IMG/VR virus record: IMGVR_UViG_3300038427_000078
DNA length: 64,000 nucleotides
Reading direction: 5' to 3' (one strand)
DNA from: a virus
Shown here: one piece after another, positions 1 through 64,000 of the stretch
How the letters are laid out: every line of letters starts with the position of its first letter
Position numbering within the stretch: position 1 is the stretch's first letter
Position numbers and translations under genes: made by a program
Notes under the pieces: model-generated
What the model saw: only the letters and a program-made list of their open reading frames with translations
Databases searched by the model: none
Told to the model about the DNA's origin: nothing

Positions 1-10
1 CATCGATGGC

Positions 11-451
11 ATGTACTGGCGTACATGTCCTGGGGGTCGAAAGTGGGTGACCGAGGGAGTTCGTCGTACGATGGGATGTGGATTCTACTCGCATGCTATC
101 GCAGAGGGCAAGAAGATTGTTCCTCCGAGAGAAGTCGAGGAGCAGGTCCAATGCCCCGGTCCTGGCTGTGATCGACCGGCTAAGACCGGAGGTCTTTGTC
201 CCGCCCACTACCAGCAGCAGAGGCAGGGCCGACCTTTGGCCCCCATCCGTGTGCATGACGGACTCGGGTACGACCGCTCTCGAAAAAGGAAGAGCCTCAA
301 GGAAAAAGAGAGGCGGCGCGTCGAGAAAGAGGAGCGCCAAGAACGTCCGAAGAAACCCAGGAAGAACGGGCGTCTAGTGGTCGTCGGGCGGGATGAGGAT
401 GGTCAGCCGATCACAATCCGAGAAGATTCGTCAGAGCATGCTACAATTTAG
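11..451 (+). CDS. hypothetical protein with Cys/His Zn-finger motif
   Basis: ORF with CPGPGC...LCPAHY motif and basic tail; true start may lie outside the window. Confidence 0.5.
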   Translation: MYWRTCPGGRKWVTEGVRRTMGCGFYSHAIAEGKKIVPPREVEEQVQCPGPGCDRPAKTGGLCPAHYQQQRQGRPLAPIRVHDGLGYDRSRKRKSLKEKERRRVEKEERQERPKKPRKNGRLVVVGRDEDGQPITIREDSSEHATI

Positions 452-655
452 TCATGACCCGTGCTAGAATAGATGAGATGGATCACTACACCGAACCCAT
501 TCTAGTCAAAGGAAACGCCAAGCAGGGCGGTTCCATCTGACCCTAGACGCATCCGCATAGGACGAGTCTAGGGGCTTCCGAGAGGAAGCCCTTGATGTTT
601 CCGGAGTAGTGTGGTAGGATCCAGAAGTACAGCAGCAAGACATAGAACAAAGCCT

Positions 656-730
656 CTCCTCGTAGCTCAGTCAGGACAGAGCAGCCGCCTTCTAAGCGGT
701 CGGTCGAGGGTTCGAATCCTTTCGGGGGGA
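656..730 (+). tRNA. tRNA-Arg(UCU)
   Basis: cloverleaf; anticodon arm gccgc-ct-TCT-aa-gcggt; T loop ttcgaat. Confidence 0.93.
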
Positions 731-961
731 CTTGACAGACGCAGATTCGTCTGCTACTCTGTCGAAACGGTAAGGTCCACCGTACATATCCAACGGACCG
801 GCTGGTCAGCCGTAACCATACGGCGAGTAGCTTGACGGACAGCGCCCAGGTGGGTGCGAGTCCAGCGCGAATAGCGGTTGAGCGATGTTGACACTTCTGC
901 CTCTCAGAGTAAGCAGCGGGTACAGAGTTCAGGGTTCGCGCCCGGAGCCAGCCAAATCTTC

Positions 962-1042
962 GCCAAGGTATGCAAGTGGACAAAGCACGCTGTCTGTAAA
1001 ACAGTTCTCTCGGGTTCGTAGGTTCGACTCCTACCCTTGGCA
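962..1042 (+). tRNA. tRNA-Tyr(GUA)
   Basis: acceptor gccaagg/ccttggc; loop ct-GTA-aa; long variable arm. Confidence 0.93.
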
Positions 1043-1109
1043 TAAAATCGAGTCCCCTCGCGGAAAATTTTTGCGGGGAATGCTCAGGCGAGATTAGCAT
1101 AATCTTCAC

Positions 1110-1132
1110 GCGCTGGTGATGGAACGGTAGAC
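1110..1132 (+). pseudogene. 5' fragment of a disrupted tRNA-Leu
   Basis: gcgctggtgatggaacggtagac = Leu-type acceptor 5' strand plus D arm; pairs with tcagcgc at 1790-1796. Confidence 0.7.
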
Positions 1133-1180
1133 TTGCTTTGTTTTCCATTCGCATCTGTGCTATAAGTAATAGAAGCATAC

Positions 1181-1265
1181 GTCCGCATGCTGGAACTCGG
1201 TAGACGGGCACGGTTGAGAGCCGTGTGGCCGAAAGGTCGTGTGGGTTCGACTCCCACTGTGGACA
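1181..1265 (+). tRNA. tRNA-Leu(GAG)
   Basis: acceptor gtccgca/tgtggac; cacgg-tt-GAG-ag-ccgtg; long variable arm with GAAA loop. Confidence 0.93.
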
Positions 1266-1267
1266 TC

Positions 1268-1750
1268 ATGGCATTTATCCATCGCTACACATTGGAGATG
1301 TTGGAAGAGGCAGCGGAGCACAGCACTTCGGTCGCTGGTGTCTGTCGTTATCTCAACATCAACAACCCTGGCGGTAGTTCGCAGACGAACATCCGCAATC
1401 GTCTTCGTGACTTCGGCATCGATACCTCACACTTCTTGGGTAAAGCTGCTCGCAAAGGAACACAAGCGAGCAATCGAAAGACGGCGGCAGAGATACTTGT
1501 ACGCCTTCCTTCTGGTGCCTACCGACCAGAAGCAAAGAAACTTCGACGGGCCTTGATCGAACAGGGACGAGAGTATGTCTGTGAGGGTTGCGGCAACAAA
1601 GCGTGGTGGAAAGAAGGCCCATTGACACTTGAAGTAGATCACATCGACGGCGATTGGCACAACAACGAAGAGGACAACCTTCGTTTCTTGTGTCCTAATT
1701 GTCATAGCGTTTACACGTTGCCCGGTGTACCATGTGGTACGGCGGACTAG
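1268..1750 (+). CDS. HNH homing endonuclease
   Basis: CEGC...LEVDHIDGDWHNNEEDNLRFLCPNCH. Confidence 0.9.
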   Translation: MAFIHRYTLEMLEEAAEHSTSVAGVCRYLNINNPGGSSQTNIRNRLRDFGIDTSHFLGKAARKGTQASNRKTAAEILVRLPSGAYRPEAKKLRRALIEQGREYVCEGCGNKAWWKEGPLTLEVDHIDGDWHNNEEDNLRFLCPNCHSVYTLPGVPCGTAD

Positions 1751-1797
1751 GACGTGGTGCCCTTCGGGGCGTGTGGGTTCGAATCCCACTCAGCGCA
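1747..1797 (+). pseudogene. 3' fragment of a disrupted tRNA-Leu(UAG)
   Basis: c-TAG-ga-cgtgg, variable arm gcccttcggggc, T arm gtggg-ttcgaat-cccac, acceptor 3' strand tcagcgc-a. Confidence 0.75.
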
Positions 1798-2070
1798 TAG
1801 GGCCGGTGGTCAGGCGACGGGGTAAGCTCCTGTCGAATGCAGCCGAGTAGGTCGGGGATCCAGGCGCGTCTGGTGAAAGACCCGTATCCCTCTTGAGGGG
1901 TGCCCATCTCAAGCACTTGGTTGCGGAGCGGTCAAGTGGGTAGAGGGCGGAAGCCAGCCTTGAAAGGTTGAGCCGAAAGCTCTAGCTCCAATGTTTCAAC
2001 TCCCGTGTAGTGGTGGAAGTCCACGTCGCGCAAGCGATTGTTACTGATGTGTGTCATGCACGGGAGCCAT

Positions 2071-2146
2071 GCCGCTGTGAAGGGAATTTGGCATACCTCT
2101 CACGCTTAGAACGTGAGGCTTGTGGGTTCGAGTCCCACTGGCGGCA
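2071..2146 (+). tRNA. tRNA-Leu(UAG), short variable loop
   Basis: gccgctg/tggcggc; tcacg-ct-TAG-aa-cgtga. Confidence 0.9.
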
Positions 2147-2164
2147 CTCAGTAGTGAAGTACCT

Positions 2165-2236
2165 GCCTCCGTATGGTTAGTGGTAGACCCTCCGACTTTT
2201 AATCGGGAAGCTGGGGTTCGATTCCCCACGGGGGTA
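2165..2236 (+). tRNA. tRNA-Lys(UUU)
   Basis: gcctccg/cgggggt; ccga-ct-TTT-aa-tcgg. Confidence 0.9.
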
Positions 2237-2387
2237 CTTTTGTGGTGATCGGCTGGGCTTGATCGGCCCGCTGTCCGATGGAAGGTGGTCGTGTGTCCAC
2301 TCTTCGACCCGCGTCAAGTAGGGCCACAACGAAGGGCAAGATACCTCCGTACCGCAGCGCGCCGGGACGATAGGTAACACACAACAT

Positions 2388-2460
2388 GGGCCTGTAGCTC
2401 AAATGGGAGAGCGCCTGCCTTGCAAGCAGGAGGTTGAGGGTTCGATTCCCTCTAGGTCCA
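2388..2460 (+). tRNA. tRNA-Ala(UGC)
   Basis: gggcctg/taggtcc with G3:U70; ct-TGC-aa. Confidence 0.95.
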
Positions 2461-2629
2461 CTGACTGTGGTGATCAGTCAAGCGGTAGCGGCCCCGGTAA
2501 AGGGTGCAGCCCGCACGAACTCACCACCGCCTCTGCGTTCACGGGCAGAGCAAATGGAAGTGTCGTGAGCTTCCCGTACAATTCTCTCTCCCCGATTTCA
2601 GTGCGTGGGATGGAGGGCGGTCGAATCAA

Positions 2630-2703
2630 CAGGGAGTAGCGCAGTCTGGTAGCGCACTTGGTTTGGAACCAAGGGGTCGCGGGTTCGAATCCCGCCTTCC
2701 TGA
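2630..2703 (+). tRNA. tRNA-Pro(UGG)
   Basis: cagggag/cttcctg; cttgg-tt-TGG-aa-ccaag. Confidence 0.95.
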
Positions 2704-2744
2704 TAGCAGAGGGACGGCTGCTTCGTAAACCGTCCCGCACTTAC

Positions 2745-2840
2745 GCGCCTGTAGCTCAGTGGTCAACGGTTCTCTTCGGGGAGCCAAAGAGTTGCCGCCT
2801 TTCAAGCGGTAGGTCCGGGGTTCGATTCCCCGTAGGCGCA
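2745..2840 (+). tRNA. tRNA with UUC (Glu) anticodon and an extra hairpin in the D loop
   Basis: gcgcctg/taggcgc; gccgc-ct-TTC-aa-gcggt; D loop contains ggttctc-TTCG-gggagcc. Confidence 0.8.
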
Positions 2841-2897
2841 TAACTCGTACCGCACCCCGGATTAGGGAGTACGAAGGCGGTGCAACGCCGCCACCAG

Positions 2898-2971
2898 CAG
2901 GGTATAGCGCAGTCTGGTAGCGCGCTCCCCTCGGACGGGAGAGGTCGTAGGTTCGAATCCTATTACCCTGA
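2898..2971 (+). tRNA. tRNA-Pro(CGG)
   Basis: cagggta/taccctg; ctccc-ct-CGG-ac-gggag. Confidence 0.95.
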
Positions 2972-3053
2972 TAGCGGCAGGCCATGGCCTGTCTCGAAGA
3001 TCCTCGGTTGAACCGTGAAGCCATAGTTACCACGGGCCGGTACGGATCGAGTT

Positions 3054-3126
3054 GCCGGTCTAGCTCTAATGGTAGAGCGCTTCCGTGGTAAGGAAGAGGT
3101 TCCGAGTTCGAATCTCGGGATCGGCT
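3054..3126 (+). tRNA. tRNA-Thr(GGU)
   Basis: gccggtc/gatcggc; cttcc-gt-GGT-aa-ggaag. Confidence 0.93.
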
Positions 3127-3388
3127 TAGCGGGGTAGACTCCATGCGCAGGGGTCGATGTCGAGGGAGTCATGACCCAAGGCACGCGGGTACCGACAGGC
3201 AAAGCGCCTGCTCGGTCCGTGCCGCACACTCATACCGTGCGCCGGGAAACCGCTAGACTGGCGGGTGTTACCGGATAAGGAGAGGCTAGTCACCGATCCG
3301 AAAAGGGATTGCTCGCACGGTTTTCTAGATTGATCGGTCGGCCTCCGGTAGAGGAGTAGCGGACGGGTCGCCCCTCCACGGAGGGCTT

Positions 3389-3460
3389 GCCAGCAAAGCG
3401 GAAGTGGTGCCGCACCCGTTTCGTAAGCGGGGGAATCGGGTTCAATTCCCGATGCTGGCT
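3389..3460 (+). tRNA. tRNA-Thr(CGU)
   Basis: gccagca/tgctggc; cccgt-tt-CGT-aa-gcggg. Confidence 0.88.
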
Positions 3461-3611
3461 TTGAGGCCGTGACCTCCGGGTAAGAAGCGCGGGGAGCGTC
3501 AGTCTTAGGTTGTCCAGGGTCTAAATTTGCGCCTGGCTGAGCAGCGGAGACTACATAACCGGCTCGCCTCACTTTCGTACTTTTCTTTCGGGTACGACAA
3601 GGTAATGTGTA

Positions 3612-4019
3612 ATGGTATGTGCTACCTGTAAAGAAGAGAAGGACTTGGACGAGTTCCATGCTGGTGCTCGCGTGTGTAAAGGCTGCAAGAAGGATGCCGA
3701 TGCTCGCTCGTTTCAGAAGCATCGGGAGGCTCGTCTAGAAAAGCGCCGACAGGATCGCCTCGCAGCACGCGAATGGTTTGAGTCCTTGAAGGCAGGAAAG
3801 AAGTGTGCCGACTGTGATCTGGATCATCCTCCGTGGAGGATGGATTGGGATCACCTTCCAGGCACAGAAAAGCTCTTTGAGATAGCCGATGTCAGCCACA
3901 TGGCAACGGGAGAGAAGGGCAAGCGGAAGATACTGGACGAGATTGCCAAGTGCGAGCTTGTCTGTGCCAACTGTCATCGAGACAGAACGCACGACCGCCG
4001 ACGGGGAGTGGCCCTGTAA
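3612..4019 (+). CDS. HNH homing endonuclease
   Basis: CxxC pairs; MDWDH...EIAKCELVCANCH. Confidence 0.88.
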   Translation: MVCATCKEEKDLDEFHAGARVCKGCKKDADARSFQKHREARLEKRRQDRLAAREWFESLKAGKKCADCDLDHPPWRMDWDHLPGTEKLFEIADVSHMATGEKGKRKILDEIAKCELVCANCHRDRTHDRRRGVAL

Positions 4020-4044
4020 CTCGGTTCGACTCCGAGTGTTGGCT
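4013..4044 (+). pseudogene. tRNA-Thr 3' remnant
   Basis: cc-TGT-aa followed by T arm ctcgg-ttcgact-ccgag and acceptor 3' strand tgttggc-t. Confidence 0.65.
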
Positions 4045-4089
4045 TCCATGGCAGACGAGGAGGCAAGCCCTCTCTTGACTCTGCCGCCA

Positions 4090-4162
4090 GGGGGATTGGT
4101 GTAAACGGCAATCATGATCGGCTCCAACCCGATTGATCAGGGTTCGAATCCTTGATCCCCCG
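4090..4162 (+). tRNA. tRNA-Trp(CCA)
   Basis: gggggat/atccccc; atcgg-ct-CCA-ac-ccgat. Confidence 0.9.
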
Positions 4163-4260
4163 CTGTAGCAGACGTGCTACCCGGCCAGGGGATCTACCTG
4201 GTGCAGGCCAATGCTGCCAGCCCACGCCAGTCGAAACGCTGTCCTGTGGCTGGCCTACCT

Positions 4261-4297
4261 GGTGTCTTAGCTCAGATGGTTAGAGCGCTGCCCTGTC
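4261..4297 (+). pseudogene. 5' half of tRNA-Asp(GUC), truncated right after the anticodon
   Basis: ggtgtct-ta-gctc-agatggtta-gagc-g-ctgcc-ct-GTC, then unrelated sequence. Confidence 0.8.
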
Positions 4298-4347
4298 TAG
4301 TAGACCACTGGCCTTCAAGGGCGGTGGTATCGGCTAGGTAATAGCTG

Positions 4348-4764
4348 ATGGCAACTACCAAGGACAAGGGCGACCTCGCTGAGCTACGCATCGCATCAGA
4401 CTTGATGCGGCAAGGATACAAGGTAGCTATTCCCTTCGGTGACAATTGGGACTTCGACCTGATCCTGTACCGCGATGGGTTCGAGAGGGTCCAGGTCAAG
4501 TACGCTCAGTCAGACGGTGAGAAGGTCGAGGTCAAGGCGGTAAGCTACTCGACCAACAAAGGTCTGACCATCTCAGCGAAACAGTACACCGCTGCTGAGA
4601 TTGACTGGCTTGCGGTGTACGATGTGACCACCGACGAATGCTTCTACGTGCCAGCTAGCGAGCTTGGCGACGGGATGAGGATGGTGACGCTCAGGTATAA
4701 GCCTGCGCGTAACAACCAGACCAAGGGCATCCGGTGGACGAAGGACTATGGGTCCGTAGCGTAG
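4348..4764 (+). CDS. PD-(D/E)XK homing endonuclease (family usually associated with tRNA group I introns)
   Basis: KGDLAE...GYKVAIPFGDNWDFDLI...RVQVK...IDWLAVY motif set. Confidence 0.88.
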   Translation: MATTKDKGDLAELRIASDLMRQGYKVAIPFGDNWDFDLILYRDGFERVQVKYAQSDGEKVEVKAVSYSTNKGLTISAKQYTAAEIDWLAVYDVTTDECFYVPASELGDGMRMVTLRYKPARNNQTKGIRWTKDYGSVA

Positions 4765-4823
4765 TGGTCTAACGCGCCTCCCTGTCAAGGAGGAGAACGG
4801 GGGTTCGAATCCCCTCGGTCCCG
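4750..4823 (+). tRNA. tRNA-Asp(GUC)
   Basis: gggtccg/cggtccc; cctcc-ct-GTC-aa-ggagg; overlaps the stop codon of the upstream ORF. Confidence 0.93.
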
Positions 4824-4845
4824 CTCAACAACGAAGCGGAGAATC

Positions 4846-4992
4846 ATGAAGCTCAGTAAGCTCAGTAAGCTAAGTCGTACATCCGAATTGCTCCCGTATC
4901 TTGAATCCGTTGAGCATTACGCCAACGCTGCCGTATACCACGGCACCTTCGAGGGCGAACAGTTCACGTTGACCTTTACCTTCGGCCCTTGA
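4846..4992 (+). CDS. small hypothetical protein (MKLSKLSKLSR...)
   Basis: ggaga RBS, 48 codons, 9-nt tandem repeat aagctcagt. Confidence 0.45.
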   Translation: MKLSKLSKLSRTSELLPYLESVEHYANAAVYHGTFEGEQFTLTFTFGP

Positions 4993-5000
4993 CTCGTCGC

Positions 5001-5029
5001 TTGACTTCTAGTCGTGGACCGTGTAGACT
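5001..5029 (+). promoter_or_regulatory. sigma70/SigA-type promoter, leaderless transcript
   Basis: TTGACT-N17-TAGACT with ATG 7 nt downstream. Confidence 0.75.
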
Positions 5030-5036
5030 ACGGTCC

Positions 5037-5504
5037 ATGAACCTACTAAAGACACTTCCTGTCGTGCTGCTCGTAGCCCTTGCTGGATGCGGAGCAGTTA
5101 CCAAAGCACCTGCCAAAGCACCTGCCCCGCACCCTAGTCTCCCCAAGGTGGTCAAGGTCACGGCGCAACCGACCACGACGACACCGGAACCCAGGCCCAG
5201 GCCCAAGCCTAGACCTGCGGTGGTAGTTCCTGTGCCTACTCCTACGCCTACATACCCGACATGCGATGGCGGACCCGTTGAATGCGGGAAGGCATCGGCA
5301 GCACCGACACGGGAAGAAAGTCTGCAACAGCACTACCGCGAAACCGGAGGCTGCGGTGGGGAAGGAGAGGCTGAATGTCCCGCCCACGGAGAAGGCAGCG
5401 GAGAAAATAGCGTCAACAGCACGGGTGAATCGCGTGCCTGTGCAGAAGAACGTAGTGAATACACAAGTGGCGAGAGGTCTAGTCTCCGCGTTGGCTGTCG
5501 ATAA
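5037..5504 (+). CDS. lipoprotein with Pro/Thr-rich stalk
   Basis: MNLLKTLPVVLLVALAG-C lipobox. Confidence 0.75.
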   Translation: MNLLKTLPVVLLVALAGCGAVTKAPAKAPAPHPSLPKVVKVTAQPTTTTPEPRPRPKPRPAVVVPVPTPTPTYPTCDGGPVECGKASAAPTREESLQQHYRETGGCGGEGEAECPAHGEGSGENSVNSTGESRACAEERSEYTSGERSSLRVGCR

Positions 5505-5544
5505 GTCAAGGCGGAGGTCGCGGGTTCGAGTCCCGTCGTTGTCG
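5505..5544 (+). pseudogene. 3' half of a tRNA-Asp(GUC)
   Basis: GTC-aa-ggcgg-aggtc-gcggg-ttcgagt-cccgt-cgttgtc-g. Confidence 0.75.
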
Positions 5545-5557
5545 CTCGCAGTACAAC

Positions 5558-5629
5558 GCGCTGGTAGCTCATTGGCAGAGCAATCGGTTTACACCCGATG
5601 TGTATGGGGTTCGATTCCCTGGTGGCGCA
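5558..5629 (+). tRNA. tRNA-Val(UAC)
   Basis: atcgg-tt-TAC-ac-ccgat; one acceptor mismatch. Confidence 0.88.
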
Positions 5630-5676
5630 TAGATGTCAAGTAGCTCTGTAGGCGCAGGGGGGTGCGACATCTTTGA

Positions 5677-5749
5677 GGGCGATTAGCTCAGTTGGGAGAG
5701 CGCCGTCGCGACATGGCGGAAGTCACTGGTTCGAGTCCAGTATTGCCCA
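5677..5749 (+). tRNA. tRNA-Val(GAC)
   Basis: gggcgat/attgccc; ccgtc-gc-GAC-at-ggcgg. Confidence 0.88.
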
Positions 5750-5938
5750 CTCTCCTGTCACCTAATTGGTGGCAGGGAATGCAAACCCACGACCAGCGTA
5801 AGAAAGGATGGTGATCCAGAAATCTACCTTGTAGACAGATGGTCGCCGTCCACAGTTGGTCGGCACTAAGTCGTTGGGGGAGGGTGAGGGCCGCTGGCTC
5901 TTAGCCCTCCCTCCGAGGTTCTTCGGAGCCTCACCCAT

Positions 5939-6335
5939 GGGCCTTTCCCGGTAATCGATTGGGTAGGTTCGGCAGTATGTCATGCAGCGGTCGTCACACC
6001 TACCTGACAAAAGCCATAACTGGCAACGCAACAGACACGCTCGCAATCCCCGCATCTCTCTTCGAGGTTCGGGCTAGCGACGTACTCGCTGTAGCCTAAG
6101 AAGCTACAAGCCGGGACCAGCCGAGTATCCTGGGAACAGAAACCTCGGAGGGCAGTGAGCGCCATGCCCTTGACGTGCAGAGTACCGTTGTAGTTACACC
6201 GCAAGGTGTTGGTAGCACCCCGCGCGTTCCCGGACGTATAACCGGGTGGTGGAGGCGGGCCATGCCTGTCCCAAAGCTGCTAGAAGTGACGCCTGTACGA
6301 GACTCAAGACGGCAGTTCGACTCTGCCAAGGTCCA
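5939..6335 (+). ncRNA. ssrA: tmRNA
   Basis: acceptor gggcctt/aaggtcc-a with G3:U; T arm ggcag-ttcgact-ctgcc; ATAACT-GGC resume context; tag ORF 6022-6099 GNATDTLAIPASLFEVRASDVLAVA*. Confidence 0.92.
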
Positions 6336-6369
6336 CTAAAACAAGGTCCATCCGTGCTAGAATAGATGG

Positions 6370-6807
6370 ATGGGCAGAGAGCAAAGACGAGCAAAGCAAT
6401 TGGGTATGCCGCATGGCACAGCCATGCACCGCTTGCGTAAACGAGTGATGTTTTCACTAGCTCAGGAGTTGCACTTGGATCAGTGCATCGTGTGTAAGAG
6501 GATGATCGAAGATGCTGACGACCTTAGCATCGAGCACATCCAGCCGTGGGAGGGCCGAGACACGTCCCTGTTTTGGGACATCACTAACATCGCTTTCTCT
6601 CATCGCTGGTGCAACCAACCTCATACGCGACCGGGCAAGCCTCCGGTTCATGACCTCAAGCCCGACATGTGGTGGTGCTCCCACTGCGAACAAGAACTTC
6701 CGCTTGATCGATTCGGCCTCAAGACAGTGACAAGTGGAGCTAAACGACCACGAAACTACTGCAACAAATGCCGTACCGAACGTAAAGCAATGGGCCTCTC
6801 GGCCTAG
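6370..6807 (+). CDS. HNH homing endonuclease
   Basis: CIVC...SIEHIQPW...NIAFSHRWCN plus C-terminal Zn ribbon. Confidence 0.82.
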   Translation: MGREQRRAKQLGMPHGTAMHRLRKRVMFSLAQELHLDQCIVCKRMIEDADDLSIEHIQPWEGRDTSLFWDITNIAFSHRWCNQPHTRPGKPPVHDLKPDMWWCSHCEQELPLDRFGLKTVTSGAKRPRNYCNKCRTERKAMGLSA

Positions 6808-6812
6808 TCCAC

Positions 6813-6841
6813 TTGACAAGCCGGAGAAGACGTGCTAAGCT
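6813..6841 (+). promoter_or_regulatory. SigA-type promoter
   Basis: TTGACA-N17-TAAGCT, ATG at 6848. Confidence 0.7.
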
Positions 6842-6974
6842 CCCGGCATGGAACAAGACAAAAACGGAAACCTGATCTGCAACGTCTGTGGACAGGATTG
6901 GGCAAGCCAACACACCATCGGGGCAACTGCCTCCAACCTCCCAGGAAGCCAAGTCAACCAAAGGAAGGCAAGTG

Positions 6975-7277
6975 ATGGGCTACTACATCGAGACACCCCT
7001 CCCGCTCGCGAAGGCACTTCAACTCGAAGAGCTTCACGGTGCGGAGCCGTACTCGGGTACGTTCGAGGACGTACCGGAGGGCAAGGTCGTAGTCGCAGTG
7101 GTACAGAACGGTCTGTTCGACGCCGCTGGCATCTGCTACGACGAGAACGAGTTCAAGGCATTCACCGCTGACCCAAGCGACACCAGGCCGAAAGACCTGT
7201 TGACGCTGGACAAGGACACCGCCCTACGGCTGTGCCCGCACGCAGCGGAGGTACTTGGAGAGGACGTGGCTACCTGA
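6975..7277 (+). CDS. hypothetical protein
   Basis: RBS aaggaagg; GC3-biased codons. Confidence 0.7.
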   Translation: MGYYIETPLPLAKALQLEELHGAEPYSGTFEDVPEGKVVVAVVQNGLFDAAGICYDENEFKAFTADPSDTRPKDLLTLDKDTALRLCPHAAEVLGEDVAT

Positions 7278-7483
7278 TGCCCGTCCTTTTCTTCATCATC
7301 GCAGGCATCATCCTGATCGCCAACTCGGGCTGGTTCCACGGAGCAGACATCGTTGGCATCGTCCTGCTCGTCTTTGGCGGGCTTGGACTTGTCCTCTGGC
7401 TCGTCGCTGCGAAATTCGCACGGAGCATCATCAAAGAGGTCAAAGGACCAGGGACACCCCGGCATCCCCGGAGGTTCCGCTAA
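7277..7483 (+). CDS. small two-TM membrane protein
   Basis: two hydrophobic stretches and basic tail; TGATG coupling. Confidence 0.7.
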   Translation: MPVLFFIIAGIILIANSGWFHGADIVGIVLLVFGGLGLVLWLVAAKFARSIIKEVKGPGTPRHPRRFR

Positions 7484-7490
7484 GTTGTTC

Positions 7491-7563
7491 GCCCTTGTAG
7501 CTCAGAGGATAGAGCATCGGTTTCCTAAACCGTGTGTCGCGGGTTCGATTCCCTCCGGTGCCA
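7491..7563 (+). tRNA. tRNA-Arg(CCU), degenerate acceptor and T stems (possibly pseudo)
   Basis: cggt-tt-CCT-aa-accg; acceptor gcccttg/cggtgcc has 2 mismatches. Confidence 0.6.
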
Positions 7564-7579
7564 TGGTATACTGTTGGGT

Positions 7580-7921
7580 ATGAGTGATCAAGACCTAACA
7601 GAGCAGCAAGTAGTGGCTGCGGAGGCCGGTGTCGGAGACAGCATACAGGCCATCGCGGACCGCGCAGTCAAGGCCGTCGAGGTACTGGACTTGAGCGAGG
7701 GCGATGTTCTCGTAGTCAAGCTCGGCATCGATGACATGGGTGACGGACTCCCACCGTGGATTCCGGGACCAGCGGAGCTAGAGCAGGTGTCAGATGCCTT
7801 GACCGCGACAGTGCCAGAGGGCGTACGGGTGCTAGTTCACCACCTGGGAATCAACTTCCAGATCGTACGCGGCCTCGACACCAGTAACCCGGTCGTAGTC
7901 GAATCGCTGCCAACAGAGTAA
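7580..7921 (+). CDS. small protein paralogous to an internal portal-protein domain
   Basis: KLGIDDMGDGLPPWIPGPAELE...RVLVHHLG matches portal KLGIMDMGDGLPPWLPGPEELE...RVMVHHFG. Confidence 0.85.
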   Translation: MSDQDLTEQQVVAAEAGVGDSIQAIADRAVKAVEVLDLSEGDVLVVKLGIDDMGDGLPPWIPGPAELEQVSDALTATVPEGVRVLVHHLGINFQIVRGLDTSNPVVVESLPTE

Positions 7922-7924
7922 CAC

Positions 7925-7999
7925 GCGGGAATAGCTCAGCCAGGTTAGAGCACTTCTCTGATAAGGAAGGGGTCAGAGGTTCAAATCCTCTTTTCCGCA
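7925..7999 (+). tRNA. tRNA-Ile(GAU)
   Basis: gcgggaa/tttccgc; ct-GAT-aa. Confidence 0.93.
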
Positions 8000-8084
8000 T
8001 CGCAGGAAAATCGGTCCTGAAAAATTAGGGTCGGCGCTCAGAAAAATTTTGCGCCAACTTCTCAGGCGAGATTAGCCTAATTAC

Positions 8085-8159
8085 GCCCAAGTGACGGGAA
8101 TTGGCATACCTGGCAAGCTCAAACCTTGTCGTTTGTGGGTTCGACTCCCACTTTGGGCA
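8085..8159 (+). tRNA. tRNA-Leu(CAA), short variable loop
   Basis: gcccaag/tttgggc; gcaag-ct-CAA-ac-cttgt. Confidence 0.9.
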
Positions 8160-8191
8160 CTTTTTGTCGAACCTTCTGACACGTAATATAC

Positions 8192-8524
8192 GTGGCATAC
8201 AAGGATCCTCAGAAGCAGAAAGAAGCACAGCATCGGTCATATCTGCGTAACAAAGAGATAATCCTCAGGCGCAGTTCTGATCGCATCAAAGAGCTTCGAC
8301 GCAAAGTGCGAGAGTACAAGGAGGAGCGTGGTTGTAGCGCGTGCGGGTACAACAAATACGGTGGGGCTATCGATGCTCATCACCCAAACGGCAAGGATAA
8401 CCAAGAACAGTGCATTGCCCGTTTGTGCAAACGGGCCTTTCCGTGGGAGACAATCCTTGCGGAGCTTGAGAAGTGCATTCTTCTCTGTTCCAACTGTCAT
8501 CGCGAGCACCATCGCGGTGAGTAG
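8192..8524 (+). CDS. HNH homing endonuclease
   Basis: CSACGY...IDAHH...ELEKCILLCSNCH. Confidence 0.88.
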   Translation: MAYKDPQKQKEAQHRSYLRNKEIILRRSSDRIKELRRKVREYKEERGCSACGYNKYGGAIDAHHPNGKDNQEQCIARLCKRAFPWETILAELEKCILLCSNCHREHHRGE

Positions 8525-8546
8525 CATAACGCGCTATACTGGAAAT

Positions 8547-8723
8547 ATGGGACCAGACAAATGTGGCGCAGAAGTCGGACTTTTGGCAAGATGCCAAAGA
8601 CCGGCGAATCACGACGGAGAGCACTCAGGGCCGATTTTCGTCCCTCAGTGGATTACCTATTTGGGCGAGGGTGACGAGATTCCTCGCAGTCAGTACCAAT
8701 CGTGCGGAGTGGAGCAACGGTAG
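8547..8723 (+). CDS. small hypothetical protein; stop codon lies inside tRNA-fMet
   Basis: TATACT 6 nt before ATG (leaderless); C..C..H..H motif. Confidence 0.55.
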   Translation: MGPDKCGAEVGLLARCQRPANHDGEHSGPIFVPQWITYLGEGDEIPRSQYQSCGVEQR

Positions 8724-8774
8724 CTCGCAAGGCCCATAACCTTGAGGTAGGAAGTTCGACTCTTCCCTCCGCTA
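8703..8774 (+). tRNA. tRNA-Met(CAU), initiator-like
   Basis: unpaired 1:72 (T:T); tggagc D stem; caagg-cc-CAT-aa-ccttg. Confidence 0.85.
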
Positions 8775-8786
8775 TAGCAGTACAAT

Positions 8787-8858
8787 TCCGGGTTCGTCTA
8801 ATCGGCAGGATGTCTGGTTCTGAGCCAGATGGTCAGGGTTCGAATCCTTGACCCGGAG
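8787..8858 (+). tRNA. tRNA-Gln(CUG)
   Basis: tccgggt/acccgga; tctgg-tt-CTG-ag-ccaga. Confidence 0.92.
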
Positions 8859-8920
8859 CTTTGGCAGTAGAAGGCGAACAGCGCTTAGAGCGGGTTCGTG
8901 GGATCCCGCGCTGTCAACAT

Positions 8921-8991
8921 TGGGGGTTCGTTCAACGGCAGGACAGCGGGCCTTGAACCCGCGAATCGGGGTTCGAATCCCTGACCCCCAG
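8921..8991 (+). tRNA. tRNA-Gln(UUG)
   Basis: tgggggt/accccca; gcggg-cc-TTG-aa-cccgc. Confidence 0.92.
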
Positions 8992-9073
8992 CTAGCAAGG
9001 CAAGGAGCCGGTAGGCGTGTGCTACCGGACCAGAACGAGGCGTCACTGCACGCCTACCTTGCCGCAATCTTTC

Positions 9074-9157
9074 GCCTCTCTGGTTGGAATGGTAGACACA
9101 GCGGGCCTAAACCCCGCCGATCTTCGGATCGTCCGAGTTCGACTCTCGGGAGAGGCA
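9074..9157 (+). tRNA. tRNA-Leu(UAA)
   Basis: gcctctc/gagaggc; gcggg-cc-TAA-ac-cccgc; long variable arm. Confidence 0.9.
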
Positions 9158-9159
9158 TC

Positions 9160-9234
9160 GCGTCGGAAGCTCAAGTGCGAGCGCCGCCCATTTGGGGGCG
9201 GAGGTCGAGGGCGATTAGCTCCCCTCTCGGCGCA
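9160..9234 (+). ncRNA. tRNA-like cloverleaf with non-canonical loops
   Basis: gcgtcgg/tcggcgc, gctc/gagc, ccgcc/ggcgg, gaggg/ccctc stems; no TTCGA loop; 8-nt anticodon loop. Confidence 0.6.
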
Positions 9235-9238
9235 ACAT

Positions 9239-9312
9239 GGTGGTCGTCATCTAATGGACTAGGATTCGAGGTTGTGAACCTCGCCATGCGGGTTCGATTC
9301 CCGTCGATCACC
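9239..9312 (+). tRNA. tRNA-His(GUG) with encoded G-1
   Basis: g-gtggtcg/cgatcac-c; cgagg-tt-GTG-aa-cctcg. Confidence 0.92.
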
Positions 9313-9324
9313 CTGGCAGCACAA

Positions 9325-9399
9325 GCGCCACTAGCTCAGTCTGGTTAGAGCAACTGTCTTATCAACAGCGTGTCCGGGGTTCAAATCCTCGGTGGCGCA
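9325..9399 (+). tRNA. tRNA with UAU anticodon (Ile AUA reader)
   Basis: gcgccac/gtggcgc; ctgt-ct-TAT-ca-acag. Confidence 0.8.
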
Positions 9400-9405
9400 C
9401 TTCAT

Positions 9406-9479
9406 GGCCCGTGGGTCTTATGGCAAGGATTCCGCGTTCTCAGCGCGTGAGATGATGGGTTCGAATCCCATACGGGCTA
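9406..9479 (+). tRNA. tRNA-Glu(CUC)
   Basis: ggcccgt/acgggct; cgcg-tt-CTC-ag-cgcg. Confidence 0.88.
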
Positions 9480-9554
9480 CTCTGTAGGTACCATTCGAAT
9501 GGCTCTGCCTGCGGAACGCTTGACTTCATCGCACCCGTGCGATATGATGTCGCT

Positions 9555-10208
9555 ATGTCGAGAGCAAGAGACTGGACCCACCCAATCACCGGCGAGCTAC
9601 ACTGGTTCGACGTACACGGCATGGCTGGGGTCCGGGAACTCGAAGTTCTCGCAGACGCCGAAGACATCGACTTGGACGACCTGTTCGACGCGAACCTCTC
9701 TTCTAAGGAGGTTCTGTTCCGGCTCAACAAGCTCAGTGAGCTAATCCCGGAGGCGGGCCTCAACAAGCTCAAGAAACGTCAGACACAGGGCGAGCCTGAG
9801 ACTTGCCGCATCTGCCCGCTACTCGGTCGGGAGTGCGAAGGTCGAATGACCAAACATCACTTCGTGCCGCGTTGGATCATGTTGGAACTGGCAGACTACG
9901 AGGTCTATGCACCGCGTAGGCTCTGCACAGTCCCGGCGTGCGCCGGGAGCCACCGTTGGCTCCACATGCGGACCGAGGAGGGATCGAAATCCATCGCTCC
10001 TTACCTCGACAAGAATGAGAAGGCACTAGCGCACCATCTCATCGGGACACTCCGTCAGGAGCGCCCCAGGATCTACGCCCTCCTCGCGGGCGGGGACAAG
10101 AACAGCTACGAGTGGCAACTTGTTCAGGATTGGCGGCGAGGACTGTTTGATGTCAGGGGGGAAGGGAAAGATCCCTTCCCTCGCTGGCAGCTACGAAACT
10201 CTCTGTAG
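9555..10208 (+). CDS. HNH-like protein
   Basis: CRIC...TKHHFVPR...VPACAGSH; upstream TTGACT-N17-TATGAT promoter; stop codon inside tRNA-Arg. Confidence 0.65.
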   Translation: MSRARDWTHPITGELHWFDVHGMAGVRELEVLADAEDIDLDDLFDANLSSKEVLFRLNKLSELIPEAGLNKLKKRQTQGEPETCRICPLLGRECEGRMTKHHFVPRWIMLELADYEVYAPRRLCTVPACAGSHRWLHMRTEEGSKSIAPYLDKNEKALAHHLIGTLRQERPRIYALLAGGDKNSYEWQLVQDWRRGLFDVRGEGKDPFPRWQLRNSL

Positions 10209-10271
10209 CTCAGTGGATAGAGCGTCCGGTTGCGATCCGGGAGGTCGGCGGTTCGAGTCCGTCCAGGGAGG
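10199..10271 (+). tRNA. tRNA-Arg(GCG)
   Basis: ctctctg/cagggag; tccgg-tt-GCG-at-ccggg. Confidence 0.9.
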
Positions 10272-10299
10272 TACGTTAGAACCCTGCTAAGGTGTAGAT

Positions 10300-10479
10300 A
10301 TGCCTTACGCAGATAGAGAGAAACAGGCGGCGTATCAACGCGATTGGTACCGACGCCACAAAGAGCAACATATCAACCGTATTCGTAACGAACGTCGTAA
10401 GAGGCGTGAAGTGGTCAACGAATACAAGCTCTCAAGAGGGTGTAACCGATCGCGGGTTCGATTCCCGCATAGTGCTTAG
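10300..10479 (+). pseudogene. truncated HNH gene fused to an orphan tRNA T arm
   Basis: MPYADREKQAAYQRDWY...EYKLSRGC resembles the N-terminus of 8192-8524, then gcggg-ttcgatt-cccgc. Confidence 0.7.
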
Positions 10480-10486
10480 ATCAAAC

Positions 10487-11073
10487 TTCGTATCAGGCGG
10501 TTGCTGCGCTTGAAAGACAGCGTAGAGGAAGTTCGGGGCATGCTGGCAGGGGAAACCTTGTCATCGGCTCAACTACACCGAGTGACACCGGCCCAAAGGA
10601 GGTACGCCCTCGTTGGTGTTCCGGCGCATGCAACTCCAAGTAGAGAACCCTACGGCGAAAGCTATGGGCATATCGGGTTGGAGGCTTAGATGGATGATCG
10701 CCACCAGTTACGACTCAGAGGAGAGACATGAACTACTGTGAAGCGATGGCCTACGTCGCGGGGCTGTTGGAGGGCGAGGGATGCTTCGATTTCGTAGCTC
10801 CCGGCCATCCAAGGATCCGCATGGAGACAACAGATGAAGATGTGGCATACTGGCTTCAACACTTGGTTGAAGGTGGGACAATCACTAATCGTCAGGGCAA
10901 ACGCAGTAATCACAGCGATTCGTTTGTGTGGCAAACGAGCAGGGCTGATGTGGTCAAGAAGGTCTTGACGGCAATCTATCCTTGGACAAGTGCTCGCAGG
11001 CGAGTAAAGATTGATGAACTCATGTCTGCTCTCTGAGCCGTAGTTGGTACAGAACCCCGGCTATCGATACGAA
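10487..11073 (+). ncRNA. rnpB: RNase P RNA (reduced S-domain, no P18) with an ORF inserted in P19
   Basis: P1 ttcgtatc/gatacgaa; P2 ggcggtt/gatcgcc; P3; GAGGAAGTTCGGGGC at 10525; TAGATGGATG; ACAGAACCCCGGCTA at 11049; P4 forms 8 bp with a bulged U. Confidence 0.88.
10728..11036 (+). CDS. single-motif LAGLIDADG homing endonuclease inside the RNase P RNA
   Basis: YVAGLLEGEGCF motif; RBS gaggag. Confidence 0.9.
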   Translation: MNYCEAMAYVAGLLEGEGCFDFVAPGHPRIRMETTDEDVAYWLQHLVEGGTITNRQGKRSNHSDSFVWQTSRADVVKKVLTAIYPWTSARRRVKIDELMSAL

Positions 11074-11114
11074 TATGCCCCTCGGCTCTGTTCAGAACGG
11101 CTTGGGGGCACCAA

Positions 11115-11188
11115 GCCTGTGATGCAGAAATGGTGCTGCGCTCGCCTTGTAAGCGAGAATAGACTCGGTTCGATTCCGAGCATAGGCT
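11115..11188 (+). tRNA. tRNA-Thr(UGU)
   Basis: gcctgtg/cataggc; ctcgc-ct-TGT-aa-gcgag. Confidence 0.88.
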
Positions 11189-11352
11189 CTGACTGCGCTC
11201 TTGCAAGCACCGGGAACCGGCGTGCGGCAGAGCGGCGCGCTGGTCACCCGTGGCTAGTCCTCATTTGCTCAACGCACCCCGGATTAGGGATTGGGCAGGC
11301 TAGTCTAGTGTGAGTACCCACTGATCGCGATGAGCGTGAGGGGAAATCCAAT

Positions 11353-11423
11353 GCGGATGTGGCGTAATGGTAACGTATTTGCCTTCCAAGCAAAGGTTGC
11401 GGGTTCGACTCCCGTCTTCCGCT
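11353..11423 (+). tRNA. tRNA-Gly(UCC)
   Basis: gcggatg/cttccgc; tttgc-ct-TCC-aa-gcaaa. Confidence 0.93.
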
Positions 11424-11489
11424 TCAACCCACGACACAAAGGAGGTACCCCATGCGGTTAGGCACTGTCTAATCGAAAGGAGGTACTAA

Positions 11490-11660
11490 GTGAACGGCAA
11501 CCTCGCAGCCAAGGCTGCGAAGCTCATGCAGAAGAACGGGAACCGCGACAAAGGAGGCGGATCCCACAAGTACGGACGCAACCGCAACAAGTGCGCCCGC
11601 TACCGCGCCCGCGTGGGGAAGCCCCGTGGTCCTGGTGTCGATGGAAACAAGAAACACTAG
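11490..11660 (+). CDS. small very basic protein (56 aa)
   Basis: strong RBS gaaaggaggt plus GTG; MNGNLAAKAAKLMQKNGNRDKGGGSHKYGRNRNKCARYRARVGKPRGPGVDGNKKH. Confidence 0.7.
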   Translation: MNGNLAAKAAKLMQKNGNRDKGGGSHKYGRNRNKCARYRARVGKPRGPGVDGNKKH

Positions 11661-11697
11661 AGGGTGGCCGACCGGCCCACTGGAACGGTCGGATTAG

Positions 11698-11768
11698 TGC
11701 TGTGTAGCTCAACGGTAGAGCAACTGGCTCATAACCAGAAGACGGCGGTTCGACCCCGCTCGCAGCGA
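11698..11768 (+). tRNA. tRNA-Met(CAU)
   Basis: tgctgtg/cgcagcg; ctgg-ct-CAT-aa-ccag. Confidence 0.88.
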
Positions 11769-11818
11769 CTCATAACTCACAGGCTCCTTTCGAGCCATTT
11801 CCGGGCGCATAATGCTTG

Positions 11819-12163
11819 ATGGCATACAAGAACAAGGTCGATCAAGCAGCCTCTTCTCGTCGTCATTACCTTCGTAACCAGAAGGCGATGAAGGAGAGGG
11901 CTGAACTCAAGAACCGCGAACGTCATGCAGAATACGCGGAGAAGATCAAGGTTGCGAAGGCTAGACCTTGCGCCGATTGCAACATCGAATACCCTCACTA
12001 CGTCATGGACTTCGATCATGTGCGTGGCAAGAAGGTCGGGAACGTATCGACCATGGCTCATGCCTTGCGACCTTGGAAGCTGATCGAACAAGAGATTGCG
12101 AAGTGCGATGTCGTCTGTTCTAATTGTCATCGAGAGCGTACGTATGTTCGACTCTCCGCATAG
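11819..12163 (+). CDS. HNH homing endonuclease
   Basis: CADC...MDFDHVRG...EIAKCDVVCSNCH. Confidence 0.88.
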   Translation: MAYKNKVDQAASSRRHYLRNQKAMKERAELKNRERHAEYAEKIKVAKARPCADCNIEYPHYVMDFDHVRGKKVGNVSTMAHALRPWKLIEQEIAKCDVVCSNCHRERTYVRLSA

Positions 12164-12390
12164 CGATTTCATCATCCGGGCGCGAAACCTGCTATCATCG
12201 GTAGAGTAATGGTTGGAGACAGACACATGGACAACGGTGGCTATCAATGCTCGACTTCATCTTCCGATACCTGTGTCGGCGCTTCGGCCATCGCTGGATT
12301 GCCGAGGAAACCTACGCTGGCGAGTGGTGGGACATCTGCGCCCGCTGCCACGCTGTGCGCAAACACCAACCGGGGAGAAATTGAAGGTCC

Positions 12391-13155
12391 ATGAGCGAGA
12401 CAGACGCACAGAAGATCGCGCAGTTGAAGCATCTCATCGATGAGACACACAAACACGGTGAGAGGATCCAGGTCGAAATCCAGAAACTACAGGCGGCACA
12501 CGCCTCTCATGTTCAGATCGACATCAAGAAGGGTCTGTTGAAGGGGCTAGAGCTTCTGAACGCACACCGTCGTAGGGAACTAGAGGAGCTTGAACATCCG
12601 GCTCCGAAACCTGCACCTGAGCCTCCGAAACCTGCTCCGAAACCGAAACCAGCGCCGAAACCCAAGCCGAAACCGAAGCCGAAGCCACCGGCTCCGCAGC
12701 GGTTCCACATGCTCGACTCCACGAACGCCGACAGTCTCCCGGAGGAGGGAGAGGCAGCGGTCGCCGGTTACGTCAACGGGATCTTCAACGACTTCGACAA
12801 CATCGTCAAGCGCTTCCCGCACCTGAAACACCTGTCGATCAGCGTGTTCTCTGGCGAGGACGCCGACGCTCTCGACGTAGAGAACGGGGACGCGACACCG
12901 GGCGAGGCACCAGGCTGGGTACGCAAACAGCACGCACGCGGAAAGGCCCGCCCTGTGGTCTACGCCAATGCGAGCACGATGCCCCAGGTTGTGCAAGCCT
13001 TGACAGACGACGGCATCAAGAGGGACGAATATCTCCTATGGGTGGCCGACTATGACGGGAAGGCCGACATCCCGGAGGGCTTCGATGCCAAGCAGTACGA
13101 AGACCACAATGAAGAGTACGACATCTCGATCTGTGAGCCTTGGTTCTTGGACTGA
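12391..13155 (+). CDS. endolysin-like glycoside hydrolase (GH25-like C-terminal domain, Pro/Lys linker)
   Basis: LDVE..DA, PVVY, LWVADY, AKQY motifs; adjacent holin-like gene. Confidence 0.65.
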   Translation: MSETDAQKIAQLKHLIDETHKHGERIQVEIQKLQAAHASHVQIDIKKGLLKGLELLNAHRRRELEELEHPAPKPAPEPPKPAPKPKPAPKPKPKPKPKPPAPQRFHMLDSTNADSLPEEGEAAVAGYVNGIFNDFDNIVKRFPHLKHLSISVFSGEDADALDVENGDATPGEAPGWVRKQHARGKARPVVYANASTMPQVVQALTDDGIKRDEYLLWVADYDGKADIPEGFDAKQYEDHNEEYDISICEPWFLD

Positions 13156-13207
13156 GCCGTCGCGTAAAGGGTGCTAGCAGCAACAACCTCTAGAGAAAGA
13201 AGGGATC

Positions 13208-13453
13208 ATGTCAGCAACAGCTAACGCAGTCACGAAGGCAACCTCAACGGTCACGACCGTTGTGGACAACCTCTTGGCTGACCTAGTGTCGTTGGACAAC
13301 CCGGTTACGGCATCAGCCGTCGTCGCGTTCGTCCTCTCGGTCACTGGCGGCGGAGCAGACATAGGCTTGAGCGGGACTACGCTCTTGGCGATTGTCGGTG
13401 GTATCGGCACCGTGTCGCTCGTCGTCAAGCGCTTGTTCAGCAAGTCCAGCTAA
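13208..13453 (+). CDS. putative holin
   Basis: 81 aa with two hydrophobic helices, directly after the endolysin. Confidence 0.6.
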   Translation: MSATANAVTKATSTVTTVVDNLLADLVSLDNPVTASAVVAFVLSVTGGGADIGLSGTTLLAIVGGIGTVSLVVKRLFSKSS

Positions 13454-13474
13454 GCGCCAAACAACAACCAGACT

Positions 13475-13503
13475 AAGGCCCGTCTTGAAAAGCGGGCCTT
13501 TCT
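13475..13503 (+). terminator. intrinsic terminator
   Basis: aaggcccg...cgggcctt stem followed by a T-rich tail. Confidence 0.7.
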
Positions 13504-13518
13504 CGTATGTAATGGCTG

Positions 13519-13836
13519 ATGGGTAAGTGGGTTCACCGGCTTTCGGAGATAGATGAGGTAAATCGCACAGCGGTATGCGCTAACTGCGGTCCAGTGGCGA
13601 TCCGGAAACGGTCAAGTAATCGTGGATGGAGATGCTCTCCTGGTAACCCGAATACGAAACAACTTCATTATCGTGCTCCTCCGGGCAGCGTATGCGAACG
13701 CTGTGACTTCGTGCCCGAGCACATCTGTCAGATCGACGTTCATCACAGGGACGGCAACAAAGAGAACAACGATCCTTCCAATCATTCGATTCTGTGCGCT
13801 AACTGTCATCGGCTCACGGTGCTCGGCCTGGTCTAG
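13519..13836 (+). CDS. HNH homing endonuclease
   Basis: CERC...IDVHHRDGNKENNDPSNHSILCANCH. Confidence 0.9.
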   Translation: MGKWVHRLSEIDEVNRTAVCANCGPVAIRKRSSNRGWRCSPGNPNTKQLHYRAPPGSVCERCDFVPEHICQIDVHHRDGNKENNDPSNHSILCANCHRLTVLGLV

Positions 13837-13874
13837 CCTTTTTCGTACCCGAAAGCGGCTCCGTAAAGACTGAG

Positions 13875-14354
13875 ATGAAAACCACGAACAAGATGAGCCT
13901 CCGCGTCTGGACGAATCTGGATGACGACTTCGCCCACGAACAGCTAGCGGACAATTGGGCCAAGCTCGATGCTCACGATCACACCAACGGGCGTGGTGTT
14001 CAGATCCCGACCGAAGGTATCTCCGATGAAGCGATCACCTTCGAACTTCTGGCCGAGGAATTGCGGGAACGCCTGTTCGCGGCGACCGAGGAATGGTCCC
14101 TCGCCTTCACCGAACTCAAACCGGGCAAACCAGTCACCGCTACGGCTAGGACAAACGTTCTGGCGACGATAGACCTGACTGCCGAAGTCGAACTCGTAAT
14201 CTTCGTGGGAGGCAACGAACTCACCCGGTTGGCCCAGCCTTCGGGCGTCTTCCCGATCAGTTTCTTCGTGCCGAAAGGTGTGGCATGGGAATGGGGCATT
14301 GTCTCTGGCGAAGAAGAACACGTCAAATTCACCTACAAGCAGGTTGAACTATGA
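13875..14354 (+). CDS. putative tail fibre-associated protein
   Basis: N-terminus (W..DDF.H..LADN..K.D.H.H) paralogous to 14351-15505. Confidence 0.55.
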   Translation: MKTTNKMSLRVWTNLDDDFAHEQLADNWAKLDAHDHTNGRGVQIPTEGISDEAITFELLAEELRERLFAATEEWSLAFTELKPGKPVTATARTNVLATIDLTAEVELVIFVGGNELTRLAQPSGVFPISFFVPKGVAWEWGIVSGEEEHVKFTYKQVEL

Positions 14355-15505
14355 TCACGACCGAACACATGGGCCTAGTGCTGTGGGACTTGGAGAAGGA
14401 CGACTTCGAACATTCCAAGCTCGCGGACAACTTCGTCAAAATCGACCAGCACAACCACGCGGGCCTAGTCCTCGAAGGCAAATACAAGAACGAAGACACG
14501 GAAGAAGCCGAAAAAGAAACTCCGGGTCCATCTTCTGACATCCTCAACTACGCCGAAGACAACGCCGATGTCGCCAAGTGGGAAGCGGTAGGCGACGGCG
14601 AGGCCATCCGCACGCCAGAGGTCGCATCCCCGACCGACACGGCCATCAAGCCGGAAAGCATCTGGCGCTACCTCCTAGCCCTGCGCTCAGTCGGTCATCG
14701 TCAGCTTGATGTCAACGGCGTGTGGCCGGAAAACATCAAGGACGAAGCGGTCGAACGTCGTCACATCAAGAAAAAAGCCATCTGCACGCCGCAGATCGAA
14801 GAAGGCTGCATCACTGGTCCGCTGCTTGAGCAAGGACTCCTGCCGTTGGGCATGGTAGTGGCCTGGTACAAATCACCTGCCGAACCGACACCGGGATCCA
14901 AATGGGCTGTCTGCGAAGGACAGGAATGGAAAACGGTTGCCAACGAACTCGGTGCATCTTACGCCAAGCTCGAAGCGGGCAACATCCCGAACTTGGTTGA
15001 CAAGTTCATCCGTGGATCCAAAACGTCGGGCATCGGTGAAACGGGCGGTCAGAGCACTCTCGACCTAGAACACTCGCACACCGTGGATGGGCATGTTCAC
15101 ACGATCAACGGCCACTCTCACACAGTCGAAGCTCACACGCACACGATTTCGAGCTACACGCACAAACACAACTTCCACGGAGCCAGCATCACATCCCGCG
15201 AAAACGCCTTCACCGATGGGCGTAGGTTCTCTGACTTCAAGGACAACGGTATTCCGATTGGAGAAGGTGCTCCGACTGAAAACACCCTACAGTCTCTCTA
15301 CGTAGGCGGACAGACCAACGAAGAACTTCCGATGTCTGAAAACACCCACAACCACGGAGGCGCTACGGGATCCGCATCACCGGGCACCAGCACTGTCGGG
15401 CTGACCTCGAACGTCACGGCTCCGGGCACGAACAACGCGCTCGAAACGTACAACATCGAACCGCCGTGGTACGGCCTTTGCTACATCATCAAGGTCAAGC
15501 GGTAA
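14351..15505 (+). CDS. tail fibre / tail-collar protein
   Basis: LPLGMVVAW..WAVCEG..IPNLVDKFIRG collar motif; HxH repeats; NIEPPWYGLCYIIKV end. Confidence 0.8.
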   Translation: MITTEHMGLVLWDLEKDDFEHSKLADNFVKIDQHNHAGLVLEGKYKNEDTEEAEKETPGPSSDILNYAEDNADVAKWEAVGDGEAIRTPEVASPTDTAIKPESIWRYLLALRSVGHRQLDVNGVWPENIKDEAVERRHIKKKAICTPQIEEGCITGPLLEQGLLPLGMVVAWYKSPAEPTPGSKWAVCEGQEWKTVANELGASYAKLEAGNIPNLVDKFIRGSKTSGIGETGGQSTLDLEHSHTVDGHVHTINGHSHTVEAHTHTISSYTHKHNFHGASITSRENAFTDGRRFSDFKDNGIPIGEGAPTENTLQSLYVGGQTNEELPMSENTHNHGGATGSASPGTSTVGLTSNVTAPGTNNALETYNIEPPWYGLCYIIKVKR

Positions 15506-15624
15506 AATGGCCTTCTCCCGTACGTGAATAAGTGGACCGAACGTAGTTAGTAGGGCGTCGGTAGACAGCCCGAAACCCAAGCTAGTAGGCCCATCAACCA
15601 TCGAATCACAAAGGAACTACCAAC

Positions 15625-16296
15625 ATGCCAGGACCATACGTAGGCGTTCGAGCGATTTCTCGCTCACAGAACGTCAGAATCGCAGGACAGAAGGTCACCG
15701 AGAACGTCACCACGTACGTTGACCTCAACCCGGAAACCACCGGAACCTACCCTCGCGCTTACCCGCCAGTCAAAGAGCTTCGCTCCCACTTGGCAATCGG
15801 CGCGATCATCGTCGTTGAGCCGCTAACCTGGACAACCTCAGATTGGGCGGTTCAGAGTGGGCTTGTCGTCACATCTAGCGCACTTGCTGCCAAAAAAACC
15901 AAAGTCGTCGTTTCGCCAGGTGACGTTGAGCAGCGCAGCACGGGGCTAGTCGCCGCAAGCACGGGCAAAGCGTCAACGGAATACACAACCGTAGTCGAAG
16001 GCAAAGAACGCATCGACATCTTCACGGTTGCTTACACCAACGACGAATCTGGTGCTTCGAAAGAGAAAGAAGGCACCGCTGCCGTAACGGGTAAAGCTGT
16101 TCAGCCGGAAACGGAAGAAGAGGAAAAACTCGTCACATACGCGAAAGAACTCGAAAAAGCGGAAATCACTCAGAAAGAATACAACGAAAAAGTTGCTGTT
16201 CTTCCGAAGGAACTGGTCATCGCCACCATCACGTACAGCTACCCGACTGGTGGATCCGAAGAACGACCTGTGGTAACTCCGCAGAACCGCGCCTGA
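15625..16296 (+). CDS. putative virion structural protein
   Basis: strong RBS aaagga; lies in the structural block. Confidence 0.5.
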   Translation: MPGPYVGVRAISRSQNVRIAGQKVTENVTTYVDLNPETTGTYPRAYPPVKELRSHLAIGAIIVVEPLTWTTSDWAVQSGLVVTSSALAAKKTKVVVSPGDVEQRSTGLVAASTGKASTEYTTVVEGKERIDIFTVAYTNDESGASKEKEGTAAVTGKAVQPETEEEEKLVTYAKELEKAEITQKEYNEKVAVLPKELVIATITYSYPTGGSEERPVVTPQNRA

Positions 16297-16313
16297 TTCA
16301 CCGCCGCATTCAA

Positions 16314-16341
16314 GGGGAGCGTCCATATTGGGCGCTCCTCT
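16314..16341 (+). terminator. hairpin, probable terminator
   Basis: ggggagcgtcc/gggcgctcct stem. Confidence 0.5.
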
Positions 16342-16357
16342 GCTATAATCAGTAGAT

Positions 16358-16843
16358 ATGACTACACCTACCTCACCCGATCTTCCGACCGACGATCTGG
16401 TCAAGTCGAAGCAGGAGTACGCCGATCTGCTTACCCAGGACATGACGGACGACGAAATCAGCAAATCGTTCGACATCATGCTCCCGATCATCAAGAAGTG
16501 GCAAGAGCGATTCATCCGTCGCGCTGAGAGTTACGCGAACGTCGAAGCTGCGATGGAAGACGTGAACAGGTTCGAGGACGAGTTGAAGTATGAACTTGCC
16601 ACGAAGCTCAAGATTTACGCCACCGTCGATGTGCTACCTTTGCTCGAAGGCAAGCCTCCGGTGATCGTGATCCAGGGTCCACTAGAGGACCACATCATCC
16701 ACAAGTACGGCTTTGACCATGAGAAGAAGGGTTACGAGGTAACCCACGCAACACGCAACGACGAAGCCTATCTTGGGGAGAAGCCGAAACACAAACGGAA
16801 GAAGAATGAAGCTCCTCGACCAAGTAGAAAACCTGCTACTTGA
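16358..16843 (+). CDS. hypothetical protein upstream of the terminase
   Basis: long ORF; tgcTATAAT leaderless start. Confidence 0.7.
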   Translation: MTTPTSPDLPTDDLVKSKQEYADLLTQDMTDDEISKSFDIMLPIIKKWQERFIRRAESYANVEAAMEDVNRFEDELKYELATKLKIYATVDVLPLLEGKPPVIVIQGPLEDHIIHKYGFDHEKKGYEVTHATRNDEAYLGEKPKHKRKKNEAPRPSRKPAT

Positions 16844-16886
16844 TCAGCAGCTAGAAAAGTAGCTTCTCCTCCGTCGTAATGGACGG

Positions 16887-17399
16887 ATGCCCCGTGATCG
16901 TATCAGACAAGAGTATTGCGCCAAGGGACATCTGCTTTCCGAGACAGCCCATGTCCGCGAGAACGGCAAGCGTAGCTGTAGCGTATGTCAGAAAGAACGA
17001 CGAGAGGAACTAAAGGAACGTCCCAAGATTTTCCTAGCAGAAAAGCGATGCGGTCGTTGCGAGGTTCCGAAGCCCCTGAACGAGTTCTATCGTGATGCTT
17101 CCAAGCCTGACGGCGTTGGTTATTACTGCAAGGTGTGTGAACGATGGATCAAACTGCTCTACAACTACGGTGTGACCGAGGAGGAATACAACGCCCTTTA
17201 CGCGAAACAAGGTGGGTGTTGCGCCATCTGTGGGCACTGTCCTGTCCCGCCAGAACCGTTCTTGGTAGTGGATCACGTTCACGATACCGAGGTCGTGCGC
17301 GGACTGCTATGCGGAACCTGCAACACAGGACTTGGGATGTTGAAAGAGAACCCCGAGATTGTCGAGAAGGCATTGGAGTATCTGTATGAAGCTGCTTGA
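16887..17399 (+). CDS. endonuclease VII-like homing endonuclease
   Basis: QGGCCAIC...VVDHVH...VRGLLCGTCNTGLG. Confidence 0.9.
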   Translation: MPRDRIRQEYCAKGHLLSETAHVRENGKRSCSVCQKERREELKERPKIFLAEKRCGRCEVPKPLNEFYRDASKPDGVGYYCKVCERWIKLLYNYGVTEEEYNALYAKQGGCCAICGHCPVPPEPFLVVDHVHDTEVVRGLLCGTCNTGLGMLKENPEIVEKALEYLYEAA

Positions 17400-19527
17400 C
17401 CAGGTGGAAAATTCCCTAGCGCCTAAGCACATCAGCATCATTGAGTTCGCTGAATCGTCAGACTACTGCGGCAAGACCCTCTATCCTCGGCAGGCCGTTC
17501 TTCTCAAGCTGCTCAACCTTGAGGAGCTAACAGGCGAGGAGGAGGACGTACTCGACTACTGGCTCAAGGGCGGGCGTAACGGTACCGAGATTGAGATTTC
17601 GCCCAATGTGCGCGAGCGTGTCGAATGGCTCCGCGAGAACGACTACCCGCACTTCCGCGAGGCTATCCTCGTCGGGGGTCGCCGTAGCTCCAAGGGATTC
17701 TGCACCGGCATCCAGATGGCGTACGTCATGTGGAACTGCTTGCAGTTGCAGGATCCTGGCGCGTACTACGGCATCGACCCGGAGAAGGAAATCTACTTCT
17801 CCTGTGTCGCCGGTTCCGAGGAACAGGCGAAGGAGTTCCAGTACGCCGACTTTTCGTCAACCGTGACGACGTGCAAGTCCTTCGACCCGTACATCATCAA
17901 GTCCCTAGAGACTGAGCTTCGCATCGCCACCGAGACTGACCTCCGTCGCATTCACACGGAGAAGGCCAAGGGGAACCGCATCCAGAAGGACATCGCTCGA
18001 CTTCGAGGCAAGGCTCTTGCCGCGAACGCCGGTACGCTGCGTGGATCAGCTACCATGGCTATCTGCATAGACGAGATGGCGCACATGATCCCCGGTGAGT
18101 CGAAGGCTGCCGCTGATCAGGTCTACAACGCCGCCGACCCGTCCCTCGACCAGTTCGGCGTAGACGGCATGATGTTCTGCAACTCAAGCCCGTACTCCAA
18201 GGTGGGTATGTTCTTCGACCGCTTCGAAGCGGCAAAGGTGAAGTTCGATCCTGACCGTCCGCTAGATGACGTTGTAGTCGTGGGTGAGGAGGGTGACATC
18301 GATATTCATGAACTCAATGGCGACCCGCGTATCTTCACCTTGCAGTTCGCGTCATGGTCGCTCTTCGAGGGTTACCAGAAGTCGAAGCACGCCAAGCGCC
18401 TCAAATGGACCCTCATGGCTTGCCCGGAGTGGGACGAGGACGAGAAGAACGAGGACGGCACTCCGTACTGGAACGACAAAGACATCACCGCGATCAAGGC
18501 CGCACGTTCCAAGGAGAAACAGAACCCGGAGACATACAAAGTCGAGCGTCGTGGCAAATTCGCAGAGGTCACCGAAGCGTACATCCCAGGTGGCGTCGTG
18601 GACAAAATGTTCGCGGGCCTCCCTATCGAATGGGTATCGAAGATGAACCCACGCACGCATGAGCAGGGACCGCTCGAACCTGTGTACGCGGAGTTGGCAA
18701 CGAATGACATGGGCCGCGTGGGTGAGTACGGCAGGCACAAGTTCCACATCGATCCGTCATCCACCACCGCTGGATTCGGCTTCGCCATCGCGCATCCGGA
18801 GAACATCGTCAACGGGGCCACAATGGTCGAGGAGGAACACGTTGTCTTCGATGTCATCCAGCGCTGGCAGCCGCAGCACTTCGCGGGCAAAGTCATCGAC
18901 TGGCACATCGTGCTCCCTGAACTCGTAGGCTTCGCGGAACTCTTCCGCCCGTTCGAGATTACCTTCGGCCAGCATGAGTCGCTACAGGCGATGCAGGAAC
19001 TCGATGAAAAACTCCGCCAGAAAAACTACGGCACGCGCATCTTCCAGTCCAAAGAGACAGCGGAGCTAAACTGGAAGCGTTGGGAGGTCACCAAGACCTC
19101 GATGTACTCTGGCTACGTCCACGCGCCGAAAGACACCGAGGATGCCAAGTTCGCTGCTCTTGAGTTGAAGTTCTTGCAGAAGCAGGCAGGCGCAGGGCGC
19201 TGGCCTCGCATCGACAAGCAGGAAATGGGTCCGGTCCAGACGAAGGATATGGCGGACTGTATAGCCGAGTGTGTGTCCACATTGATAGGCAATCAGATAG
19301 CGAACCGCACCCGTGACCGATTGACCCACTCGGCCCTATTGGGCGGCTCTCCGGGCGGCTACCAGATCGGCCTCGGCAGCAACCCAGCAGTGGGCGGAGC
19401 CGGTCCTCCGAACATCTCCGAGTATTACTCCCGCCGTGATGAGAAGATCGGCGGCGGAGGCAATCCGGCCCGAGGAGTGCTGGGAGGCGGCAGGAACCGC
19501 CGCAACCGGAACAAGGCAAGATGGTAA
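17386..19527 (+). CDS. terL: terminase large subunit
   Basis: Walker A VGGRRSSKG, Walker B ICIDEMAH, NSSP coupling motif, nuclease HIDPS...KDMADC. Confidence 0.88.
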   Translation: MKLLDQVENSLAPKHISIIEFAESSDYCGKTLYPRQAVLLKLLNLEELTGEEEDVLDYWLKGGRNGTEIEISPNVRERVEWLRENDYPHFREAILVGGRRSSKGFCTGIQMAYVMWNCLQLQDPGAYYGIDPEKEIYFSCVAGSEEQAKEFQYADFSSTVTTCKSFDPYIIKSLETELRIATETDLRRIHTEKAKGNRIQKDIARLRGKALAANAGTLRGSATMAICIDEMAHMIPGESKAAADQVYNAADPSLDQFGVDGMMFCNSSPYSKVGMFFDRFEAAKVKFDPDRPLDDVVVVGEEGDIDIHELNGDPRIFTLQFASWSLFEGYQKSKHAKRLKWTLMACPEWDEDEKNEDGTPYWNDKDITAIKAARSKEKQNPETYKVERRGKFAEVTEAYIPGGVVDKMFAGLPIEWVSKMNPRTHEQGPLEPVYAELATNDMGRVGEYGRHKFHIDPSSTTAGFGFAIAHPENIVNGATMVEEEHVVFDVIQRWQPQHFAGKVIDWHIVLPELVGFAELFRPFEITFGQHESLQAMQELDEKLRQKNYGTRIFQSKETAELNWKRWEVTKTSMYSGYVHAPKDTEDAKFAALELKFLQKQAGAGRWPRIDKQEMGPVQTKDMADCIAECVSTLIGNQIANRTRDRLTHSALLGGSPGGYQIGLGSNPAVGGAGPPNISEYYSRRDEKIGGGGNPARGVLGGGRNRRNRNKARW

Positions 19528-19566
19528 GACACGTACTTTAGAGTTGGATCGGGCCGATAACAACTG

Positions 19567-20583
19567 ATGAGACTTTCCGCCACCTACGTATATGAGGGTG
19601 ACACGATCTTTGCCTTTCACGGCAACACCCTGATCACGCACGGAACAGAACACAGCGCAGTCGAGCAGACGGCTGTTGACTACCTCAACAACCTTGTCAA
19701 GAAGGACAAGGAGGACGACAACGCAACCGAGGTCAAGAGTGCCCGCTTCATCGAAACCCCGAATGGGCTGAAAGGCGAAATCCTTGGCAACGTCAAGGGC
19801 CTTTGGGATGACGAGATTACGGTGCGTTGGGAGAACGGTCGTATCGCCAAGTACGATACACGTCTTGAGGGCAAGTACACCAAGACCGCAGGCACCGGCG
19901 AGCCGGAAAGCGCTCTCGACTACCTCACCAAGACTCTCGACGCCGACTACGGTCGCGACAAGACCTCGCTATCTGCTAGGCTCCATGATCTAGACGGCGT
20001 TGTCGCCAAGGTCGCCGCTATCGTGGGCACCGATGAGCTACCGGCAGCCGACGCAAGGCGGCTTGACGGCATCGCTCTCGCAGCAGAGCATGAGCAGAAC
20101 GAAATCCGCGAGGCGCTTGCCCACTTGGAGCAGGCGGACTACGAATCCTTCATCCCGGTCGAGCCGTTCAAGGCTTCGGCTGTCGAGCAGGCTTCTCTCG
20201 GCCAGGGCGCTTACAACGAGCGCGTGGGTCGTGGTGGTAGCTGGCTGGACGAGACAATCGATGACATGATCCGCGAAGCAGACTCCACAGACTTCGACCG
20301 TCTACTCCTAGAGGGTCCGGGACAGTTCGTGGTGGACGTTGACACGGCGGCACTTGCCGACCAGGGCGTCACTGCACAGCTAGCACAGACCTTCATCGAG
20401 AGCAAGACCGCTGGTCTTGTTGGTGAGGCTGTCGAAGACTATCGCAAGCAGTTCCTCGCCAAAGCGGAGATTGCTCGTCGCCAAGAGCTACTAGAGCGCC
20501 AGCGCACAGCCCGTGTCGCAGCAGAGAAGCAAGTAGAGCAGGAGAAGAGCGACAACCTCCCCGACGAGTCGCTGTTCATGTGA
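19567..20583 (+). CDS. putative head-associated protein
   Basis: between terminase and portal; KTA/RTA motifs. Confidence 0.55.
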   Translation: MRLSATYVYEGDTIFAFHGNTLITHGTEHSAVEQTAVDYLNNLVKKDKEDDNATEVKSARFIETPNGLKGEILGNVKGLWDDEITVRWENGRIAKYDTRLEGKYTKTAGTGEPESALDYLTKTLDADYGRDKTSLSARLHDLDGVVAKVAAIVGTDELPAADARRLDGIALAAEHEQNEIREALAHLEQADYESFIPVEPFKASAVEQASLGQGAYNERVGRGGSWLDETIDDMIREADSTDFDRLLLEGPGQFVVDVDTAALADQGVTAQLAQTFIESKTAGLVGEAVEDYRKQFLAKAEIARRQELLERQRTARVAAEKQVEQEKSDNLPDESLFM

Positions 20584-22337
20584 TGAGTGACTTTGACTAC
20601 AACGGATACGGACTCTTCGAGTCACTAGCCTCAGATCAGCAGGAGGAGCGTCGAGCACAGCGCAAGGCGCTTGTCACTGCGTCTGCCCGAGTTGAGAACA
20701 CCCTCGGATCCTGGCTCAAGGCAGCCTCTAGCGGTCCCGAATTCGATGAGCGTTACTCGCTCGTCCAGCAGGAGTTCATCTCAACGATCCGCGAGGCCGC
20801 TGAGGAGTTCGGCGTTCCACATGCCCCCGTCGCCAACACCATCTTCTCTCACTACCGCACCGCAGCTTACAAGCTAGCTGACAAGGACGAGGACGAGGAG
20901 GACGAGAAGTCACTCAAGGAGGCTCCTGAGCCTGTCGAGAGCGAGAAAGACGAGGAGGACGACGATGACGACATGTCAGATTGGCACTCCGAGTCATCTG
21001 TCAAGACCGCTGGTCACTGCAAGGAGTGCGCTGGTAAGGGCTGTTGCCCAGCCGATTGCGACTGCACCGATTGCTCTTGCTGCGGGGGTAAGCAGAGTTC
21101 TTTTTTAGCTGAGGCTGATACCCGGACCGCCGATGGTGGCGAGAAGGGACAGTGCTCAGAGTGCGAGAACGAGGGCTTCCTCAAGGGAGGCGTCTGCGGA
21201 CCGTGCCGTGGCAAGAAACTAGAGGAGCGTGAGTCCAAGGACAAGGAGCACTGGATCCAGGATGCAGTGAAGAAGCCTGGTGACCTCCATCGCAAGCTCC
21301 ACGTACCCGAGGGCGAGAAGATCCCTGAGTCGGAGATTGAGCACGCCGAGGAGACTGGCGACAAGGATCTGAAAGAGAAAGCGCAGTTCGCAGAGAACGT
21401 GCGCAAAGGCCACATCCGTTGGGCAGCCAAGGAGAGCTTCTACCCAGGCGGCTACGGCAACTCTGACCAGGAACTCGCGTACCTTGACTCCGAGCAGCCG
21501 ATCAACTACGACGACGGCTCAATGGAGGGCGACCACCTATCGGGTCGTCACTACGAGAGCGGTCCCGTTCCGGGTTGCCCATGGTGCGAGAACCCTGGAC
21601 CGGCATGGCACAGCCAGGAGGCAGAACGCTATGACCCGCACGGTGACTACGACCCGCACGAAGGTCGCGTTGCTGCCGAGGGCGCTGACGCCGACGATTC
21701 GTACGAGAAACCAGATCAGTCACTAGGCGAGGGATCAGAAGCCGAGGGCAATTCCGGTCTATCTGACAAAGCATCGCCGGTTATCGACAAGGGCGAGGCC
21801 CGCAAAGACGGTGACACAGGTTGGAGCCTAGAGTCCGTTGACCCGCCGAGCAAGAAGCACCCGACCGTCCACATGGACCCGACCGTGGTCCTCCCGCGCG
21901 AGAACATCAAAACGACAGTGAAGGATCAGGTCAAGGGCATCGGTGAGTCAGTCACCGAGAGTCAGGAGCTACCGACCTCAACGAACTTCGATGACGCAGG
22001 CTTCGCAGGCCCGAACCAGGAGCAGGCTCCGCACACAGACCAGTGGGGCAACGACGGCCAGGTCGAGCCGGTCACCAACACAGCGCTAGCTAAGCAGCGC
22101 TGGGCAGCCGCCTTTCCTTTGGACCCCAACGCCCCGAGCGGGCGTGACCCTCGCGCACCGCGAGTGGATCCTGCGGCTCCGCCCCGCCCCGAGGATTGCC
22201 CGAACTGCCGAGGCGCAGGATGCGAGTGGTGCCACGGCATCGGAGCCGCTACTCTAGAGCGCGACCTGCCTCCGGGCATTCGTGCCCAGGACGCTACTCC
22301 GGGCGGCGTGACTTTCCCCGCTGAGTGGGTGCAGTAA
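20583..22337 (+). CDS. acidic multidomain putative internal head protein with Zn ribbons
   Basis: WIQDAVKKPGDLH module, CxxC repeats, repeated [KR]xA motifs. Confidence 0.55.
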   Translation: MSDFDYNGYGLFESLASDQQEERRAQRKALVTASARVENTLGSWLKAASSGPEFDERYSLVQQEFISTIREAAEEFGVPHAPVANTIFSHYRTAAYKLADKDEDEEDEKSLKEAPEPVESEKDEEDDDDDMSDWHSESSVKTAGHCKECAGKGCCPADCDCTDCSCCGGKQSSFLAEADTRTADGGEKGQCSECENEGFLKGGVCGPCRGKKLEERESKDKEHWIQDAVKKPGDLHRKLHVPEGEKIPESEIEHAEETGDKDLKEKAQFAENVRKGHIRWAAKESFYPGGYGNSDQELAYLDSEQPINYDDGSMEGDHLSGRHYESGPVPGCPWCENPGPAWHSQEAERYDPHGDYDPHEGRVAAEGADADDSYEKPDQSLGEGSEAEGNSGLSDKASPVIDKGEARKDGDTGWSLESVDPPSKKHPTVHMDPTVVLPRENIKTTVKDQVKGIGESVTESQELPTSTNFDDAGFAGPNQEQAPHTDQWGNDGQVEPVTNTALAKQRWAAAFPLDPNAPSGRDPRAPRVDPAAPPRPEDCPNCRGAGCEWCHGIGAATLERDLPPGIRAQDATPGGVTFPAEWVQ

Positions 22338-23407
22338 TGCCTCGCCGCTTCGTGAAGGAGGCGGCTCCGGTCTTCCCTACCGGGTACGCACCACATGAAC
22401 TAGAGGAACAGCGCCAGGGTGTTCCACCTGGCGGTGCTCTACCTGCTAAGGAGGATAACCCATGGGGCCAGGTCTACCCGTGCCCCGACTGTGGACAGCC
22501 GGTGCGTCATGACTTCCAGCAGTGCCCGAACTGCGGTAAGGAATCTGTACCTCCCGCTCAGCCAGGAGGACTACCTTCGATTTGGGGTGGTAAGCGCAAG
22601 GACGAGACTGAGGAGGAGGCAGAGGTCGAGAAGGACCAGGATCCGCAGGACAGCGTTCTCGACGCGCTCGAAAAGGGTAACGATCCTTCGTACGAGAAGA
22701 AGAGCTACGGAGAGCTTCCAGAACGCGGACCCGAACGTCGCGTGGAACCCGAGCGTCGTGTTCCTTGGACAGACGAGGACGAGGCCAACCATCAGCGCGA
22801 GCTAGAAGAACGCAAGAACATGGGCTACAGCACCACGGAGATTCAGCGCGTCCTTCGCGCCGAGCAGGACCGTCGCCAGCAGCAGGACCGCCGACTCAAC
22901 GACATGTCTCCGATTCAGTGCCCCGAGTGTCGAGCGGGCACGCTACAGGGACCGGCCTGCAACAACTGCGGCATCACCACTGAGGAAATTCTGAGCAAAC
23001 CAACCTCCCGCGAAGCCGATGTGTCAACCCCGCCTGGTACCACTGTACCGCCCGCCGAAGGTGGTCCGTCAACGCCTCCGAACGCGGTAGAGGGTGAGGG
23101 ATTGGTACCACAGCATCCAGTTGCGGAACCCTTCGTGGGCTATCAGGGAGCCGAGACAGGCAACCCGGCCATTGACGAACAGTTGCAGTACGCGGTGCAG
23201 CAGGGTGCAACACCAGAAGAGGTTCGGCAGAAAGCTGCGGAGCAGGGTCAGCAGGCTCTACAGCAGCAGCATCAGCAGGGCTGGACTCCACAGAACATGT
23301 ATCAGCTAGCCAGCGCCGAGAATCCGCTAGCTGACATCCTCACACAGTACACCCACGGCTTCGTTTCACAGGCCCGTGTGGACCAAGTACGTAAGCTGCT
23401 ATCCTAA
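22337..23407 (+). CDS. Zn-ribbon, Pro/Gln-rich putative head protein
   Basis: CPDC/CPNC/CPEC motifs; TAATG coupling. Confidence 0.55.
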   Translation: MPRRFVKEAAPVFPTGYAPHELEEQRQGVPPGGALPAKEDNPWGQVYPCPDCGQPVRHDFQQCPNCGKESVPPAQPGGLPSIWGGKRKDETEEEAEVEKDQDPQDSVLDALEKGNDPSYEKKSYGELPERGPERRVEPERRVPWTDEDEANHQRELEERKNMGYSTTEIQRVLRAEQDRRQQQDRRLNDMSPIQCPECRAGTLQGPACNNCGITTEEILSKPTSREADVSTPPGTTVPPAEGGPSTPPNAVEGEGLVPQHPVAEPFVGYQGAETGNPAIDEQLQYAVQQGATPEEVRQKAAEQGQQALQQQHQQGWTPQNMYQLASAENPLADILTQYTHGFVSQARVDQVRKLLS

Positions 23408-23451
23408 TAGGGAAGGCTCCAAGTGGGGTCAAATCAACGACGTAAGTATTG

Positions 23452-26172
23452 ATGGCTGACGAGAACCAACTACTACGGGCAGAGCTAGACAAACTCCGTA
23501 GACACGGGATGACTCTTCCGCGTCACAGCGGACGCGCTGCTCAGTCTTACGGCGAGGCAGTTCACACGAATCACGCGCTTCTACAGGCGGCAGGGCATGA
23601 CCTAGACCGCCTCGGAGTCAGGCTTGGGCGCAGCATCACGCAGGACAACTACGATTCGTCAGTCAAGAACATGCTGGGCGAGAACCAGGCCAAGATGCAG
23701 GCCATGCAGAGCAAACGCAGCATGAGCTATCGCAGCCAGGGAGCTAGCCCGCACCTGGGCGCAAGCCGTCGTGAGCACTACCGCATGTCAGCGGTTGACC
23801 ACCAATCCAACTTCGGTGGAAACCCCGGCGTCGGAACCTCGACAGGAGGCGATGCCTACAACGCCATCCCGCGTTTCTACGATCCGCTTGAGTATTGGGA
23901 CATCAGCGGCCTGCCGTGGAATGTTGCGGACGAAGGCCATCGTCACAAGCTCCACAAGTGGCTGCGCTTGTACTACGCCACCCACTACCTCGTCCCGATC
24001 CTGATCGACATCTTCACCCGCTTCCCGCTCGTCGGCATGGAGCTTGAGTGCAAGGATCCGAAGCTCAAAGAAGTGTACGAGTCGATCTTCCTCGACAACC
24101 TCAAATACGAAGACTTCCTCGTTGGCCTCGGTCGCGAGTATTGGGTCGTCGGAGAGGCGTTCCCTCTCGCGTCCTTTGATGAGGACTTGGGCGTGTGGGA
24201 GCATGAGGAGTTGATCAACCCCGAGGACATCGTGATCAACAACTTCCCGTTCCTCAACTCCAAGCAGTTGAAGATCGCTCCGCCCGACTACCTCAAGCGC
24301 ATCGCACAGACCAAGCTCCCGGCTCGCGAGTATTACCTCCTGCGCGAGAACTTCGAGGACTTGATCCCGTACTTGCTCAAGGGTGAACACATCCCGATCA
24401 GCCCGGTGATGATGCGCCACGTCGCCAACAAGATGAACAATTGGGACGACCACGGCACCCCGATTCTTCTACGCGGCATGCGAACCTTGCTCCATGAGGA
24501 AAAGCTCATGGCCTCGCAGGAAGCCATCGCTGAGCGTCTGTACTCGCCGTTGATCCTCGCCAAGCTAGGGATCATGGACATGGGCGACGGCCTCCCGCCG
24601 TGGCTCCCCGGCCCGGAAGAGCTTGAGTCCGTCCGTGACGACCTCGACATCGCGCTGTCATCTGACTTCCGCGTCATGGTCCACCACTTCGGCCTTGAGA
24701 TTTCCAACGTGTTCGGGCGCGAGCAGATGCCTCGCCTGGGCGACGACTTCGACCGCATCGAGCGCAGGCTCATGCAGGTGTTCGGCGTGAACCCGTCACT
24801 GCTCTCAGCGGGCAGCAACACACAGCCGTACGCCTCTAGCGCGCTACAAGCCGAGTTCATGAACCAGATCCTCCGCACGTTCCAGGGCATGCTCAAGGAG
24901 CACTACCGCGAGCGTGCTCTCGTCGTGGCTGAGGCGCAGGGCCACTACGACTACGAGACAAAGGGTGACACACGCATCCCGATTTGGGAAAAAGTCGCCA
25001 TCACCGACGAGGAGACAGGTGAGCGTCACATCGAGGAGGTACAGAAGCTCCTGGTCCCGGACCTCAAGTTCGCGACCTTCGACATGCGCGACCAGGCTAC
25101 CGAGCGTCAGTTCCTCATGGCCCTCCGTCAGATGGGCGTCCCGATCCCGAACGAGGATCTGCTCATCGGCATCGACTGGAACTACCGCGAAAAGGTCTTG
25201 CAGTACAACCGCGAGTTGAAGGAGCAGACCATCGCTCAGCAGCGCGCGAAGCTCGACACCTACATCGCTCTCGCCACGCAGGGACTCCCGATCCCGCTCG
25301 ACCTCAAGGCCGAGGTTGAGTCCGTGCTAGTCCACGGAGCAGGCGCAGGTGGGGGTATGCCCGAAGGCGGCGGTGGAGGCATGGCAGGAGCACAGCAGCA
25401 GAAACCAGGCGGCATGCCCGGATCAGTTGGTCCTGCCGGTGGCCCGCCTGAACTTGGACCTCCTGGCGGCGGTGGTGGAGGCATCAACATGCCGCCTCCG
25501 CCTCCTGGCCTTGGCTCAGGACCGGGCACCGCGCCTCCTGGCGGCGGAGCACCGGCAGCTAGCCCGATGGCTCCTGGTCCCGCAGGCACCGTCCCGCAGG
25601 TGAGCAACGAGCGTCGTCCTGGCCTGAAATACAACACGTCGAACCAGGGCCACCCGATCATCGGTGCTCGCGAGGGCAGCGACTTCGATCAGTTCATGGC
25701 CGACTACCCCGACCTGGGCCTCCCGTTCGTGGACTACGTGGCCGACAACACAGAGGACGAGCTAGACAAGATCGACCGTGGTACCCTGCTATCGTTGAGC
25801 AAGGCATGGCCGAAGAATGCAGCAGCATACCAGCACAAGGTTGCAGAGGAGGTCGCGGTATATCTCGCGAACACCCCGGATTCAGAGCCGGAGCCTGCTA
25901 AAGTAGAGCCACCAGTTGAGTTCACACTCAAGGCGAATCAGGAGCTACGGAAAGTAAAGGGTGAGCCAGATCGCATCATCGAGACACCTTCCAAGAAACG
26001 GATCAAGCACAAGGTCGCGACTGACAAGAAGTACACTGTCGTTGACCCGGTGGAAAAGCCGCTTCGTGTAACACCCGAGGAAGAAGCCAAGCTCCGCAAG
26101 GCGTATTTCAAGGCCAACAAGATACCACTACCAAAGGATGAGAATGAGTCAACCGAGCCAAAGTCCTCTTGA
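23452..26172 (+). CDS. portal protein with long Gly/Pro-rich C-terminal extension
   Basis: position near the terminase; HGTPILLR motif and VFGVNPSLL helix typical of portal folds. Confidence 0.75.
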   Translation: MADENQLLRAELDKLRRHGMTLPRHSGRAAQSYGEAVHTNHALLQAAGHDLDRLGVRLGRSITQDNYDSSVKNMLGENQAKMQAMQSKRSMSYRSQGASPHLGASRREHYRMSAVDHQSNFGGNPGVGTSTGGDAYNAIPRFYDPLEYWDISGLPWNVADEGHRHKLHKWLRLYYATHYLVPILIDIFTRFPLVGMELECKDPKLKEVYESIFLDNLKYEDFLVGLGREYWVVGEAFPLASFDEDLGVWEHEELINPEDIVINNFPFLNSKQLKIAPPDYLKRIAQTKLPAREYYLLRENFEDLIPYLLKGEHIPISPVMMRHVANKMNNWDDHGTPILLRGMRTLLHEEKLMASQEAIAERLYSPLILAKLGIMDMGDGLPPWLPGPEELESVRDDLDIALSSDFRVMVHHFGLEISNVFGREQMPRLGDDFDRIERRLMQVFGVNPSLLSAGSNTQPYASSALQAEFMNQILRTFQGMLKEHYRERALVVAEAQGHYDYETKGDTRIPIWEKVAITDEETGERHIEEVQKLLVPDLKFATFDMRDQATERQFLMALRQMGVPIPNEDLLIGIDWNYREKVLQYNRELKEQTIAQQRAKLDTYIALATQGLPIPLDLKAEVESVLVHGAGAGGGMPEGGGGGMAGAQQQKPGGMPGSVGPAGGPPELGPPGGGGGGINMPPPPPGLGSGPGTAPPGGGAPAASPMAPGPAGTVPQVSNERRPGLKYNTSNQGHPIIGAREGSDFDQFMADYPDLGLPFVDYVADNTEDELDKIDRGTLLSLSKAWPKNAAAYQHKVAEEVAVYLANTPDSEPEPAKVEPPVEFTLKANQELRKVKGEPDRIIETPSKKRIKHKVATDKKYTVVDPVEKPLRVTPEEEAKLRKAYFKANKIPLPKDENESTEPKSS

Positions 26173-27457
26173 CGACCCGAAAGTTCATAGGCTAGTCCGA
26201 GAGTACATCGCCGCAGGTAAGACCAACAGCAGCATCGTTTCATCACTCAGCACCCAAGGTGTTCTCACCACCAAGGACTCCATCCGGAGGTTCCGCAAGC
26301 GTAACGGCCTAGCCCCGCCGTCTAACTCCCCACTCCGACCGGGCGTGAAGGTAGAGAAGGGCACAGCAGAGGTCACGACTCCCCGCCAGGTCGGGGTCAA
26401 GCTCGATGACCCGGACACCATGCTTGAAGAACGTGGCCTTGATCCCGCCGAGTGGGACATCGAGGGCGCAGTCATCAACGAGTGGGATGGCCCGAGCCAA
26501 GAGGGTCCGGTCACGTACCACCAGGCGAAGCTCCGCCTCAAGCGCAACGTGGACTCGTTCATCTTCCCGGCCCGTAGCGATGGGTGGAAAGCGCCGCAGC
26601 GCAGTCTCCCGACAGAGGGATCACACCTTGTCGCCATCATAGGCGACCAGCAGGAGCCGTTCGCGGACGAGAACCTGCACTACCTACTCTGCGGCTGGCT
26701 CGAACAGAACCAGCCCGACGAGATTGTCAGCCTCGGTGACACTGTGGACTTTCCGGACATCAGCCGTCACAGGCTAGACCCGGAGAACGGAGCCACGGTC
26801 AACGAGTGTATCCAGACCGGCTACGACAACCTACGCGGCGTACGTCAGGCTGCCCCGAATGCGCGCATCCGCAAACTTGCAGGCAACCACGATGAGCGCA
26901 TGCGCAACATCCTGCTCGACAAGCCAGCAGTGCGGTCGCTCTACGGCGTCAAGCAGGCGGACACCCCGGACGAGGATGGCCCGCCCGTGCTCTCGATCCC
27001 TCACTTGCTTCGCTTGGACGAGTTGGGCATCGAGTACGTAGATCCTTCGGGTCCGTATGACATGGCGCAGATCAACCTCAGCGACCACTTGGCTGTGCGC
27101 CACGGCTGGATCGCCCGACAGGGATCAGGCGTGTCGGCTCTCGCTACGCTCGACTACCTCGGTTACTCCTGCATCGTGGGTCACACCCACCGTCAGTCAC
27201 TCATCTACAAAACTCGCCACGACATCGACGGCGGCACGACGACACTGACGGCTGCCGAGGCAGGCTGCCTCTGCAAAATCGATCAGAAGCCGTACAAGGG
27301 CAGGCAGTGGCCGAACTACACGGTCGCTCCCGACTGGCAACAGGGCTTCTCCACGGCGGTCGTTCACGCCGATGGCACGTTCAGGATCGAGAACGCAACC
27401 TACGTCAAGACGAAGGGCAAGGGCGTTCTTCTGTGGAGGGACGAACAGTACCGCTGA
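26144..27457 (+). CDS. calcineurin-like metallophosphoesterase with N-terminal HTH-like domain
   Basis: GD, LGDTVD, GNHD, RHG, GHTHR motifs. Confidence 0.85.
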   Translation: MSQPSQSPLDDPKVHRLVREYIAAGKTNSSIVSSLSTQGVLTTKDSIRRFRKRNGLAPPSNSPLRPGVKVEKGTAEVTTPRQVGVKLDDPDTMLEERGLDPAEWDIEGAVINEWDGPSQEGPVTYHQAKLRLKRNVDSFIFPARSDGWKAPQRSLPTEGSHLVAIIGDQQEPFADENLHYLLCGWLEQNQPDEIVSLGDTVDFPDISRHRLDPENGATVNECIQTGYDNLRGVRQAAPNARIRKLAGNHDERMRNILLDKPAVRSLYGVKQADTPDEDGPPVLSIPHLLRLDELGIEYVDPSGPYDMAQINLSDHLAVRHGWIARQGSGVSALATLDYLGYSCIVGHTHRQSLIYKTRHDIDGGTTTLTAAEAGCLCKIDQKPYKGRQWPNYTVAPDWQQGFSTAVVHADGTFRIENATYVKTKGKGVLLWRDEQYR

Positions 27458-27535
27458 GCACTTGACAAGGGTGCTATAGTGTAGTTCATCGGGTGGCTGG
27501 AAGGCCACAAAGCGTAGTAGAGTCGAAAGGGCGTC

Positions 27536-27727
27536 ATGGGCGCTAGAGCAAAGAAGAGGAAGGCTGACGAGCAGACGTACCAGCAGAAGAAGAACGCCGT
27601 CTGCATCGTCCTGTATGACACGACTGGTGAGACTCTGAGTCCCGTCGCGCGTGAGGAGTTTGAGGAAGCGGCTCTCCGAGTCGCGCAGCATCATCCGAAC
27701 GTCCTGCTAAGCATCTCGGATACCTGA
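27536..27727 (+). CDS. hypothetical protein
   Basis: downstream of a TTGACA promoter; GC3-biased ORF. Confidence 0.6.
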   Translation: MGARAKKRKADEQTYQQKKNAVCIVLYDTTGETLSPVAREEFEEAALRVAQHHPNVLLSISDT

Positions 27728-27728
27728 G

Positions 27729-27929
27729 ATGGGCATCAAGCCAGCAGGTGACTTCGAGGTCACGCCTGTCACCATGGAGGGCAAGAAACCCCGTGGCGTT
27801 GCCTGGTGCAAACGCTGCGGGCGCAAGCATGCCAGGAAGTCAGAGTGCGATCTGGTAGAATACGAGCCAGGTCGTTTCATGGGCCGTCAATCCTACGAGA
27901 AGAGAAAGGCAGAAGAGAATGGCGAGTGA
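27729..27929 (+). CDS. small Zn-finger protein
   Basis: CKRCGRKH...C. Confidence 0.55.
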   Translation: MGIKPAGDFEVTPVTMEGKKPRGVAWCKRCGRKHARKSECDLVEYEPGRFMGRQSYEKRKAEENGE

Positions 27930-28347
27930 TCAAGTACGCGGGGTAGACCCCGACACAGGAGGGGAAAAGGGACTCAAGCTCGCATCGATAGGCGATGCTT
28001 GTCCGAAAGCCCTCATGGAGATTGCCAAGGTCTATGGACATGGACGCAAGAAGTACAGTCGGGGCAACTACCTCAGCGGCTATACGTGGAGTTCGTCATA
28101 CGACGCTCTACAGCGGCACCTACTGCTCTTTTGGGCCGGGGAGGAACGCGACGGCGAAGGCGTAGTCAACGAGTTGGTCGAGCAGGGCGCGGACCCCAAC
28201 GATGCGTGGCAGCAAGTGATCGACTCGACGGACGACGAGGGACACTCGCTCTACTCAGGGCTGCATCACATGGCCCACGCCGGATGGCACTGCATCTGCC
28301 TCCTGGCGTTCACCATTCGGAAAATCGGAACGGATGATCGACTATGA
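27919..28347 (+). CDS. dATP/dGTP diphosphohydrolase-domain protein (DUF5664-like)
   Basis: GxxKYSRGNY...YDALQRHL...SGLHHMAHAGW. Confidence 0.8.
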   Translation: MASDQVRGVDPDTGGEKGLKLASIGDACPKALMEIAKVYGHGRKKYSRGNYLSGYTWSSSYDALQRHLLLFWAGEERDGEGVVNELVEQGADPNDAWQQVIDSTDDEGHSLYSGLHHMAHAGWHCICLLAFTIRKIGTDDRL

Positions 28348-28700
28348 ACCTCAACGAGTATCAGCGCAAGGCTGAGGAGACTGCCACATGGGGCACCTTC
28401 TCACAGGGCGACGGCAAGGGCGTAGGCGAGCCGGGAGGCATTCCTGGCGTGGTCTACTGCGCTCTCGGACTCACAGGCGAGGCCGGGGAGGTTGCGGACG
28501 ACTTGAAGAAGGCGTACCGCAACGATGGGATCATCACGTTCGAGCGGCGGGAGAAGATCCTTGAGGAGCTTGGCGACGTGCAGTGGTACCTCGCTCTGCT
28601 CACGACGGAACTTGGTGCTACACTAGACGACGTAGCGCAAAGGAACCTCACGAAGCTCGCGAAGCGGAAGAGGAAAAACGAACTCAAGGAGCACGCATGA
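28344..28700 (+). CDS. MazG-like nucleotide pyrophosphohydrolase
   Basis: LGLTGEAGEVAD...EELGDVQWY. Confidence 0.88.
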   Translation: MNLNEYQRKAEETATWGTFSQGDGKGVGEPGGIPGVVYCALGLTGEAGEVADDLKKAYRNDGIITFERREKILEELGDVQWYLALLTTELGATLDDVAQRNLTKLAKRKRKNELKEHA

Positions 28701-29257
28701 GCACCCAGGCGGAGCACGACCTATTCATGAGGTTCCCCGGAATGACGCGGGAGCAGATTGAGCGCCAGTTGAGCGAGAGGCTTGAGGACGACCTACGGGA
28801 CTTCCAGTTCCAAGTGCTACCCTCAGACGTGCCGCACCTACAGGCCGTAGCAGCCGATCCTAGACCAACCGTCTATCTCGCAGGACACATTTCAGCGGAC
28901 AACTACCGCAAGGTGGCAACAACCTACCTGGACGACTACGGATGGGAGGTTCTGGACCCGTTCGTGCGGGCCGACTTCCGTGACCGAGACAACCTCGACA
29001 TGGCTGCTCTCTCAGAGGAGATTGTCGAAGGCGACCTCAACGACATCAAACGGTCGCAGGCTGTCTTGGCCGACTGCACCATCGGCAGCCCCGGTACATC
29101 GATGGAGATTTGGTACGCGAACTCGATTGGGCGTCCAGTGTACGCCTTCGTGGAGCGTGGCAATCGCATCAGCCCATGGGTTCACTACGTGGCCCATGAG
29201 AAAGTGGAGGAGACTCTATCTGATGCGCTCGTAAGACTTGTAGGTGACTACCAGTGA
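28697..29257 (+). CDS. nucleoside 2-deoxyribosyltransferase-like protein
   Basis: VYLAG...LDP...DLNDI...SPGTSMEIWYA. Confidence 0.8.
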   Translation: MSTQAEHDLFMRFPGMTREQIERQLSERLEDDLRDFQFQVLPSDVPHLQAVAADPRPTVYLAGHISADNYRKVATTYLDDYGWEVLDPFVRADFRDRDNLDMAALSEEIVEGDLNDIKRSQAVLADCTIGSPGTSMEIWYANSIGRPVYAFVERGNRISPWVHYVAHEKVEETLSDALVRLVGDYQ

Positions 29258-29388
29258 GGATCGCACTCACGTACATCGCGGTGGTAGCGTTCGCCGGGAT
29301 CGGAGTGGTGGCCTTCACGGAAGCCAACTACAAGGTAGGCGTTGCAACAATCATGCTGGCGTGCGCTAACGCACTCCTGCTACTATAG
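29254..29388 (+). CDS. small membrane protein
   Basis: 44 aa, hydrophobic, GTGA coupling. Confidence 0.5.
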   Translation: MRIALTYIAVVAFAGIGVVAFTEANYKVGVATIMLACANALLLL

Positions 29389-29397
29389 GAGGTAGTC

Positions 29398-29817
29398 ATG
29401 AAAGCAAACATACTGTACGTCGCAGGGCCAATGAGTCACATTCCGCAGTACAACGTTCCAGCGTTCCTAGACGCTGAGAAGGACTTGCTCGCAAGGGGCA
29501 AGAAGGTTGTGCTGCCGGTAGACCTCAACCGGCCCGAGGAGGTCGCGAAACTGATGGCGTGCCCGTTGGGTACTGAGTCAGCGACCGGACGGACCTGGGA
29601 GGAACTTCTCTCAGAAGACTTGCTCCTGATCCACAAGGAGGGCGTCGAAGCAATCTGCGTCCTACCCGGATGGCAGCGTTCACGCGGTGCGAGGTTGGAG
29701 ACATTCTACGGTCGCTTGCGCAACCTAGAGATTGTCCACTACCCGAGCCTGCGCGCAGTCGCAGCCAAAGACATTCAGGTGGCGCACGGCGTCCCTTTAG
29801 GAGTGACTAACTACTGA
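29398..29817 (+). CDS. DUF4406-like (deoxyribosyltransferase fold) protein
   Basis: YVAGPMS...LPGWQRSRGARLE. Confidence 0.8.
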   Translation: MKANILYVAGPMSHIPQYNVPAFLDAEKDLLARGKKVVLPVDLNRPEEVAKLMACPLGTESATGRTWEELLSEDLLLIHKEGVEAICVLPGWQRSRGARLETFYGRLRNLEIVHYPSLRAVAAKDIQVAHGVPLGVTNY

Positions 29818-30122
29818 TGCCAGAGACAGCTTCCCAAAGACGATGGATGAAGGCTAACCCTGAGAAGGTAGCCGAGTATATGCGAAACACTAGGAAGCGT
29901 TTCCCTGAGAGGGAGCGCGCTAGGGTGATACTGAATCGCGCTATTCGCAGAGGGGAGATAGTTCGTCCAACAGTCTGTGAAGATTGTGGTCGTTACGAGG
30001 GCTGGAATAATGAACCCCTTCCTGGCAAGGGCGTCATCGAGGGTCATCATACGGACTATACGCAACCCCTGATCGTTGAATGGCTTTGTCGGTTATGTCA
30101 TAACGAGATGAGGTTGGTCTGA
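29817..30122 (+). CDS. HNH-type endonuclease
   Basis: CEDCG...IEGHHTDY..PLIVEWLCRLCH. Confidence 0.8.
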   Translation: MPETASQRRWMKANPEKVAEYMRNTRKRFPERERARVILNRAIRRGEIVRPTVCEDCGRYEGWNNEPLPGKGVIEGHHTDYTQPLIVEWLCRLCHNEMRLV

Positions 30123-30427
30123 TGCCCTACGTAGCCCCGGAGATAAAGGAGGAGTTGGTAGACGGTCGCATCCCTGAGAATGTGGGAGAGCTTACCTTCT
30201 GCGTCACTAGCCAGCTAGCGATGTACCTGGACGAAAAGCTCTCCCGCACGGGAGGGATTCACTACCAGGATCTTGCCGAGTGCAAAGCTGCACTGGTGGG
30301 TGCCCTGCGCGACTTCAATGAGCGCGTTGAGGCTCCCTACGAGAAGAAGAAGGCCGAAGAGAACGGCGACGTGTGGGGAAGAGGGGTGATCGAGTATGTC
30401 GGAGGCGACTTCTACGGATACCTTTGA
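30122..30427 (+). CDS. conserved-type phage hypothetical protein
   Basis: MPY...GEL...APYEKKKAEENGDV. Confidence 0.7.
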   Translation: MPYVAPEIKEELVDGRIPENVGELTFCVTSQLAMYLDEKLSRTGGIHYQDLAECKAALVGALRDFNERVEAPYEKKKAEENGDVWGRGVIEYVGGDFYGYL

Positions 30428-30492
30428 TGACAGCGATCTACCGGATCCGACCGAACCTTTAGGTTTCACTTCGGTTCTACGGCGTAATATAT

Positions 30493-30903
30493 GTGGAGTG
30501 TTCATTTCCAGGATGCGATCACCCCGTTCGTTGCAAGGGACTGTGTAGTGGTCACTACTATCAGAAGATCAAGGGCCGTAAGCGGCGTCCTCTCCATCGC
30601 GGGCGAGAACCGATTACAGACGGTTCGGGAGGATGGAGCACTAAAGACGGATACCGAGAAGTCAAGGCTCATGGTCATCCCAATGCGGATTCTAAGGGTC
30701 AGATTCTTGAGCATCGGCTGGTCATGGCAGAACATCTTGGTCGCGCACTTCTTCCGGACGAGACAGTACATCACAAGAAGGGTAATCGGTCTGACAACCG
30801 CATCGAGAATCTTGAGTTGTGGACGACCAATCATCCCAAGGGTCAACGGGTCGAGGATCTGCTACAGTGGGCTGATGAACTCATTGAGCGGTATCGAGGG
30901 TGA
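30493..30903 (+). CDS. HNH homing endonuclease
   Basis: EHRLVMAEHLGR...VHHKKGNRSDNRIENLELW. Confidence 0.9.
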   Translation: MECSFPGCDHPVRCKGLCSGHYYQKIKGRKRRPLHRGREPITDGSGGWSTKDGYREVKAHGHPNADSKGQILEHRLVMAEHLGRALLPDETVHHKKGNRSDNRIENLELWTTNHPKGQRVEDLLQWADELIERYRG

Positions 30904-30906
30904 GTC

Positions 30907-31110
30907 ATGAGAACTTGTTGGTGCGGAGAACCGTTGTCGCATCTCAACCGGATATGTCCTGAGAAACCTATCCTTGTACGTGACGAGGGTGGCGAGTACA
31001 TAGCGACAGGCAGAGAGGCAAGAATTGAGCGTCACCGCTTGGCTGAGCAACGGGATAACGAACATGCACAACATCAGGCTGAACGCTGGCCGGAGAATGT
31101 GATGCCATGA
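30907..31110 (+). CDS. hypothetical protein
   Basis: ORF in coupled operon. Confidence 0.5.
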   Translation: MRTCWCGEPLSHLNRICPEKPILVRDEGGEYIATGREARIERHRLAEQRDNEHAQHQAERWPENVMP

Positions 31111-31373
31111 GCGAAACAGAGGACAATCTTCCCGACCCTACGGAACCAATAGCGGTCATCCGTCACCACTTGCATGAGGCGCTGCTGGTGATCGCGGACT
31201 CGCACGTCAAGTCGCAGGCAGAGGACTTGATCGAAGCGTTCCGTCACAGCACGCCTACGTCGAGGGAGTCGGCGTTGTCTCGTCGGCTCAATCGCTCGAA
31301 GATCATGCTCGCGGGCTACCTGGGTCTGCTTGACGACGAGGACGAGGATGGAATCGAGCTAGAGAATGAGTGA
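31107..31373 (+). CDS. hypothetical protein
   Basis: ATGA coupling. Confidence 0.6.
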   Translation: MSETEDNLPDPTEPIAVIRHHLHEALLVIADSHVKSQAEDLIEAFRHSTPTSRESALSRRLNRSKIMLAGYLGLLDDEDEDGIELENE

Positions 31374-31644
31374 CCACATCCCGCACAGGCACGCGGGAAG
31401 TCCCTTCTACAACCCGCCAGTGCCGATAGGCGACCCGGTTCCACCGCGCGTCAGCCTACCCGAGCCAGCGACGGCGTTCCCTCAGAAGCAGGCCGTGTAC
31501 GACGGACCCTCCGAACGTGAGCTTGAGGCGTGGTACAATGTCCTCAACGACATCGTGCAGTCACCACCCTTCGAGCATCGAAGCTCACTGTGGGACGAAC
31601 TCTCAGACCTTCGAGACTCCATCTACAGATACCTACGAGGATAG
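31366..31644 (+). CDS. hypothetical protein
   Basis: overlapping start; GC3 bias. Confidence 0.6.
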   Translation: MSDHIPHRHAGSPFYNPPVPIGDPVPPRVSLPEPATAFPQKQAVYDGPSERELEAWYNVLNDIVQSPPFEHRSSLWDELSDLRDSIYRYLRG

Positions 31645-31654
31645 AAAGGCAGAC

Positions 31655-32014
31655 ATGAACGAGAACGAACCATCAGTCGGAGACATCATCAAGGGCTTTC
31701 CGGCCTTCTTCACGCAGTACCTACTTGGCTTCGTGTGGGGCGGGCTGTGTGACGTGACCCTCGCGAGCCTTTGGCTTGGAAGCATCGCCCTTGGCTTGGC
31801 TACCTCATGGGAGCTAGGCGCAGCGGCGTTCTTCTTCGGCCACTTCTCCATCCGCACCACGAACGCGCTTGGACAGGCCGCAGTGCGTGCAGGGCGTGAA
31901 GTCAGGATGCCGTTGGGACGCATTGGCAACCTACTCACACCACCACCTCCGGTTGAGGCTGAGGCAGAGGAGACAGCACCAGAGCCAGATAAGGATCAAA
32001 CTTCCGAGACATAA
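31655..32014 (+). CDS. membrane protein
   Basis: RBS gaaagg; hydrophobic segments. Confidence 0.6.
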   Translation: MNENEPSVGDIIKGFPAFFTQYLLGFVWGGLCDVTLASLWLGSIALGLATSWELGAAAFFFGHFSIRTTNALGQAAVRAGREVRMPLGRIGNLLTPPPPVEAEAEETAPEPDKDQTSET

Positions 32015-32020
32015 TGGTTG

Positions 32021-32674
32021 ATGGACACAACGTACAGAATCCCGATCAACTCGCGCGTCAGGCTCAGGGACGGGATCGATCCCGCTCTCTACAAGGGCTT
32101 CTCATGCACGGGCAACGAGGGATGGGTCCGCAACCATCGTGCCGACGAGCACGGGTACCCGCAAGTTCTGATAGAGTGGGATCATGACCACTGGTCCTAC
32201 AACGGAGCACAGAACTGCTGGACCTGGGAGGAGCACTTCGATCTAGTGGAGGGAGCAGACATGCCAGAGAAAGATCCAGACAAGGTGAATAGACTGAAAG
32301 GCTTGGCGGATGCGTTCATCCAAGAGGTCTTGGGTCAAGAAACGGCGCAGCCCGAGGCGGCTAAGGTCGTCCCTGTGCCTACCCCGACAGGAGTCGAGGT
32401 TCCCGCAGAGCCAGAGGAGGACACGCCGGTCAACATCACCGCCGAGGCTATCGAGGCTCTTGGTAAGGCGAAAGCCTTCGTCGTCATCACGGTGCAGGAG
32501 GATGAGAAAGATGGGCAGAGACTCATTTACCCGGCCATTTATCAGCAGTCCGAGGACGAAAAGTGGGCGCTGATCTGTCAGGGCCACATCGGTCACCTAC
32601 TCACACTTCTCCACGACTCGCTTCTCCAAGAGAAGCTAATCAAGAACCAGATGGACAACCAGAATGCCGAGTGA
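32021..32674 (+). CDS. hypothetical protein (SH3-like N-terminus possible)
   Basis: long ORF with GC3 bias. Confidence 0.65.
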   Translation: MDTTYRIPINSRVRLRDGIDPALYKGFSCTGNEGWVRNHRADEHGYPQVLIEWDHDHWSYNGAQNCWTWEEHFDLVEGADMPEKDPDKVNRLKGLADAFIQEVLGQETAQPEAAKVVPVPTPTGVEVPAEPEEDTPVNITAEAIEALGKAKAFVVITVQEDEKDGQRLIYPAIYQQSEDEKWALICQGHIGHLLTLLHDSLLQEKLIKNQMDNQNAE

Positions 32675-32849
32675 CGTAGGCGCAGTCTGCGAGTGCTGTG
32701 AGGCCAGTCAGAAGAAGAAAGAGCAGCCAGTCCGCCATCTGGTAGCTCTTCCTGCTGTGCGCCAAGGTCCAGCCTTGGCTGTATGTGAGTGGTGCGACGA
32801 GCCTGTGATTCGTACGGCAGAAGCGACAGTCGCCCGCCATGCTACTTGA
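32664..32849 (+). CDS. small Zn-ribbon protein
   Basis: CECC...CEWC. Confidence 0.5.
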   Translation: MPSDVGAVCECCEASQKKKEQPVRHLVALPAVRQGPALAVCEWCDEPVIRTAEATVARHAT

Positions 32850-33660
32850 ACCGGGATCCGGCGTCAAAGCTCAGACGCCCGAAGAAGCCGAAGCGCTTGT
32901 CAACGGCGGGTACAAGAAGTGCTACAACCCGCAGTGCAACTTTCACCTGTCACCCGAGACACAGCAGACCGTAGTCGCGAACGGTGGCGGCTACTACACC
33001 TGCCCGAATGCGAAGTGCAAACAGTCACACGACCTGATGGAAGACCTTCCGTGGCATGGTGCCAGTGATGAGCAGGCTCAGTACAACGAGGACAAATTTC
33101 AGCAGGAACGCTACGAACCGACCGAAGAGACTTACAAGCCGGGATTCAGTCCAGGCGGCACCACGCGCATCGGCTTGAGCTTGCAGGAGCAGGCTCAGAT
33201 TGGGGAGGATGTCATCGAGCACCTGGGAAGCCTGCCAGGGTACGGACCTATCGTGTGGTGGCACCAGGGCGGCGCTACCGAAGCCTCACCGCTTGACGGC
33301 GCGACGAAGGAATGGGGTCTAGAGGTCAAGACCATCGGCTATGACGCTACCCACCACCGCTTCATTCCAGGCCGCACGTACGAGAAGGAAGCCAAGAACA
33401 AGCAGGCCGAGGAAATGGGCCTCAAGGGTATCCTGGGCATCCTGGTGCTGCTCAACTATCGCACCAGCGAGGCCGACGTGTACGTCAAAGAGATGCCCCT
33501 CACGCCGTGGCAGAACTCCAAGGGTCGCGAACTTCGCGGGGTGGCCTCATTCCGCTCGCAGGGCAGCACCCACTTGCTTGAGAGGGTCAAGTTCAACAAC
33601 CCGTTCATGAACCCGACAAGCAACACGCCTGCTGTGGCTGAGGACGACCTACCGTTCTGA
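32839..33660 (+). CDS. Zn-ribbon plus PD-(D/E)XK-like nuclease-fold protein
   Basis: CYNPQC/CPNAKC; GE...SPLD...LEVK. Confidence 0.55.
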   Translation: MLLEPGSGVKAQTPEEAEALVNGGYKKCYNPQCNFHLSPETQQTVVANGGGYYTCPNAKCKQSHDLMEDLPWHGASDEQAQYNEDKFQQERYEPTEETYKPGFSPGGTTRIGLSLQEQAQIGEDVIEHLGSLPGYGPIVWWHQGGATEASPLDGATKEWGLEVKTIGYDATHHRFIPGRTYEKEAKNKQAEEMGLKGILGILVLLNYRTSEADVYVKEMPLTPWQNSKGRELRGVASFRSQGSTHLLERVKFNNPFMNPTSNTPAVAEDDLPF

Positions 33661-33674
33661 GGGGTAATAGATGG

Positions 33675-35072
33675 ATGAGCGTATTCGACCCACACAGCGT
33701 CAGCCAAGAGAAACTACAGCACTTCCGCAACGCCGCAGAGCAGGCGTGGGCGGACGACACGCGGCACCCTGACTTTCAGGGCCACCCGTGCTCTGCTGCG
33801 GGTCAGTGCTACGTCACATCCAAGTGGCTACAGGGCAAGCTAGGCGGACACGTCGGGCAGAAGGGAGGCCACTACTTTTGGGCCTCACCGGACAAGCAGT
33901 ACATCATCGACCTCACCGGGGACCAGTACGCTTACGAGCCTACTGACAAGCGGGCGCAGATCCCGCAGGACGGCGAGGACGAACCGTGGGAGCCACCACA
34001 GGATCACCAAGAACACCGGCCTGGGCCGGTCGTTTACACACGCGCAGATCACCCGCTCTACAAGGGCTTCCGGGTGAAAGAAGATCCGGAAAATCCGCGT
34101 GCGACACTCTTCGGTAAGAGGGCGGATCTGGCCCTTGAGCAGAAGCTCCCACCACGAACGGCTGACGCGGCAGGTGGTGGCGCAGGACTAGGAGGGGACG
34201 CCTACCCCGGAGACACGCCGCAGAAGGAGGAGGACTACAGCCAGAAGTATTTCCATGACGCACTCAATGATCTACTACTAACCCAGGAGGCTCCCGACGA
34301 ACATGAGTACAGATGGTTCTTTGGAAACGGACAGCTACATGTATCACCTTTTCATAATCACGACGAACTCCGAGAGCATTCCGGTGTCGCTGCGGACGAC
34401 GGTGGGCCTAGCGCCGCTGGTGTCGTCAACGTTGCGGGAGGGACAGCGATTTGGCGTGCTGAGAGTAACATCGCAATACGCGGACTCGCCAAGCGACTCG
34501 AAGAATACGGCAAGAGTGTGGGTTGGGGATGGGGAGGACTGGTGCGAGGAAACGGAGAATCCTTCGGTGATGACTTTGGCCCTAAGAAGTCTTACTGGTT
34601 TGGATGGAAAGCCGGGGTCCAGATTGGTGAGCATCCGTTCTTTCACGCGCTTGGCCGATTTACTACTAGAGGACGTGAGGTCTTCCTTCCGCGCACTAGC
34701 TCCCGAGTCCGAGAAGGACTTGAGGAATGGGCAAGGGACTTTGGCTACCGTATAGCCGAGTTCCCTGGCGGCGGGAACATGATGGACAAGCTCAAGAACA
34801 AAGAGACTCTGGACATCTACGACAAGGGCAACCCTGACAAGGGTGAAGTTCCATCACAGTACGAAGGCACTCCGCAGGGTGAGTTGACATGCCCGCACTG
34901 CGGAGAGCACCTACCCGACTACATGCAGTGGGTCATGCACATGGACTCACACGACGACGAGCACGATCATGGTGAACTGGACGATGGTCACTTCCCGACA
35001 ATCGAAGGGCTGGACGAGCCGCTACAGCTACGCCCGATGAACAGTGAACCTTCAAGTTCTCCGTTGGAGTAA
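33675..35072 (+). CDS. multidomain protein with N-terminal YunG-like (Cys-His-Asp) domain
   Basis: GQCYVTS...HYFW...IIDLTGDQY; C-terminal C2H2 motif. Confidence 0.6.
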   Translation: MSVFDPHSVSQEKLQHFRNAAEQAWADDTRHPDFQGHPCSAAGQCYVTSKWLQGKLGGHVGQKGGHYFWASPDKQYIIDLTGDQYAYEPTDKRAQIPQDGEDEPWEPPQDHQEHRPGPVVYTRADHPLYKGFRVKEDPENPRATLFGKRADLALEQKLPPRTADAAGGGAGLGGDAYPGDTPQKEEDYSQKYFHDALNDLLLTQEAPDEHEYRWFFGNGQLHVSPFHNHDELREHSGVAADDGGPSAAGVVNVAGGTAIWRAESNIAIRGLAKRLEEYGKSVGWGWGGLVRGNGESFGDDFGPKKSYWFGWKAGVQIGEHPFFHALGRFTTRGREVFLPRTSSRVREGLEEWARDFGYRIAEFPGGGNMMDKLKNKETLDIYDKGNPDKGEVPSQYEGTPQGELTCPHCGEHLPDYMQWVMHMDSHDDEHDHGELDDGHFPTIEGLDEPLQLRPMNSEPSSSPLE

Positions 35073-35114
35073 GCAACCGGCTATATTATGACACGAAACT
35101 CATCGGTAATTACT

Positions 35115-35633
35115 ATGGATAGCTTATGTGAGTGTGGTTGTGGGAAAATGGCTCCTATCGCAACCAAGACAAACGTTTCAAGGGGTCATGTCAAAGGACA
35201 ACCTGTGCGATTCATTCGCGGACATTACAAAGGCGGTAGTCCAGGCCGTCGTGTGCCAATTTGGGATATTAGCGAAGATGGGCGTATGGCGACGGGGGAA
35301 TGTAAGCGGCATGGCATTGGAAAGTTCGTTCTTCGAGGCGATGGGACAATGCGTTATCGTTGCCAATCTTGCGCTAGCATGCACGCTCGCAATTGGAATA
35401 AACGACGTAAGGAAACGCTTGTCAAGGAGCATGGGGGCAAGTGTGTTATTTGCGGATACGATAGATACCTGGGCGCTTTTCATTTCCACCATCGGGATCG
35501 TACGACAAAGGAGTTTCATGTGAATCAACATGGACCTGGAATTGAGGCAGCGCGGGTAGAGGCAAAGAAGTGTATTCTGCTCTGTGGCAACTGTCATTCC
35601 GAGGTTGAGGGTGGGTTCAGTGAGCTTCCGTAA
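35115..35633 (+). CDS. HNH homing endonuclease
   Basis: CECGCG N-terminus; FHFHH...KKCILLCGNCH; lower GC than flanks. Confidence 0.88.
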   Translation: MDSLCECGCGKMAPIATKTNVSRGHVKGQPVRFIRGHYKGGSPGRRVPIWDISEDGRMATGECKRHGIGKFVLRGDGTMRYRCQSCASMHARNWNKRRKETLVKEHGGKCVICGYDRYLGAFHFHHRDRTTKEFHVNQHGPGIEAARVEAKKCILLCGNCHSEVEGGFSELP

Positions 35634-35640
35634 GGACTCT

Positions 35641-37746
35641 ATGACCGTGCAGCCGCTCGCCAGTGTCAAGGAGGCTGCTCGCGCACCAGACTACGCCGAA
35701 TACGGTGGCTGGTGGGGCTTCAACGACAAGCAGTTCCGGGTCTACGGCGGCTATCTCAACGGACAGCTTGTCGGCTTCGGCGTGGTCAAGCTCGACAGCG
35801 ACGTGCCGAGAGTCATCGTGGTTCACTCAGCGGTTCGTGAGGACGCCATGAACGAGGCCATGCTCCGTCGCATCGCGCTCCACTTCCCGAGCCTCAAAGC
35901 CGGTGCTGACAGCCCGGAGGAGGAACGCCTCCTATCCCGAGTGGGACTGCTTGAGGCACAGCCGGGACTATGGCTCAAGATCGCTGGTCAGGAAGGCAAG
36001 GACATCTTGCAAGCGCCGATCCCGTTCGTCTACGATGTCGAAAAAGACGAAATCGAAGTCGGGCACCCCGGCCAGAAAACAGCGGACGTGCAAGGCGAGT
36101 TCACGCCGGGTGGTATAGTGGAGGGCTACTATGAACCTGGCGGCAAGATGGTCATCACGACCAAAACATCGATCCCCTACACGAACTACCACATGGTACA
36201 ATTGTGGTATTGGAGTCATCCAACGTTGGAGGTAACAGGAGTGGACTATGAAAACACAGGACAGAAGAAGGTCAAGCTCGCATCGGAGGATGTCGGGCAG
36301 TACATCCGCACACTCGCGTCTGCTGACCCTGCGGCGTGGAAGGCGTATCAAGCTCTTGGTGCTGCTGGCGGTCACGTATATGTGGTGGGCGGTGCGGTCC
36401 GCGATGCCCTCCTACAACGTCAACCCAAGGACATTGACTTGCTGGTTGGTGGTCTACCTAGCGAGGAGGTTCACCGAATCCTTACGTCACTCCCTGGACA
36501 GGTTGACATGCGCGGTTCGAGGTTCGGCATCTACGTCTACCACACGCACGGCAAAGAGGTAGAGATTGCGCTTCCACGCAAAGACGACTACGAGGGTGGC
36601 AAACGCGCTGATGTGAAAATCAGCGCCGACCCGAACCTACCTATCGAGAAGGATCTGGAACGCCGTGACTTCACCGCGAACAGCATGGCCGTGGACCTCA
36701 ACAGCGGTCAACTCATTGACCCATTCGACGGCTCAGGCGACATCAGCCGTGGCGTGCTTCGCACCACTCACCCGAAGTCATTCAAGGAGGATCCGACGAG
36801 GCTTATGCGTGCGCTCACCGCTACCTCGCGCTTCGGCCTAGAGCCGGATGAGAAGACGAGGGCCGAGATGGGTGAATCCGCGCACATGCTCGACCATGAG
36901 TCACCGGACGCCCTACGGGTCCAGCTAGAGAAACTGATGGTGAGCGCAAACCCGGCACGGGCGGTACGACTCGCGCAGGAAACTGGCGTGCTTCACCACC
37001 TATTCCCGGAGCTTGCGGAGAACTACGACTTCGACCAGCACAATCCACACCACAACTACTCCCTTGGCGACCACTCACTACAGGTGCTCGACAACATGGC
37101 GCGAATCACACCTAACCCTGACATGCGCCTCGCTGCGTTGCTTCACGACATCGGCAAGCCGGGGTCGCAGTGGTTCGACGGTCACGGTGTGGCTCACTAC
37201 TACCCACGTCCGCAGCACCTAGACGCAGAACTCGCTCCTGGGGGTAAGTGGCAGCGTGCCGAGAATTGGGGCGCGGACCACGCAGCCTTGGGCGCGAACA
37301 TGGCCGAGGCCCGCCTGCGTCAGACCTTCAACTACCCGGTGGAGAACATGCGCCGCATTCACTCACTCATCAACGCCCACATGTTCGGCAACTTCGAGAA
37401 ACCGAAGGGGGCACGCAAGTTCCTACAGCAGAACGGCCAGCACGCCGACGACCTACTCACACTGCGTGAATGCGATGGGGAGGGCAAGGGCACCGAGAGC
37501 ACAGACAATGTGGAACAGATGCGCCAACTCATCGAAAACGAGCGACAGCAGGGTGCTCCCACCACTCAGTCCGCGCTAGCTGTCAACGGTAACGACATTA
37601 TGGGCCTTGGCATAAAGGCAGGCCCGCAGATCGGCACCATTCTGCGCCAGCTAACAGATGACGTGGTAGACGATCCGAAACTCAATGACCGCGAAGCTCT
37701 CCTACAGCGCGCTCAGGAATACGCCGATGCTCAGCCAGGTAGCTAA
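35641..37746 (+). CDS. cca: CCA-adding tRNA nucleotidyltransferase with HD domain and N-terminal extension
   Basis: VGGAVRD, DIDL, RRDFTANSMA, EDPTRLMRA, LLHDIGKP. Confidence 0.88.
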   Translation: MTVQPLASVKEAARAPDYAEYGGWWGFNDKQFRVYGGYLNGQLVGFGVVKLDSDVPRVIVVHSAVREDAMNEAMLRRIALHFPSLKAGADSPEEERLLSRVGLLEAQPGLWLKIAGQEGKDILQAPIPFVYDVEKDEIEVGHPGQKTADVQGEFTPGGIVEGYYEPGGKMVITTKTSIPYTNYHMVQLWYWSHPTLEVTGVDYENTGQKKVKLASEDVGQYIRTLASADPAAWKAYQALGAAGGHVYVVGGAVRDALLQRQPKDIDLLVGGLPSEEVHRILTSLPGQVDMRGSRFGIYVYHTHGKEVEIALPRKDDYEGGKRADVKISADPNLPIEKDLERRDFTANSMAVDLNSGQLIDPFDGSGDISRGVLRTTHPKSFKEDPTRLMRALTATSRFGLEPDEKTRAEMGESAHMLDHESPDALRVQLEKLMVSANPARAVRLAQETGVLHHLFPELAENYDFDQHNPHHNYSLGDHSLQVLDNMARITPNPDMRLAALLHDIGKPGSQWFDGHGVAHYYPRPQHLDAELAPGGKWQRAENWGADHAALGANMAEARLRQTFNYPVENMRRIHSLINAHMFGNFEKPKGARKFLQQNGQHADDLLTLRECDGEGKGTESTDNVEQMRQLIENERQQGAPTTQSALAVNGNDIMGLGIKAGPQIGTILRQLTDDVVDDPKLNDREALLQRAQEYADAQPGS

Positions 37747-39811
37747 CGTCCTAGACCCGATCCACGACACGCTTGATCCCCGCGTGTGGGAGAAAGCTGG
37801 TTCAGGGCACCCGGTGCTCAAGCCGAAGCACGCCCACTGGATCAAGAAGTCGATCTACTCGACGCTGGATCAGGCAGGTTACACCAACCCGGAGCAGTGG
37901 CTCACACTCTGTTTCACTGGCTCGCTCACCACTTACCAGTACAGCGACGACAGTGACGCGGATGTCAGCCTGTTCGTAGACAGTGAGAAGTTCCCCGAGT
38001 GGAGCAGGGCTGAGATGATCGGCCTCATGGTGTCACAGCTTGACGAGCACTACATGCCGGGTACCCCGTACCCTCTACAGGCGTTCGTGATCCCCGAGGG
38101 TGTCAAGCCGCATGACATCTACCGACCAGGGCTGCGCAGCGCATACGACATTGACAACAACAAATGGATCGTGGCTCCCGAGAAGCAGCGTATCCACGAC
38201 ATCGAGTCAGAAGAGAATGGCTTCTACTCCTGGGCGTTGCAGATGGCTGACAAGATGGAGCGACTGCTGCGCTATGAGCCGAAAAAGGCGGTGGACTTCT
38301 GGCACGCCATTCACCGTCGTCGCAGGCGTGACATGCAGGCGGGGAAGGGTGACACCGCCGAGAGCAACATCGTCTACAAGTTCCTCGCACAGCGTGGCCT
38401 CCTGCCACAGATCGCACAGGAGAGCGGTGAGTACATCGCCTCTACCAAGACCTCTGCTCATCGCCTGGAATACGACCGGGCTATTCACCCGGAAGGCAAG
38501 GGTCTGCTATTCACAGACGGCTCAATGTGGACGTGGCCGACCAAGGACTTGAAGCCTCCGCACATGCGCTACAACATGGAGGCAAAATCGCAGGGACTAC
38601 AGACAGTACCAGGCAGCGCCTTCGCGATCAAAGAGGGCAAAGTGTGGCAGTTCGGCGCAGGGCGCAGCCTCAACCCACAGCAGCAAGCTCAGATTCAGAG
38701 CATCGACCCTCGCCTCGAAATGGCACCTTCGCGTCGGCAGGAAGAACTCAACACCGCAGAGCCAGGGTTCGGCCACGGGCAGAACGTGCTCGACATTCTC
38801 GAACGCCAGGATAAGCAGGCGGGCTACGGCGGGCATGCACGCGATCTAAGGCCAAGGGATGAACTTGAAATCCTGCTCCGCGAATACCGCGAAATGGCAC
38901 AGATGAGTAACAAGCACGCCCTGCCTCTGAAAATGGCGATCAAATCCCTGGAAGAAGAGCTAGGCGAGCACGACCGCGTGCTCAGCACATGGCAGGTTGT
39001 GGCGATGCCGTACGACGAGCAGTTCATCAACGAACTCAAACCCGAACACACCATGGAGAAGGGTGACGATAGTGGTGAGTTCTTGGTGCCGACACTTCAC
39101 GCCATACACCCCACTCAGGGCGAGGTAGGCCACCTACAGTACACTACGGGTGATGAAGAAAACCCGTTCCCTCCGGGTGTGCTGATGCTACGCACGCATG
39201 AGCCATACAAGCGCAAAGGGATCGCTACCTGGATGATGGACAAGCTACAGGAGCACTACCCTGACCAGCCTATCGACATGGGTGGGTATTCAGACTCCGG
39301 GCGAGAATGGGCGCGGGCCTACCAGGGTGACGAAGGTTACAATCCTGCCACGTTTGTAAAGGATCTCAAGCCACTTACTGAATACGAGTTCTATCACATG
39401 GGGTCTACCTCACTGCACGAACTGGTGGAGCGCATCTTTACCGGCGTCATGGAAGGTGGTATTACCCTCAACCTCGCAGGCGAAGAGCCGACAGCCCGTT
39501 ACGGGTTTGCGCCCGACAAGAGTAGCGAGGAACGCATCTCGTTGCAGACGGTGACACCGCACGACATCGAAGCGTACATCCAGCACCACCTGCGCGAGCT
39601 ATCTCAGCCTGGGAAATACGTGGGCGCTTGGATAGCAGAGGGCGATGTGTGGCTGGATGTGACGGAAAGCCATGAAGATTTGAATGAGGCATACAAGCGT
39701 GCTTGGAATGGAAATCAGCGCGCTCTCTACGATAGTGTAGCCGAAGAAGATATTCCAGTGAGGGATTCGGGCATTCCTCCGATAGAACCGGAATCCAATG
39801 AACCACGGTGA
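37727..39811 (+). CDS. multidomain protein: Pol-beta-type nucleotidyltransferase plus GNAT-like domain
   Basis: TGSLTTYQYSDDSDADV; PYKRKGIATWMM acetyl-CoA-binding-like motif. Confidence 0.7.
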   Translation: MLSQVANVLDPIHDTLDPRVWEKAGSGHPVLKPKHAHWIKKSIYSTLDQAGYTNPEQWLTLCFTGSLTTYQYSDDSDADVSLFVDSEKFPEWSRAEMIGLMVSQLDEHYMPGTPYPLQAFVIPEGVKPHDIYRPGLRSAYDIDNNKWIVAPEKQRIHDIESEENGFYSWALQMADKMERLLRYEPKKAVDFWHAIHRRRRRDMQAGKGDTAESNIVYKFLAQRGLLPQIAQESGEYIASTKTSAHRLEYDRAIHPEGKGLLFTDGSMWTWPTKDLKPPHMRYNMEAKSQGLQTVPGSAFAIKEGKVWQFGAGRSLNPQQQAQIQSIDPRLEMAPSRRQEELNTAEPGFGHGQNVLDILERQDKQAGYGGHARDLRPRDELEILLREYREMAQMSNKHALPLKMAIKSLEEELGEHDRVLSTWQVVAMPYDEQFINELKPEHTMEKGDDSGEFLVPTLHAIHPTQGEVGHLQYTTGDEENPFPPGVLMLRTHEPYKRKGIATWMMDKLQEHYPDQPIDMGGYSDSGREWARAYQGDEGYNPATFVKDLKPLTEYEFYHMGSTSLHELVERIFTGVMEGGITLNLAGEEPTARYGFAPDKSSEERISLQTVTPHDIEAYIQHHLRELSQPGKYVGAWIAEGDVWLDVTESHEDLNEAYKRAWNGNQRALYDSVAEEDIPVRDSGIPPIEPESNEPR

Positions 39812-40343
39812 ATACAGAACCTACGTAAGTGGATGTCGTTGCGACGAGTGTCGAGAGGCAAATCGTGTGTATAAGTGTGATTGGCAACGTAAAAATCGTA
39901 CCAAGGCGAGGGCGTCCTCTAAGCGTTGGGAAACCAACCATCGCAAAAGAAGGAACGAAGTCAAAAAACGCTATTGTGACAAAAACCGTGAACGCATCCG
40001 TGAGCAGAATCTAAAGGCTAAACGAAAATGGGCAACTAACAACCCGGAGAAGGCTCGCGCTGACAATCATAGAAGCAGCAATACTCGTCGTGCTCGCGAA
40101 CACAATGCGTTTATTGAGCAGGTAGAACGGGATACGGTCTACGAGATGCACGGCGGCATGTGCGGAATCTGCGAGCAGTTCATCGACAAGAACGCACCCG
40201 AAGCGCTAGAACGCATAGCGAAAGGCGAAGCGTGGTTTCACGTAGACCATGTGATACCCTTGAGCAAGGAAGGTTTGCACTGCTACGCCAATGTGCAGCC
40301 TGCTCATCCTTCATGTAATAGACGGAAGAGCAACAAATGCTAG
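39798..40343 (+). CDS. HNH homing endonuclease
   Basis: CGIC...HVDHVIPLSKEGLH..NVQPAHPSCN. Confidence 0.9.
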   Translation: MNHGEYRTYVSGCRCDECREANRVYKCDWQRKNRTKARASSKRWETNHRKRRNEVKKRYCDKNRERIREQNLKAKRKWATNNPEKARADNHRSSNTRRAREHNAFIEQVERDTVYEMHGGMCGICEQFIDKNAPEALERIAKGEAWFHVDHVIPLSKEGLHCYANVQPAHPSCNRRKSNKC

Positions 40344-41551
40344 ATTGGAAGATCACTATGACCCAGGATGATGAGGTCTGGTTCGAGGACTACGTTCGCT
40401 CGTACATCGGGTCGGACTTGCCTCACCTGCCTCCGCACACCACCAAGGTAGGTGCGACCACGGCTACCTGGGTCGAACCTCAGCCGGGGTTCTACACGCT
40501 TCAACTGGTGGGTGGCTCCCACGACGATCAGTGGTTTGCTGAACAGTACGTGAGCGGCATGCTTGAGGAGCACGGCCTAGAGCGCCAGATGTTCACTTTC
40601 ACCCATGAACACAAGACCGCCGACTACTCAGACGTTGAGTCCAAGGCGGTTCGGTTGATCCAGTCGGGCAAAGTTCACGTTCAGGCCAATCACGCCGACG
40701 AGATTCAGGGCATCGTGGAAGGCGACCACGGCACTTACGAGGTCAACATCAAGAAGGACGCCAACCCGGAATCGGAATCCATCTCGCGGTGGAACTGCGA
40801 ATGCGATTGGGGTCAGTTCGCGTGGGGACGCACCCGTCAGTGGAAGCGCTTCGAGGGTCGCCCGTGCGCGCACGTACTCGCGCTCTATTGGGCGGCTCGA
40901 TCAGTGCCGCAGGAGATGGAACAGATACCGGAAGGGTGGACCGAACAGCCAGCTACCGCCGAAGGCACGCCAGAAGGCCCAGCGGCCCAGCGCATCCAGC
41001 AGGGTGAATACCCCGGCGCAGGAGGGATGGTCCCGCCAGGGGCGTCACCGATGCTCATGCAGCCTCCACAGGTACCGCAGGCCGTGGGCCAGGGTATGCC
41101 TCCGGGCCAAGCTCCCGAACCGAGTCCCGCACTGCCACCGTACCCGGCCAATCCTGAGAACATGCCCGCCATGAACCCGGTATCAGTGCCCGGTCAGAAG
41201 CCGCAGTCGCCCCTCAACCCGATCCAGAACGCCGGGGGTACCTTCTCGCACGTAGCGGCGGAGAAGTCCCCGTTCAATGAAGGCGACATGGTGCAACTCA
41301 AGCAGGACGACATCGGCCAATGGGTCGGCCTCAACGGAGGCGATCCCAAGGCGGTACCAGCCAACAGCATCGGCCAGGTCGAAGGCACCCACCCGAGCAC
41401 GGGGTTGGTCGAAGTCTACTACCCCGGTCCTGCCGCCAACAATGGGCCGAACGAACCGCACGGGGTCAAGGCGTGGCACTGGCCCGCCGACCTCATCGCT
41501 CGCCCGGACATCCCACCTTACGGATCAGCCACCACGACACGAAGGACTTGA
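40337..41551 (+). CDS. SWIM Zn-finger, Pro-rich protein
   Basis: CECDW...RPCAHVLA. Confidence 0.65.
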   Translation: MLDWKITMTQDDEVWFEDYVRSYIGSDLPHLPPHTTKVGATTATWVEPQPGFYTLQLVGGSHDDQWFAEQYVSGMLEEHGLERQMFTFTHEHKTADYSDVESKAVRLIQSGKVHVQANHADEIQGIVEGDHGTYEVNIKKDANPESESISRWNCECDWGQFAWGRTRQWKRFEGRPCAHVLALYWAARSVPQEMEQIPEGWTEQPATAEGTPEGPAAQRIQQGEYPGAGGMVPPGASPMLMQPPQVPQAVGQGMPPGQAPEPSPALPPYPANPENMPAMNPVSVPGQKPQSPLNPIQNAGGTFSHVAAEKSPFNEGDMVQLKQDDIGQWVGLNGGDPKAVPANSIGQVEGTHPSTGLVEVYYPGPAANNGPNEPHGVKAWHWPADLIARPDIPPYGSATTTRRT

Positions 41552-41582
41552 CAACCTGCACAGAGCTTGATACTCTGTGCGG

Positions 41583-41972
41583 ATGCTTGTGAAGCTCATC
41601 GCCACAGTCGCGTTCGCGCCGTTCTTCCACCACGCGCCCAAACCGCGTCGTCATCACCACCGGAGTCAGCCCTCTTTCGAGGTAGCCGGGGCGACATCGA
41701 CGTTCGGCTACCCCGCCGAAGGCCCAGGACAGACCGCAGATGGAGGGACCACCGAGCGGCCCTGCATCGCCATCCGCGACGACCGTACTCTAGGCCACTG
41801 GTTCAAGGTCACGGTCGATGGGCGCACTGCCCGCCTGCTTCACTGCGATTGGGGACCGGCTAGCTGGACAGGACGGGCCATTGACATCACGGGCGAAGGC
41901 GTACGCGCGTTGGGGTTCAGCCAAGCGGGATACCCGACCGGCGCAGTAGGAGTTGCGAGGGAGTTGGGATAA
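41583..41972 (+). CDS. secreted RlpA/DPBB-like lytic transglycosylase-fold protein
   Basis: signal-like N-terminus; DWGP...RAIDIT; own TTGACA promoter. Confidence 0.6.
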   Translation: MLVKLIATVAFAPFFHHAPKPRRHHHRSQPSFEVAGATSTFGYPAEGPGQTADGGTTERPCIAIRDDRTLGHWFKVTVDGRTARLLHCDWGPASWTGRAIDITGEGVRALGFSQAGYPTGAVGVARELG

Positions 41973-42547
41973 TGCGTTCTGGCTTTCGAGGCGTTACGTG
42001 GAGTAAGACTCACGGCAAGTGGCTCGCGAGCGTCAAAGTCGATGGCAAGCACGTCTACTTGGGTGTGTACGAGGACGCAGCCGACGCCGGGATAGCCGCC
42101 AGTGACTTCCGTCTACAGATGGCGATCCCGCGCAAGGTCATTCAGCGTCGGGCGAACGCGGATCGTTCACGCGGAGTCAAACGGCACAAGGAAAAGCTCG
42201 ACCCCGTGGTAGCGCGAGCTATCGCTCTCAAGGGCCACGCCGTGCGCAAACAGTCGGGATGCCTTCACCCCGACAACAAGAGCGGCATCACGGGTATCAG
42301 TTGGAACAGCAAGCGTAACCGATGGTTCGTCCAGGTGCGCGACAAGGATGGTGTCAAGAAACGGCTTGGCTCGTACAAGGACTTGGACGAGGCGAAGCGC
42401 ATGGCAGAAGCGTTCTACGAGACAGGCGAAGATCCTCGCTTGACATCTGCGGGCATGAGACAGGGTTGGCTCCCAAGGACTCCTGCGAACACGTCTGCGG
42501 CGATTGCGAGGGCACGCGCAACGAGCTTGACGGCCACCCATGCCTGA
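41972..42547 (+). CDS. double AP2-domain DNA-binding protein (HEG-derived)
   Basis: SGFRGVTW...YLGVY and SGITGISW...RLGSY. Confidence 0.75.
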   Translation: MRSGFRGVTWSKTHGKWLASVKVDGKHVYLGVYEDAADAGIAASDFRLQMAIPRKVIQRRANADRSRGVKRHKEKLDPVVARAIALKGHAVRKQSGCLHPDNKSGITGISWNSKRNRWFVQVRDKDGVKKRLGSYKDLDEAKRMAEAFYETGEDPRLTSAGMRQGWLPRTPANTSAAIARARATSLTATHA

Positions 42548-42608
42548 CGTGTGGAGGCACCGGCCTCCGCTCGCGGTTCTTCAACGAGTTGGTGGCGGAG
42601 TCTAGCTG

Positions 42609-42845
42609 ATGGAGGATCGACGCTATGAGTTCTCGCCCACAGGTGGTCGGGCCGATGCTATCGCCAAGGTCATCGCGACCATCGAGGCGGCGAGCCATCT
42701 GAACCTCCCATTCACGGTCACGACCGAGAAGGGCGAACACTTCCGCAACGGCGGCAACGTCAACAAGGCCACGATCCTCAGCTATCACGTCGTGGTCGGC
42801 AACAAGATGTCGCCTGAGCTTGACAAGCACGGGAACCCCTGCTAA
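42609..42845 (+). CDS. hypothetical protein
   Basis: TGATG coupling. Confidence 0.55.
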   Translation: MEDRRYEFSPTGGRADAIAKVIATIEAASHLNLPFTVTTEKGEHFRNGGNVNKATILSYHVVVGNKMSPELDKHGNPC

Positions 42846-42854
42846 GGTACAGCT

Positions 42855-43337
42855 ATGACCGCTATCCAAGACATCAAAACCACCCTTGAGAACCGTCTAG
42901 AGCTTCTAGACTATGCCTGCGAACAGGAGAGGCCCGGTACCGCTGCGTTCGATGAACTGTGCGGTCGCCACGAAGAGAGCAAGACCATGTTGGAGCTAGT
43001 CAACTACTTCGCCACGACTCGCGAGGACGTTGAAGATGAGGCTCCCGCCTACTGCGACTGCGACGAGTGCGCCTGCGAGTACGACGAGGACGACTTGGAC
43101 ATCAGTCTCACCATCGACGGCTCCGAGGTAGTCTCCCTGGACGAGTTCCAAGAGATTCGTGCCTACAACTACGAGCTTGCCATTCGCACTCTTGTCCAGC
43201 AGGAGGCGAAGCTGTCAACCTATTGGGCGCTCAAAGAGCTAGGTCTACCGATCCCGTACGACCTACGCAACGAGTGCTGGCCGCTCGACCCGGACAATCC
43301 TGACAACCAGCCTCGCGGCACGTCCTGGCAGCCCTAG
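42855..43337 (+). CDS. acidic protein carrying a copy of a portal C-terminal segment
   Basis: YNYELAIRTLVQQEAKLSTYWALKELGLPIPYDL vs portal YNRELKEQTIAQQRAKLDTYIALATQGLPIPLDL. Confidence 0.8.
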   Translation: MTAIQDIKTTLENRLELLDYACEQERPGTAAFDELCGRHEESKTMLELVNYFATTREDVEDEAPAYCDCDECACEYDEDDLDISLTIDGSEVVSLDEFQEIRAYNYELAIRTLVQQEAKLSTYWALKELGLPIPYDLRNECWPLDPDNPDNQPRGTSWQP

Positions 43338-43338
43338 A

Positions 43339-43596
43339 GTGTATCTAGTAGAAGTCGCCCCTCAACGGTGGACCGTCCGCGAGCAGAAGCCCAAAGCGGG
43401 CAAACACTCTGCGCACACCAAGATCCTTGGGACCATCGAGTTCCATGAGTTCTGGACGTACAAGAACGGTGTGAGGGTGCAATCTGGCTTCTGGATCGCA
43501 CGGCCACCTGACCACGGCTGGAAGGAAACCGGCTGGAAGAAGGTCGAGAGCAAGGACGCTGCTCTCAAGTTCCTCAAGGACCGAGCGAAGAAGTGA
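43339..43596 (+). CDS. hypothetical protein
   Basis: GC3-biased ORF. Confidence 0.55.
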   Translation: MYLVEVAPQRWTVREQKPKAGKHSAHTKILGTIEFHEFWTYKNGVRVQSGFWIARPPDHGWKETGWKKVESKDAALKFLKDRAKK

Positions 43597-43740
43597 AGCG
43601 GGTTGCCATTACTGGCACCCGTGTCCACAAGGACGCCAAGACGCTTGAAGATGACATCCGAGACTGTAGGTACGCTTGTCATAGTGACCTAGCTTTATAC
43701 GCCACTTGAGCTTTGTACGTCGAGCGCACAATAATAGACG

Positions 43741-44091
43741 ATGAGTGAGTCAAACGTAGCGGATGTTGCAACACAACTTGAGCTTGAGCGGGTCGAACGA
43801 GCACGGGTATTAGCTGCCGGAGAGCGCGATAGAGAAATCGTGGCGGCTGAAAAGCGGGCGAGATATGAAGCCCTTGTTGAGGCACGTCTCGATGGATATG
43901 ACGAGCATTTCAAGATCATCAATGGCTCCATCGGTCGTACGGCTGATGCGCTAGAAGCGCTCAAGATCAGCCTCAATGCCGCGACAGCAGAGAAAAAAGC
44001 CATTGTTGGACTACAGACACGACAGATCGCAGCGCTTGCGACCATAGCCACACTCTTGTATGTGGTCCTCAGCTTGATAGGACACGCATGA
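43741..44091 (+). CDS. coiled-coil protein with C-terminal TM (holin/spanin-like)
   Basis: coiled coil plus hydrophobic C-terminus. Confidence 0.5.
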   Translation: MSESNVADVATQLELERVERARVLAAGERDREIVAAEKRARYEALVEARLDGYDEHFKIINGSIGRTADALEALKISLNAATAEKKAIVGLQTRQIAALATIATLLYVVLSLIGHA

Positions 44092-44237
44092 GTTACTCAG
44101 AGAATTCCTCTCACTGACTGTAACGCCACTCGGACTCGCTGTATTCAACGGCGTGACCATGCTGGTAGCAGCCGACCTATGGCATCGCAAACATCACTGA
44201 GGGATCAAATCACCGGGGTTCTCGGACGTAATAGACG

Positions 44238-44840
44238 ATGAGTGCATCTCGCGTCCAAATCCCTATAGTCGTCCAGTCGCTCGTTGAAGTCGAAACGGTC
44301 GAAAAAGTCGCGGTCAAGGTCGTTGTCCCTGTCCATGAAGCCAAAGTCGAAATCAAACGACGCGATGGCAACCCGATCAAAGTCTACGAAACGGAGTCCG
44401 GGGCGGAAATCTCGAACAAACTGCTCACGGACACTAACGGACAGGTCAAAGCATGGGTCGAAGAAGGCCCATATCTCATCACCGCAGAAGGCGGCGAACC
44501 AAACATCGCCCTCACCAACTACACCTTCGACGCCATCACGGGTCGGGGTGTTGAACACGTTGCGGATGAAGTCGTTGCCCTCACCGACCTCGTATTGGCC
44601 CAGCAGAGCTTCTTTGTCCCCATCGGCACTGTGTTGCTCTACGGTGGAGAAGCCGCAGCGCCTCCTACGGGGTTCCTGACGTGCTCCGGGCAGGAAGTGG
44701 CGCAGGCGACCTACCCCGTCCTGTATGGTAAACTGAAAGCTAAATATGGATCAGCTTCCGCAGGTAACTTCCGCCTCCCTACTGGCCTCATCGAAAACGT
44801 CGCGAAACAGACGTTCGTTTCCATCATACGTCACGACTGA
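44238..44840 (+). CDS. tail-collar domain protein
   Basis: VPIGTVLLY..PPTGFLTCSGQ..TYPVLY..FRLP. Confidence 0.8.
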   Translation: MSASRVQIPIVVQSLVEVETVEKVAVKVVVPVHEAKVEIKRRDGNPIKVYETESGAEISNKLLTDTNGQVKAWVEEGPYLITAEGGEPNIALTNYTFDAITGRGVEHVADEVVALTDLVLAQQSFFVPIGTVLLYGGEAAAPPTGFLTCSGQEVAQATYPVLYGKLKAKYGSASAGNFRLPTGLIENVAKQTFVSIIRHD

Positions 44841-44846
44841 AACCCT

Positions 44847-47800
44847 ATGCTGACTCTCGAAGCTAAGGCGGCGGCTTGGGATAAGAGCGACATCGAGATG
44901 ACTCCATCCGAGAGGGCGTACACACTCAATCCAACGGAACAAAGGGTGAAGGCCATTCAGAATGAGCGCATCGACCAGTGGAGACTCAAGAAGCTTAGCC
45001 CCGAGCCCACGCAGACTAAGATGGCGACAGAAACTCGAACTCAGCAGCTACGTCGAGCGGAAGGGTTAGAGCAAGAACACGGTCAGCCAGATATGTCGGT
45101 GCCCGTACATGACTTTGGCAACGGGTGGACTATCCGCGAACCTCAGACTCTAGGCGACCTCCGTCGCGAGGGTGAGTTGATGGGAAACTGCTTTAGGCCC
45201 GAGTGTCACGAAGGAATTGCTGAAACCATAAATCCTGAGTATCAACCTTATGCAAAGTTTGTGACCATGGGTGGTCAACCGATGAAATTTGGTGAAAGAA
45301 CTGAACGTGCGTCGGGTCAACCTGTTCTAGTTGGTAACCTACATGAGATTCCATGGAATGCACCGATACGAGAGAAGGGTCGGTACTTTTCATTGCGCGA
45401 TCCCGACAACCTACCTCACGTTAGCATTGATCATACAGATGATTACAACGGTGTATTGGGCAAGCATAACGTTGAGCCAAAGCCCGAGCATCGGGAAATG
45501 GTAGATGATTGGGAAACGAAAGAGTTTGGGGAACCCCTTGGAGGATTCCGTGAGAGTAGTTTCAAGAAAGATGAGATGCACATTGGTGCAGGTGTTCCTA
45601 GCCAAGCCGGGGTTGAGATAAACCAATGGGTACACGATCAGAAGTGGCCCGAAGGCACGGAGCTTGAGGATGTGGATGAGTATCACATCACCATGTTGTT
45701 CTTGCAGGGAGAAGGTGCTGGTGAGCATCGAGATGATGACTGGACTCATGAGCGTCATGCGGTCACCGTCAAGGGCATCAAGGAGTTTCCTCCGAGCAAA
45801 GAAAAGAGCAAAGAAGGGTTGCACCCTATCGTGCTGCTCGTAGAGGGTGAGTCTCTACAGGACCACCATGAAGCGCTAGTGGACAAGGCCGAGGATAGGG
45901 GTCTAGAGGTCGGGGAGTACACTCGCGACAAATACTCACCGCACATCACCATCGCCTACGGCCCGAGCCTGCCAGATGGTATCTCGCCGCCCACCATCAC
46001 ATTCGAGACAGAAGAGTCCAGCGTGAGCGATGCTCGCGAGGATCGCACGCTCGATGACATCTTCGGTGACGCGGATGGCAGCTACGGTGATATGTGGGTG
46101 AACAAGACCGAGAAAAAGGTCTACTGGTCGTTCGGGGATTGGGAGCCAGAGCTAAGCGACGAGGCCAAGCCTCTCATTGAAAAGGAGTACCCCGGCTTCA
46201 AGTACGACGGCGAATCCGAGCAGGGCGATCCGGGCGAGCACACTGAGTACAACCGTGACACGAAAGAGATGGACCGTACCAAGGTACCGGGGTGGAAAAC
46301 GATCTACCAGAGGGGTGAGAAGGTCAGCAAGGTTGCTCGCAGTGAATGGGTCTGCCCCGAGTGTAACCATTCGGAGTTCGATGGTGGAGAAAACTCAGAC
46401 GCGATGCTCTGCCCGAACTGCGAGAGCGAGATGTACCCTTACCCACGCGAGGACTTCTACGACACGCTCAGGTCTGAGGACTTGCCCGAGGGTGGGTTGT
46501 GGCACATGGCACCCACAGAGGAACGAGCACGCATCCAGCAGCACGGCCTACAGCCTGCGCATCCGAAGGACAACCCTCAGTGGCAGAACGTGTTCGGTAT
46601 CGAGTTCCAGCCCGAGGGAGTGTACGGCACTCCCTACGAGGAGGGTACCTCCTATTGGGGATTCCCCACCGAGAAGGACAAGTGGTTCGTCCCGGCTGAC
46701 CAGATCAAAGAGATGAACCGTGACCCGCTCACGCGGGCTATGTCTGTCCCTCACGCAGTGCAGCCACAACTTCACACACCAGCCGAGGAGCATTGGGATT
46801 GGAAGAACAAGACGATCCCACAGCCGCATGACTACTATGAGTCAATGGTGAAGGTGGCATCCGAGTACCCGATAGTGGACTGGCCCAGGCTCGCAGCCGA
46901 CATCTTGGACAAAGGGCTAGCTCCGAAGGGTATGCCTCGCCCGCTAGGGGAGCACCCGACGCTAGGGTTGCGCCCGGTGCCGTGGACACAGAAGAACCTC
47001 AACGAGCCAGAGCAGGGTTCAGGGTGGGGTATGGTACACGCCGACCGTTCCAAAAAAGCGAGGGAGAACAGCTTGTGCCTACTGTGCGGTGAGCCGGTGG
47101 ACCAGGGCAAAGTGTTCGTAGATGTGAAAGCCCGCAAGGAGTTCGCAGACGAGTACGGTCACGATGACCTACTCCCGTGGGCGCGTGCGGATCAGTCGTC
47201 ACCTATCGTGGACAGGGGTGCTATGCACGACCGATGCGCCGAGCTAACAGCGGCTCACTGCCCGCATATCAAGGACGCGATCAACAACGGAGGGGTACTC
47301 CAAGCACCTTATCGCAAGGACGCTCCGGGTAGCCCGCTTTCACAGTCACTCAAGCAGCGATGGGAACAGCAGATGGCACCAGCCACCGGGTTCCCCGATC
47401 CCAACTACATCACGCCGGAAGAGTGGATGCGGATGAAGAGTGAATCCTCAGACTCATGGAGGCCCAAGACACTCTGGCCTCCGGGTGAGTCAGAAGGGGA
47501 GGGTACCACTCCCGATCATGGTGACGTGAGCGCACCTTACACACCACGCAACCCTCTAGAGCGCACAGACGACGAATGTCACTGTGGGGAGGGTACCCAT
47601 TGTGAGGTTCACAACCCGTTCGTCCCCAAGGGTAACGAGGGTGACGGTTCACGCTCATGGCGAACCGCTAGTGAACAACCGATGTCAGAATGCCCTGATT
47701 GTGAACAAGACTGGCGCGAGATAGAACTAGATCGTGACCGCCTATGCCCTATGTGTGGAGGACAGGTAGTACCGCTGGAACCAACAGCGCCGAAGATTCA

Positions 47801-48119
47801 TACACCGCAATCTGACTGGCACACCGACGCCGGGTGGAGTGGTATTCCGCAGGCATTCGGTAGGGTAGGTGCGGATGAGTATGACAGCCGTGAGTACCAG
47901 GACTCACACATGCTCGCGCCCAACCTTCCCAACGAGAAGTCATTCGCCATGGACGCGGATGGTAACTACCGGGGTTGCACTTGTGAGTGGGATAAGCTGA
48001 AATGCCCGATTCACGGTATGAACCCGGAGAAGGAAGATCCCGGCATGGAGTGGAGCATCGCGCAGGGTTCACCCGTGGGATGGCATGAGGAAAACTACAC
48101 CAAACACAATGACACCTAA
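44847..48119 (+). CDS. 1090-aa multidomain protein (PcfJ-like, 2H phosphoesterase, ART-like, Zn ribbons)
   Basis: LRREGELMGNC/FSLRDPDNLPH; YHITM...PHITIAY (two HxT motifs); LWHMAP...IQQHGLQP...GVY. Confidence 0.7.
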   Translation: MLTLEAKAAAWDKSDIEMTPSERAYTLNPTEQRVKAIQNERIDQWRLKKLSPEPTQTKMATETRTQQLRRAEGLEQEHGQPDMSVPVHDFGNGWTIREPQTLGDLRREGELMGNCFRPECHEGIAETINPEYQPYAKFVTMGGQPMKFGERTERASGQPVLVGNLHEIPWNAPIREKGRYFSLRDPDNLPHVSIDHTDDYNGVLGKHNVEPKPEHREMVDDWETKEFGEPLGGFRESSFKKDEMHIGAGVPSQAGVEINQWVHDQKWPEGTELEDVDEYHITMLFLQGEGAGEHRDDDWTHERHAVTVKGIKEFPPSKEKSKEGLHPIVLLVEGESLQDHHEALVDKAEDRGLEVGEYTRDKYSPHITIAYGPSLPDGISPPTITFETEESSVSDAREDRTLDDIFGDADGSYGDMWVNKTEKKVYWSFGDWEPELSDEAKPLIEKEYPGFKYDGESEQGDPGEHTEYNRDTKEMDRTKVPGWKTIYQRGEKVSKVARSEWVCPECNHSEFDGGENSDAMLCPNCESEMYPYPREDFYDTLRSEDLPEGGLWHMAPTEERARIQQHGLQPAHPKDNPQWQNVFGIEFQPEGVYGTPYEEGTSYWGFPTEKDKWFVPADQIKEMNRDPLTRAMSVPHAVQPQLHTPAEEHWDWKNKTIPQPHDYYESMVKVASEYPIVDWPRLAADILDKGLAPKGMPRPLGEHPTLGLRPVPWTQKNLNEPEQGSGWGMVHADRSKKARENSLCLLCGEPVDQGKVFVDVKARKEFADEYGHDDLLPWARADQSSPIVDRGAMHDRCAELTAAHCPHIKDAINNGGVLQAPYRKDAPGSPLSQSLKQRWEQQMAPATGFPDPNYITPEEWMRMKSESSDSWRPKTLWPPGESEGEGTTPDHGDVSAPYTPRNPLERTDDECHCGEGTHCEVHNPFVPKGNEGDGSRSWRTASEQPMSECPDCEQDWREIELDRDRLCPMCGGQVVPLEPTAPKIHTPQSDWHTDAGWSGIPQAFGRVGADEYDSREYQDSHMLAPNLPNEKSFAMDADGNYRGCTCEWDKLKCPIHGMNPEKEDPGMEWSIAQGSPVGWHEENYTKHNDT

Positions 48120-48630
48120 GATCAAACATGGCACGCAAGGTGCCTACTGCAATCACAAATGTCGATGTGAGCTTTGCCGACAGGCTCATCGTGAATATCA
48201 ATACGAGTGGAATCGACGGAATCCAACACGGATAAAACGAGAAAAACGAGAATCGTATCAACGCCATAAAGCGAAAAGACTTGAGGCAATGGCTGAGTAT
48301 CATAGAACTCAAATAGGTATGGATACTATGAAACGTGCCGATGTCAAACGTCGTGCTCTCAAGAGGAGCGCGTACGTTGAAAAGGTTGATCGTTTAGAGC
48401 TATACATTCGTGACGTAGGTGTCTGTCAAAAATGTCTTGAGCCAATTTCTGAGCAAAAGTTGGTACTTGATTGGCTCAACGGCAAATCAGAGTCGGTAGT
48501 GCAGCGACCCTCCGAGGATCATATCGTCCCTCTTAGCAAAGGTGGCGAGCATAGCTATGCCAATGTGCAGCTTATGCACTTTGGTTGCAATAGCAGTAAG
48601 AACAGTCACTTAGGCGGTCACGAAGCCTAA
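48109..48630 (+). CDS. HNH homing endonuclease
   Basis: CQKC...EDHIVPLSKGGEHSYANVQLMHFGCN. Confidence 0.9.
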   Translation: MTPKIKHGTQGAYCNHKCRCELCRQAHREYQYEWNRRNPTRIKREKRESYQRHKAKRLEAMAEYHRTQIGMDTMKRADVKRRALKRSAYVEKVDRLELYIRDVGVCQKCLEPISEQKLVLDWLNGKSESVVQRPSEDHIVPLSKGGEHSYANVQLMHFGCNSSKNSHLGGHEA

Positions 48631-48659
48631 GCCCTTGACAAGCATGCTATAGTGTAGGC

Positions 48660-48971
48660 ATGAGGGCCAGAAGGCAGAAGCAGTTCTACGTTGAGGCCGA
48701 CGTGGTGATGCTACACTCTGACGAGGACGGTCATCTCAAGAGGGTCGAACGCGAGCGTGGTCAGTTGGTCTACGCGAGGGGTCCGATAGAGGCCCAAGAG
48801 CGAGCGGTGGAGTCTTGGCCGAGTGAAGCCATCACAGTCAAGACCGTCCTCCCGGTACGGAACATACGCCTCGCGCGTAGGATGGTCGAGGGAGACAGCT
48901 ACAACCCCGAGTGGGACTACAACCAAGGTATGATCGAGGAAGCTGTAGAAGCTATGGAGCCAGAAGAGTGA
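48660..48971 (+). CDS. hypothetical protein
   Basis: follows a TTGACA/TATAGT promoter. Confidence 0.6.
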   Translation: MRARRQKQFYVEADVVMLHSDEDGHLKRVERERGQLVYARGPIEAQERAVESWPSEAITVKTVLPVRNIRLARRMVEGDSYNPEWDYNQGMIEEAVEAMEPEE

Positions 48972-49294
48972 GACAGATCAAGGGCAAGCGCAGCCACCGG
49001 CGCACAAAGGTCTACGTCATCGAGGCTACGATCAAAGACTTCGATCTTGAGTTCGAGTTCGATGAAGATGGCGAAATGGACGTGGACGTAGTAGCTGTCG
49101 AAAGGCATGTCCTCGCGCCGGTCCTCGCGCACGGTCCCGAACAAGCCGTGAGGCGCGTGATCGGCATCCGGCAAGAGAACGTCGAGGGCATCCGAAGGAT
49201 TCGCTCGAAGGGGCTGCTACGTGCTATACTCACGCCTGACAATGAAATCTTCGATCTACATAGAGGCGAACTGGAAGAACAGGCGGGGCTGTGA
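48968..49294 (+). CDS. hypothetical protein (distant paralog of 48660-48971)
   Basis: shared pattern YV.EA...VER...V.A.GP..A..R. Confidence 0.6.
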   Translation: MRQIKGKRSHRRTKVYVIEATIKDFDLEFEFDEDGEMDVDVVAVERHVLAPVLAHGPEQAVRRVIGIRQENVEGIRRIRSKGLLRAILTPDNEIFDLHRGELEEQAGL

Positions 49295-49584
49295 GTAGGA
49301 TCAAGCGATACCACCTGCGGTCATTCGATGACCGCATCCAGCCACCACCGCCAACGGACGACTTGGACTTGGCTCTCGCGGCCACGGCGACCTACCCGGT
49401 GGACGTGTGGGACACGCAGTACGAGCGATTCATCCAGCCCATCGAAGATGACCTCCAATACCGCGAACTGCTCTATCGCCTCTACGCGAAACGGGCCAAG
49501 CTCAAACCCCGGTGGGGCAACATCGCCCTCGCCTGCTTCATCGTCATCACTCTAGGGTACTGCACCTATGTCATCACGCGCTAA
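49291..49584 (+). CDS. hypothetical protein with C-terminal TM
   Basis: GTGA coupling. Confidence 0.6.
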   Translation: MSRIKRYHLRSFDDRIQPPPPTDDLDLALAATATYPVDVWDTQYERFIQPIEDDLQYRELLYRLYAKRAKLKPRWGNIALACFIVITLGYCTYVITR

Positions 49585-49849
49585 CCTCACCCCCGGCAAG
49601 GACGCCCTCAAGCTGGCCGAGATAATCGGCAGGGAACAGGGCATCCGCGTGCTCCACGGGAGGACCAACGGGAGGGACTGCCTCCACCTATACAAGACTG
49701 AGCGGATGGACAAACCCGTGCGGCTGTCGTACACGATCTACGAGCAGGCCGAATGGGATCACCACCCGTGGAACTACACGGTACGCAAAAAGGACAAGCG
49801 AGAGAACGCCGACATCATCGCGGCGGTCAAGAACAGGGAGGCAGTGTAA
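49568..49849 (+). CDS. hypothetical protein
   Basis: coupled ORF. Confidence 0.6.
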   Translation: MSSRANLTPGKDALKLAEIIGREQGIRVLHGRTNGRDCLHLYKTERMDKPVRLSYTIYEQAEWDHHPWNYTVRKKDKRENADIIAAVKNREAV

Positions 49850-50091
49850 TGGATCAGTCGGGACAGGTCTACTTTCTCAGCACCGAGGCACCCGAGCAGA
49901 CGGTCGAGGACGTGGCCCGCTACAAGCAGGCGTTGGCGGCTGAGCTACTTGGACAGTCTGTCCCGGTGGACACAAATCCGCCCGCAGACGAGCCGAGAAT
50001 CCTCGCCCAAACGTGTGACGATTGCGGCGATAACGTCGTTGAGCAGGGGCAGGGTACCACTTGCGGATCATGCCTCGCGGAAAGGCCGTGA
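49849..50091 (+). CDS. Zn-ribbon protein
   Basis: CDDC...CGSC; TAATG coupling. Confidence 0.55.
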   Translation: MDQSGQVYFLSTEAPEQTVEDVARYKQALAAELLGQSVPVDTNPPADEPRILAQTCDDCGDNVVEQGQGTTCGSCLAERP

Positions 50092-50330
50092 TGGAGGTCG
50101 ATTGGGAGGCTCAGCGTGTCCGTAAACGCGAAATCGAAGCACAGAACATCAAGGACACCAAGTTTCAGACACGGCCTGCGGGGAAGGCTCCGGTCATCCC
50201 CATAGACCAGGACAAGGTGAAGCCGTTCACGCGCGAGGAGATTGAGGCGAAAGCCAAAGACCCTGCGCACCAAGTCAACGTCTACACCCGGCCCTCGCAC
50301 AAGCGCTATGACTTCGATGGCCGAGGCTAG
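50091..50330 (+). CDS. hypothetical protein
   Basis: TGATG coupling. Confidence 0.55.
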   Translation: MEVDWEAQRVRKREIEAQNIKDTKFQTRPAGKAPVIPIDQDKVKPFTREEIEAKAKDPAHQVNVYTRPSHKRYDFDGRG

Positions 50331-50484
50331 AGCGTGGAACAAGCTAGAGTGCCTAGTGCGCTTCGCCATGCCTGAACGCATCGTGACCATCGAAGAAGCC
50401 GCAAGGCTCGCCCGGTGCGAGGTTGAGTGGACGGACATCGAGGACCGCCCCGGCTACGCCGTAGTTGAGTGCGTGCGTAGCGTA

Positions 50485-50534
50485 TAGAACAAACGTCCAT
50501 CGCCCTTGACATCGCTTACGCTATGCTGTAGGCT
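50485..50534 (+). promoter_or_regulatory. operator box plus SigA promoter (copy 1 of 7)
   Basis: TAGAACAAACGTCCA-N6-TTGACA-N17-TAGGCT. Confidence 0.85.
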
Positions 50535-50541
50535 ACCGATC

Positions 50542-50721
50542 ATGGAAACACGACTCCACCCCGAGCAGCAGGCCAAGGTCGTCGCAGACTTCCAGTCTGA
50601 GGACACCGACCTACAGCGGGATGCCATCGCGGTGTTCTGCGAGCACGACATGACCATCCACGACGTTGCGGCGATGGTGCAGTCGGTGGAGCGTGACGAG
50701 GACGCGCTAGGGTACAACTGA
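50542..50721 (+). CDS. hypothetical protein
   Basis: leaderless start after the promoter. Confidence 0.55.
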   Translation: METRLHPEQQAKVVADFQSEDTDLQRDAIAVFCEHDMTIHDVAAMVQSVERDEDALGYN

Positions 50722-50845
50722 TGCAGAGCTTGCGCAAGGCACTCGCCACGCAGTACGGCATCACCGTCAACGGCAAGTATCGATGGTGGACCGTCAGCGA
50801 GCTTCTGAGCATCGCACGCAAGGCTGTCGAAGCGGGCGTGATCGA

Positions 50846-51115
50846 GTGATCGTCGCCCTCTACATCGTCATCGGCCTCTGGCTGCTCACGTCGTGGGTGC
50901 TCTACCTTCGTCTACGCGGCGCGTACAAGAGCGGACGCGGCAAGGTGTGGGCGACCATCATCGGCTTTGGCCGGGTGGAGCTTCACGCGCCTCTGGCGCA
51001 GTATGCAGTCTGCGCATGGGTGGTCGGGTTCATGTGGGCGTCCTTCGTCCCGCATCTGATCTTCCGTCTGTTCGGTCGCCGTGGCTTCTACAACAAGGCT
51101 CTTGACATACGCTAA
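50846..51115 (+). CDS. membrane protein
   Basis: two hydrophobic helices. Confidence 0.55.
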   Translation: MIVALYIVIGLWLLTSWVLYLRLRGAYKSGRGKVWATIIGFGRVELHAPLAQYAVCAWVVGFMWASFVPHLIFRLFGRRGFYNKALDIR

Positions 51116-51136
51116 TCACCTGATATACTGCCTAGC

Positions 51137-53209
51137 ATGATCCCGACCAAAGACGAATCCAAGACGCTCAGCAACATCGACGGACAGAAGATCGCCATGG
51201 GCATCGACCAGAAGTCACTGCCCCACCTGATGAACCTTCTGAGCAAACCGTACAACGACCCCGAAGCTGCGGTGGTCCGCGAGTACAGCACCAACGCGCT
51301 CGACTCCCACGTCGAGGCAGGACAGACGCGACCCATCGAGGTCACGACCCCCACCGCGCTCGACCCCAAGTTCATCGTGCGTGACTTCGGCGTCGGCCTC
51401 AACCGCGTGGACATCGAAGAGACTTTCTCGCAGTACGGCGCGAGCACGAAGCGCGAAACGAACGAGCAGGTTGGCTCGCTTGGCATCGGCTCCAAGAGCG
51501 CATTCGCCTACACGTCACAGTTTACGGTCGTTGGGATCAAGGACGGAATCAAGACGATCATCGACGTGGCGAAGGACGACGAGGGCGGAGGCGTGATGAC
51601 CGTGGTGGACGAGATACCGACCGACGAGGGCAACGGCGTCACGATCATGGTCCCTGTGCAGCGTCACAACGACTTCGAGGACAAGGCCAAGGCTCTGTTC
51701 CGCTACTGGCAGCCCGGAACCGTGCTGCTCAACGGCAAGGAACCCGAGCACATCGAGGGCTTGCCTCTCACCGACAGCATCATGCTGGTGGACAAGGGCC
51801 ACTACCGCGACCAGTCAGTCGTGGTCATGGGCAACGTGCCCTATGAGATTCCGCCCGAGATTGAGCCGCTGAAAGGCGCACTCAATAACCGCCGCGTGGT
51901 CGCGACCGTGCCTATCGGTGACGTGAGCTTCACACCGGGGCGCGAGAGCCTTGAACTCAGCAACCGCACGAAGGCCCGCCTTGAGACACTGAACGAGGAA
52001 GCGTCTACTGCCCTCGCCGTGTCGATCCAGAGTGACATCGACGCCGCCCCGGACAAGGCTGACGCGCTGCGCAAAGCGACTGACTGGCGGCGTACGTTCG
52101 ACCGTCAGTACCTTCACCCAACCGCAGTGAAAGCGCTGGACGACCTGTCTTACCAGGGCAAGCCTGTTCCCAAGTCACTGCAACTCCCCAAGAACAAGAA
52201 CGAAAAGGGTGAAGAAACGCGGCCCAAGCTGAAAATAAGTGACAGGTTCGCGTCGAAGCTCAGTGACACGACGACACAGCAGTACATCGAAGCTGTCACA
52301 GCTTTGCAGTCGATCCTTGTCACCGGCTACACCGCCGACAGCTTCACCCCTTCACACAAGAAGAAACTGGTCGCTCACTGCGACGAGCACGACATCGATG
52401 GCAACATGTACGTCATGCTCAATGGCACGATGCCCGAGGACGTAGAGTGGTTCGACGTGCCGATTATCAAGTGGGAGGACGTGAAGCTAATCAAGCTCGA
52501 CCGTACCCAGGTCAACGTTGAAGGCTCGCGTAAGACCCTTCTCGGCTCCTATGACGTGCATGACGGTGGATGCTTCACCATCGAGAAGAAAGCCGACGAG
52601 CTTGAAGGCGACCTCTACTACTACACGCCTCAGACCTACGAGTGCTACGGCTACGACAGCAAACGCAAGCAGGAGCAGGCCGAGCGTGCGCAGGCGGAAC
52701 TCTTCGCCAAGTACCGCCCCGGTGCGATGCTGATCCGGCTTGGCCTCAACCGCATCGCCAAGTTCAAGCGCGATTTCCCCAACGGGGCAGAAGCCAAACC
52801 CGAGCTTGTCAAGATGCACGCCGAGCTTGTCAAGACTCTCGGCACCGATGGCTTGCAGGCTCTCGCACTCCGCGAAGCTGGTGGCACATCGAAGCTCGAA
52901 GAGCTTGACGCTGATCTTGTCGAAGATCCTGCGCTCAAGCGGGCCATCGAACTCGCGAACACCGATGTCAGCGCCATCGCGGAAGCTCTCCGGGCCTTCC
53001 AGAATCAGCACTTGAACCTCACGGTCAAGAACCCGCTGGCGAACGTCAAGGCGTACGACCTTGACGAGCACTACCCTCTTGCCGCGCATGTCAAAGCCTA
53101 CCACTACAACCGTCGTGGGAAGGACTCCGAAAAGCTGCGCTGGCACATGATTATTTATCTAAATGCTGCGTACGAAACAGAACAGGAGCTTGAAAATGCG
53201 AATCAGTGA
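51137..53209 (+). CDS. rIIA-like protein (GHKL/Hsp90-like ATPase)
   Basis: VREYSTNALDSH, VRDFGVG, YGASTK, GSLGIGSKS. Confidence 0.85.
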   Translation: MIPTKDESKTLSNIDGQKIAMGIDQKSLPHLMNLLSKPYNDPEAAVVREYSTNALDSHVEAGQTRPIEVTTPTALDPKFIVRDFGVGLNRVDIEETFSQYGASTKRETNEQVGSLGIGSKSAFAYTSQFTVVGIKDGIKTIIDVAKDDEGGGVMTVVDEIPTDEGNGVTIMVPVQRHNDFEDKAKALFRYWQPGTVLLNGKEPEHIEGLPLTDSIMLVDKGHYRDQSVVVMGNVPYEIPPEIEPLKGALNNRRVVATVPIGDVSFTPGRESLELSNRTKARLETLNEEASTALAVSIQSDIDAAPDKADALRKATDWRRTFDRQYLHPTAVKALDDLSYQGKPVPKSLQLPKNKNEKGEETRPKLKISDRFASKLSDTTTQQYIEAVTALQSILVTGYTADSFTPSHKKKLVAHCDEHDIDGNMYVMLNGTMPEDVEWFDVPIIKWEDVKLIKLDRTQVNVEGSRKTLLGSYDVHDGGCFTIEKKADELEGDLYYYTPQTYECYGYDSKRKQEQAERAQAELFAKYRPGAMLIRLGLNRIAKFKRDFPNGAEAKPELVKMHAELVKTLGTDGLQALALREAGGTSKLEELDADLVEDPALKRAIELANTDVSAIAEALRAFQNQHLNLTVKNPLANVKAYDLDEHYPLAAHVKAYHYNRRGKDSEKLRWHMIIYLNAAYETEQELENANQ

Positions 53210-53726
53210 CGAGCAGGGATATTGGTTGGCGGGGTACCTTGACGGTGAGGCCACCTTCAACTGTTCTATTTACATACCAAAATCCAAAGAGCGCAAACGT
53301 GCGGCTCGTAATGTCAATATCGAAATGAGGGTGGCTGCTCGCGCGGATGAGTATCTTCTACTTAGTGAATGTCGTGAACTGACAGGATTGGGTAATCTGT
53401 ACTATCGTCCTAAGCAGACCGGCGAGGGATATCCGGTCAATGGCAAGCCGTGTTGGGTATGGACCGTTGCGTCAAAGGCAGATTGCCAAGCGCTAGTCGA
53501 GCTTCTTGAGCGCTACCCTCTGCGTAGTAAGAAGCGCAGAGATTTTGAGATTTGGGCGCAGATCGTTGACGAGTCGGCTAAGCGTAAGCCTGCCGTCCGA
53601 GGGGCTAGTATCAACGATCCAACACGCATCGAAGAACTTGCTAGGGAGCTAAAGGCAGTACGGCAATATGACGCTCTCTACGAGGTAGTAGACACCATCA
53701 ATACAACAAACGTCCAGTCGGCTTGA
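53196..53726 (+). CDS. LAGLIDADG homing endonuclease
   Basis: WLAGYLDGEATF; YPLRSKKRRDFEIW. Confidence 0.9.
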   Translation: MRISDEQGYWLAGYLDGEATFNCSIYIPKSKERKRAARNVNIEMRVAARADEYLLLSECRELTGLGNLYYRPKQTGEGYPVNGKPCWVWTVASKADCQALVELLERYPLRSKKRRDFEIWAQIVDESAKRKPAVRGASINDPTRIEELARELKAVRQYDALYEVVDTINTTNVQSA

Positions 53727-53751
53727 CAGGACGACGAAAGTGAGGTAGACT
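53706..53751 (+). promoter_or_regulatory. operator box plus SigA promoter (copy 2)
   Basis: ACAAACGTCCA-N6-TTGACA-N17-TAGACT. Confidence 0.85.
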
Positions 53752-53757
53752 CAAGCC

Positions 53758-54846
53758 ATGTCAATCCAGTACAACATACACAGCAGGGAGGACGGTACGT
53801 CTACGGTGGCTGTCTACTTCGGTGGCGAGCTTTTCGTGGCGGACAATACTCACACGAACTTCGAGGCGATTCGCGCCGGAGCGTTGGAGGGCGACGAGTC
53901 CATCGTTGACCTGTTCGACGTGACGACTCAGATCGCGGAGCGGTTCGCCAACATCACCGAGCGAGTCAGCGTGGCGAACGGTCGCGTGTACTTCGACGGT
54001 GACGAGATTCACAACGCACTCACTGAGCAGCTTCTTCGCTTCTTGGACGAGGGCGATGAGGTCGAGTGGATCGCACTTGCCAACTTCTACGAGAAGCTGG
54101 CGCAGAACCCGTGCGAGCACAGCCGCGAGCAGCTTTACGAGTGGCTGAGCAAGTTCGACTTCACCATCACTCTCGACGGCGACATTCTCGCCTACAAGGG
54201 TGTGAACGATGACCTGACCTCCTGCACGCGAGGCCAGGGCATTGTCAACGGCGAGGTTGTCGATCACGTCGCGAACGACGTGGGCAACGTTGTCGAAATG
54301 GCCCGCTCAACGGTGCAGCACGATCCGAGCGTGGGCTGTTCCAAAGGTCTGCACGTTGCAGCCTACCCGTACGCCTCAACGTTCGGCAGCGCAACCCTCG
54401 CGGTGTATGTCAATCCGCGTGACGTTGTATCTGTCCCGACAGAGTGCTCATGGGAAAAGGTGCGCGTGTGCCGCTATACCGTCGCAGACGTTATCGAGAA
54501 GGCGTACGACAGTCCTCTCGTTATCAGCCGCGACGATGAGGATGACGAGGACGAGGATAATCCCTGCGGGGAAGATCACTGCCCTTGTTTTGACAACGGT
54601 GAAGAGTGCTGCGACTGCGGCGAGTCACCCGACGAGGACGAGACAGAGGATGAGGACACCTTGACGATCACGGTCACGGTGCCTCAGAGTCCTCTCGACA
54701 CCGACGAGAACCTGCCGCTGGTGAAGGAACTGCTCAGCGACGAAGACTTGTCAGTGAAGCAGGTGGTGGTGGACATTCTCGCCTCCAACGGCATCCTCAC
54801 GACGAAGGATTCCCTCCGTCGATTCCGACAGAGGCACAGCCTCTAA
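53758..54846 (+). CDS. rIIB-like protein with appended HTH-like domain
   Basis: follows rIIA; NP...EQLY, DGDILAYKGV, CSKGLH, VNPRDVVSVP. Confidence 0.82.
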   Translation: MSIQYNIHSREDGTSTVAVYFGGELFVADNTHTNFEAIRAGALEGDESIVDLFDVTTQIAERFANITERVSVANGRVYFDGDEIHNALTEQLLRFLDEGDEVEWIALANFYEKLAQNPCEHSREQLYEWLSKFDFTITLDGDILAYKGVNDDLTSCTRGQGIVNGEVVDHVANDVGNVVEMARSTVQHDPSVGCSKGLHVAAYPYASTFGSATLAVYVNPRDVVSVPTECSWEKVRVCRYTVADVIEKAYDSPLVISRDDEDDEDEDNPCGEDHCPCFDNGEECCDCGESPDEDETEDEDTLTITVTVPQSPLDTDENLPLVKELLSDEDLSVKQVVVDILASNGILTTKDSLRRFRQRHSL

Positions 54847-54855
54847 ACTGAGAGA

Positions 54856-54887
54856 AGCCCCTACCCGTGTAGCTCACGGATAGGGGC
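54856..54887 (+). terminator. hairpin, probable terminator
   Basis: gcccctacccgtg/cacggataggggc. Confidence 0.55.
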
Positions 54888-54906
54888 AACTCCGGTTAGG
54901 TAATAT

Positions 54907-55155
54907 GTGAATCCAATGGGACAGATCATCAACAAGTTTCCAGCTAAGAAACCAGGCCGTCCGGTCACTTATCCGTGGGATGAATGGTGTGACGGCCAGG
55001 TGCGCAGGCTGTTTCGGGGCGAGGACTTTCACGCTCATCCCAAGAGCTTCCGCGTCACTATTCACCGCACAGCTAAGGGACGTGGCCTCAAGGCCCACAC
55101 TCATATCGAGAGCGACGACGCGATTGTCGTCTACTTTTACGGTCCTGACGAGTAG
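54907..55155 (+). CDS. small putative DNA-binding protein
   Basis: GRPVTYPWDEWCDG...L..GEDF motif. Confidence 0.6.
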   Translation: MNPMGQIINKFPAKKPGRPVTYPWDEWCDGQVRRLFRGEDFHAHPKSFRVTIHRTAKGRGLKAHTHIESDDAIVVYFYGPDE

Positions 55156-55202
55156 AACAAACGTCCAGATGCCTTGACATAGGCTATCGACTCCGCTATA
55201 CT
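55153..55202 (+). promoter_or_regulatory. operator box plus SigA promoter (copy 3)
   Basis: TAGAACAAACGTCCA-N6-TTGACA-N17-TATACT. Confidence 0.85.
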
Positions 55203-55208
55203 CACTGC

Positions 55209-55703
55209 ATGAGCAACTACGACACATGGCTTAGCACCAACCCTGCTGATCGCGCCTTCCCTACCGGCGTGGAGGACACTCTCGGCACCATCATTATGTG
55301 GCCCGAGGGCATAGACGAGGACACGCTGATTCCCGAGTTTGGCGAAGTCACGGACTACGAAGCAATCGAGCCAGAGGCCGAAGGCGATGGCGAAGGTGGA
55401 GTGAGCTACAGCGGTGGCGGCGTCAACTACTTGGTCGTGAACCTGAACAGCAGCCCGAGGCGTCAAATGTGGATTCGCGATGACGAGGTTGCCGAGCATG
55501 CGGTTCCCGCCGAGCTTGATCCGATCATCGAGAAGATGGACGAAGCGCGCCGTGCAAAGCGAGAGGCAGAGTACGCCTTCAATCGCTACGACAACGCACG
55601 ACGGCAGGTAGGCTTCAACGCCGAGGCACGCCGTACCGAGGCCGCACGCAAGCCTCTAAGCGAGCAGGAGCAGCTTGAGCGCTACGGGAGGCTGATCGAC
55701 TGA
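55209..55703 (+). CDS. hypothetical protein
   Basis: leaderless ORF. Confidence 0.65.
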   Translation: MSNYDTWLSTNPADRAFPTGVEDTLGTIIMWPEGIDEDTLIPEFGEVTDYEAIEPEAEGDGEGGVSYSGGGVNYLVVNLNSSPRRQMWIRDDEVAEHAVPAELDPIIEKMDEARRAKREAEYAFNRYDNARRQVGFNAEARRTEAARKPLSEQEQLERYGRLID

Positions 55704-55888
55704 TGGACGACCTGAGCATACTTGATAGTATTGGTGGCACCATAGTCATCGAAAGGCGAGAGCCGTATCCTCAGAGTACATTGGCGTGGTCTGTGACCAT
55801 CGAGGCCGAGCCGACAGGATTCGGTACGGGTCGCACATTGGCCGAGGCAATCGAGGATGCGATCTATGACCTGGGTGATGCACGATGA
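55703..55888 (+). CDS. small HicB-like-fold protein
   Basis: G.G.TL.EAIEDA. Confidence 0.45.
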   Translation: MDDLSILDSIGGTIVIERREPYPQSTLAWSVTIEAEPTGFGTGRTLAEAIEDAIYDLGDAR

Positions 55889-56379
55889 AGCATATCGAAG
55901 CAATCGACCTTGCATGGGCCGCTGGCTTCATAGACGGCGAGGGTCATGTCGGTGTTCGCGCTACTCGCGATTGTCGTGGACCCGAGGGAGTCCGTCGTCA
56001 GCGTCTTGCTCCACGATTGATTGTAGGTCAATGTGATCGTCAACCCTTGGACTTTCTTCGCGGTTTGTTTGGCGGTTATGTACGTTTACGTTCGCAACGT
56101 ACATCTACTGCCCGCGAGAACTGGACATGGGAACTTGGTAGCGCGGAGACTGTAGCCGCAGCGCTATGTAGATTGATGCCTTATCTGCGTGTCAAGCATG
56201 ACGAGGCTGAGATACTGTTAGGGATTTGTCAGTACATGAAGGCGTGGCCTCGCGGCACACGCATGACGGAGCAAGAGATTGAGGCGCGTAATGTATTGGC
56301 CCAACGCTTGCACGACGTGAAGCAAGGTACTCGCGCCCCTGCCCGCCAGATTGATCCGTTGCTATGGGGCGAGCTATGA
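55885..56379 (+). CDS. LAGLIDADG homing endonuclease
   Basis: WAAGFIDGEGHV; LMPYLRVK. Confidence 0.9.
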   Translation: MKHIEAIDLAWAAGFIDGEGHVGVRATRDCRGPEGVRRQRLAPRLIVGQCDRQPLDFLRGLFGGYVRLRSQRTSTARENWTWELGSAETVAAALCRLMPYLRVKHDEAEILLGICQYMKAWPRGTRMTEQEIEARNVLAQRLHDVKQGTRAPARQIDPLLWGEL

Positions 56380-57545
56380 TCGCGCCACAGTTGGCAAAGG
56401 CCAGTGCAACTATTCCCACAGGACCGGGATGGGTATGTGAGGCTAAGTATGATGGTTGGAGAGTCATCGCGGAAGTGCTCGCTGACGAGGTAATCCTTCG
56501 CACGCGCACGGGCAACCGGATTACGCAGGTGCCCTATATCAACAATGCACTGAAAGCTCTCCCTCCCGGCACGATCATCGACGGCGAGATTGTGGACCTA
56601 ACCAACGGCACCGAGAGCACTTTTAACCGCGTGGTGTCAGTGCTCAAGCGCAACGACCCGCAGCGCGTATGCTTGGAGAACCTGCCTCTCACCTACGTCG
56701 CGTTCGACATCATCGAAGCAGATGGTCAGACTATCGCCAACGAGCCGCTGAGCACCAGGCGCGAGGTATTGGAGACTGCCTTCAATCACCCGTCCCTCGC
56801 GGACCAACGGCTGTGTGAGGTCAAACTGCTCGCCATCGCTGACCAGTTTCCGAGCAGTGAGGCCGCATTCGACGCCTGCATCGCAGCGGGTTTCGAGGGT
56901 GTCGTGGTCAAGCAGCTTTCACACTCTTACTCATTCGGCGCACGCAACTGGATCAAGATCAAGCCCGACGCGGAAGTCGAGGCTATCTGCACAGGCGTCT
57001 ATGACGCCGAGGCAGGGTCCAAGTATGATGGCCGTTGCGTGGGTGGCATTACTTTCACACTAACGCATGAGGATGGCACGACCTTCGAGGGACAGTGCGC
57101 AGGCAAGATGAATGACACACTGCGAAGTGAACTGTACGCCAACCCGGACAGGTTCAAGGGTCTAGTGGTCGAGATAGGCCATTGGGGTGTGACAGATAAC
57201 GGTTCACTCCGTCACCCGAGCTTCCGGCGCTTCCGCGAGGACAAGAGCGCAGCAGAAGTGAATCCCGTGTCTGCGCCTGCTCATATCGACTTGACTCAAG
57301 TACACAACACAGGCGAGCGTGAGCGTATCCCTTCAAGCGCTGTCGTGGGAGAGTCCAAGCCCAAGAAAAAGGGCAAGCGAAACTACAGACAGATGAAGGA
57401 TGACAAGCTCCTGCGCACCGCAGAAGAACTAGAGCGGGCGCTGTCACTCACACCCGGTGAGAGCAACGAGGCTATCTCCAAGAGCACAGACCCCGAGGCA
57501 GACCTTATCACCGTGCGCGAGTTGATTGCGGAGCGTGGACTATGA
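56376..57545 (+). CDS. ATP-dependent DNA ligase
   Basis: EAKYDGWR, IIDGEIV, AFDII, EGVVVK, WIKIK, LRHPSF. Confidence 0.92.
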   Translation: MIAPQLAKASATIPTGPGWVCEAKYDGWRVIAEVLADEVILRTRTGNRITQVPYINNALKALPPGTIIDGEIVDLTNGTESTFNRVVSVLKRNDPQRVCLENLPLTYVAFDIIEADGQTIANEPLSTRREVLETAFNHPSLADQRLCEVKLLAIADQFPSSEAAFDACIAAGFEGVVVKQLSHSYSFGARNWIKIKPDAEVEAICTGVYDAEAGSKYDGRCVGGITFTLTHEDGTTFEGQCAGKMNDTLRSELYANPDRFKGLVVEIGHWGVTDNGSLRHPSFRRFREDKSAAEVNPVSAPAHIDLTQVHNTGERERIPSSAVVGESKPKKKGKRNYRQMKDDKLLRTAEELERALSLTPGESNEAISKSTDPEADLITVRELIAERGL

Positions 57546-57853
57546 GACACGATCCTCGCTGCGCATACTTCAACGAGCCGCCGACGCTGCGCGATGAGAA
57601 TGACTGCAACTGCCGAACGTGGGGAGGCAAGTCATCGACTCAGGAGAGCCTGTACGAGCGTATCCGCGTGCTTGAGAATGCACTCCGCGAGGTTGGAGGC
57701 ACGGCTACAGACGCGCTCTACAAGACTCCCCGCTCGATTCGCGATGACACTGTGATCTTCGAGCGCATCCGCGAGGACTCACTGCAAGCCCTCGCGCCAG
57801 GACTCACACAGCGCTCATTCCAGCGCTCTAGTACAAACGTCCAACGCTCTTGA
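57542..57853 (+). CDS. hypothetical protein
   Basis: ATGA coupling. Confidence 0.55.
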   Translation: MRHDPRCAYFNEPPTLRDENDCNCRTWGGKSSTQESLYERIRVLENALREVGGTATDALYKTPRSIRDDTVIFERIREDSLQALAPGLTQRSFQRSSTNVQRS

Positions 57854-57878
57854 CAAACGCTATTCGATACTGTAGACT
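57833..57878 (+). promoter_or_regulatory. operator box plus SigA promoter (copy 4)
   Basis: ACAAACGTCCA-N6-TTGACA-N17-TAGACT. Confidence 0.85.
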
Positions 57879-58062
57879 ACCCGACTATGAAGATCATACT
57901 TGACATCCACCCCAATGCCGCAGGCCAGTTGGAAGGCTTGGAGTCCGCCGACATGGTGGACCTCAACGTCCCCGCTGGTGTTGTAACTGCGACTGTCGAT
58001 GGCTTCAAGCGCGACGGACGCACTAGCAGCAGGCTTGTGGACACAGCGGCGGAGGCCGTCTG

Positions 58063-58380
58063 ATGTTCGAGCCGAAGGACGCCAACGCAGCCATCATCGG
58101 CGTGAGCAACATCGCACGCGACGAAGAACCCGAGGCGGCTCCCGCTGTGACAGCCAAGCCTGCCGAGGGACATCACCGCTACGACGTGGCGCTGCTCATA
58201 TCCATCGACGCCCCGACCTACGACGACGCTCTGCGCTACGCCGACATGGTAGCCGAAGGCATCGGCCAGGAGGGGGAGAACGTGAGCGCCGTGCAGGACT
58301 ACGACTACGACAACGACGGACAGCGCGTGCTCTACCTGCACCCGATTGCAAGCGACGGTTCACCCGTTGACCCGGAATGA
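58063..58380 (+). CDS. hypothetical protein
   Basis: RBS ggagg. Confidence 0.6.
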   Translation: MFEPKDANAAIIGVSNIARDEEPEAAPAVTAKPAEGHHRYDVALLISIDAPTYDDALRYADMVAEGIGQEGENVSAVQDYDYDNDGQRVLYLHPIASDGSPVDPE

Positions 58381-58401
58381 GAAGTGTGCTAGGCTCACCC
58401 T

Positions 58402-58902
58402 ATGCCAAACAAGCTGACCATTCTCGCCGGTATCCCCGGCAGCGGCAAGTCAACATGGGCGCGTAGGTTCTTCCCTCGCGACTCCATTGTGAGCACGGAT
58501 GCGATCCGGGCTGAACTGTACGACGGGCCGTATGACCCGAGTTACAACGCGCTGGTGTTCCGTCTGTTCCACAAACGGATCGCGACGAAGCTGGCAAGCG
58601 GCGAGGATGCCGTAGCCGACTCCACGGCTCTGCTCCGCGTAGCGCGTGCTCGACTGTGTGAGTGCGCCGAGCTTCGAGGCAGCTTCACCAAGTGGGAGAT
58701 TCCGGTTCATGTCGTGATGTTCACGTCCACGGTCCAGGGCTACGAGAACAACCCCGCTCGCGACGAGCGGTGGGTGGTCCCCGAGGACGCCATGACGAAG
58801 ATGATCGCGGACCACAAGGACGCCATGCACGACATCAAAGACGAGCTAGAGCGTGGTCACTACCAGTCGATCACGTACATCGAGGGAGTCGAGCAGCTAT
58901 GA
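58402..58902 (+). CDS. polynucleotide kinase-like P-loop protein (AAA_33)
   Basis: GIPGSGKST, STDAIR, ADST, R..VPE. Confidence 0.85.
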   Translation: MPNKLTILAGIPGSGKSTWARRFFPRDSIVSTDAIRAELYDGPYDPSYNALVFRLFHKRIATKLASGEDAVADSTALLRVARARLCECAELRGSFTKWEIPVHVVMFTSTVQGYENNPARDERWVVPEDAMTKMIADHKDAMHDIKDELERGHYQSITYIEGVEQL

Positions 58903-59073
58903 CTCCCGAGCAGGAGGCAAAGCTCGACAGGCTGATCGACCTTCTAGAGCAACTGGTCAGGCTGGCAAAGAGCGTGACCGATGGCAACGGCAACGTGAAT
59001 ATCCGTTGAGACTGGTCGTCTACTTCTGCGCTCTGTGCGGATGGACGCCGGGACAGCCCTGTGCCTGCCTGAA

Positions 59074-59123
59074 TAGAACAAACGTCCAACCCACTTGACA
59101 ACGACATCGAGACAGGATAAGCT
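59074..59123 (+). promoter_or_regulatory. operator box plus SigA promoter (copy 5)
   Basis: TAGAACAAACGTCCA-N6-TTGACA-N17-TAAGCT. Confidence 0.85.
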
Positions 59124-59130
59124 ACCCGCC

Positions 59131-59514
59131 ATGAACACTCAACTTGACCCACGCATCGACATGAAGCTCGCAGCCTGCGCCGTCAATGGCGGCAACCTTG
59201 AGGCGACGGCAGTCACCGAGGACACCGCGATCTTCACCTTTGCATCCGCTCCCGAGCGCACCTTCCGCGTAGCGCTGGACGAGTACGGCGAGGCCGTGCT
59301 CTCCGAGCTTGTCGCGAAGGACACGCAGCCCGGATACGAGCAGGCGCTCAAGATCGTGGACGACTTCACCGAAGGGCTGTCGGGCACCGTGGGCTTCACC
59401 CGTTCGGGCAGCCCGTGCGATGACCTCGCGAACGCGGATTACATCGCATGCCCGGAGTACACGCGCGGACAGCTTGAGCTTCTGTGCGACATGTTCCCCG
59501 GTGAGAACCGCTAG
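59131..59514 (+). CDS. hypothetical protein
   Basis: leaderless ORF. Confidence 0.6.
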   Translation: MNTQLDPRIDMKLAACAVNGGNLEATAVTEDTAIFTFASAPERTFRVALDEYGEAVLSELVAKDTQPGYEQALKIVDDFTEGLSGTVGFTRSGSPCDDLANADYIACPEYTRGQLELLCDMFPGENR

Positions 59515-59675
59515 TGCCATCGAGTCCTCCATCGTTGTAAACTGGCAGTCACCGAGAGGACCACTCCCGCCAGAGTGAATCACACAGCAGCCCGACATGG
59601 CGGTGTCGGGTTGCCTCCTTGCAAGATTCGTTGCAGCTATTGCAATACGCTATCCCCTGTGCTATCCTTACGGAT

Positions 59676-60551
59676 ATGAGGCACAACGCAGAATGGTTCG
59701 TGAAGCGGGACGCGGCTTGTGGCCTCGCCCGGTGGAACGGCAAGGTCAACCCCACCGCACTCGCGAAGCTCTGCGCTGAAATGGGAGTGAAGCTCCCGGT
59801 GAAGGTGAAAGGCAGCGCAGGCATCACCCGCATGGGTACGCACCGCTTGCGAGTCAACGAGCAGGCCACCCTCCGGGCCTTCCGCGAAGGCGCTGACAAG
59901 TCGGTGCAGGAGCATCGCATCACGGTCAGCAGCTACGCTTGCGTCTACCAGGCGAACAGCACTCTGAGGCATGAGCTTATGCACGCCGTGCAAGTCGAGC
60001 GTGCGATGGACGAAGGCAGGACGCCGAAGGACGAGAGCAAAGAGTACACGCGCCTCAACCGGGCTTACGGCTACAAACGCAACCCGCGTGAGGTCGAGGC
60101 CCGCGAAGCGTCCACGAAGTACACCACAGACGCCATCACACAGACGCCGGTGCTCACTGAGCGCCAGCACGATTCAGCGCGTGCTCACTTTCCCGCCGCG
60201 TGGTTCGGCAACCTGCGCTCGCACATGCGCCGCGAAGCTGAGCAGAGTGTCATTCCGCCGATCCGTGAGCACTACCAGGCGCTACTCGCAGCCGAGCACG
60301 TTGACCTCGGCGGATTGTTTGACGACGAGGGCGTCGAGATTGGTCAGATCACTGACATAACTATTGACATGACGAACATCGTGGAGTCTCGCAGCGAGCC
60401 GGTGAACACACCCACCGAGCGCGAGGCCGTTGAAGCGAAGCTCCGAGCATGGCGCGACGAGCGAGGCATGTCACAGCCCACAAGCGGGGAGTGGAACGCG
60501 ATGGTGGAGCGCCAGCTTGCAAAGACTCGTACAAATGTCCAGTCTGCTTGA
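59676..60551 (+). CDS. HExxH metallopeptidase-like protein
   Basis: TLRHELMHAVQ...NPREVEAR. Confidence 0.65.
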   Translation: MRHNAEWFVKRDAACGLARWNGKVNPTALAKLCAEMGVKLPVKVKGSAGITRMGTHRLRVNEQATLRAFREGADKSVQEHRITVSSYACVYQANSTLRHELMHAVQVERAMDEGRTPKDESKEYTRLNRAYGYKRNPREVEAREASTKYTTDAITQTPVLTERQHDSARAHFPAAWFGNLRSHMRREAEQSVIPPIREHYQALLAAEHVDLGGLFDDEGVEIGQITDITIDMTNIVESRSEPVNTPTEREAVEAKLRAWRDERGMSQPTSGEWNAMVERQLAKTRTNVQSA

Positions 60552-60576
60552 CTTACGCTATCCTATTTGATACCCT
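60531..60576 (+). promoter_or_regulatory. operator box plus SigA promoter (copy 6)
   Basis: ACAAATGTCCA-N6-TTGACT-N17-TACCCT. Confidence 0.8.
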
Positions 60577-60582
60577 CCCCTT

Positions 60583-60948
60583 ATGGCAAAGACAGTCACC
60601 CACATCTTCGTAGTCAGCGGCACGGGCGAGTTTCCCATCGACATGCTGCGCTACGACCGGGCAACTCCCTCAAGCTCTGCGGACAGCGCTGTGATCCAGC
60701 GCTCTTTCCGTGGACGCGACTACCGCGCTGTCAGACTGACGAGCGAGAAAGCGCCGACCGTGGGCCGGTGGGAGAGCTACGGCTGGAAGGTGTTCAGGCA
60801 CGATGACCATCTGCGCATTGTCGCCGTCCCCGGCACGCACGACTGGAACCTGATCGGCACCCTGTTCGGTCGCGAAGCAGTGATCGACACGGGCACGCTG
60901 TACAGCATGATCGACGCCCGGTGCAAGCTGGAAAGGGCGGAGGCATGA
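60583..60948 (+). CDS. hypothetical protein
   Basis: G.G.FPIDMLRYD...PT..RW.S.GW motif. Confidence 0.65.
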   Translation: MAKTVTHIFVVSGTGEFPIDMLRYDRATPSSSADSAVIQRSFRGRDYRAVRLTSEKAPTVGRWESYGWKVFRHDDHLRIVAVPGTHDWNLIGTLFGREAVIDTGTLYSMIDARCKLERAEA

Positions 60949-61175
60949 GGACCGCTGTCTCCGCCGCCTACTTCAAGCCGGTGGGCAGCCGTGCCATCGG
61001 CAGCCGCACGGTCCACCTGATGCGCAGCGTGACGTTCACGGACAAGCGCAACACCACGCACGGACCGGCCTACTGTGGCGTGGACGTGCAGGGCATGGCG
61101 TTCGGCTTCCTGAGCAACGCCGACCTGGACGCTCGACTGTGCAAGCGCTGCAAGCGGGGCGAGCGTGGACACTGA
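60945..61175 (+). CDS. small Zn-binding protein
   Basis: H...YCG...LCKRC; RBS ggagg. Confidence 0.55.
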   Translation: MRTAVSAAYFKPVGSRAIGSRTVHLMRSVTFTDKRNTTHGPAYCGVDVQGMAFGFLSNADLDARLCKRCKRGERGH

Positions 61176-61485
61176 CATCATCCCCATCCCGCAGATGAAC
61201 CCGGCGACCGGGAAGATGGAAAAGGGCTTCAAGGTCAAAGGCGGCAAGGACGGCATGGATGGATCGCTTCTGTGTTTCATCGTCGCTGTCTGTGTCATCT
61301 TCGCCGTGGGCTTCGCGATCTACTGGACCGTGCGCAAGGTGCGAGCACTCTACAGGCGCAGGCAGGCCAAGCGCCTCGCAGCCCGTGAAGCGTACGAGCG
61401 CACGCTCCCCTACCACGTCAAGCAGATCAAGAGCGCTGTCGAGCGGTGGGAGAAGAACGGTAGAACAAACGTCCAGATCGTTTGA
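61165..61485 (+). CDS. single-pass membrane protein
   Basis: hydrophobic helix followed by a basic tail. Confidence 0.55.
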   Translation: MDTDIIPIPQMNPATGKMEKGFKVKGGKDGMDGSLLCFIVAVCVIFAVGFAIYWTVRKVRALYRRRQAKRLAAREAYERTLPYHVKQIKSAVERWEKNGRTNVQIV

Positions 61486-61510
61486 CACCGACCACGGCAA
61501 CTGATACGCT
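61461..61510 (+). promoter_or_regulatory. operator box plus SigA promoter (copy 7)
   Basis: TAGAACAAACGTCCA-N6-TTGACA-N17-TACGCT. Confidence 0.85.
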
Positions 61511-61542
61511 TTACTCACAACGCAACAGAGAAAGGCAAGCAC

Positions 61543-61716
61543 ATGACACTCACGCGCCAACACTTCAACCTCATTGCCTCCACCATCCGCGACTGCGACA
61601 TCTACCCCGAGCACCGCAGGCTGATGGCCGAAGACATGGCTCGCGCACTGAACGCCACAAACTCCAACTTCGACCGCGACCGCTTCCTGGCCGCGTGCGA
61701 TCCGAGCCAGAGTTAG
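61543..61716 (+). CDS. small phage protein (TRQHF...NSNFDRDRFLAAC type)
   Basis: RBS gaaagg; 57 aa; not in the supplied ORF track. Confidence 0.7.
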   Translation: MTLTRQHFNLIASTIRDCDIYPEHRRLMAEDMARALNATNSNFDRDRFLAACDPSQS

Positions 61717-61949
61717 CGTCGGAGCGGGCATCGACCCCGCAACTGGCTCAAACCTACTCAACCCACATCGAAAGGACACAAACACCAACAACATCAATCT
61801 TCCGTGGGCGCTCCGTTTCCGGGAATACCGGCTGGCTAGCGGAGCGCCCACAGAAGCGCAATTTTCCTTGCAGGCGCTTGACATTAGCGCCCGCATGTGG
61901 GATACTTTTCCTGTCAGTCAAGACCCTCGACAAGATAGGAGCAACGACC

Positions 61950-63431
61950 ATGACAAACTTCACCCCCACCCACGAGCAGCAGGAATGCCTCACCGCTTTC
62001 GCCACGGGCGAGGCGATGACCATCGAGGCAGGCGCAGGCACCGGCAAGACATCGACCCTGCGACTCCTGAGCGAAAGCACCGACCGCACTGGACTCTTCA
62101 TCGCTTTCAACAAGAGCGTGCAGCTTGACGCCGAGGCGAGCTTCCCGAGCAACGTCGAGTGCCGCACCGCTCACTCTCTGGCCTACAAAGGTATGCATCG
62201 GCTCGGCGAGAAGGCGTTGATGCGACGGCTCAGCGGCCCTCGCGTGACCAGCCGCAAGACCGCCGAAGCTCTCGGCATCCCCGAGCAGGTGCAGATAGGC
62301 GACAGCAGCGGCGACGAAGTATTCGCTCTCCGCGACTTCGAGATTGCAAGCGCCGTGATGGGCACCGTGCGCCGCTACTGCTACAGCGCCGACGAGGACA
62401 TCAATGAGAACCATGTCCCCACGCTCAAGGGCCGTGAGAACGCTCACGACCACGTTGTGCGGATCGTGCTCCCATACGCTCGCGCCGCATGGACCGACCT
62501 GAATAGCTTCACCGGCAAACTCAAGTTCAACCACGATCACTACGTGAAGATATGGGCGCTGTCTCATCCCAAGCTCACCGGGTTCGACTTCATCATGCTG
62601 GACGAGGCGCAGGACACAAACCCTGTCGTCGCCGCCGTGTTCAACGCACAGACCAACGTGCAGAAGATTGTCGTCGGGGACCGCTGCCAAGCCATCTATG
62701 AGTGGCGCGGAGCACGGGACGCGATTAGCGGCTTCAAGGCACCGCATCACTTGAAGCTCTCTCAGAGCTTCCGGTTCGGCCCGAGCATCGCGACCGAGGC
62801 GAACAAGTTCCTGGGCCTGCTTCGCTCACCGCTCACGCTCAGCGGCACCGACAGCATCGACAGCGCCGTCGAGACAGTGAGTGATCCCTCCTGCATCATC
62901 GCCCGCACGAACGCGACCGTAGTGCAGACCGCAATGGAGTACCAGGCCGAAGGCCGCAAGGTCGCTATCGTCGGCGGGACGCGCGAGATTGAGGCATTCG
63001 CCAAGGCCGCACGCGAACTACAGGAAGGCCGCAAGGACACTTATCACGCGGACCTCGCGGCGTTCGGTTGTTGGGGACAGCTTCAAGCCTACGTCGCCAC
63101 AGACGAGGGCGCAGACCTGCGAGTGATGGTCAAGCTGATCGACAACTACGGCGTGGACACCGTGCTCGAAGTCTGTCACAACAGCGTGGACGAGAGCACC
63201 GCCGACCTGATCGTCACGACCGCACACAAGGCGAAGGGCCGCGAGTGGAGCAGCGTGCGGATCGCGAACGACTTCCGCCCCGCAGAAGAGCAGACCGACC
63301 TCCCGAGCGTGAGCGAGCTTCGACTGTTCTACGTCGCGGTCACGCGAGCGATCAACCGCCTGGACGCCGACGCCTTCTCATGGATCGCGGACATCGCCGC
63401 CGAAAGTGCCACGCAGGAGGTCGCCGCCTGA
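61950..63431 (+). CDS. UvrD/Rep-like SF1 helicase
   Basis: AGAGTGKT, LDEAQD, VGDRCQAIY, SFRF, TAHKAKGREW, YVAVTRA. Confidence 0.92.
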   Translation: MTNFTPTHEQQECLTAFATGEAMTIEAGAGTGKTSTLRLLSESTDRTGLFIAFNKSVQLDAEASFPSNVECRTAHSLAYKGMHRLGEKALMRRLSGPRVTSRKTAEALGIPEQVQIGDSSGDEVFALRDFEIASAVMGTVRRYCYSADEDINENHVPTLKGRENAHDHVVRIVLPYARAAWTDLNSFTGKLKFNHDHYVKIWALSHPKLTGFDFIMLDEAQDTNPVVAAVFNAQTNVQKIVVGDRCQAIYEWRGARDAISGFKAPHHLKLSQSFRFGPSIATEANKFLGLLRSPLTLSGTDSIDSAVETVSDPSCIIARTNATVVQTAMEYQAEGRKVAIVGGTREIEAFAKAARELQEGRKDTYHADLAAFGCWGQLQAYVATDEGADLRVMVKLIDNYGVDTVLEVCHNSVDESTADLIVTTAHKAKGREWSSVRIANDFRPAEEQTDLPSVSELRLFYVAVTRAINRLDADAFSWIADIAAESATQEVAA

Positions 63432-63509
63432 AAGTGACGCCGAGCCGCCTCGCACCTAGTTACACGCGAGGCGGCAAGGTGACGAAGGTGACAGACCGGA
63501 AACGACACC

Positions 63510-63797
63510 ATGATCTATTACATTCAACCTAAAGCAGGCGGTCTAGTGAAGATTGGTCACTCAATCAATGTCGATCATCGCCTTGCAACTCTACAGGCTA
63601 GCTCGCCGCTTGAGCTTGTCGTGCGGAGCACAGAGCACGGAGGATATCAGCGTGAGGCCGAGCTTCACTGGCAGTTTCGTGACCTACGCGAGCATGGCGA
63701 GTGGTTCCGTCCACACCCCTATATGCCCGGAGTGATCCTAGACCGTTACGAGCGACGTGAGCGACTGCTAGACCGTATCTGTGATCCCGAAGATTAG
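63510..63797 (+). CDS. GIY-YIG (T5orf172-like) protein
   Basis: IYYI...VKIG...RL..LQ...E..LH..F...GEWF. Confidence 0.8.
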   Translation: MIYYIQPKAGGLVKIGHSINVDHRLATLQASSPLELVVRSTEHGGYQREAELHWQFRDLREHGEWFRPHPYMPGVILDRYERRERLLDRICDPED

Positions 63798-64000
63798 CAC
63801 CCGGAAACTTGACCATGACACCATCGACCAAGATCACCACGGCCAACGGCCTAGCGGCACGGCAGGCTATCCACCTGCACAGAGCAGCGCACGCAGACGG
63901 CGAGCAGAGCAGCCTGGACGACTGCATCGCCGCCGCATTCGCGCAGCACGGCGTGCTGACGGGCGAGCGTCGAGCCGCCTGGGACAAGCTGCACCGCAGG

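Follow-up and report, generated by a model that had tools for sequence, protein, structure and literature searches.

Homing endonuclease genes usually spare their host, lying either within a self-splicing intron or intein or beside the target gene. The locus described here raises the question of what becomes of a tRNA gene, and of the nuclease gene itself, when the nuclease gene lies inside the tRNA gene with no intron around it. The locus was found in the window, the whole stretch of 64,000 nucleotides of viral DNA analyzed here (IMG/VR record IMGVR_UViG_3300038427_000078), in which the two parts of a tRNA-Leu gene are separated by a second, complete tRNA-Leu gene and an HNH nuclease gene. 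It is quite likely from the comparisons below that a free-standing HNH homing-endonuclease gene moves here as one unit with the complete tRNA-Leu(GAG), and this element probably spreads by cutting the tRNA-Leu gene and supplying a substitute.

Anatomy of the locus and its nuclease

The unit of tRNA and HNH gene interrupts the resident tRNA-Leu gene between nt 33 and 34, inside its anticodon loop, and the insert in the window consists of spacer, tRNA, and ORF, with all of its sequence accounted for (Table 1). Most of the parts named in the original prediction, which was made from the letters of the window, were recovered. The Leu-type 3' half reads as nt 34-73 of a class II tRNA-Leu, with variable-arm and T stems both intact, and the outer acceptor strands of the two remnants are complementary as claimed (7/7 pairs form). 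The Leu-type 5' piece is also present, but its extent had to be corrected: it was placed at 1110-1132 and runs to 1142. The tRNA-Leu(GAG) expected between the halves is intact, being called by ARAGORN and scoring 39.9 bits as a tRNA in Rfam (threshold 29). The HNH ORF expected there was likewise confirmed by matches to Pfam PF01844 (E 4.5e-6) and PHROG 10822 (E 2.3e-43).

Table 1. Features of the interrupted tRNA-Leu locus (window 1064-1797).
Feature	Position	Strand	Remark
Conserved block upstream of old tRNA-Leu gene	1064..1109	+	Putative resident promoter
-10-like hexamer	1098-1103	+	6 nt ahead of nt 1 of old tRNA
Old class II tRNA-Leu gene, 5' remnant (nt 1-33)	1110..1142	+	Read directly
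Acceptor 5' strand of old tRNA-Leu	1110-1116	+	Within 5' remnant
Leu-type D arm of old tRNA-Leu	1117-1134	+	One mismatch (nt 11-24)
Decayed anticodon-stem 5' strand, then U32-U33	1136-1140, then to 1142	+	End of 5' remnant
Cassette spacer, 38 nt	1143..1180	+	Contains extended -10-like tract 1156-1166
Passenger tRNA-Leu(GAG), intact, class II, 85 nt, A73, no encoded CCA	1181..1265	+	ARAGORN, Rfam
HNH nuclease gene, 160 aa	1268..1750	+	Pfam, PHROG; ATG 2 nt past passenger tRNA
Old tRNA-Leu gene, 3' remnant (nt 34-73)	1748..1797	+	Read directly
TAG at nt 34-36 of old tRNA-Leu = HNH stop codon	1748-1750	+	
Anticodon-stem 3' strand of old tRNA-Leu	1753-1757	+	
Long variable arm of old tRNA-Leu	1758-1772	+	
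T arm of old tRNA-Leu	1773-1789	+	
Acceptor 3' strand of old tRNA-Leu; A73	1790-1796; 1797	+	

The surroundings are those of a phage-type array with 28 tRNA genes and a tmRNA gene, among which at least five more homing-type nuclease ORFs are located. A short tRNA(UAG) is present in the window at 2071-2147, and a gene coding for a CCA-adding enzyme is found further downstream.

The HNH protein has an N-terminal three-helix domain and a C-terminal beta-beta-alpha-metal motif with two CxxC pairs. The residues C105, C108, H125, N137, C142, C145, and H146 are invariant in 32 HNH sequences; H125, N137, and H146 are the catalytic residues and the four Cys are the zinc-binding ones. The confident AlphaFold model (pLDDT 87.8) shows the three helices followed by the beta-beta-alpha-metal fold. 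A Foldseek search of the model against PDB gave weak matches only, to the HNH domains of McrA and I-HmuI, and no fold assignment for the N-terminal domain.

A total of 2504 homologues of the protein were found, and those with names are mostly from Kitasatospora, Streptomyces, and other actinobacteria. Their position was followed in a cellular sample of 301 genomes from the class of one homologue-bearing genome (match cut-off E up to 1e-15), in which 22 genomes contained 28 matches. All 28 are located directly upstream of a tRNA-Leu gene on the same strand, and the anticodon of this gene is UAG in 26 cases and UAA in 2; one match is from an unpublished genome (G016), without which the count is 27/27. 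Given the size of the gene and genomes of 3-10 Mb, such adjacency cannot be put down to chance. Judged by this neighborhood, the nuclease family is tied to tRNA-Leu DNA, and bacterial tRNA-Leu genes appear to serve it as landing sites as well. The same adjacency suggests an actinobacterial host for this soil phage.

Related lineages and the history of the cassette

Relatives of the locus were recovered by a close-homologue lookup of the nuclease and a scan for the 5' strand, and records of one lineage were grouped (L003 = L007, L045, and L048; L050 = L047 and L051; L006 = L046). Six lineages of uncultured phages, namely the window (= L001), L002, L003, L050, L049, and L083, have the same order of parts. 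Their nucleases are 76-78% (L002), 72-74% (L003), 71% (L083), 68-71% (L050), and 65% (L049) identical to that of the window. The occupied loci share one position in a syntenic array, following tRNA-Arg(UCU) and tRNA-Tyr; only L083 is too short to show it. Both halves, taken as parts of one gene in the original prediction, are kept in the five further lineages, and their acceptor strands are complementary though differing between lineages. Similarly, the passenger tRNAs differ between lineages in the acceptor and T stems with pairing kept. The insert varies in length from ~610 to 1010 nt and contains differing extra ORFs, such as a 120-codon ORF in L002 and a 62-codon ORF in L003.

Wider searches added little to this set. 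A search of the INPHARED phage collection found no close relative of the window and gave tRNA-sized matches only. In IMG/VR, 29 loci with relatives of the upstream RNA ligase were found, but they were too distantly related and lacked a syntenic array. The nuclease search of IMG/VR returned an L003-type contig and distant matches only, while a metagenome scan with the promoter block and the 5' strand gave four records, all of them copies of the lineages named above, or L046.

An empty site was found in L006 and L046, where the array reads Arg-Tyr-[tRNA-Leu(GAG)]-Leu(UAG)-Ala and the bracketed gene is an uninterrupted 83-nt tRNA-Leu (L006:6251-6333). This intact gene is 89-96% identical to the 5' remnants in four lineages and, counted from nt 44, 76-100% identical to the 3' remnants, whereas its identity to the passenger tRNAs is just 64-67%. 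By these identities it is the counterpart of the remnants and not of the passenger. In the window, 25/28 positions of the 5' remnant are identical to it over nt 1-28 and 41/50 positions of the 3' remnant, the best of four intact tRNA-Leu genes compared. The expectation that relatives would have an uninterrupted tRNA-Leu at this site was thus correct, but the anticodon there is GAG and not the expected UAG. With its different anticodon stem and GAG in place of TAG, the L006 allele may not be the natural target but a resistant one. Simple duplication was also considered as the origin of the arrangement and was rejected, as the remnants are only 66-71% identical to the passenger tRNA.

The relationships of the cassette and of the backbone disagree. 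In the segment from tRNA-Arg to tRNA-Tyr, L006 is 94% identical to L003 and 91% to L002, and the window, L050, and L049 are 75-81% identical to the others. The passenger tRNA pairs the lineages otherwise, with 94% identity between L003 and L050 and 93% between the window and L049, and the highest HNH protein identity is again that of L003 and L050 (78.5%), with 75.7% between the window and L002. This incongruence was read from identity matrices of seven lineages (six occupied and one empty) rather than from a tree. In addition, the 3' remnant of L003 is identical to L006 at 40/40 positions from nt 44, and its nt 35-43 are window-like and not L006-like. Such a mosaic is expected when a cassette enters a live allele together with a short stretch of co-converted sequence.

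Of the other explanations, the one that survives best is that a single illegitimate recombination or segmental duplication produced the arrangement, which was then inherited vertically, with the HNH protein having another role or none and not targeting this gene. The left spacer is homologous between the window and L083, and partly in L002, L003, and L050, which points to one founding event, and the nucleotide divergence of the HNH gene (61-73%) is of the same order as that of the backbone (73% for the RNA ligase region between L003 and L006). Amplification of tRNA-plus-nuclease units through microhomology, driven by SegB, is also known (PMC13096335). However, the empty L006 sits inside the backbone group of the occupied L002 and L003, and this explanation would leave unaccounted for the discordant similarities, the partly donor-like and partly L006-like remnants of L003, the intact nuclease with catalytic residues invariant in all lineages, and the attachment of the family to tRNA-Leu in every one of the cellular loci. 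We therefore regard a one-time accident as unlikely. The homing of an intron-less unit with a passenger tRNA, as put forward in the original prediction, agrees with what was found: intact HNH catalytic residues, no intron or intein, an empty site in a relative 94% identical to L003 beside the occupied ones, a mosaic that fits co-conversion, an element history unlike the host history (in a small sample), and a nuclease family bound to tRNA-Leu.

State of the old tRNA-Leu gene

None of the occupied lineages has kept an intact anticodon arm in the old gene, and the damage differs each time. There are three substitutions in the 5' stem strand of the window and a 3-nt deletion in the 3' stem strand of L083. 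L003 lacks 2 nt at the anticodon and has gained a small ORF in its left piece, L002 has lost U33, a deletion in L050 has left a spacer of ~14 nt, and about nt 35-39 are missing in L049. The left side of L083, CCACG followed by TT, is the exact complement of the right-hand CGTGG of the window; therefore, the founding insertion was clean, between nt 33 and 34, and the arm was once perfectly paired. The junctions of L049 differ, with the left piece extending to nt 34 and the right piece starting near nt 39, and the anticodon loop is still common to all, which hints at that loop as the site of the break but does not prove it.

A search of window 1-12500 with Rfam at E up to 1 found no intron or ribozyme match, and the complete assignment of the insert leaves no room for a ribozyme core. 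The base before the 3' piece varies by lineage (C, G, A, A or C). No conserved splice solution was found, and the statement of the original prediction that no group I intron core is visible stands. In the intron mode of ARAGORN, the five lineages tested gave only the passenger tRNA and no tRNA-Leu spanning the insert. The halves were also joined virtually and passed to ARAGORN; unrestricted joins were too permissive (176/400 called some tRNA) and only tRNA-Leu calls were used. No join in L003 or L049 gave a tRNA-Leu, and one join in the window (33 nt + TAG...) was callable as such. The 40 nt next to the junctions had duplex energies no better than those of shuffles (z between -0.84 and +1.98). 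Because the anticodon-arm defect differs in each lineage and neither an intron core nor a conserved splice junction is present, the old tRNA-Leu gene is, as far as can be judged from its bases, dead in the occupied lineages.

The opposite possibility is that the two halves still make a working tRNA, either around a novel intron of ~610 nt or by being cut out and then ligated or kept in contact, perhaps with the help of the phage's RNase P and RNA ligase; an RNA ligase gene is located just upstream of the array in relatives. Several properties of the remnants speak for this. Their acceptor strands are complementary in 6/6 lineages through double changes, since T-A at pair 5-68 of the window is replaced by A-T in L083 and the stem of L049 is wholly different. 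The variable-arm and T stems keep pairing. The remnants are 78-93% identical between lineages, compared with 78-94% for the passenger tRNA, and are far better conserved than the flanks, which are unalignable (~50%). The clean look of the ancestral insertion and the single callable join in the window also fit a functional pair. However, the same conservation and covariation are explained by repeated homing into live alleles without any function of the remnants, and covariation is equally expected if the pairs were live until recent homing; on this reading, every pair of remnants would have belonged to a working gene up to the time at which it was invaded. Their conservation may instead be due to selection on the remnants. 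The damaged anticodon arms, the failure of L003 and L049 to give a tRNA-Leu join, the negative ARAGORN and Rfam searches, the unconserved last base before the 3' piece, the HNH frame that runs up to this piece, the large differences in insert length and ORF content, and the lack of complementarity next to the junctions all argue against a working product, and we consider it very improbable.

A related view, which we rate slightly lower still and as very doubtful, is that the remnants are kept as RNA. The old acceptor strands with the D and T arms would then form a tRNA-like handle around the passenger and the nuclease message, and this handle would steer processing by the RNase P and CCA-adding enzyme of the phage, or the RNA ligase of the phage would rejoin the halves. 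If rejoining by the RNA ligase were true, the locus would be a counterpart in a bacterial virus of the archaeal split tRNAs, or a new type of intron. Finally, a chimeric assembly of halves and cassette is hardly credible, even though all data come from metagenomic contigs and assemblers can be misled by repeats such as tRNA genes. Window 487-2187, which includes the whole structure, is matched at 100% identity by a contig of 1701 bases from another sample. Four records have the L003 type and three the L050 type (99.96-100% identity where compared), and six diverged lineages have the same order of parts.

For the dead gene that we favor, its former anticodon is of interest. The remnant anticodon reads TAG in the window, L002, L050, and L083, and a T follows U33 on the left piece in the window and L083. 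These bases, together with the cellular relatives beside UAG genes, favor UAG as the old anticodon. GAG is kept as a candidate, since the only intact allele at the site (L006) has GAG and the left piece of L049 ends in TTG. The claim that the TAG stop of the HNH gene is the old UAG anticodon is accordingly correct for the position, while the identity as UAG is open to GAG, given the L006 allele. If the old gene was GAG, the passenger would be an exact functional replacement. If it was UAG, the GAG passenger would not be a like-for-like replacement; it would restore a tRNA-Leu with a different codon reading, and the tRNA(UAG) at 2071-2147 may cover the original one.

Proposed mechanism, expression, and known systems

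In the mechanism that we propose, the nuclease would act during mixed infection and cut or nick the intact allele, within the anticodon loop or close to it. Repair would use the cassette-bearing genome as template, with the remnants and outer flanks serving as homology arms, and a few bases proximal to the junctions would be co-converted during repair. Differences from the target in its anticodon stem and loop flanks would protect the passenger tRNA from being cut. By keeping a tRNA-Leu in the array, the passenger would make the insertion cheap for the phage, in the manner of cut and rescue. The unit would be transcribed from the upstream block of the old tRNA, and in some lineages perhaps from the internal -10-like tract. 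Maturation of the tRNA and translation of the nuclease would compete for each transcript, which would keep the nuclease level low.

The upstream block can be aligned in the window, L002, L003, L050, and the empty L006, but not in L049, and it is the only candidate promoter in L050. It is putatively the resident promoter that now also drives the cassette. A sigma-70 scan of window 400-2400 called no promoter, either in this block or in the internal tract. The promoter-like tract between the halves, which was part of the original prediction, is present and is shared with L083, as the spacers of the two are homologous with the tract included, and the L083 version is a better match to the motif that follows tRNA-Arg in relatives. 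Nevertheless, the window shows no enrichment of the extended -10 motif (20 matches vs. 17.8 expected), and L050 lacks the tract, which may be functional but is no constant component of the cassette.

The start codon of the nuclease lies at the very end of the passenger. Its ATG overlaps the discriminator base of the passenger in L002, L003, L049, and L050, and begins 1-2 nt past the passenger in L083 and the window. With the ATG in this position, any ribosome-binding sequence would fall inside the acceptor strand of the passenger, and maturation of the tRNA 3' end and translation of the nuclease would exclude each other on a given transcript.

Several known systems resemble parts of this arrangement. 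SegB of T4 and T6, a GIY-YIG homing endonuclease encoded by a free-standing gene within a tRNA cluster, co-converts neighboring tRNA genes, and the T4 enzyme homes in the cluster and recognizes the T-psi-C motif of tRNA (PMC2330249). SegB of T6 and T4 can also amplify a tRNA-plus-nuclease unit as one block (PMC13096335). Its reading frame abuts a tRNA, and tRNA processing has been proposed to limit segB and the nucleases of the T5 tRNA cluster (PMC2330249). The window element is similar in being an intron-less nuclease gene among phage tRNA genes whose target is probably located in tRNA-gene DNA. However, its protein is an HNH and not a GIY-YIG enzyme, so it would work like SegB without being a member of that family. 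SegB lies between tRNA genes with no broken target flanking it, whereas the window element lies inside one, and its junctions point to the anticodon loop while recognition by SegB is centered on T-psi-C. HNH nucleases encoded inside a phage tRNA cluster were described in 2004 (as cited in PMC2330249), and the text of the citing paper that deals with them mentions no split or passenger tRNA.

The mobE gene of Aeromonas phage Aeh1 is an HNH gene that splits nrdA into two genes (PMC3045599). Like the window element, it is free-standing inside a host gene, with no intron or intein and with two pieces left. In that case the protein pieces reassemble and work, whereas the tRNA pieces in the window look dead and a complete substitute is carried. 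Group I introns with homing endonuclease genes are also found in tRNA anticodon loops, for example in cyanobacterial tRNA-Leu(UAA) (PMC3984707). These are insertions in the same loop of a tRNA-Leu that bring in a homing endonuclease gene, but the window insert has no ribozyme core, its terminal base is unconserved and not a constant G, and the exons form no anticodon stem and do not restore the tRNA. In archaea such as Nanoarchaeum, split and permuted tRNAs are encoded as halves with a complementary leader and trailer and are joined by a splicing endonuclease and a ligase. Like them, the remnants are two halves of a tRNA that is broken close to the anticodon, and their acceptor strands can pair. 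Unlike archaeal split tRNAs, they have no leader/trailer complementarity in the window, and the halves are incomplete, with a defective anticodon stem.

Our full-text literature search gave no description of a nuclease plus a spare tRNA inside the target tRNA gene. What appears to be new here is the position inside the target RNA gene, with a complete spare copy in place of an intron. Besides the intron or intein and the neighboring site, this would be an apparent third way, in which the element lands in an RNA gene, destroys it, and brings a substitute that presumably cannot be cut. The logic is the same as that of engineered cut-and-rescue gene drives. It would also be a concrete way for tRNA alleles to be swapped and shuffled within the large tRNA arrays that soil phages carry. 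A direct biochemical test could use the empty lineage and the six occupied ones as natural substrates. As a minor point of nomenclature, one cellular homologue of the window protein has been automatically named 'F-TflIV' in one source.

A second cassette, a similar layout and extra ORFs in related phages

The tRNA array of L049, a related phage lineage with an occupied tRNA-Leu site, contained a second cassette (the coordinates of all features are collected in the table). The TAG stop of its HNH ORF is exactly the anticodon of an intact short tRNA(UAG) that overlaps the end of the ORF. In this cassette the nuclease gene comes first and the spare tRNA follows downstream, an order also seen at the loci of sampled bacterial genomes that carry relatives of the nuclease. 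In addition, the segment of interest in L050, another lineage with an occupied site, starts with a tRNA-Tyr, and the end of the HNH-like ORF that follows runs into a second Tyr-type T arm and acceptor strand. This segment appears to have the same cut-and-replace layout, here at the gene neighbouring the tRNA-Leu site.

Extra ORFs were also found within the broken tRNA-Leu genes of two other occupied lineages. The ORF in L003 lies between two imperfect repeats of the remnant's D-arm end; it was inserted secondarily, into a gene that had been broken before. The stop of the extra ORF in L002 is again the TAG at the old anticodon position.

tRNA-associated features in the window and in related phage lineages
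Sequence	Coordinates	Feature	Details
Window	732-961	Stretch between tRNA-Arg(UCU) and tRNA-Tyr	~230 nt
Window	2071-2147	Short tRNA(UAG), called tRNA-Leu(UAG)	77 nt, class-I-like, 4-nt variable loop, A73
Window	2745-2840	tRNA with D-loop insertion, a hairpin of about 22 nt	96 nt
Window	3612-4046	HNH ORF, ending at 4019, and orphan tRNA piece	PHROG 2255, E 6e-25
Window	4262-4297	tRNA-Asp 5' half	Ends at GTC
Window	4348-4764	ORF	Overlaps intact tRNA-Asp (4750-4824)
Window	about 5505-5545	Orphan piece	Starts with GTC, has T arm
Window	10430-10476	Orphan T arm and 3' strand	Outside any called tRNA
Window	10728-11036	ORF	PHROG 5046, HNH endonuclease by PHROGs annotation
L002	5952-6314	Extra ORF, 120 codons	No known family; between nuclease gene and 3' remnant
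L003	3100-3310	Segment with extra ORF of 62 codons	ORF of no known family; within 5' remnant
L049	5810-6385	Second cassette	Class II tRNA-Leu(UAG) nt 1-38, then second HNH ORF (5874-6347)
L049	6312-6385	Short tRNA(UAG)	
L050	1629-2170	tRNA-Tyr, then HNH-like ORF (1798-2160)	ORF of 120 codons
L050	3233-3307	Short tRNA(UAG)	

Other ORFs beside tRNA pieces in the window

Directly after the end of the PHROG 2255 HNH ORF, the window contained a T arm with an acceptor strand, an orphan piece that was not called as a tRNA. This locus resembles a further case of a nuclease gene on a tRNA remnant, here probably of the Thr type. Further downstream, the region 4262-5545 comprised, in order, the tRNA-Asp 5' half, the ORF with the intact tRNA-Asp, more ORFs and the orphan piece; the outer acceptor strands of this layout showed no pairing. 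A further orphan T arm and 3' strand was located just ahead of the region with the PHROG 5046 ORF.

Short tRNA(UAG) genes and tandem nuclease genes

The short tRNA(UAG) next in the window array had an Rfam score of only 31.5 bits. The same short type was present in L049 and L050, and a normal 85-nt class II gene was found at the corresponding place in L002, L003 and L006, the last being a relative with an uninterrupted tRNA-Leu at the cassette site. Short tRNA(UAG) genes of 74-79 nt also adjoin many actinobacterial homologues of the nuclease. Six of the sampled bacterial genomes had the nuclease gene in two diverged copies in tandem, both upstream of a single tRNA-Leu(UAG) gene (pairs L066/L081, L067/L080, L069/L079, L070/L077, L071/L078 and L074/L082).

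An unusual tRNA and a candidate small RNA

The tRNA with the enlarged D loop had an Rfam tRNA score of 57.5 bits, and its anticodon loop reads TTC (Glu); ARAGORN assigned no identity to it. The stretch between tRNA-Arg(UCU) and tRNA-Tyr contained no ORF and is a candidate small RNA. The surrounding Arg-to-Tyr segment is conserved across all relatives (75-94%), with an extended -10-like motif ahead of it.

Follow-up and report, generated by a model that had tools for sequence, protein, structure and literature searches.

A phage tRNA-Asp gene broken at its anticodon, probably by an intron-less homing-endonuclease cassette with a replacement tRNA

The tRNA-Asp(GUC) gene of an uncultured phage from peat soil was found in two halves, at positions 4261-4297 and 5505-5544 of the window (the whole 64,000-nucleotide stretch analysed, IMG/VR record IMGVR_UViG_3300038427_000078), with 1207 bp between them. 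This raises the question of what broke the gene and what the intervening DNA is. The structure is probably due to a homing-endonuclease cassette that has no intron, occupies the anticodon of the original tRNA-Asp gene, and carries a replacement tRNA. The key unit of this cassette would be the nuclease gene together with the tRNA gene immediately after it.

Both halves are encoded on the plus strand. The 5' half (4261-4297), a remnant of the ancestral tRNA-Asp(GUC), comprises the 5' strand of the acceptor stem, the D arm, the 5' strand of the anticodon stem, and the loop through GTC (4295-4297). The 3' half (5505-5544) begins with a second GTC (5505-5507) and continues through the loop, the 3' strand of the anticodon stem, the variable loop, the T arm, the 3' strand of the acceptor stem, and the discriminator. 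The anticodon GTC is thus present at both junctions, the 5' half ending with CT-GTC and the 3' half beginning with GTC-AA. The odds of a 3-nt junction repeat arising by chance are 1 in 64. Comparison with the intact tRNA-Asp of relative G005 gave 96.9% identity between window positions 4266-4297 and tRNA positions 6-37 (E 1e-11; 96.9% also against G004), and 93.8% identity between 5505-5536 and tRNA positions 35-66 (E 3e-9). These two matches overlap solely at the anticodon GTC. The earlier note had described a tRNA-Asp split at its anticodon, and the halves do match the intact gene of relatives and meet exactly at GTC.

The 3' half completes the anticodon stem, as had been proposed from the sequence, with CTGCC and GGCGG forming a stem in which one pair is G.U. 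That the acceptor strands fail to pair, as was also proposed, was only partly right: GGTGTCT and CGTTGTC form five of seven pairs in the standard register, although three of these are G.U and the stem is mostly wobble. ARAGORN still called a tRNA-Asp when the halves were joined in silico, again with a mostly wobble acceptor stem; the 5' half alone gave no tRNA call with ARAGORN or Rfam. No inverted repeat beyond 6 bp was detected between 4298-4360 and 5440-5504. The locus has neither the complementary leaders nor the well-paired acceptor stem of a split tRNA joined in trans (Nanoarchaeum type), and is not such a gene.

The window comes from a metagenomic assembly, tRNA cores recur in different organisms, and depth spikes at 5505-5539, all of which could point to an assembly chimera of two phage strains. 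However, the junctions were recovered at 100% identity in an 8.5-kb contig from another sample (equal to window positions 37-8114), and contigs of four other peat or wetland runs from 2017-2025 bridged both junctions without differences. A JGI contig was equal to positions 4852-5769. The structure is not an assembly artefact, and we assign a chimera a negligible probability.

Related phage contigs have the gene order Thr-Thr-Trp-Asp-(Lys)-Val-Val-tmRNA in common, with an uninterrupted tRNA-Asp in its slot. The 5' half occupies the syntenic slot after tRNA-Trp, and the spacer downstream of the 3' half is homologous to the spacer after the G005 tRNA-Asp. The relatives with an intact tRNA-Asp are distant (portal 57-73% identical). 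A PF11645 nuclease was missing from five related phage contigs, as was the lipoprotein-like open reading frame (ORF) of the insert described below. The synteny check suggested by the earlier note therefore returned an intact tRNA-Asp at this slot, with neither of the two insert genes. In the same tRNA array, other tRNA fragments adjoin HNH genes; of tRNA-Thr(cgt), a 3' fragment only was found, after an HNH gene.

The insert starts with a leader of 50 nt (4298-4347, plus strand), read from the sequence, which has a ribosome-binding site (AGGT) placed 8 nt ahead of the ATG of the nuclease gene and showed no similarity to related phages. The gene that follows (4348-4764, plus strand; 138 aa) was assigned to the PD-(D/E)XK homing endonucleases of the I-Ssp6803I family by PF11645, phmmer, and fold, and is free-standing. 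The PF11645 profile matched residues 3-135 of 138 with an E-value of 2e-33 and 115.8 bits (cut-off 26.1), and phmmer yielded an E-value of 5.6e-4 against PDB 2OST. An AlphaFold model reached a pLDDT of 90, and a Foldseek search with this model placed 2OST chains at ranks 1-4 (TM 0.74/0.70, E 1e-9). In a family alignment with 20 homologues, E12, D35/D37, and Q49-V50-K51 were invariant; E12 corresponds to the residue that is replaced in the inactive E11Q variant of I-Ssp6803I (PMC2175346). Profile, sequence, and fold all place the nuclease in the I-Ssp6803I family, and its gene and catalytic residues are intact.

The stop codon of the nuclease gene (4762-4764) lies 13-15 nt inside a complete tRNA-Asp(GUC) gene at 4750-4824 (plus strand), which was called by ARAGORN and scored 68.4 bits with Rfam. 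The overlap of a PD-(D/E)XK ORF with an intact, divergent tRNA-Asp, noticed earlier, is thus real. The acceptor stem of this resident tRNA-Asp resembles that of the tRNA-Asp of related phages, while the D, anticodon, and T stems carry compensated differences from the broken gene; the anticodon stem is CCTCC/GGAGG in the resident copy versus CTGCC/GGCRG in the broken gene and the relatives. The resident and the G005 tRNA-Asp are identical at 58 of 75 positions and have a U4:U69 mismatch in common. Recent capture of the resident tRNA-Asp from a Thermoleophilia host was considered, but no sign of it was seen, the best matches in 151 genomes being tRNA-Glu(CTC) at 79% or short segments. Searched as an exact word in IMG/VR, the anticodon arm of the resident tRNA occurred in 6 contigs, with the nuclease in none of them.

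Two further ORFs follow on the plus strand, in agreement with the small ORF and lipoprotein gene of the earlier note. The first, taken from the ORF list, is a small ORF of 48 codons (4846-4992) for a putative protein of 48 aa without a family match. The second (5037-5504; 155 aa) encodes a lipoprotein-like product with a signal peptide, a LAGC lipobox, a Pro/Thr-rich linker, and a Cys-rich C-terminus, and its TAA stop codon abuts the right junction. Among 5.8 billion proteins, the sole match of the lipoprotein ORF was itself; Pfam, PHROGs, and NCBIfam gave nothing above noise, and every match in the Atlas was below 0.9. It had no similarity to the membrane ORF located between tRNA-Trp and tRNA-Asp of related phages. 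Homologues of these two ORFs were found nowhere.

The details of the halves bear on the number of events involved. Pair 7:66 is discordant between them, with T7 of the 5' half as in G004/G005 and C66 of the 3' half as in the resident tRNA-Asp. The nearest relative of the 5' half is G004/G005 and that of the 3' half is G001, whose tRNA-Asp is 96.8% identical to it over positions 35-65. Compared with the relatives, the acceptor strands of the halves differ at 7 of 14 positions and the cores at about 3 of 59. Given the discordant pair and the unclean acceptor stem, one simple insertion into one gene does not account for the whole history. The earlier suggestion that the halves derive from two ancestors is plausible on the grounds of pair 7:66 and of acceptor strands that diverge more than the cores, although the anticodon stem taken alone fits a single gene. 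A multi-step history would accommodate these features: a nuclease-plus-tRNA module could have entered via one-ended strand invasion at a tRNA followed by end joining, which would account for the 5' half, the nuclease, and the complete tRNA, and the ORFs and the 3' half could have been added by separate recombination or partial duplication with another tRNA-Asp allele. The sequence trailing the resident tRNA-Asp is similar to the native trailer of the 3' half (repeat D1), which is consistent with such a history, as is the lone 3' fragment of tRNA-Thr(cgt) behind its HNH gene. On the other hand, more events are required, the halves join at exactly one triplet, their anticodon-stem strands are mutually compatible, and the spacer downstream of the 3' half is native. 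We regard a multi-step origin as rather unlikely.

The archetype of the nuclease family is encoded in the anticodon-loop intron of tRNA-fMet in Synechocystis (PMC1995217), and the position of the present insert is likewise the anticodon loop. The insert might therefore descend from an anticodon-loop group I intron that encoded the nuclease, lost its ribozyme, and gained extra genes. However, Rfam detected no group I intron in 1-12500 at E-values up to 1, and non-coding DNA in the insert outside the ORFs and the tRNA amounts to about 110 nt, which is below the size of a ribozyme core. No choice of boundaries provided both the U that ends a 5' exon and the G that ends an intron, and a replacement tRNA would be needless were the insert spliced out. 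The insert is not a group I intron, and its origin from a decayed one is highly improbable.

The statement in the earlier note that this family normally resides in group I introns applies to the archetype I-Ssp6803I only. All relatives inspected, about 80 Thermoleophilia loci and eight cultured phages, were free-standing; nearly all abut a tRNA gene, and an intron location was found in none of about 90. The nuclease of the window is free-standing as well: it lies outside an intron or intein, it was not found in five related phage contigs, and the resident tRNA-Asp of its carrier differs in the anticodon stem from the tRNA-Asp of genomes that lack the gene. An intron-free nuclease cassette with a divergent, complete tRNA-Asp that interrupts the ancestral tRNA-Asp, as first read from the letters, is supported by the anatomy, the synteny, and the negative Rfam result.

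The insertion might also be unrelated to the nuclease and be due to random illegitimate recombination or to tRNA-targeting site-specific integration, the anticodon having been hit by chance. Integrative elements commonly use the anticodon or T loops of tRNA genes, and a 3-nt repeat can arise by chance. Yet neither an integrase nor a transposase or recombinase is encoded by the insert ORFs, and the junction repeat measures 3 nt versus att repeats of 7 nt or more for integrase-borne tRNA islands; the insert is not an island of that kind. Moreover, the nuclease in the insert is a member of the only family for which cutting of tRNA anticodon DNA is known, and its whole clade is tied to tRNA genes. 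An origin independent of the nuclease is accordingly considered very unlikely.

The link of the clade to tRNA genes was followed in chromosomes and in cultured phages. Of the 80 top-ranking loci in Thermoleophilia, 75 had a tRNA-Ala(TGC) gene no more than about 300 nt from where the nuclease match ends, mostly a few to about 50 nt beyond it, and four more had one further off. In the cultured phages, the nuclease gene overlaps tRNA-Ile (My1), tRNA-Ser (Navo, nuclease gp202), or tRNA-Val (Sf-FR1), or abuts tRNA genes (Herod, SM5, HSTV-4). Variation among 79 nuclease-linked tRNA-Ala(TGC) genes was almost confined to the anticodon stem and positions 32 and 38, with 35 distinct stem-loops, whereas the neighbouring tRNA-Ala(CGC), used as a within-genome control, was invariant in 15 of those genomes. 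This pattern may be read as the signature of an arms race and, like the position of the homologues directly against tRNA genes, supports the cassette. In the Streptomyces phages, the nuclease is present in six records and missing from many others at the same slot. In the adjacent tRNA-Ser, which is tRNA-Ser(gct) in Navo and Jay2Jay, Navo and others with the nuclease have a different D arm and an entirely different anticodon stem from Jay2Jay, Liandry, and Larnav without it, but share an identical acceptor stem, T arm, and 3' part with them. These phages may serve as a natural experiment, which also lends support to the cassette. Half-tRNA scars beside the Thermoleophilia nuclease genes were limited to chance-level matches of 11-15 nt. 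The Thermoleophilia nuclease gene occupies a conserved chromosomal site and could be domesticated rather than an active selfish element.

Other alleles of the locus were searched for in several collections. Megablast of positions 4000-5800 against 50,697 phage records and tblastn of a large window protein against the phage collection gave no match. With the nuclease as query, IMG/VR returned one distant locus only (27% identity). A 20-mer from the tRNA-Asp core, used as an exact word in IMG/VR, occurred in 34 contigs, in all of which the tRNA-Asp was intact and in none broken; exact words from the odd acceptor strands of either half gave no match there. Flank-specific words detected no empty-site allele among JGI metagenome contigs. 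The cassette-free joint 4297->5508 was not found in contigs of the four peat or wetland runs, which does not count as evidence against an empty allele. Two other joints, 4295->5715 and 4818->5684, had short sides (28 and 20 nt) and resembled tRNAs of other organisms. Neither a cassette-free allele of this lineage nor, anywhere, a second copy of the cassette was found.

The formation of the locus as a cassette can be proposed by analogy with I-Ssp6803I, whose target is the pseudopalindromic DNA of the tRNA-fMet anticodon stem-loop, cut with 3' overhangs (PMC2175346). The nuclease of the window would likewise bind pseudo-palindromic DNA encoding a tRNA anticodon stem-loop and cut on either side of the anticodon triplet, leaving 3' overhangs. 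I-Ssp6803I reportedly leaves exactly 3-nt overhangs flanking the anticodon, a result ascribed to Bonocora & Shub 2001. The break in the window is centred on the anticodon in the same manner, and we infer that the nuclease made it, the substrate being a common-type tRNA-Asp gene with the stem CTGCC/GGCRG. In our proposal, there was no usable flanking homology, and the donor fragment, consisting of the leader, the nuclease gene, the variant tRNA-Asp, and the two downstream ORFs, was therefore joined into the break. Retention of both overhangs would have left the insert flanked by two copies of GTC. The old tRNA-Asp gene would be dead and replaced by the imported tRNA-Asp, whose CCTCC/GGAGG anticodon stem presumably escapes cutting.

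On the usual view, a homing endonuclease can occupy an essential gene harmlessly only within an intron or intein. This locus points to another route, in which the target gene is killed and a replacement is brought along. The I-Ssp6803I family, which had seemed a curiosity of a cyanobacterial intron, seems to comprise a wide range of free-standing nucleases that are partners of tRNA genes. We see about an even chance that the window is one fossil of a widespread, undescribed class of mobile elements, in which a PD-(D/E)XK nuclease of the I-Ssp6803I family is permanently tethered to a tRNA gene without an intron, attacks rival alleles at their anticodon-arm DNA, and travels with a tRNA allele that is resistant. 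Such elements would drive the rapid, compensated turnover of anticodon (and D) stems in phages of Streptomyces, cyanobacteria, enterobacteria, and haloarchaea and in Thermoleophilia chromosomes, and would invade by end joining without homology, destroying the target and substituting their own tRNA and neighbouring genes. If the nucleases do select new anticodon-arm sequences, they would be a hidden force behind tRNA diversity and the turnover of phage tRNA arrays, a route for tRNA and neighbouring genes between phages, and a supply of compact nucleases whose target sites are long, predictable, and tRNA-shaped. This idea is open to direct testing in cultured Streptomyces phages, some of which have the nuclease gene and some of which lack it.

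Among known systems, I-Ssp6803I of Synechocystis PCC 6803 (PDB 2OST; PF11645), a tetrameric enzyme, corresponds to the nuclease of the window in family, fold, catalytic residues, and the kind of target, a segment of a tRNA anticodon stem-loop, which is predicted in the present case. It differs in that no intron is present here and the broken tRNA is replaced by a second gene in the insert instead of being restored by splicing; moreover, the target is tRNA-Asp rather than tRNA-fMet, sequence identity is about 20%, and the host is a phage. SegB of phage T4 (GIY-YIG) and F-TflI/II/IV of phage T5 (HNH) are free-standing endonucleases in phage tRNA arrays that cut the tRNA genes of relatives lacking them and drive the inheritance of themselves and flanking tRNA genes; trimming of the endonuclease transcripts by tRNA processing has been proposed (PMC2330249). 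The cassette resembles them as a free-standing homing endonuclease gene inside a phage tRNA array, but they belong to other nuclease families, SegB recognises a T-arm sequence rather than the anticodon arm, and their genes lie between intact neighbours and are passed on through homologous co-conversion. To our knowledge, a broken target gene accompanied by a spare copy has not been described for them. In the 'genes in pieces' of phage Aeh1, where nrdA is split by mobE, and in the 'fractured genes' of Dassa et al. 2009, split by insertion of homing endonucleases, the protein pieces are said to cooperate still. A free-standing endonuclease gene inside another gene, without intron or intein, is common to these cases and the window, whereas here the split RNA gene would be dead and a whole replacement lies in the insert. 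Genomic islands and prophages in tRNA genes are similar in that their insertion point lies inside such a gene, whose function is preserved by tRNA sequence on the incoming DNA; in contrast, the insert of the window has no integrase, is flanked by a 3-nt repeat, and brings a whole tRNA rather than a matching 3' segment.

The first 12 kb of the window contained a dense array of 28 tRNA genes and one tmRNA according to ARAGORN; an extra tRNA at 7491-7563 was detected with Rfam only. HNH endonuclease genes were scattered through the array, and virion and replication genes (terminase, portal, RIIA, tRNA nucleotidyltransferase, helicase) were located downstream of it. The source of the window is a large uncultured phage, the DNA of which was present in numerous metagenomes of peat and wetland dated 2017 to 2025. 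Relatives were sought via the portal protein; of the related large phage contigs obtained (portal identity 57-73%), five (G001-G005) were examined. In all five, the tRNA genes followed the order Thr(ggt)-Thr(cgt)-Trp-Asp-(Lys)-Val(tac)-Val(gac)-tmRNA, completely or in part. In the relatives, a block Arg(cct)-Ser(gct)-Asn-Cys-(Ser)-Phe was found between Val(gac)/tmRNA and Ile(gat); the same interval of the window (5750-7925) held the single extra tRNA and an HNH gene (6370-6807). The window phage also encodes a tmRNA, placed at 5939-6336 by ARAGORN. The relatives carried a tmRNA in the same slot. No tmRNA family was reported by Rfam within positions 1-12500 at E-values up to 1, and the gene was therefore regarded as a divergent form. 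A 96-nt tRNA at 2745-2840 (Rfam, 57.5 bits) could not be assigned to a type by ARAGORN; it is readable as tRNA-Glu(UUC) whose D loop contains an extra UUCG-capped hairpin of roughly 21 nt.

At the slot in which all five relatives carried an uninterrupted tRNA-Asp(gtc), the window contained two separated halves of this gene. The 5' half (4261-4297) ran from acceptor strand GGTGTCT through the D arm and stem strand CTGCC to the loop bases CT and GTC. The 3' half (5505-5544) began with GTC and AA, continued through stem strand GGCGG, variable loop and T arm, and ended in acceptor strand CGTTGTC plus discriminator G. In a blastn-short comparison with the G005 tRNA-Asp, window 4266-4297 was matched by its positions 6-37 (96.9%, E 1e-11) and window 5505-5536 by its positions 35-66 (93.8%, E 3e-9); the anticodon was the sole overlap of the two matches. 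Both the claim of the earlier note that the halves meet at the anticodon and the synteny with relatives, a check set beforehand, were thus borne out. Since the likeness to the intact gene ended right after GTC on the left and began at GTC on the right, the insert was defined as 4298-5504 (1207 bp), bordered on both sides by the anticodon as a direct repeat of 3 nt. The right flank was considered native because the spacer past the 3' half was homologous to the spacer after the G005 tRNA-Asp. An assembly artefact was ruled out, as the structure was reproduced by independent contigs and runs: an 8.5-kb contig from a different ENA sample was 100% identical to window 37-8114, a JGI contig was 100% identical to 4852-5769, two further short contigs were 99.9% identical, and each junction was bridged without difference by contigs of four further runs.

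The first gene of the insert (4348-4764) encoded a PD-(D/E)XK nuclease of 138 aa, which matched PF11645 at 2e-33 and, directly, the chain 2OST of I-Ssp6803I, the homing endonuclease of a Synechocystis tRNA-fMet group I intron (E 5.6e-4). The top four Foldseek hits of its AlphaFold model (pLDDT 90) were 2OST, with a TM-score of 0.74 over the whole length. The nuclease retained the Asp residues, the Q-V-K triad and the Glu equivalent to the E11Q site of I-Ssp6803I, all invariant among its homologues; the E11Q substitution yields inactive I-Ssp6803I (PMC2175346). The nuclease stop codon (4762-4764) was located within a complete tRNA-Asp(gtc) at 4750-4824, recognized by both ARAGORN and Rfam. The acceptor stem of this resident tRNA equalled those of the G004 and G005 tRNA-Asp, including an unusual U4:U69 mismatch. 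Compensated changes were present in the D, anticodon and T stems, the anticodon stem being CCTCC/GGAGG in the resident tRNA versus CTGCC/GGCAG in G004 and G005. The resident tRNA was followed by a 48-codon ORF and a 155-codon ORF with signal peptide and lipobox, for neither of which a relative was detectable; the nuclease and the lipoprotein were encoded in none of the five related contigs. The D-arm region of the 5' half (4267-4284) was complementary at 15 of 18 positions to a stretch of the nuclease ORF (4563-4580), a possible antisense contact that, by a rough estimate, is about at chance level in 1.4 kb.

The insert had been described as intron-free, and this held. No group I intron was found by Rfam in window 1-12500, even at E = 1, the remaining non-coding sequence was too short for a ribozyme core, and no choice of boundaries let the exon end in U and the insert in G at the same time. 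Joining of the halves in trans was rejected as well, complementary leaders for pairing being absent.

The fit was poorer for the acceptor strands. The earlier note had stated that they do not pair; the pairing was indeed poor, but five of seven pairs form, three of them G.U, and ARAGORN accepted the joined halves in a shifted acceptor register with mostly wobble pairs. The acceptor strands differed from the relatives at 7 of 14 positions, versus about 3 of 59 elsewhere in the halves. Acceptor strands were intact in the other tRNA fragments of the array, so a general scrambling pressure does not exist. Pair 7:66 was discordant, with T7 of the 5' half as in G004 and G005 and C66 of the 3' half as in the resident tRNA, and the nearest relatives were G004/G005 for the 5' half and G001 for the 3' half. 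In view of all these features, the history may have included several events or two different alleles; such a history is the main rival to a single insertion.

Further tRNA fragments were present in the array. A 5' part (1110-1137) and a 3' part (1770-1797) of a tRNA-Leu, the latter 100% identical to the G003 tRNA-Leu(gag), flanked an intact tRNA-Leu(gag) (1181-1265) and an ORF at about 1187-1750, a weak HNH match based on gene calls on the matching contig L167. Positions 4018-4044 (27 nt) matched, at 100% identity, the T arm and acceptor 3' strand of the tRNA-Thr(cgt) of G003 and G004; this 3' fragment came after an HNH gene (3612-4019), upstream of which lay an intact tRNA-Thr(cgt) whose T arm was variant (3389-3460). 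The region 3389-4044 is a second cassette consisting of an endonuclease and a replaced tRNA part. The tRNA-Leu and tRNA-Thr cases show that cassettes in which an endonuclease disrupts a tRNA gene and provides a replacement recur within this array.

The nearest homologues of the nuclease (47-63% identity) were all from Thermoleophilia. Among the 80 best loci in species genomes of this class, with homologues at 47-60% identity, tRNA-Ala(TGC) was located at most about 300 nt from the end of the nuclease match in 75, mostly just a few to about 50 nt past it, and in convergent (54) or co-directional (21) orientation; in four of the other five it was more distant. Neither introns nor half-tRNA scars were found at these loci. 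The 79 nuclease-linked tRNA-Ala(TGC) were near-invariant except for the anticodon stem and positions 32 and 38, with 35 distinct stem-loops. In the 15 genomes with a nearby tRNA-Ala(CGC), that gene was identical throughout, while the anticodon stem of tRNA-Ala(TGC) varied. The Svornostia abyssi chromosome carried three nuclease copies (1006335-1007257 and 4036369-4036835), two in tandem beside one tRNA and the third 4 nt ahead of another.

Homologues in cultured phages were likewise found at tRNA genes, Enterococcus phage EFP01 being the sole case without an annotated tRNA close by. The ORF terminated 7-22 nt within a co-directional tRNA in Pectobacterium phage My1 (Ile; L177, 1501-1968), Streptomyces phage Navo (Ser; L178, 1492-1934) and Synechococcus phage Sf-FR1 (Val; L179, 1486-1971), as in the window (4348-4824). 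RNase P processing at such a tRNA 5' end would strip the stop codon from the message. The recurrence of this arrangement in three unrelated cultured phages and the window phage suggests possible trimming of the nuclease message during tRNA 5' processing, an idea also put forward for SegB and for the enzymes of T5 (PMC2330249). The homologue was flanked by tRNA-Arg and tRNA-Met in Acinetobacter phage Herod, began 3 nt past tRNA-Asn in Halorubrum virus HSTV-4, and was flanked by two tRNA-Met(CAT) genes in Salmonella phage vB_SenA_SM5; the target of I-Ssp6803I is tRNA-fMet (PMC2175346). In Streptomyces BE-type phages, the gene was present in six records and missing at the same slot in many others. 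The adjacent tRNA-Ser(gct) of Navo (with the gene) and of Jay2Jay, Liandry and Larnav (without it) were identical in acceptor stem, T arm and 3' part; the D arm was different and the anticodon stem entirely different. A nuclease that cuts anticodon-arm DNA in the gene-less allele and is co-inherited with a resistant allele would be expected to leave this pattern, and these phages offer a ready experimental system.

These findings on the wider family are the main new evidence on the mechanism. Bonocora and Shub are said to have reported in 2001 that I-Ssp6803I cuts each strand beside the anticodon triplet, leaving 3-nt 3' extensions. The enzyme binds as a tetramer to the pseudo-palindromic anticodon stem-loop DNA of tRNA-fMet and cuts across the minor groove with 3' overhangs (PMC2175346; PMC3384342). 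In the most probable mechanism, tRNA-Asp would have been cut with this geometry, so that both ends retained the triplet, and joining of a foreign fragment with both overhangs kept would give GTC, insert, GTC, exactly the product seen. The donor would have had the clade-typical layout of nuclease followed by tRNA, plus the two downstream genes, and would have been captured at the break; homologous repair would not have been possible because the flanks of donor and recipient were probably too dissimilar. The resident tRNA-Asp would then take over aspartate decoding, presumably shielded by its altered anticodon stem.

Endonuclease genes that split other genes are already known. In a literature search without most subscription journals, no description was found of an intron-less I-Ssp6803I-family enzyme at a tRNA anticodon, of a broken target gene combined with a carried replacement tRNA, or of systematic tethering of this family to tRNAs with hypervariable anticodon arms. 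Owing to that scope, the claim of novelty is provisional. For jumbo gut phages, a published count of stand-alone PF11645 genes makes no mention of tRNAs (PMC12880540). [quoted passage not shown]

Follow-up and report, generated by a model that had tools for sequence, protein, structure and literature searches.

Phage reading frames that end inside the next tRNA: overlaps in the tRNA island of a peat-soil phage

What follows when a phage reading frame finds its stop codon only inside the tRNA gene behind it? RNase P cleaves at tRNA position +1, so that a stop lying 3′ of this point is separated from its frame by the cut. The window analysed here, a stretch of 64,000 nucleotides, comes from a peat-soil phage and contains its tRNA gene cluster, in which two nuclease-type genes and one doubtful mini-ORF are affected. 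A sequence-only reading had proposed a possible off-switch, in which tRNA maturation removes the stop codons and the products are tagged and degraded. The present analysis finds the overlaps to be real and more probably tolerated than selected.

Geometry of the overlaps

The three reading frames and the tRNAs behind them are as follows.

4348-4764, plus strand: ORF1, a 138-aa PD-(D/E)XK nuclease (Pfam PDDEXK_5, E 2e-33)
4750-4824, plus strand: tRNA-Asp(GTC), intact (ARAGORN; Rfam tRNA, 68.4 bits)
8547-8723, plus strand: ORF2, an open frame of 58 codons running from a 5′ AUG into tRNA-Met
8703-8774, plus strand: tRNA-Met(CAT) (ARAGORN; Rfam, 55.3 bits)
9555-10208, plus strand: ORF3, 217 aa, Cys/His-rich, HNH-like, of an unnamed conserved family (homologues, dN/dS)
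10199-10271, plus strand: tRNA-Arg(GCG) (ARAGORN; Rfam, 61.2 bits)

ORF1 ends with the TAG at 4762-4764, which occupies positions 13-15 of tRNA-Asp. Its last four codons (GSVA) and the stop lie inside the tRNA in a 15-nt overlap, and the predicted RNase P cut falls exactly after codon 134. The TAG of ORF2 (8721-8723) comprises positions 19-21 of tRNA-Met, an overlap of 21 nt. ORF3 ends with the TAG at 10206-10208, which is U8-A9-G10 of tRNA-Arg(GCG); this overlap is 10 nt long, and the predicted cut lies inside codon 215. Direct reading of the sequence, ARAGORN and the Rfam tRNA model all confirm that three ORFs stop within the next mature tRNA, as the sequence-only reading had stated. All three junctions are identical in contigs of four independent peat or wetland runs, which indicates that the overlaps are not an assembly artefact.

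The 5′ parts of tRNAs are rich in stops, so that any frame running into a tRNA stops early. TAG is present at +8 to +10 in 14 of the 30 tRNA-type genes of the window, and in other frames a stop is common at +15 or at +21 to +24. Five open frames of 58 codons or more run into a tRNA, against a mean of 1.05 per window with shuffled spacers. For frames of at least 100 codons, three are observed against a mean of 0.13 (P for two or more, 0.005). The length of the 58-aa ORF2 alone is explicable by chance; the 138-aa ORF1 and the 217-aa ORF3 are real genes. Two further frames that are open into tRNAs, at 3889-4104 and 7255-7500, are clearly non-coding by coding score.

The affected genes and their junctions in relatives

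I-Ssp6803I is a PD-(D/E)XK homing endonuclease encoded in a group I intron of tRNA-fMet. ORF1 resembles it (PDB 2OST; phmmer E 5.6e-4, in an alignment that includes the D...D...QVK core). The PDDEXK_5 match of ORF1 spans profile positions 2-136 of 138, its coding score is highest in its own frame, and its homologues (138-140 aa) normally finish three residues past a conserved DY. A 1.2-kb insertion carries the gene; it interrupts the resident tRNA-Asp at the anticodon and brings a tRNA-Asp of its own. Both resident halves are recognizable.

4261-4297, plus strand: 5′ half of the resident tRNA-Asp, near-identical to that of loci L004, L001 and L002
5505-5545, plus strand: 3′ half of the resident tRNA-Asp, acceptor strand decayed, aligning with the 3′ half in relatives

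The intact tRNA-Asp(GTC) at 4750-4824 is unlike the resident tRNA-Asp of relatives in sequence and arrived together with the ORF1 cassette. Like I-Ssp6803I, ORF1 is a full-length PF11645 member in a tRNA gene broken at the anticodon loop. In contrast, no part of the window passes the Rfam gathering threshold of a group I intron family, and the cassette has a replacement tRNA-Asp that holds the stop of ORF1. The suggestion that overlap locks homing endonuclease gene and tRNA together genetically is plausible for ORF1 only, which travels with tRNA-Asp in one insertion, although mere adjacency would suffice.

ORF2 is doubtful as a protein gene: a homologue search, Pfam and PHROG gave no match, and its coding score is not above that of another frame. 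It probably serves as the leader at the 5′ end of a tRNA precursor, and this leader is possibly translated.

ORF3 has 73 to more than 100 homologues, about 60 phage loci from metagenomes have it between tRNA-Glu(CTC) and tRNA-Arg, and its coding score is best in its own frame. The dN/dS is 0.1-0.26 with saturated dS. This indicates strong purifying selection, and hence that a functional protein is made, also in the overlapped lineages. Residues C84, C94, H101, H102, C124, C129, H133 and H137 are invariant in the family. ORF3 has no Pfam or PHROG match, and all hits of a Foldseek search have E above 2. The AF2 model has a pLDDT of 86.6. VIA comparisons are weak (Z of 3.5 or less), with the HNH domains of McrA, IscB, Cas9, GVE2 and P1 Ref recurring on residues 79-157; Atlas features match HNH clusters at 0.90, and hhalign against the HNH genes of the window gives a probability of 0.6. 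These comparisons are weak leads to a beta-beta-alpha-metal (His-Me finger) fold, and ORF3 is described here as HNH-like and probably a nuclease. The description of the affected products as mostly nuclease-like thus holds for ORF1, a nuclease, and for ORF3, which is nuclease-like; it does not extend to ORF2. In a post hoc count that ignores kinship, ssrA-like C-terminal tails occur in 9 of 105 distant ORF3 homologues and in 1 of 157 background ORFs.

The ORF3 junction drifts among orthologues. Offsets are measured against the tRNA or tRNA-like cloverleaf, and their sign follows an array ORF of the window that does not overlap its tRNA and is counted as +3.

7580-7921, plus strand: array ORF, portal-fragment-like, with its stop 3 nt before tRNA-Ile at 7925 (PHROG portal, 8e-9; coding score)

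In the 13 loci of the ORF3 clade the stop lies at -10 (seven loci), -22 (one), -23 (two), -1 (two) and +4 (one); in L064 and L067 the codon straddles the predicted RNase P cut as TA|G. On the ORF3 tree the overlap has to arise once and to shift to +4 once, and a 9-member subclade accounts for a single return to an own stop; the state is also reverted in L061. The stop would be destroyed by the cut in 12 of the 13 clade members, a state that spans branches with dS above 1, and such persistence of the overlap over long branches could be a sign of selection. More distant ORF3 clades have a gap of 12-70 nt to the tRNA. Other array ORFs of relatives end equally close to the border: at -10, +3, -10, 0 and +9 for a small ORF before tRNA-Phe, at -1, +9 and +7 for a small ORF before tRNA-Ile, and at +4 and +8 for PTH2. 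Taken over the non-nuclease array ORFs of relatives, the offsets to the tRNA behind them range from -15 to +9.

Promoters, tmRNA and a putative RNase P RNA

The elements that would govern transcription and processing of the island are listed below.

8535-8540, plus strand: TATACT, a -10-like box 6 nt before the ORF2 ATG (TATACT-spacing count)
9520-9548, plus strand: sigma-70-type promoter TTGACT-17-TATGAT, 6 nt before the ORF3 ATG (promoter scan, 10/12 matches)
5939-6336, plus strand: phage tmRNA with tag ...DVLAVA and acceptor G3:U70 (ARAGORN; sequence read)
10487-11073, plus strand: putative reduced RNase P RNA, split by a LAGLIDADG ORF at 10728-11036 (alignment with the syntenic RNA of relatives)

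A promoter only 6 nt before the ORF3 ATG implies a leaderless mRNA, and relatives have TGTATACT-N6-ATG at the same position. All four TATACT-N5-8-RTG sites in the window lie at ORF starts, against 0.89 expected by chance; the portal-fragment-like ORF begins with TATACT-N7-ATG. The box at 8535-8540 is likely the promoter of the tRNA-Met...Glu block, with a transcript starting 5′-AUG. The scan predicted no terminators or internal promoters near the junctions, and the ORF-to-tRNA spacing leaves no room for a terminator. Judged from sequence, the island ORFs resemble leaderless messages that make up the 5′ leader of a tRNA precursor and are translated. We infer that they are co-transcribed with the tRNAs, and that RNase P cutting and non-stop rescue follow.

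The tmRNA has the acceptor GGGCCTT/AAGGTCC, with G:T as the third pair. Rfam did not call a tmRNA in the window; the copies of relatives, to which the window tmRNA has 73% column identity, score E 1e-11 to 5e-6 with RF00023. A full-length tmRNA is also present in at least three of five distant relatives in which ORF3 ends at a stop of its own, so that its presence is not tied to the overlap. The putative RNase P RNA likewise has no Rfam match in the window. The syntenic RNA of L004 (9173-9435) scores 40.2 bits (E 3.6e-9) with RNaseP_bact_a (RF00010), for which the gathering score is 100. The window RNA aligns with that of L004 in its 5′ part and in the ACAGAACCCCGGCTA element, and it carries GAGGAAGTTCGGGGC in addition to ACAGAACCCCGGCTA. 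Locus L002 has a ClpP-family gene beside its tRNA array. The lineage has a tmRNA and a probable reduced RNase P RNA; the phage's own versions of both are what the off-switch proposal had named as possible agents.

Readings of the overlaps and comparison with known systems

The overlaps are probably a genuine by-product of the build of the tRNA island. An island ORF begins 5-7 nt past a -10 box and would yield a leaderless mRNA, and together with the tRNAs behind it on the same transcript it would make up a tRNA precursor whose 5′ leader is translated. A 3′ UTR or terminator would be unneeded, and ORFs may therefore become packed up against the tRNA. Where an own stop is lost, the frame would close a few codons later at the ready-made stops of the tRNA, namely the UAG formed by positions 8-10 and the UAG or UAA of the D-loop. 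Normal termination would be confined to transcripts still uncut by RNase P; the cut would leave a stop-less leader mRNA, to be cleared by trans-translation with host or phage tmRNA. In general, processing probably limits how much protein each transcript yields and would not be a purpose-built nuclease off-switch.

It is unlikely that the arrangement was selected as such a switch, in which RNase P removes the stop, phage tmRNA rescues the ribosomes and the tagged nucleases are degraded, limiting the nuclease dose to ribosomes that finish before tRNA processing. The lineage does possess all the components (tmRNA, a putative RNase P RNA and the ClpP-family gene by the L002 array), ORF1 and probably ORF3 are nucleases, some ORF3 homologues have ssrA-like C-termini, and 12 of the clade's 13 members retain, across saturated dS, a stop that the cut would destroy. 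However, the position of the stop is not conserved, and reversion has occurred in the 9-member subclade and in L061. The same border packing is found in non-nuclease ORFs, the tmRNA is present regardless of the ORF3 overlap, and of the three ORFs cited, ORF2 is probably no gene. An ORF3 under strong purifying selection cannot simply be off, and a non-overlapping stop 0-9 nt upstream of the cut would be nearly as exposed, so that overlap adds little. The dedicated switch is therefore left unsupported. A bolder form seems quite improbable: tRNA-punctuated leaderless mini-operons in which RNase P, partly a phage ribozyme, deliberately makes nuclease mRNAs non-stop and tmRNA tags the late-made protein, a timer that would restrict each transcript to a brief burst of DNA-cutting enzyme.

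Very improbable is a coupling in the reverse direction, where ribosomes running up to the tRNA border would shield the leader from Rho-type termination or nuclease attack; a ribosome terminating at +10 would further block tRNA folding and the RNase P cut for a short time. The ends of diverse ORFs at -15 to +9 across relatives are consistent with it, as are ORF promoters that are apparently the sole promoters ahead of the tRNA blocks and an ORF2 that resembles a leader kept open more than a protein gene; the 12-70 nt gaps of more distant clades and the chance-level length of a 58-codon frame argue against it. That the ORFs are untranslated, and the overlaps artefacts of listing open frames, may apply to ORF2, which has no homologue, an ambiguous coding score and a chance length, and has a parallel in the two non-coding frames at 3889-4104 and 7255-7500, but is hardly credible in view of the full-length Pfam match of ORF1, the more than 100 homologues and dN/dS of ORF3, the coding scores of both and the leaderless-type promoters.

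The arrangement has a parallel in mitochondria, where Ojala, Montoya and Attardi reportedly described the tRNA punctuation of transcripts in 1981. In both settings ORFs abut tRNAs without a UTR, tRNA excision would set the 3′ end of the mRNA, and stops may lie at or across the cleavage site, as in L064 and L067. In mitochondria, partial stops are completed by polyadenylation, whereas the phage stops are mostly complete and lie in or just before the tRNA.

Several annotation rules forbid genes that end inside tRNAs; if packing is the whole explanation, gene callers and annotators should expect real phage genes to do so. The ORF3 family would then serve as a clean natural set of stop-to-tRNA distances, from -23 to +70 nt, for the question of how near to an RNase P site a stop can be. 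To our knowledge, what phage tmRNA does has been unclear ever since it was discovered in mycobacteriophages and phage G. Should the processing-coupled model be true, the overlapped messages would be the first concrete substrate class for a phage-encoded tmRNA, and tRNA maturation would be used as a translational timer.

The arfA mRNA is cut by RNase III and is obligately non-stop (PMC4131195). There, as predicted here, an RNA-processing step takes away the stop codon and expression depends on that step. ArfA differs in being a ribosome-rescue factor active only when truncated, while ORF1 and ORF3 are nuclease-type, with conserved regions that finish upstream of the cut, and there is no hint that truncation would activate either.

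The idea that processing leaves a stop-less message is not new. Same-strand CDS/t(m)RNA overlaps were proposed as sources of non-stop mRNA by Hudson, Lau & Williams (2014, Front Microbiol 5:421; PMC4131195), and a smpB-ssrA overlap in Carsonella is relayed there from Mao et al. (2009). Bacterial chromosomes have 250 overlaps per 115,660 tRNAs, about 1 in 15,000 mRNAs, which makes them rare candidates for non-stop mRNA (PMC4131195); this average is far lower than the 2-3 of 30 tRNAs affected here. In both cases the stop of the upstream CDS lies in the downstream tRNA and RNase P is predicted to create a tmRNA substrate. The present case differs in its setting, a phage island with leaderless ORFs, and in that the phage has its own tmRNA and a putative RNase P RNA. 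All three stops lie 3′ of tRNA +1 in valid same-strand tRNAs (55-68 bits); ORF1 and ORF3, as upstream genes with family support, belong with the published overlaps and ORF2 does not. One junction can be traced through a whole phage clade.

Reading frames that end inside tRNA genes

ARAGORN locates 28 tRNAs and one tmRNA at 656-11769 of the window, and Rfam confirms the tRNAs. The sequence-only reading had placed the stop codons of three ORFs inside the mature tRNA that follows, and direct reading of the sequence bears this out. The ORFs, with the RNase P cut predicted at tRNA +1, are as follows.

ORF1, 4348-4764: stop TAG 4762-4764, at tRNA-Asp positions 13-15; cut after codon 134
ORF2, 8547-8723 (58 codons): stop TAG 8721-8723, at tRNA-Met positions 19-21; cut after codon 52
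ORF3, 9555-10208 (217 aa): stop TAG 10206-10208, at tRNA-Arg(GCG) positions 8-10 (U8-A9-G10); cut within codon 215

All three junctions are identical in contigs of four independent peat or wetland runs. The phage population is clonal across the four DNA runs and offers no informative variants.

TAG occupies +8 to +10 in 14 of the 30 tRNA-type genes of the window, and in the remaining frames of the tRNA 5' parts stops are frequent at +15 or +21-24. Any frame that enters a tRNA thus meets a stop after a few codons. When the spacers are shuffled, the mean number of frames of 58 codons or more entering a tRNA is 1.05 per window, so ORF2 alone is unremarkable. Three frames of at least 100 codons are observed against a mean of 0.13 (P of two or more, 0.005), and chance does not account for ORF1 and ORF3. 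Two further frames were rejected as non-coding by coding score, one entering tRNA-Trp (3889-4104) and one entering a tRNA at 7491 (7255-7500), and 5266-5643, which runs through tRNA-Val, was set aside with a coding score no better than that of other frames.

The tRNA at 7491-7563 is an addition by Rfam (44.2 bits) that ARAGORN missed; from the very high contig depth of its stretch in the DNA runs, it is probably similar to a tRNA of a host or to one that is widespread. A 96-nt tRNA at 2745-2840, between two tRNA-Pro genes, has an undetermined anticodon call. In one relative the position of the relatives' tRNA-Trp(CCA) is taken by a tRNA (L001:5241-5312) whose anticodon is called as four bases (tcca).

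Starts and identities of the three ORFs

The ORF3 promoter, TTGACT-17-TATGAT, ends 6 nt ahead of the ATG, and in relatives this position is occupied by TGTATACT-N6-ATG. The pattern TATACT-N5-8-RTG coincides with an ORF start at 4/4 sites in the window (0.89 expected), namely 7567, 8535, 51124 and 55197, where ATG follows after 5-8 nt. Other ORFs of the tRNA island have TATGAT, TAGAAT, TAGACT or GGTAAT 5-7 nt ahead of ATG, and in more distant relatives Shine-Dalgarno sequences take the place of such starts. To judge from sequence, the closeness of the -10-like boxes to the ATG suggests leaderless mRNAs and possibly a host of actinobacterial type. Near the junctions, neither a terminator nor an internal promoter is predicted.

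ORF1 is a full-length PD-(D/E)XK endonuclease (PF11645, E 2e-33) related to PDB 2OST, the structure of I-Ssp6803I. Its homologues of 138-140 aa usually end three residues past a conserved DY; in ORF1 the four residues past DY (GSVA) are supplied by tRNA sequence. The gene sits in a 1.2-kb insertion that splits the resident tRNA-Asp (4261-5545 including the insertion) at the anticodon and brings its own intact and different tRNA-Asp. No group I intron is detected there. Besides the nuclease and the tRNA-Asp, two ORFs lie in the cassette, a small one and one that is lipoprotein-like (5037-5504) and has a TTGACT-17-TAGACT promoter to itself. The TAA stop of the last ORF in the cassette directly adjoins the GTC of the old tRNA-Asp 3' half. 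ORF1 and the block of HNH gene and ORF2 are insertions absent from relatives, in which the Trp-to-Asp and Leu-to-Met spacers measure merely ~60-115 nt.

ORF2 is doubtful as a gene. The homologue search is empty, neither a Pfam nor a PHROG family is found, the coding score does not exceed that of another frame, and the ATG lies 6 nt past a TATACT box. Together these features make ORF2 probably the 5' leader, starting with AUG, of a tRNA-Met...Glu precursor. An ArfA-like reading was dropped, as by eye ORF2 seems neither small nor basic and it has no relatives.

ORF3, a Cys/His-rich protein of 217 aa, belongs to an unnamed family with an invariant MSRAR start and no Pfam or PHROG assignment. It has 73 homologues, with invariant Cys and His residues. 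Alignment-based scans of viral contigs retrieve homologues where a single-protein scan found none. The family has a fixed site between tRNA-Glu(CTC) and a tRNA-Arg at ~60 loci of metagenomic phage contigs, and dN/dS is 0.1-0.26 with dS saturated. AF2 yields a confident model (pLDDT 86.6), for which Foldseek finds no PDB match at E 0.001 or better. Leads to HNH recur but are weak (VIA wide Z 3.5 or less); a PDB profile search gives only noise, and hhalign against the HNH genes of the window (probability 0.6) does not confirm them. ORF3 probably represents a divergent HNH nuclease with permanent residence in tRNA arrays.

Among distant homologues of ORF3 that have a stop of their own, ssrA-like tails are frequent (...LLAVA, ...LRAVA, ...LAAVA, ...ALAALA), and the tag of the window tmRNA ends in ...DVLAVA. 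Such tails occur in 9/105 family members and 1/157 background ORFs, counts uncorrected for kinship and based on a motif defined post hoc (loci L010, L013, L045, L047, L049, L050, L052 and L054, and protein P0072).

The ORF3 junction in relatives

The phage is known from peat metagenomes and has no close deposited relative; among INPHARED phages none is similar to the region apart from the tRNAs. Contigs with ORF3 homologues (loci L001-L067) have tRNA arrays syntenic with the window. The junction series comprises 13 loci of ORF3's own clade, whose members share a C-terminal FPRW tail.

Position of the ORF3 stop relative to +1 of the next tRNA or tRNA-like cloverleaf (negative, nt into it; positive, nt before it)
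Offset: loci
-23: L065, L066
-22: L062
-10: window, L016, L001, L002, L004, L017, L063
-1: L064, L067
+4: L061

The stop of L030, a partial gene outside the tree, is also at -10. The tree is consistent with an overlap that arose once, basally in a clade of 21 members, with a single regain of an own stop by a nested subclade of nine, and with a single shift to +4. More distant ORF3 clades have stop-to-tRNA gaps of 12-70 nt. From series and tree together, the overlap is an old, harmless and reversible state whose exact position drifts.

In L004, L017 and L063 the partner of the -10 stop is, by its fold, a tRNA-like cloverleaf with encoded CCA. In some relatives such elements separate ORF3 from tRNA-Arg (L004:8237-8334, L017:937-1036, L063:3154-3237, L066:3186-3264; also L065 and L067). 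Neither ARAGORN nor Rfam calls them, and their MFE folds are cloverleaves with z of -1.3 to -3.5. Those of L004 and L017 have an enlarged anticodon loop that contains a GC hairpin and, after it, a U run.

Probable tight packing, tmRNA and RNase P RNA

On the simplest reading, the ORFs would be leaderless, translated leaders of tRNA precursors. From what is established about RNase P and trans-translation, leaders so processed would lack a stop and be rescued by tmRNA, and normal protein would come only from ribosomes that finish ahead of RNase P cleavage. The overlaps themselves probably represent tolerated packing. That they were selected to limit dose, in line with the possible off-switch of the sequence-only reading, is unlikely. 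Tolerated packing is judged the likelier of the two, and dose limitation the less so, since the stop position drifts among ORF3 orthologues, non-nuclease genes are packed alike at tRNA borders, and overlap shows no association with the presence of tmRNA.

Ends at the tRNA border are general among the called genes of relatives' arrays, and window ORF 7580-7921 ends 3 nt ahead of tRNA-Ile.

Gene ends at tRNA borders in relatives' arrays (offsets signed as for ORF3)
Small ORF before tRNA-Phe: -10, +3, -10, 0, +9
ORF before tRNA-Ile(TAT): -1, +9, +7
PTH2 before tRNA-Gly: +4, +8
126-aa ORF: -15

The PTH2-type peptidyl-tRNA hydrolase is found at L004:9571-9996, L065:3254-3691 and L066:4658-5068, and ends 4-8 nt ahead of tRNA-Gly(TCC) in L004 and L066; none is seen in the tRNA island of the window.

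Of five distant relatives in which ORF3 ends at a stop of its own, at least three have a full-length tmRNA, and tmRNAs occur generally in the phage group. Rfam calls neither tmRNA nor RNase P RNA in the window, even when short stretches are searched with E allowed up to 10, and both are identified in Rfam terms solely through relatives' copies. The window tmRNA is homologous to copies that match RF00023. A putative reduced RNase P RNA at L004:9173-9435 matches RF00010 at E 3.6e-9, below the gathering score. The window copy (10487-11073) can be aligned with that of L004 and contains a LAGLIDADG ORF that splits it. This RNA of the phage group lies in the tRNA array, immediately ahead of tRNA-Thr(TGT).

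The idea that such overlaps yield non-stop mRNAs is already in print. For 115,660 t(m)RNA genes, Hudson, Lau & Williams 2014 (PMC4131195) count 250 overlaps with an upstream CDS as candidates for giving rise to such messages, and they discuss the smpB-ssrA overlap in Carsonella. New here are the junction as followed through the evolution of a single gene family, the predicted leaderless-leader architecture, and the co-occurrence of the overlaps with a putative phage RNase P RNA.

A ClpP-family protease gene (PF00574) lies immediately upstream of the tRNA array at L002:2693-3421 and also in L003; that of L002 adjoins ribonucleotide reductase, distant from head genes. This protease of the relatives may be relevant to the fate of tmRNA-tagged proteins.

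Follow-up and report, generated by a model that had tools for sequence, protein, structure and literature searches.

The clip is the externally exposed base of the portal of tailed phages; the large terminase docks there, and the adaptor at a later stage (PMC10359639). In SPbeta YonE the clip occupies residues 270-325, a unit of 56 amino acids with three strands and one helix set between the two stem helices (PMC12847820), and SpbK's N-terminal domain attaches to the clip in the YonE dodecamer (PMC12847820). Portals are also sensed by Avs4 and Avs11, and the tail tube and further core proteins by other Avs families (10.64898/2026.01.04.697583). Bacterial immune receptors recognise much of the tailed-phage core proteome, the portal being an established target, and the open question addressed here is how phages escape the sensing of proteins that can barely change. 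To our knowledge, the phage mimics described so far copy DNA or host factors and not pieces of the phage's own virion. A full-text literature search gave no description of free-standing portal-clip proteins, portal-fragment decoys or portal-fragment sensor inhibitors.

We analysed a 64,000-nt stretch of viral DNA (the window), which is part of a large, uncultured, cluster-C-like phage; no near DNA match to it was found among 50,697 cultured phage records. The window encodes, apart from its portal, a small protein that carries a copy of the portal's predicted clip. We call such proteins mini-clips, and consider this one very probably a functional clip-derived accessory protein.

The mini-clip gene and its portal counterpart

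The mini-clip gene lies on the plus strand at 7580..7921 and encodes 113 amino acids in an open frame, from ATG at 7580 to TAA at 7919-7921. An earlier sequence-only reading had noted it in a tRNA island at a distance from the portal gene; it is found between two tRNAs there, 16.6 kb upstream of the portal segment that it matches. The tRNA on its 5′ side (7491..7563, +) scores 44.2 bits with Rfam RF00005 and has no ARAGORN call. The anticodon loop of this tRNA, ttCCTaa, reads by eye as Arg-CCT, and a T-T mismatch interrupts the anticodon stem; a tRNA-Arg(cct) is likewise present in the island of a related locus, L001. On the 3′ side a tRNA-Ile(GAT), called by both ARAGORN and Rfam (7925..7999, +), begins 3 nt past the stop codon, and an HNH endonuclease gene is found at 8192..8524 (+; phrog_2255, E=3e-20). 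That endonuclease is of the same family as the gene directly 3′ of the mini-clip gene in L001 (E=2e-29 for the L001 copy), and the two HNH proteins are 36% identical. The window holds 29 tRNA/tmRNA genes and its tRNA island several HNH genes; no defence or anti-defence genes were identified near the mini-clip gene.

The portal gene (23449..26172, +; 907 aa, ATG at 23452) matches phrog_2833 at E=5.7e-149. In an AlphaFold model of its residues 125-640, the 26 best structural matches are all solved portals (Z 5.3-8.6), SPbeta YonE coming first, so that the portal identity proposed earlier for 23452-26172 holds. Its product is 57-73% identical to portals on IMG/VR contigs of 144-170 kb. Past the crown is a Gly/Pro-rich low-complexity linker (residues about 628-715; 25330-25600), then a C-terminal extension of ~190 aa; PDB matches to both parts were spurious only. 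Two portal homologues of 1,025 and 1,125 aa (L019 1-3075 and L021 3-3377) have an insertion, probably an intein, that starts C-FDGDTRVL right after the conserved motif FPL(I/V)G(I/M)(D/E)LE. Nearby, an endonuclease VII gene (16887-17399) overlaps the start of the large terminase gene (17359-19527). A metallophosphoesterase gene (26138-27457) lies directly 3′ of the portal gene, and most related contigs with DNA downstream of the portal have there an ORF of similar size with a closely similar C-terminal sequence.

By BLASTP, mini-clip residues 43-98 align without gaps to portal residues 368-423, with 30 identities and 37 positives in 56 positions (E=2e-18); an earlier hand count over part of this segment, 28 of 45, was slightly conservative. 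The aligned DNA is 7706-7873 in the mini-clip gene, a core of 56 aa with the motif KLGIxDMGDGLPPWIPGPxELE...RVxVHHxG (7706..7873, +), and 24550-24717 in the portal gene. Over the 56 codons of this core, 34 first, 43 second and 21 third positions are identical, and the same codon is kept at 12 of the 30 identical residues. The synonymous divergence claimed earlier is thus present, and since third positions are scrambled, the similarity has been kept at the protein level. The profile phrog_2833 matches the mini-clip protein at profile positions 332-387 of 874 only (E=8e-9) and the window's portal at positions 73-590. Longer alignments are obtained with mini-clips from other loci: those of L028, L035 and L001 align over 72-94 aa to portal residues about 337-430, taking in the whole stem helix. 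The parent region in the portal, stem helix plus clip, can accordingly be placed at 24457..24738 (+), with the 56-aa core inside it. In a profile scan of all six frames the clip module occurs in two places only in the window, the mini-clip ORF and the portal; the ORF is the top match of the family profile described below (116 bits, E=3e-35).

The portal model runs, in its own numbering, through N-terminal wing helices, a helix of 34 residues (215-248), 56 residues of poor prediction (249-305), two helices (306-320 and 337-373), a beta-sheet (378-416) and crown helices (425-504). The core common to mini-clip and portal is model residues 244-299. Because this is the canonical wing-stem-clip-stem-wing-crown order, the core should correspond to the clip together with the last part of the first stem helix, and it matches the YonE clip 270-325 in size and make-up. 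We infer from fold topology and published portals, at a model pLDDT of 27-44 in this stretch, that the mini-clip copies the end of the stem helix and the clip; it is without the full wing-stem-clip-stem-wing-crown architecture of portals. An AF2 model of the mini-clip protein (mean pLDDT 61.5) has helices at 22-34 and 64-77 and strands at 43-48, 83-88 and 92-96. After the N-terminal helix, it therefore consists of three strands and one helix, resembling the YonE clip.

Structure and feature searches with the isolated unit gave little. Foldseek of the mini-clip model against the PDB had no match at E<=0.001. A wide VIA search, for which an isolated clip modelled at pLDDT 61.5 is a poor query, returned generic two-layer alpha/beta folds only (Z<=6.3), among them Rid, chorismate mutase and the FtsZ C-terminal domain. 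The best score in an ESM Atlas feature search was 0.77, under the useful range. PDB sequence searches with the portal and the family profile gave only low-complexity or chance matches, none below E=1 for the family profile. A complex prediction of the portal core with the mini-clip family scored 0.00 in a single run without controls, which weighs neither for nor against an interaction.

A second portal fragment is encoded by the window at 42855..43337 (+; 160 aa). Residues 99-140 of its product match portal residues 581-622, comprising the last crown helix and a GLPIPxDL motif, with 22 of 42 identities (BLASTP, E=4e-10). An acidic Cys-rich region precedes the portal-like part. The gene has a host-type promoter upstream, TTGACA-N17-TAAGGT-N6-ATG; no stand-alone homologue of this crown fragment was found in five related records. 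The crown motif is fused to a mini-clip in other members of the family, N-terminally in P0077, P0025, P0023 and P0052 and C-terminally in P0064, and fusion in both orders argues that the clip and crown pieces act together.

The mini-clip family

We found four stand-alone homologues of the mini-clip protein by word-based search (98-104 aa, 71-79% identity), and 106 matches by exhaustive HMMER search of 1.84 billion cluster representatives. About 80 of the latter are divergent small proteins (63-220 aa) with matches to profile positions about 13-97; another 20 or so are portals (600-1,700 aa), whose matches are confined to positions 30-84. Conversely, all 34 portals tested are matched by the family profile, over positions 29-83 and at 40-62 bits, and 44 of 82 family members match the portal family phrog_2833 while none match other head families. 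Apart from one stray Pfam match, no small-protein PHROG or Pfam family was found for the 82 members, and all those sampled are metagenomic 'hypothetical proteins'. One candidate of 977 aa, P0028, was rejected as a false positive with fn3 repeats, and three short matches (P0034, P0050 and P0104) that resemble truncated portal gene calls were excluded.

In tblastn against the 50,697 cultured phage records the window's mini-clip matched only portal genes, in 215 phages, and no stand-alone copy; two divergent members, P0027 and P0019, had no match there. The portals of cluster C align to mini-clip residues 6-101, that of Mycobacterium phage Tonenili at 31% identity. IMG/VR scans with alignments A2 and A5 produced pattern matches and no confirmed relatives.

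The family motif, GD-x-L-h-V-x-h-G...(M)GDGxPPWIP...EL...VPxGVxVhV(T/H)HxG, is present in the window's protein. In the family alignment P62 does not vary, and conservation reaches at least 90% at G41, G49, W60 and H88. Mini-clips alone, not portals, have the GD motif ahead of strand 1 and a further strand at the C terminus, whereas the loop motif MGDGxPPW(I/L)P and the helix after it are conserved in both. Two variants were noted among the matches. P0053, P0057 and P0073 (112-126 aa) form another type of small protein derived from the portal, in which a portal-like DYRVLVHHFGV strand is kept and a conserved AKxRMAERLG helix is added at the C terminus. A 577-aa protein in L038 (8001-9734; P0110) has two tandem mini-clip-like modules, at residues 373-424 and 442-489, and matched no known family outside them.

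A maximum-likelihood tree was built from a 60-column core of 82 mini-clips and 34 portals; it bears on the split between the two groups, not on inner topology. Portals fall on one side of a single branch and mini-clips on the other (SH-aLRT 98, length 0.66), a separation matched by none of 500 label shuffles. A single portal clade with a support of 98 implies that the split is old. Portal clips are nearly invariant and the mini-clips, on long branches, far more divergent, as is expected if the two groups parted once, long ago, and the mini-clips then diverged fast. The stand-alone copy of a portal segment described in the sequence-only reading is therefore homologous to the portal as proposed; tree and codon data argue against its being a recent copy of the window's own portal, and it belongs instead to an old, diverse family.

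The near-invariance of portal clips bears on one possible activity, dominant-negative poisoning, in which the mini-clip would keep clip-clip contacts and cap or disrupt the portal rings of competitors in superinfection interference. To act as a dominant negative is a classical property of truncated paralogues of oligomeric proteins. The YonE model suggests that all four portal subdomains, the clip included, take part in inter-subunit contacts (PMC12847820). However, since portal clips in the group are nearly alike, self and rival portals could hardly be distinguished, and the phage's own portal, 54% identical in the core, would be threatened too. We regard portal poisoning as very unlikely.

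Selection on the mini-clip was assessed by Nei-Gojobori comparison of the window with L001, L002 and L035, which gave dN/dS of 0.13-0.24; these are pairwise ratios among five loci and approximate, because dS is saturated at 1.2-1.9. They agree with the protein-level selection suggested before. The opposite view would be of a non-functional hitch-hiker, a portal fragment decaying within an HNH/tRNA cassette. At L001 2240-3065 the 5′ half of a tRNA-Ile, interrupted near the anticodon stem, is succeeded by a promoter, the mini-clip gene, the HNH gene and a complete tRNA-Ile(gat). The arrangement resembles a mobile cassette, with the mini-clip gene as cargo, by which a tRNA gene was split and replaced, and the HNH genes of the window's own island fit the same picture. 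Against decay, the frame is intact in every copy at the above dN/dS and saturated dS, some 80 divergent clusters exist, the promoter layout is conserved (see below), and the mini-clips share a GD motif and C-terminal strand that portals do not have. Given selection and family size, the hitch-hiker reading is practically excluded, and we leave it hardly any weight.

Distribution is sporadic: among four related phage genomes that are at least 90% complete, one has a stand-alone copy (G003, L028), from which it follows that the mini-clip gene is dispensable.

Promoters and genomic contexts

An extended -10 promoter-like element, TGGTATACT, lies at 7564..7572 (+), ending 7 nt 5′ of the mini-clip ATG in a leaderless arrangement. 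The TATACT start signal described earlier is at 7567-7572, and is extended by a TG at 7564-7565. Five divergent mini-clip loci, otherwise unrelated in upstream context, share this layout of TGnTATnnT and 6-7 nt before ATG: TGG-TATACT-N7 in the window, TGC-TATACT-N6 in L001, TGC-TATAAT-N7 in L002, TGT-TATAAT-N7 in L028, and TGC-TATCAT-N7 in L052, there ahead of the second Met of P0012. The layout fits leaderless initiation from an extended -10 element. The window has three copies of TGNTATMMT-N7-ATG (0.00 expected); the two besides that of the mini-clip gene are at 51121-51139 (+), before a 690-aa ORF (51137-53209), and at 59660-59678 (+), before an in-frame ATG (59676) within ORF 59619-60551. 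These two copies suggest that the phage has a class of leaderless extended -10 promoters. The portal start is unlike that of the mini-clip, with GTAA-N4-TG before ATG 23452, a putative late-type signal. Judging from these signals, the mini-clip gene is probably transcribed early by the host polymerase from its own promoter. More distant mini-clip genes have Shine-Dalgarno sites within operons.

In the contexts examined, a mini-clip gene never adjoins portal or terminase. The tRNA island context is shared by the window and L001. Elsewhere the gene stands in a long array of small ORFs (L035 and L036), isolated between tail genes (L028 and L052), or adjoining genes for dNMP kinase or for ATP-grasp, ThiF and Thg1 proteins.

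The location of the gene and its promoter bear on a second proposal, that the mini-clip competes for a packaging partner, binding the large terminase (17359-19527) or the head-completion adaptor and thereby tuning the timing of its own phage's packaging or keeping these proteins from a relative that co-infects. Terminase and, after it, the adaptor dock at the clip (PMC10359639), and retention of the MGDGxPPW(I/L)P loop and helix in mini-clips and portals alike would be expected if both meet one conserved partner. However, the mini-clip is unnecessary for packaging in three of the four complete relatives, which have no copy; its host-type early promoter and its early or replication contexts contrast with late terminase expression; and mini-clips outpace portal clips in evolution, which is odd for the mimic of a conserved interface. 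A packaging partner therefore seems unlikely to us.

Some contexts point instead to replication genes. L037 and L049, from two uncultured phages, are collinear over DnaE, RecA, mini-clip, a 116-aa and a 272-aa protein, RuvC and Sigma70_r4, and in both the start of the mini-clip gene overlaps the recA stop. Past Sigma70_r4 the collinear block runs on to an RF-1-like gene and a SNF2 helicase. In L002 the order is EndoVII, a Cas4-like exonuclease and mini-clip, with Sigma70_r4 further on, and P0030 is directly 3′ of a Sigma70_r4-like gene. A small protein consisting of Sigma70_r4 only thus recurs near mini-clips (L037, L049, L002 and the P0030 contig).

The translational coupling to recA in two phages is a hint of involvement in DNA metabolism and not in counter-defence. 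The clip-derived domain might have been recruited to replication or recombination, working with RecA, a resolvase or the small sigma-like factor, possibly as a soluble stand-in for the portal that would link concatemer processing with packaging. The RecA, EndoVII/Cas4-like and Sigma70_r4 neighborhoods all speak for such recruitment, and an association of T4 endonuclease VII with the portal gp20 has been reported. On the other hand, in the window and four other loci the mini-clip gene is alone, has its own promoter and lies far from such genes; within the L037/L049 block it is the least conserved gene (48% against 50-72%), and its variable architecture and sporadic distribution tell the same way. 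We think a replication role quite unlikely.

Proposed role and comparison with known systems

We prefer to see the mini-clip gene as an accessory (moron-like) gene from an old family of clip mini-proteins, acting as an early clip mimic with an immune sensor as likeliest partner, and we hold this combined reading tentatively, at slightly less than even confidence. A clip mimic is favoured because the gene, which is mobile, evolves fast, can be dispensed with and is probably expressed early, looks like one for counter-defence or competition. Counter-defence or competition also accounts better than regulation of the phage's own packaging for the sporadic distribution, the host-type early promoter, the faster evolution and the early or replication placement. 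Calling the protein a portal mimic, as the sequence-only reading did, is reasonable since terminase, adaptor and at least two immune sensors contact the clip/stem segment that it appears to copy (PMC10359639, PMC12847820). Of that proposal, a stand-alone copy of this segment, under selection and with a promoter of its own, is borne out; mimicry would be its most likely mode of action, and the three activities put forward there, titration of host sensors, delayed packaging and poisoning of rival portals, are candidate roles.

The mimic would work as follows. Host polymerase would transcribe the gene from its leaderless extended -10 promoter ahead of the late portal gene, and the product would present the exposed clip surface of the portal as a small soluble protein. 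It would then compete with the portal for a binder of that surface; competition for a clip ligand is the candidate mechanism towards which we lean, by a little. The likeliest such binder would be an immune sensor of the host with its docking site on the portal clip or stem, SpbK-like or Avs4/Avs11-like. As a monovalent clip, the mini-clip would occupy the sensor and would not supply the dodecameric platform, or the full monomer surface, required for activation. An immune sensor as the ligand is, taken by itself, possible but doubtful. A free clip could in principle trigger a clip sensor and not block it, and a 56-aa piece may be insufficient for the extended interfaces of the known Avs sensors.

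More broadly, large phages may carry an undescribed class of counter-defence genes, early free-standing copies of the exposed virion pieces that sensors recognise (in this phage the portal clip, the last crown helix and possibly the tail tube), which would serve as monovalent decoys and blunt SpbK-, Avs4- or Avs11-like immunity before structural proteins accumulate. We offer this as speculation, and rather expect it to prove wrong; were it true, the mini-clip family, at some 80 clusters, would be the largest known branch of virion-fragment decoy genes. Soluble, fast-evolving copies of the clip under seemingly early host-type promoters are a concrete candidate answer to how the sensing of nearly immutable proteins is escaped, and one that is cheap to test. 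Were the partner instead the terminase, the adaptor or an enzyme of recombination, a new regulator of DNA packaging would come to light. In both cases a structural origin and a testable hypothesis are gained for a family of considerable size whose proteins are now labelled 'hypothetical'.

Several described systems can be set beside the mini-clip. Like the phrog_2833 portals of cluster-C-like actinophages, it has a clip unit of about 56 aa, predicted to form three strands and one helix, and carries the motif MGDGxPPW(I/L)P...EL...VHHxG. Unlike a portal it stands alone, has no wing, second stem helix, tunnel loop or crown, and cannot form a DNA channel. Its N-terminal part, with the GD motif, is its own, and one strand is added at the C terminus; the gene differs from that of the portal in promoter type and in genome location, and the protein evolves much faster. 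SpbK, with YonE in Bacillus subtilis, and the STAND NTPases Avs4 and Avs11 recognise the portal parts that the mini-clip copies; these are host proteins, and the mini-clip would be their ligand or competitor and not a member of their families. MicroProteins are small single-domain paralogues that titrate the partners of a larger protein. Like them, and like the mimic or decoy proteins of anti-defence, the mini-clip is small, derives from one interaction module of a larger protein, is accessory and fast-evolving, and is probably early. From its sequence and genomic setting it appears to be a known domain redeployed as a stand-alone accessory protein, for which a decoy function is plausible.
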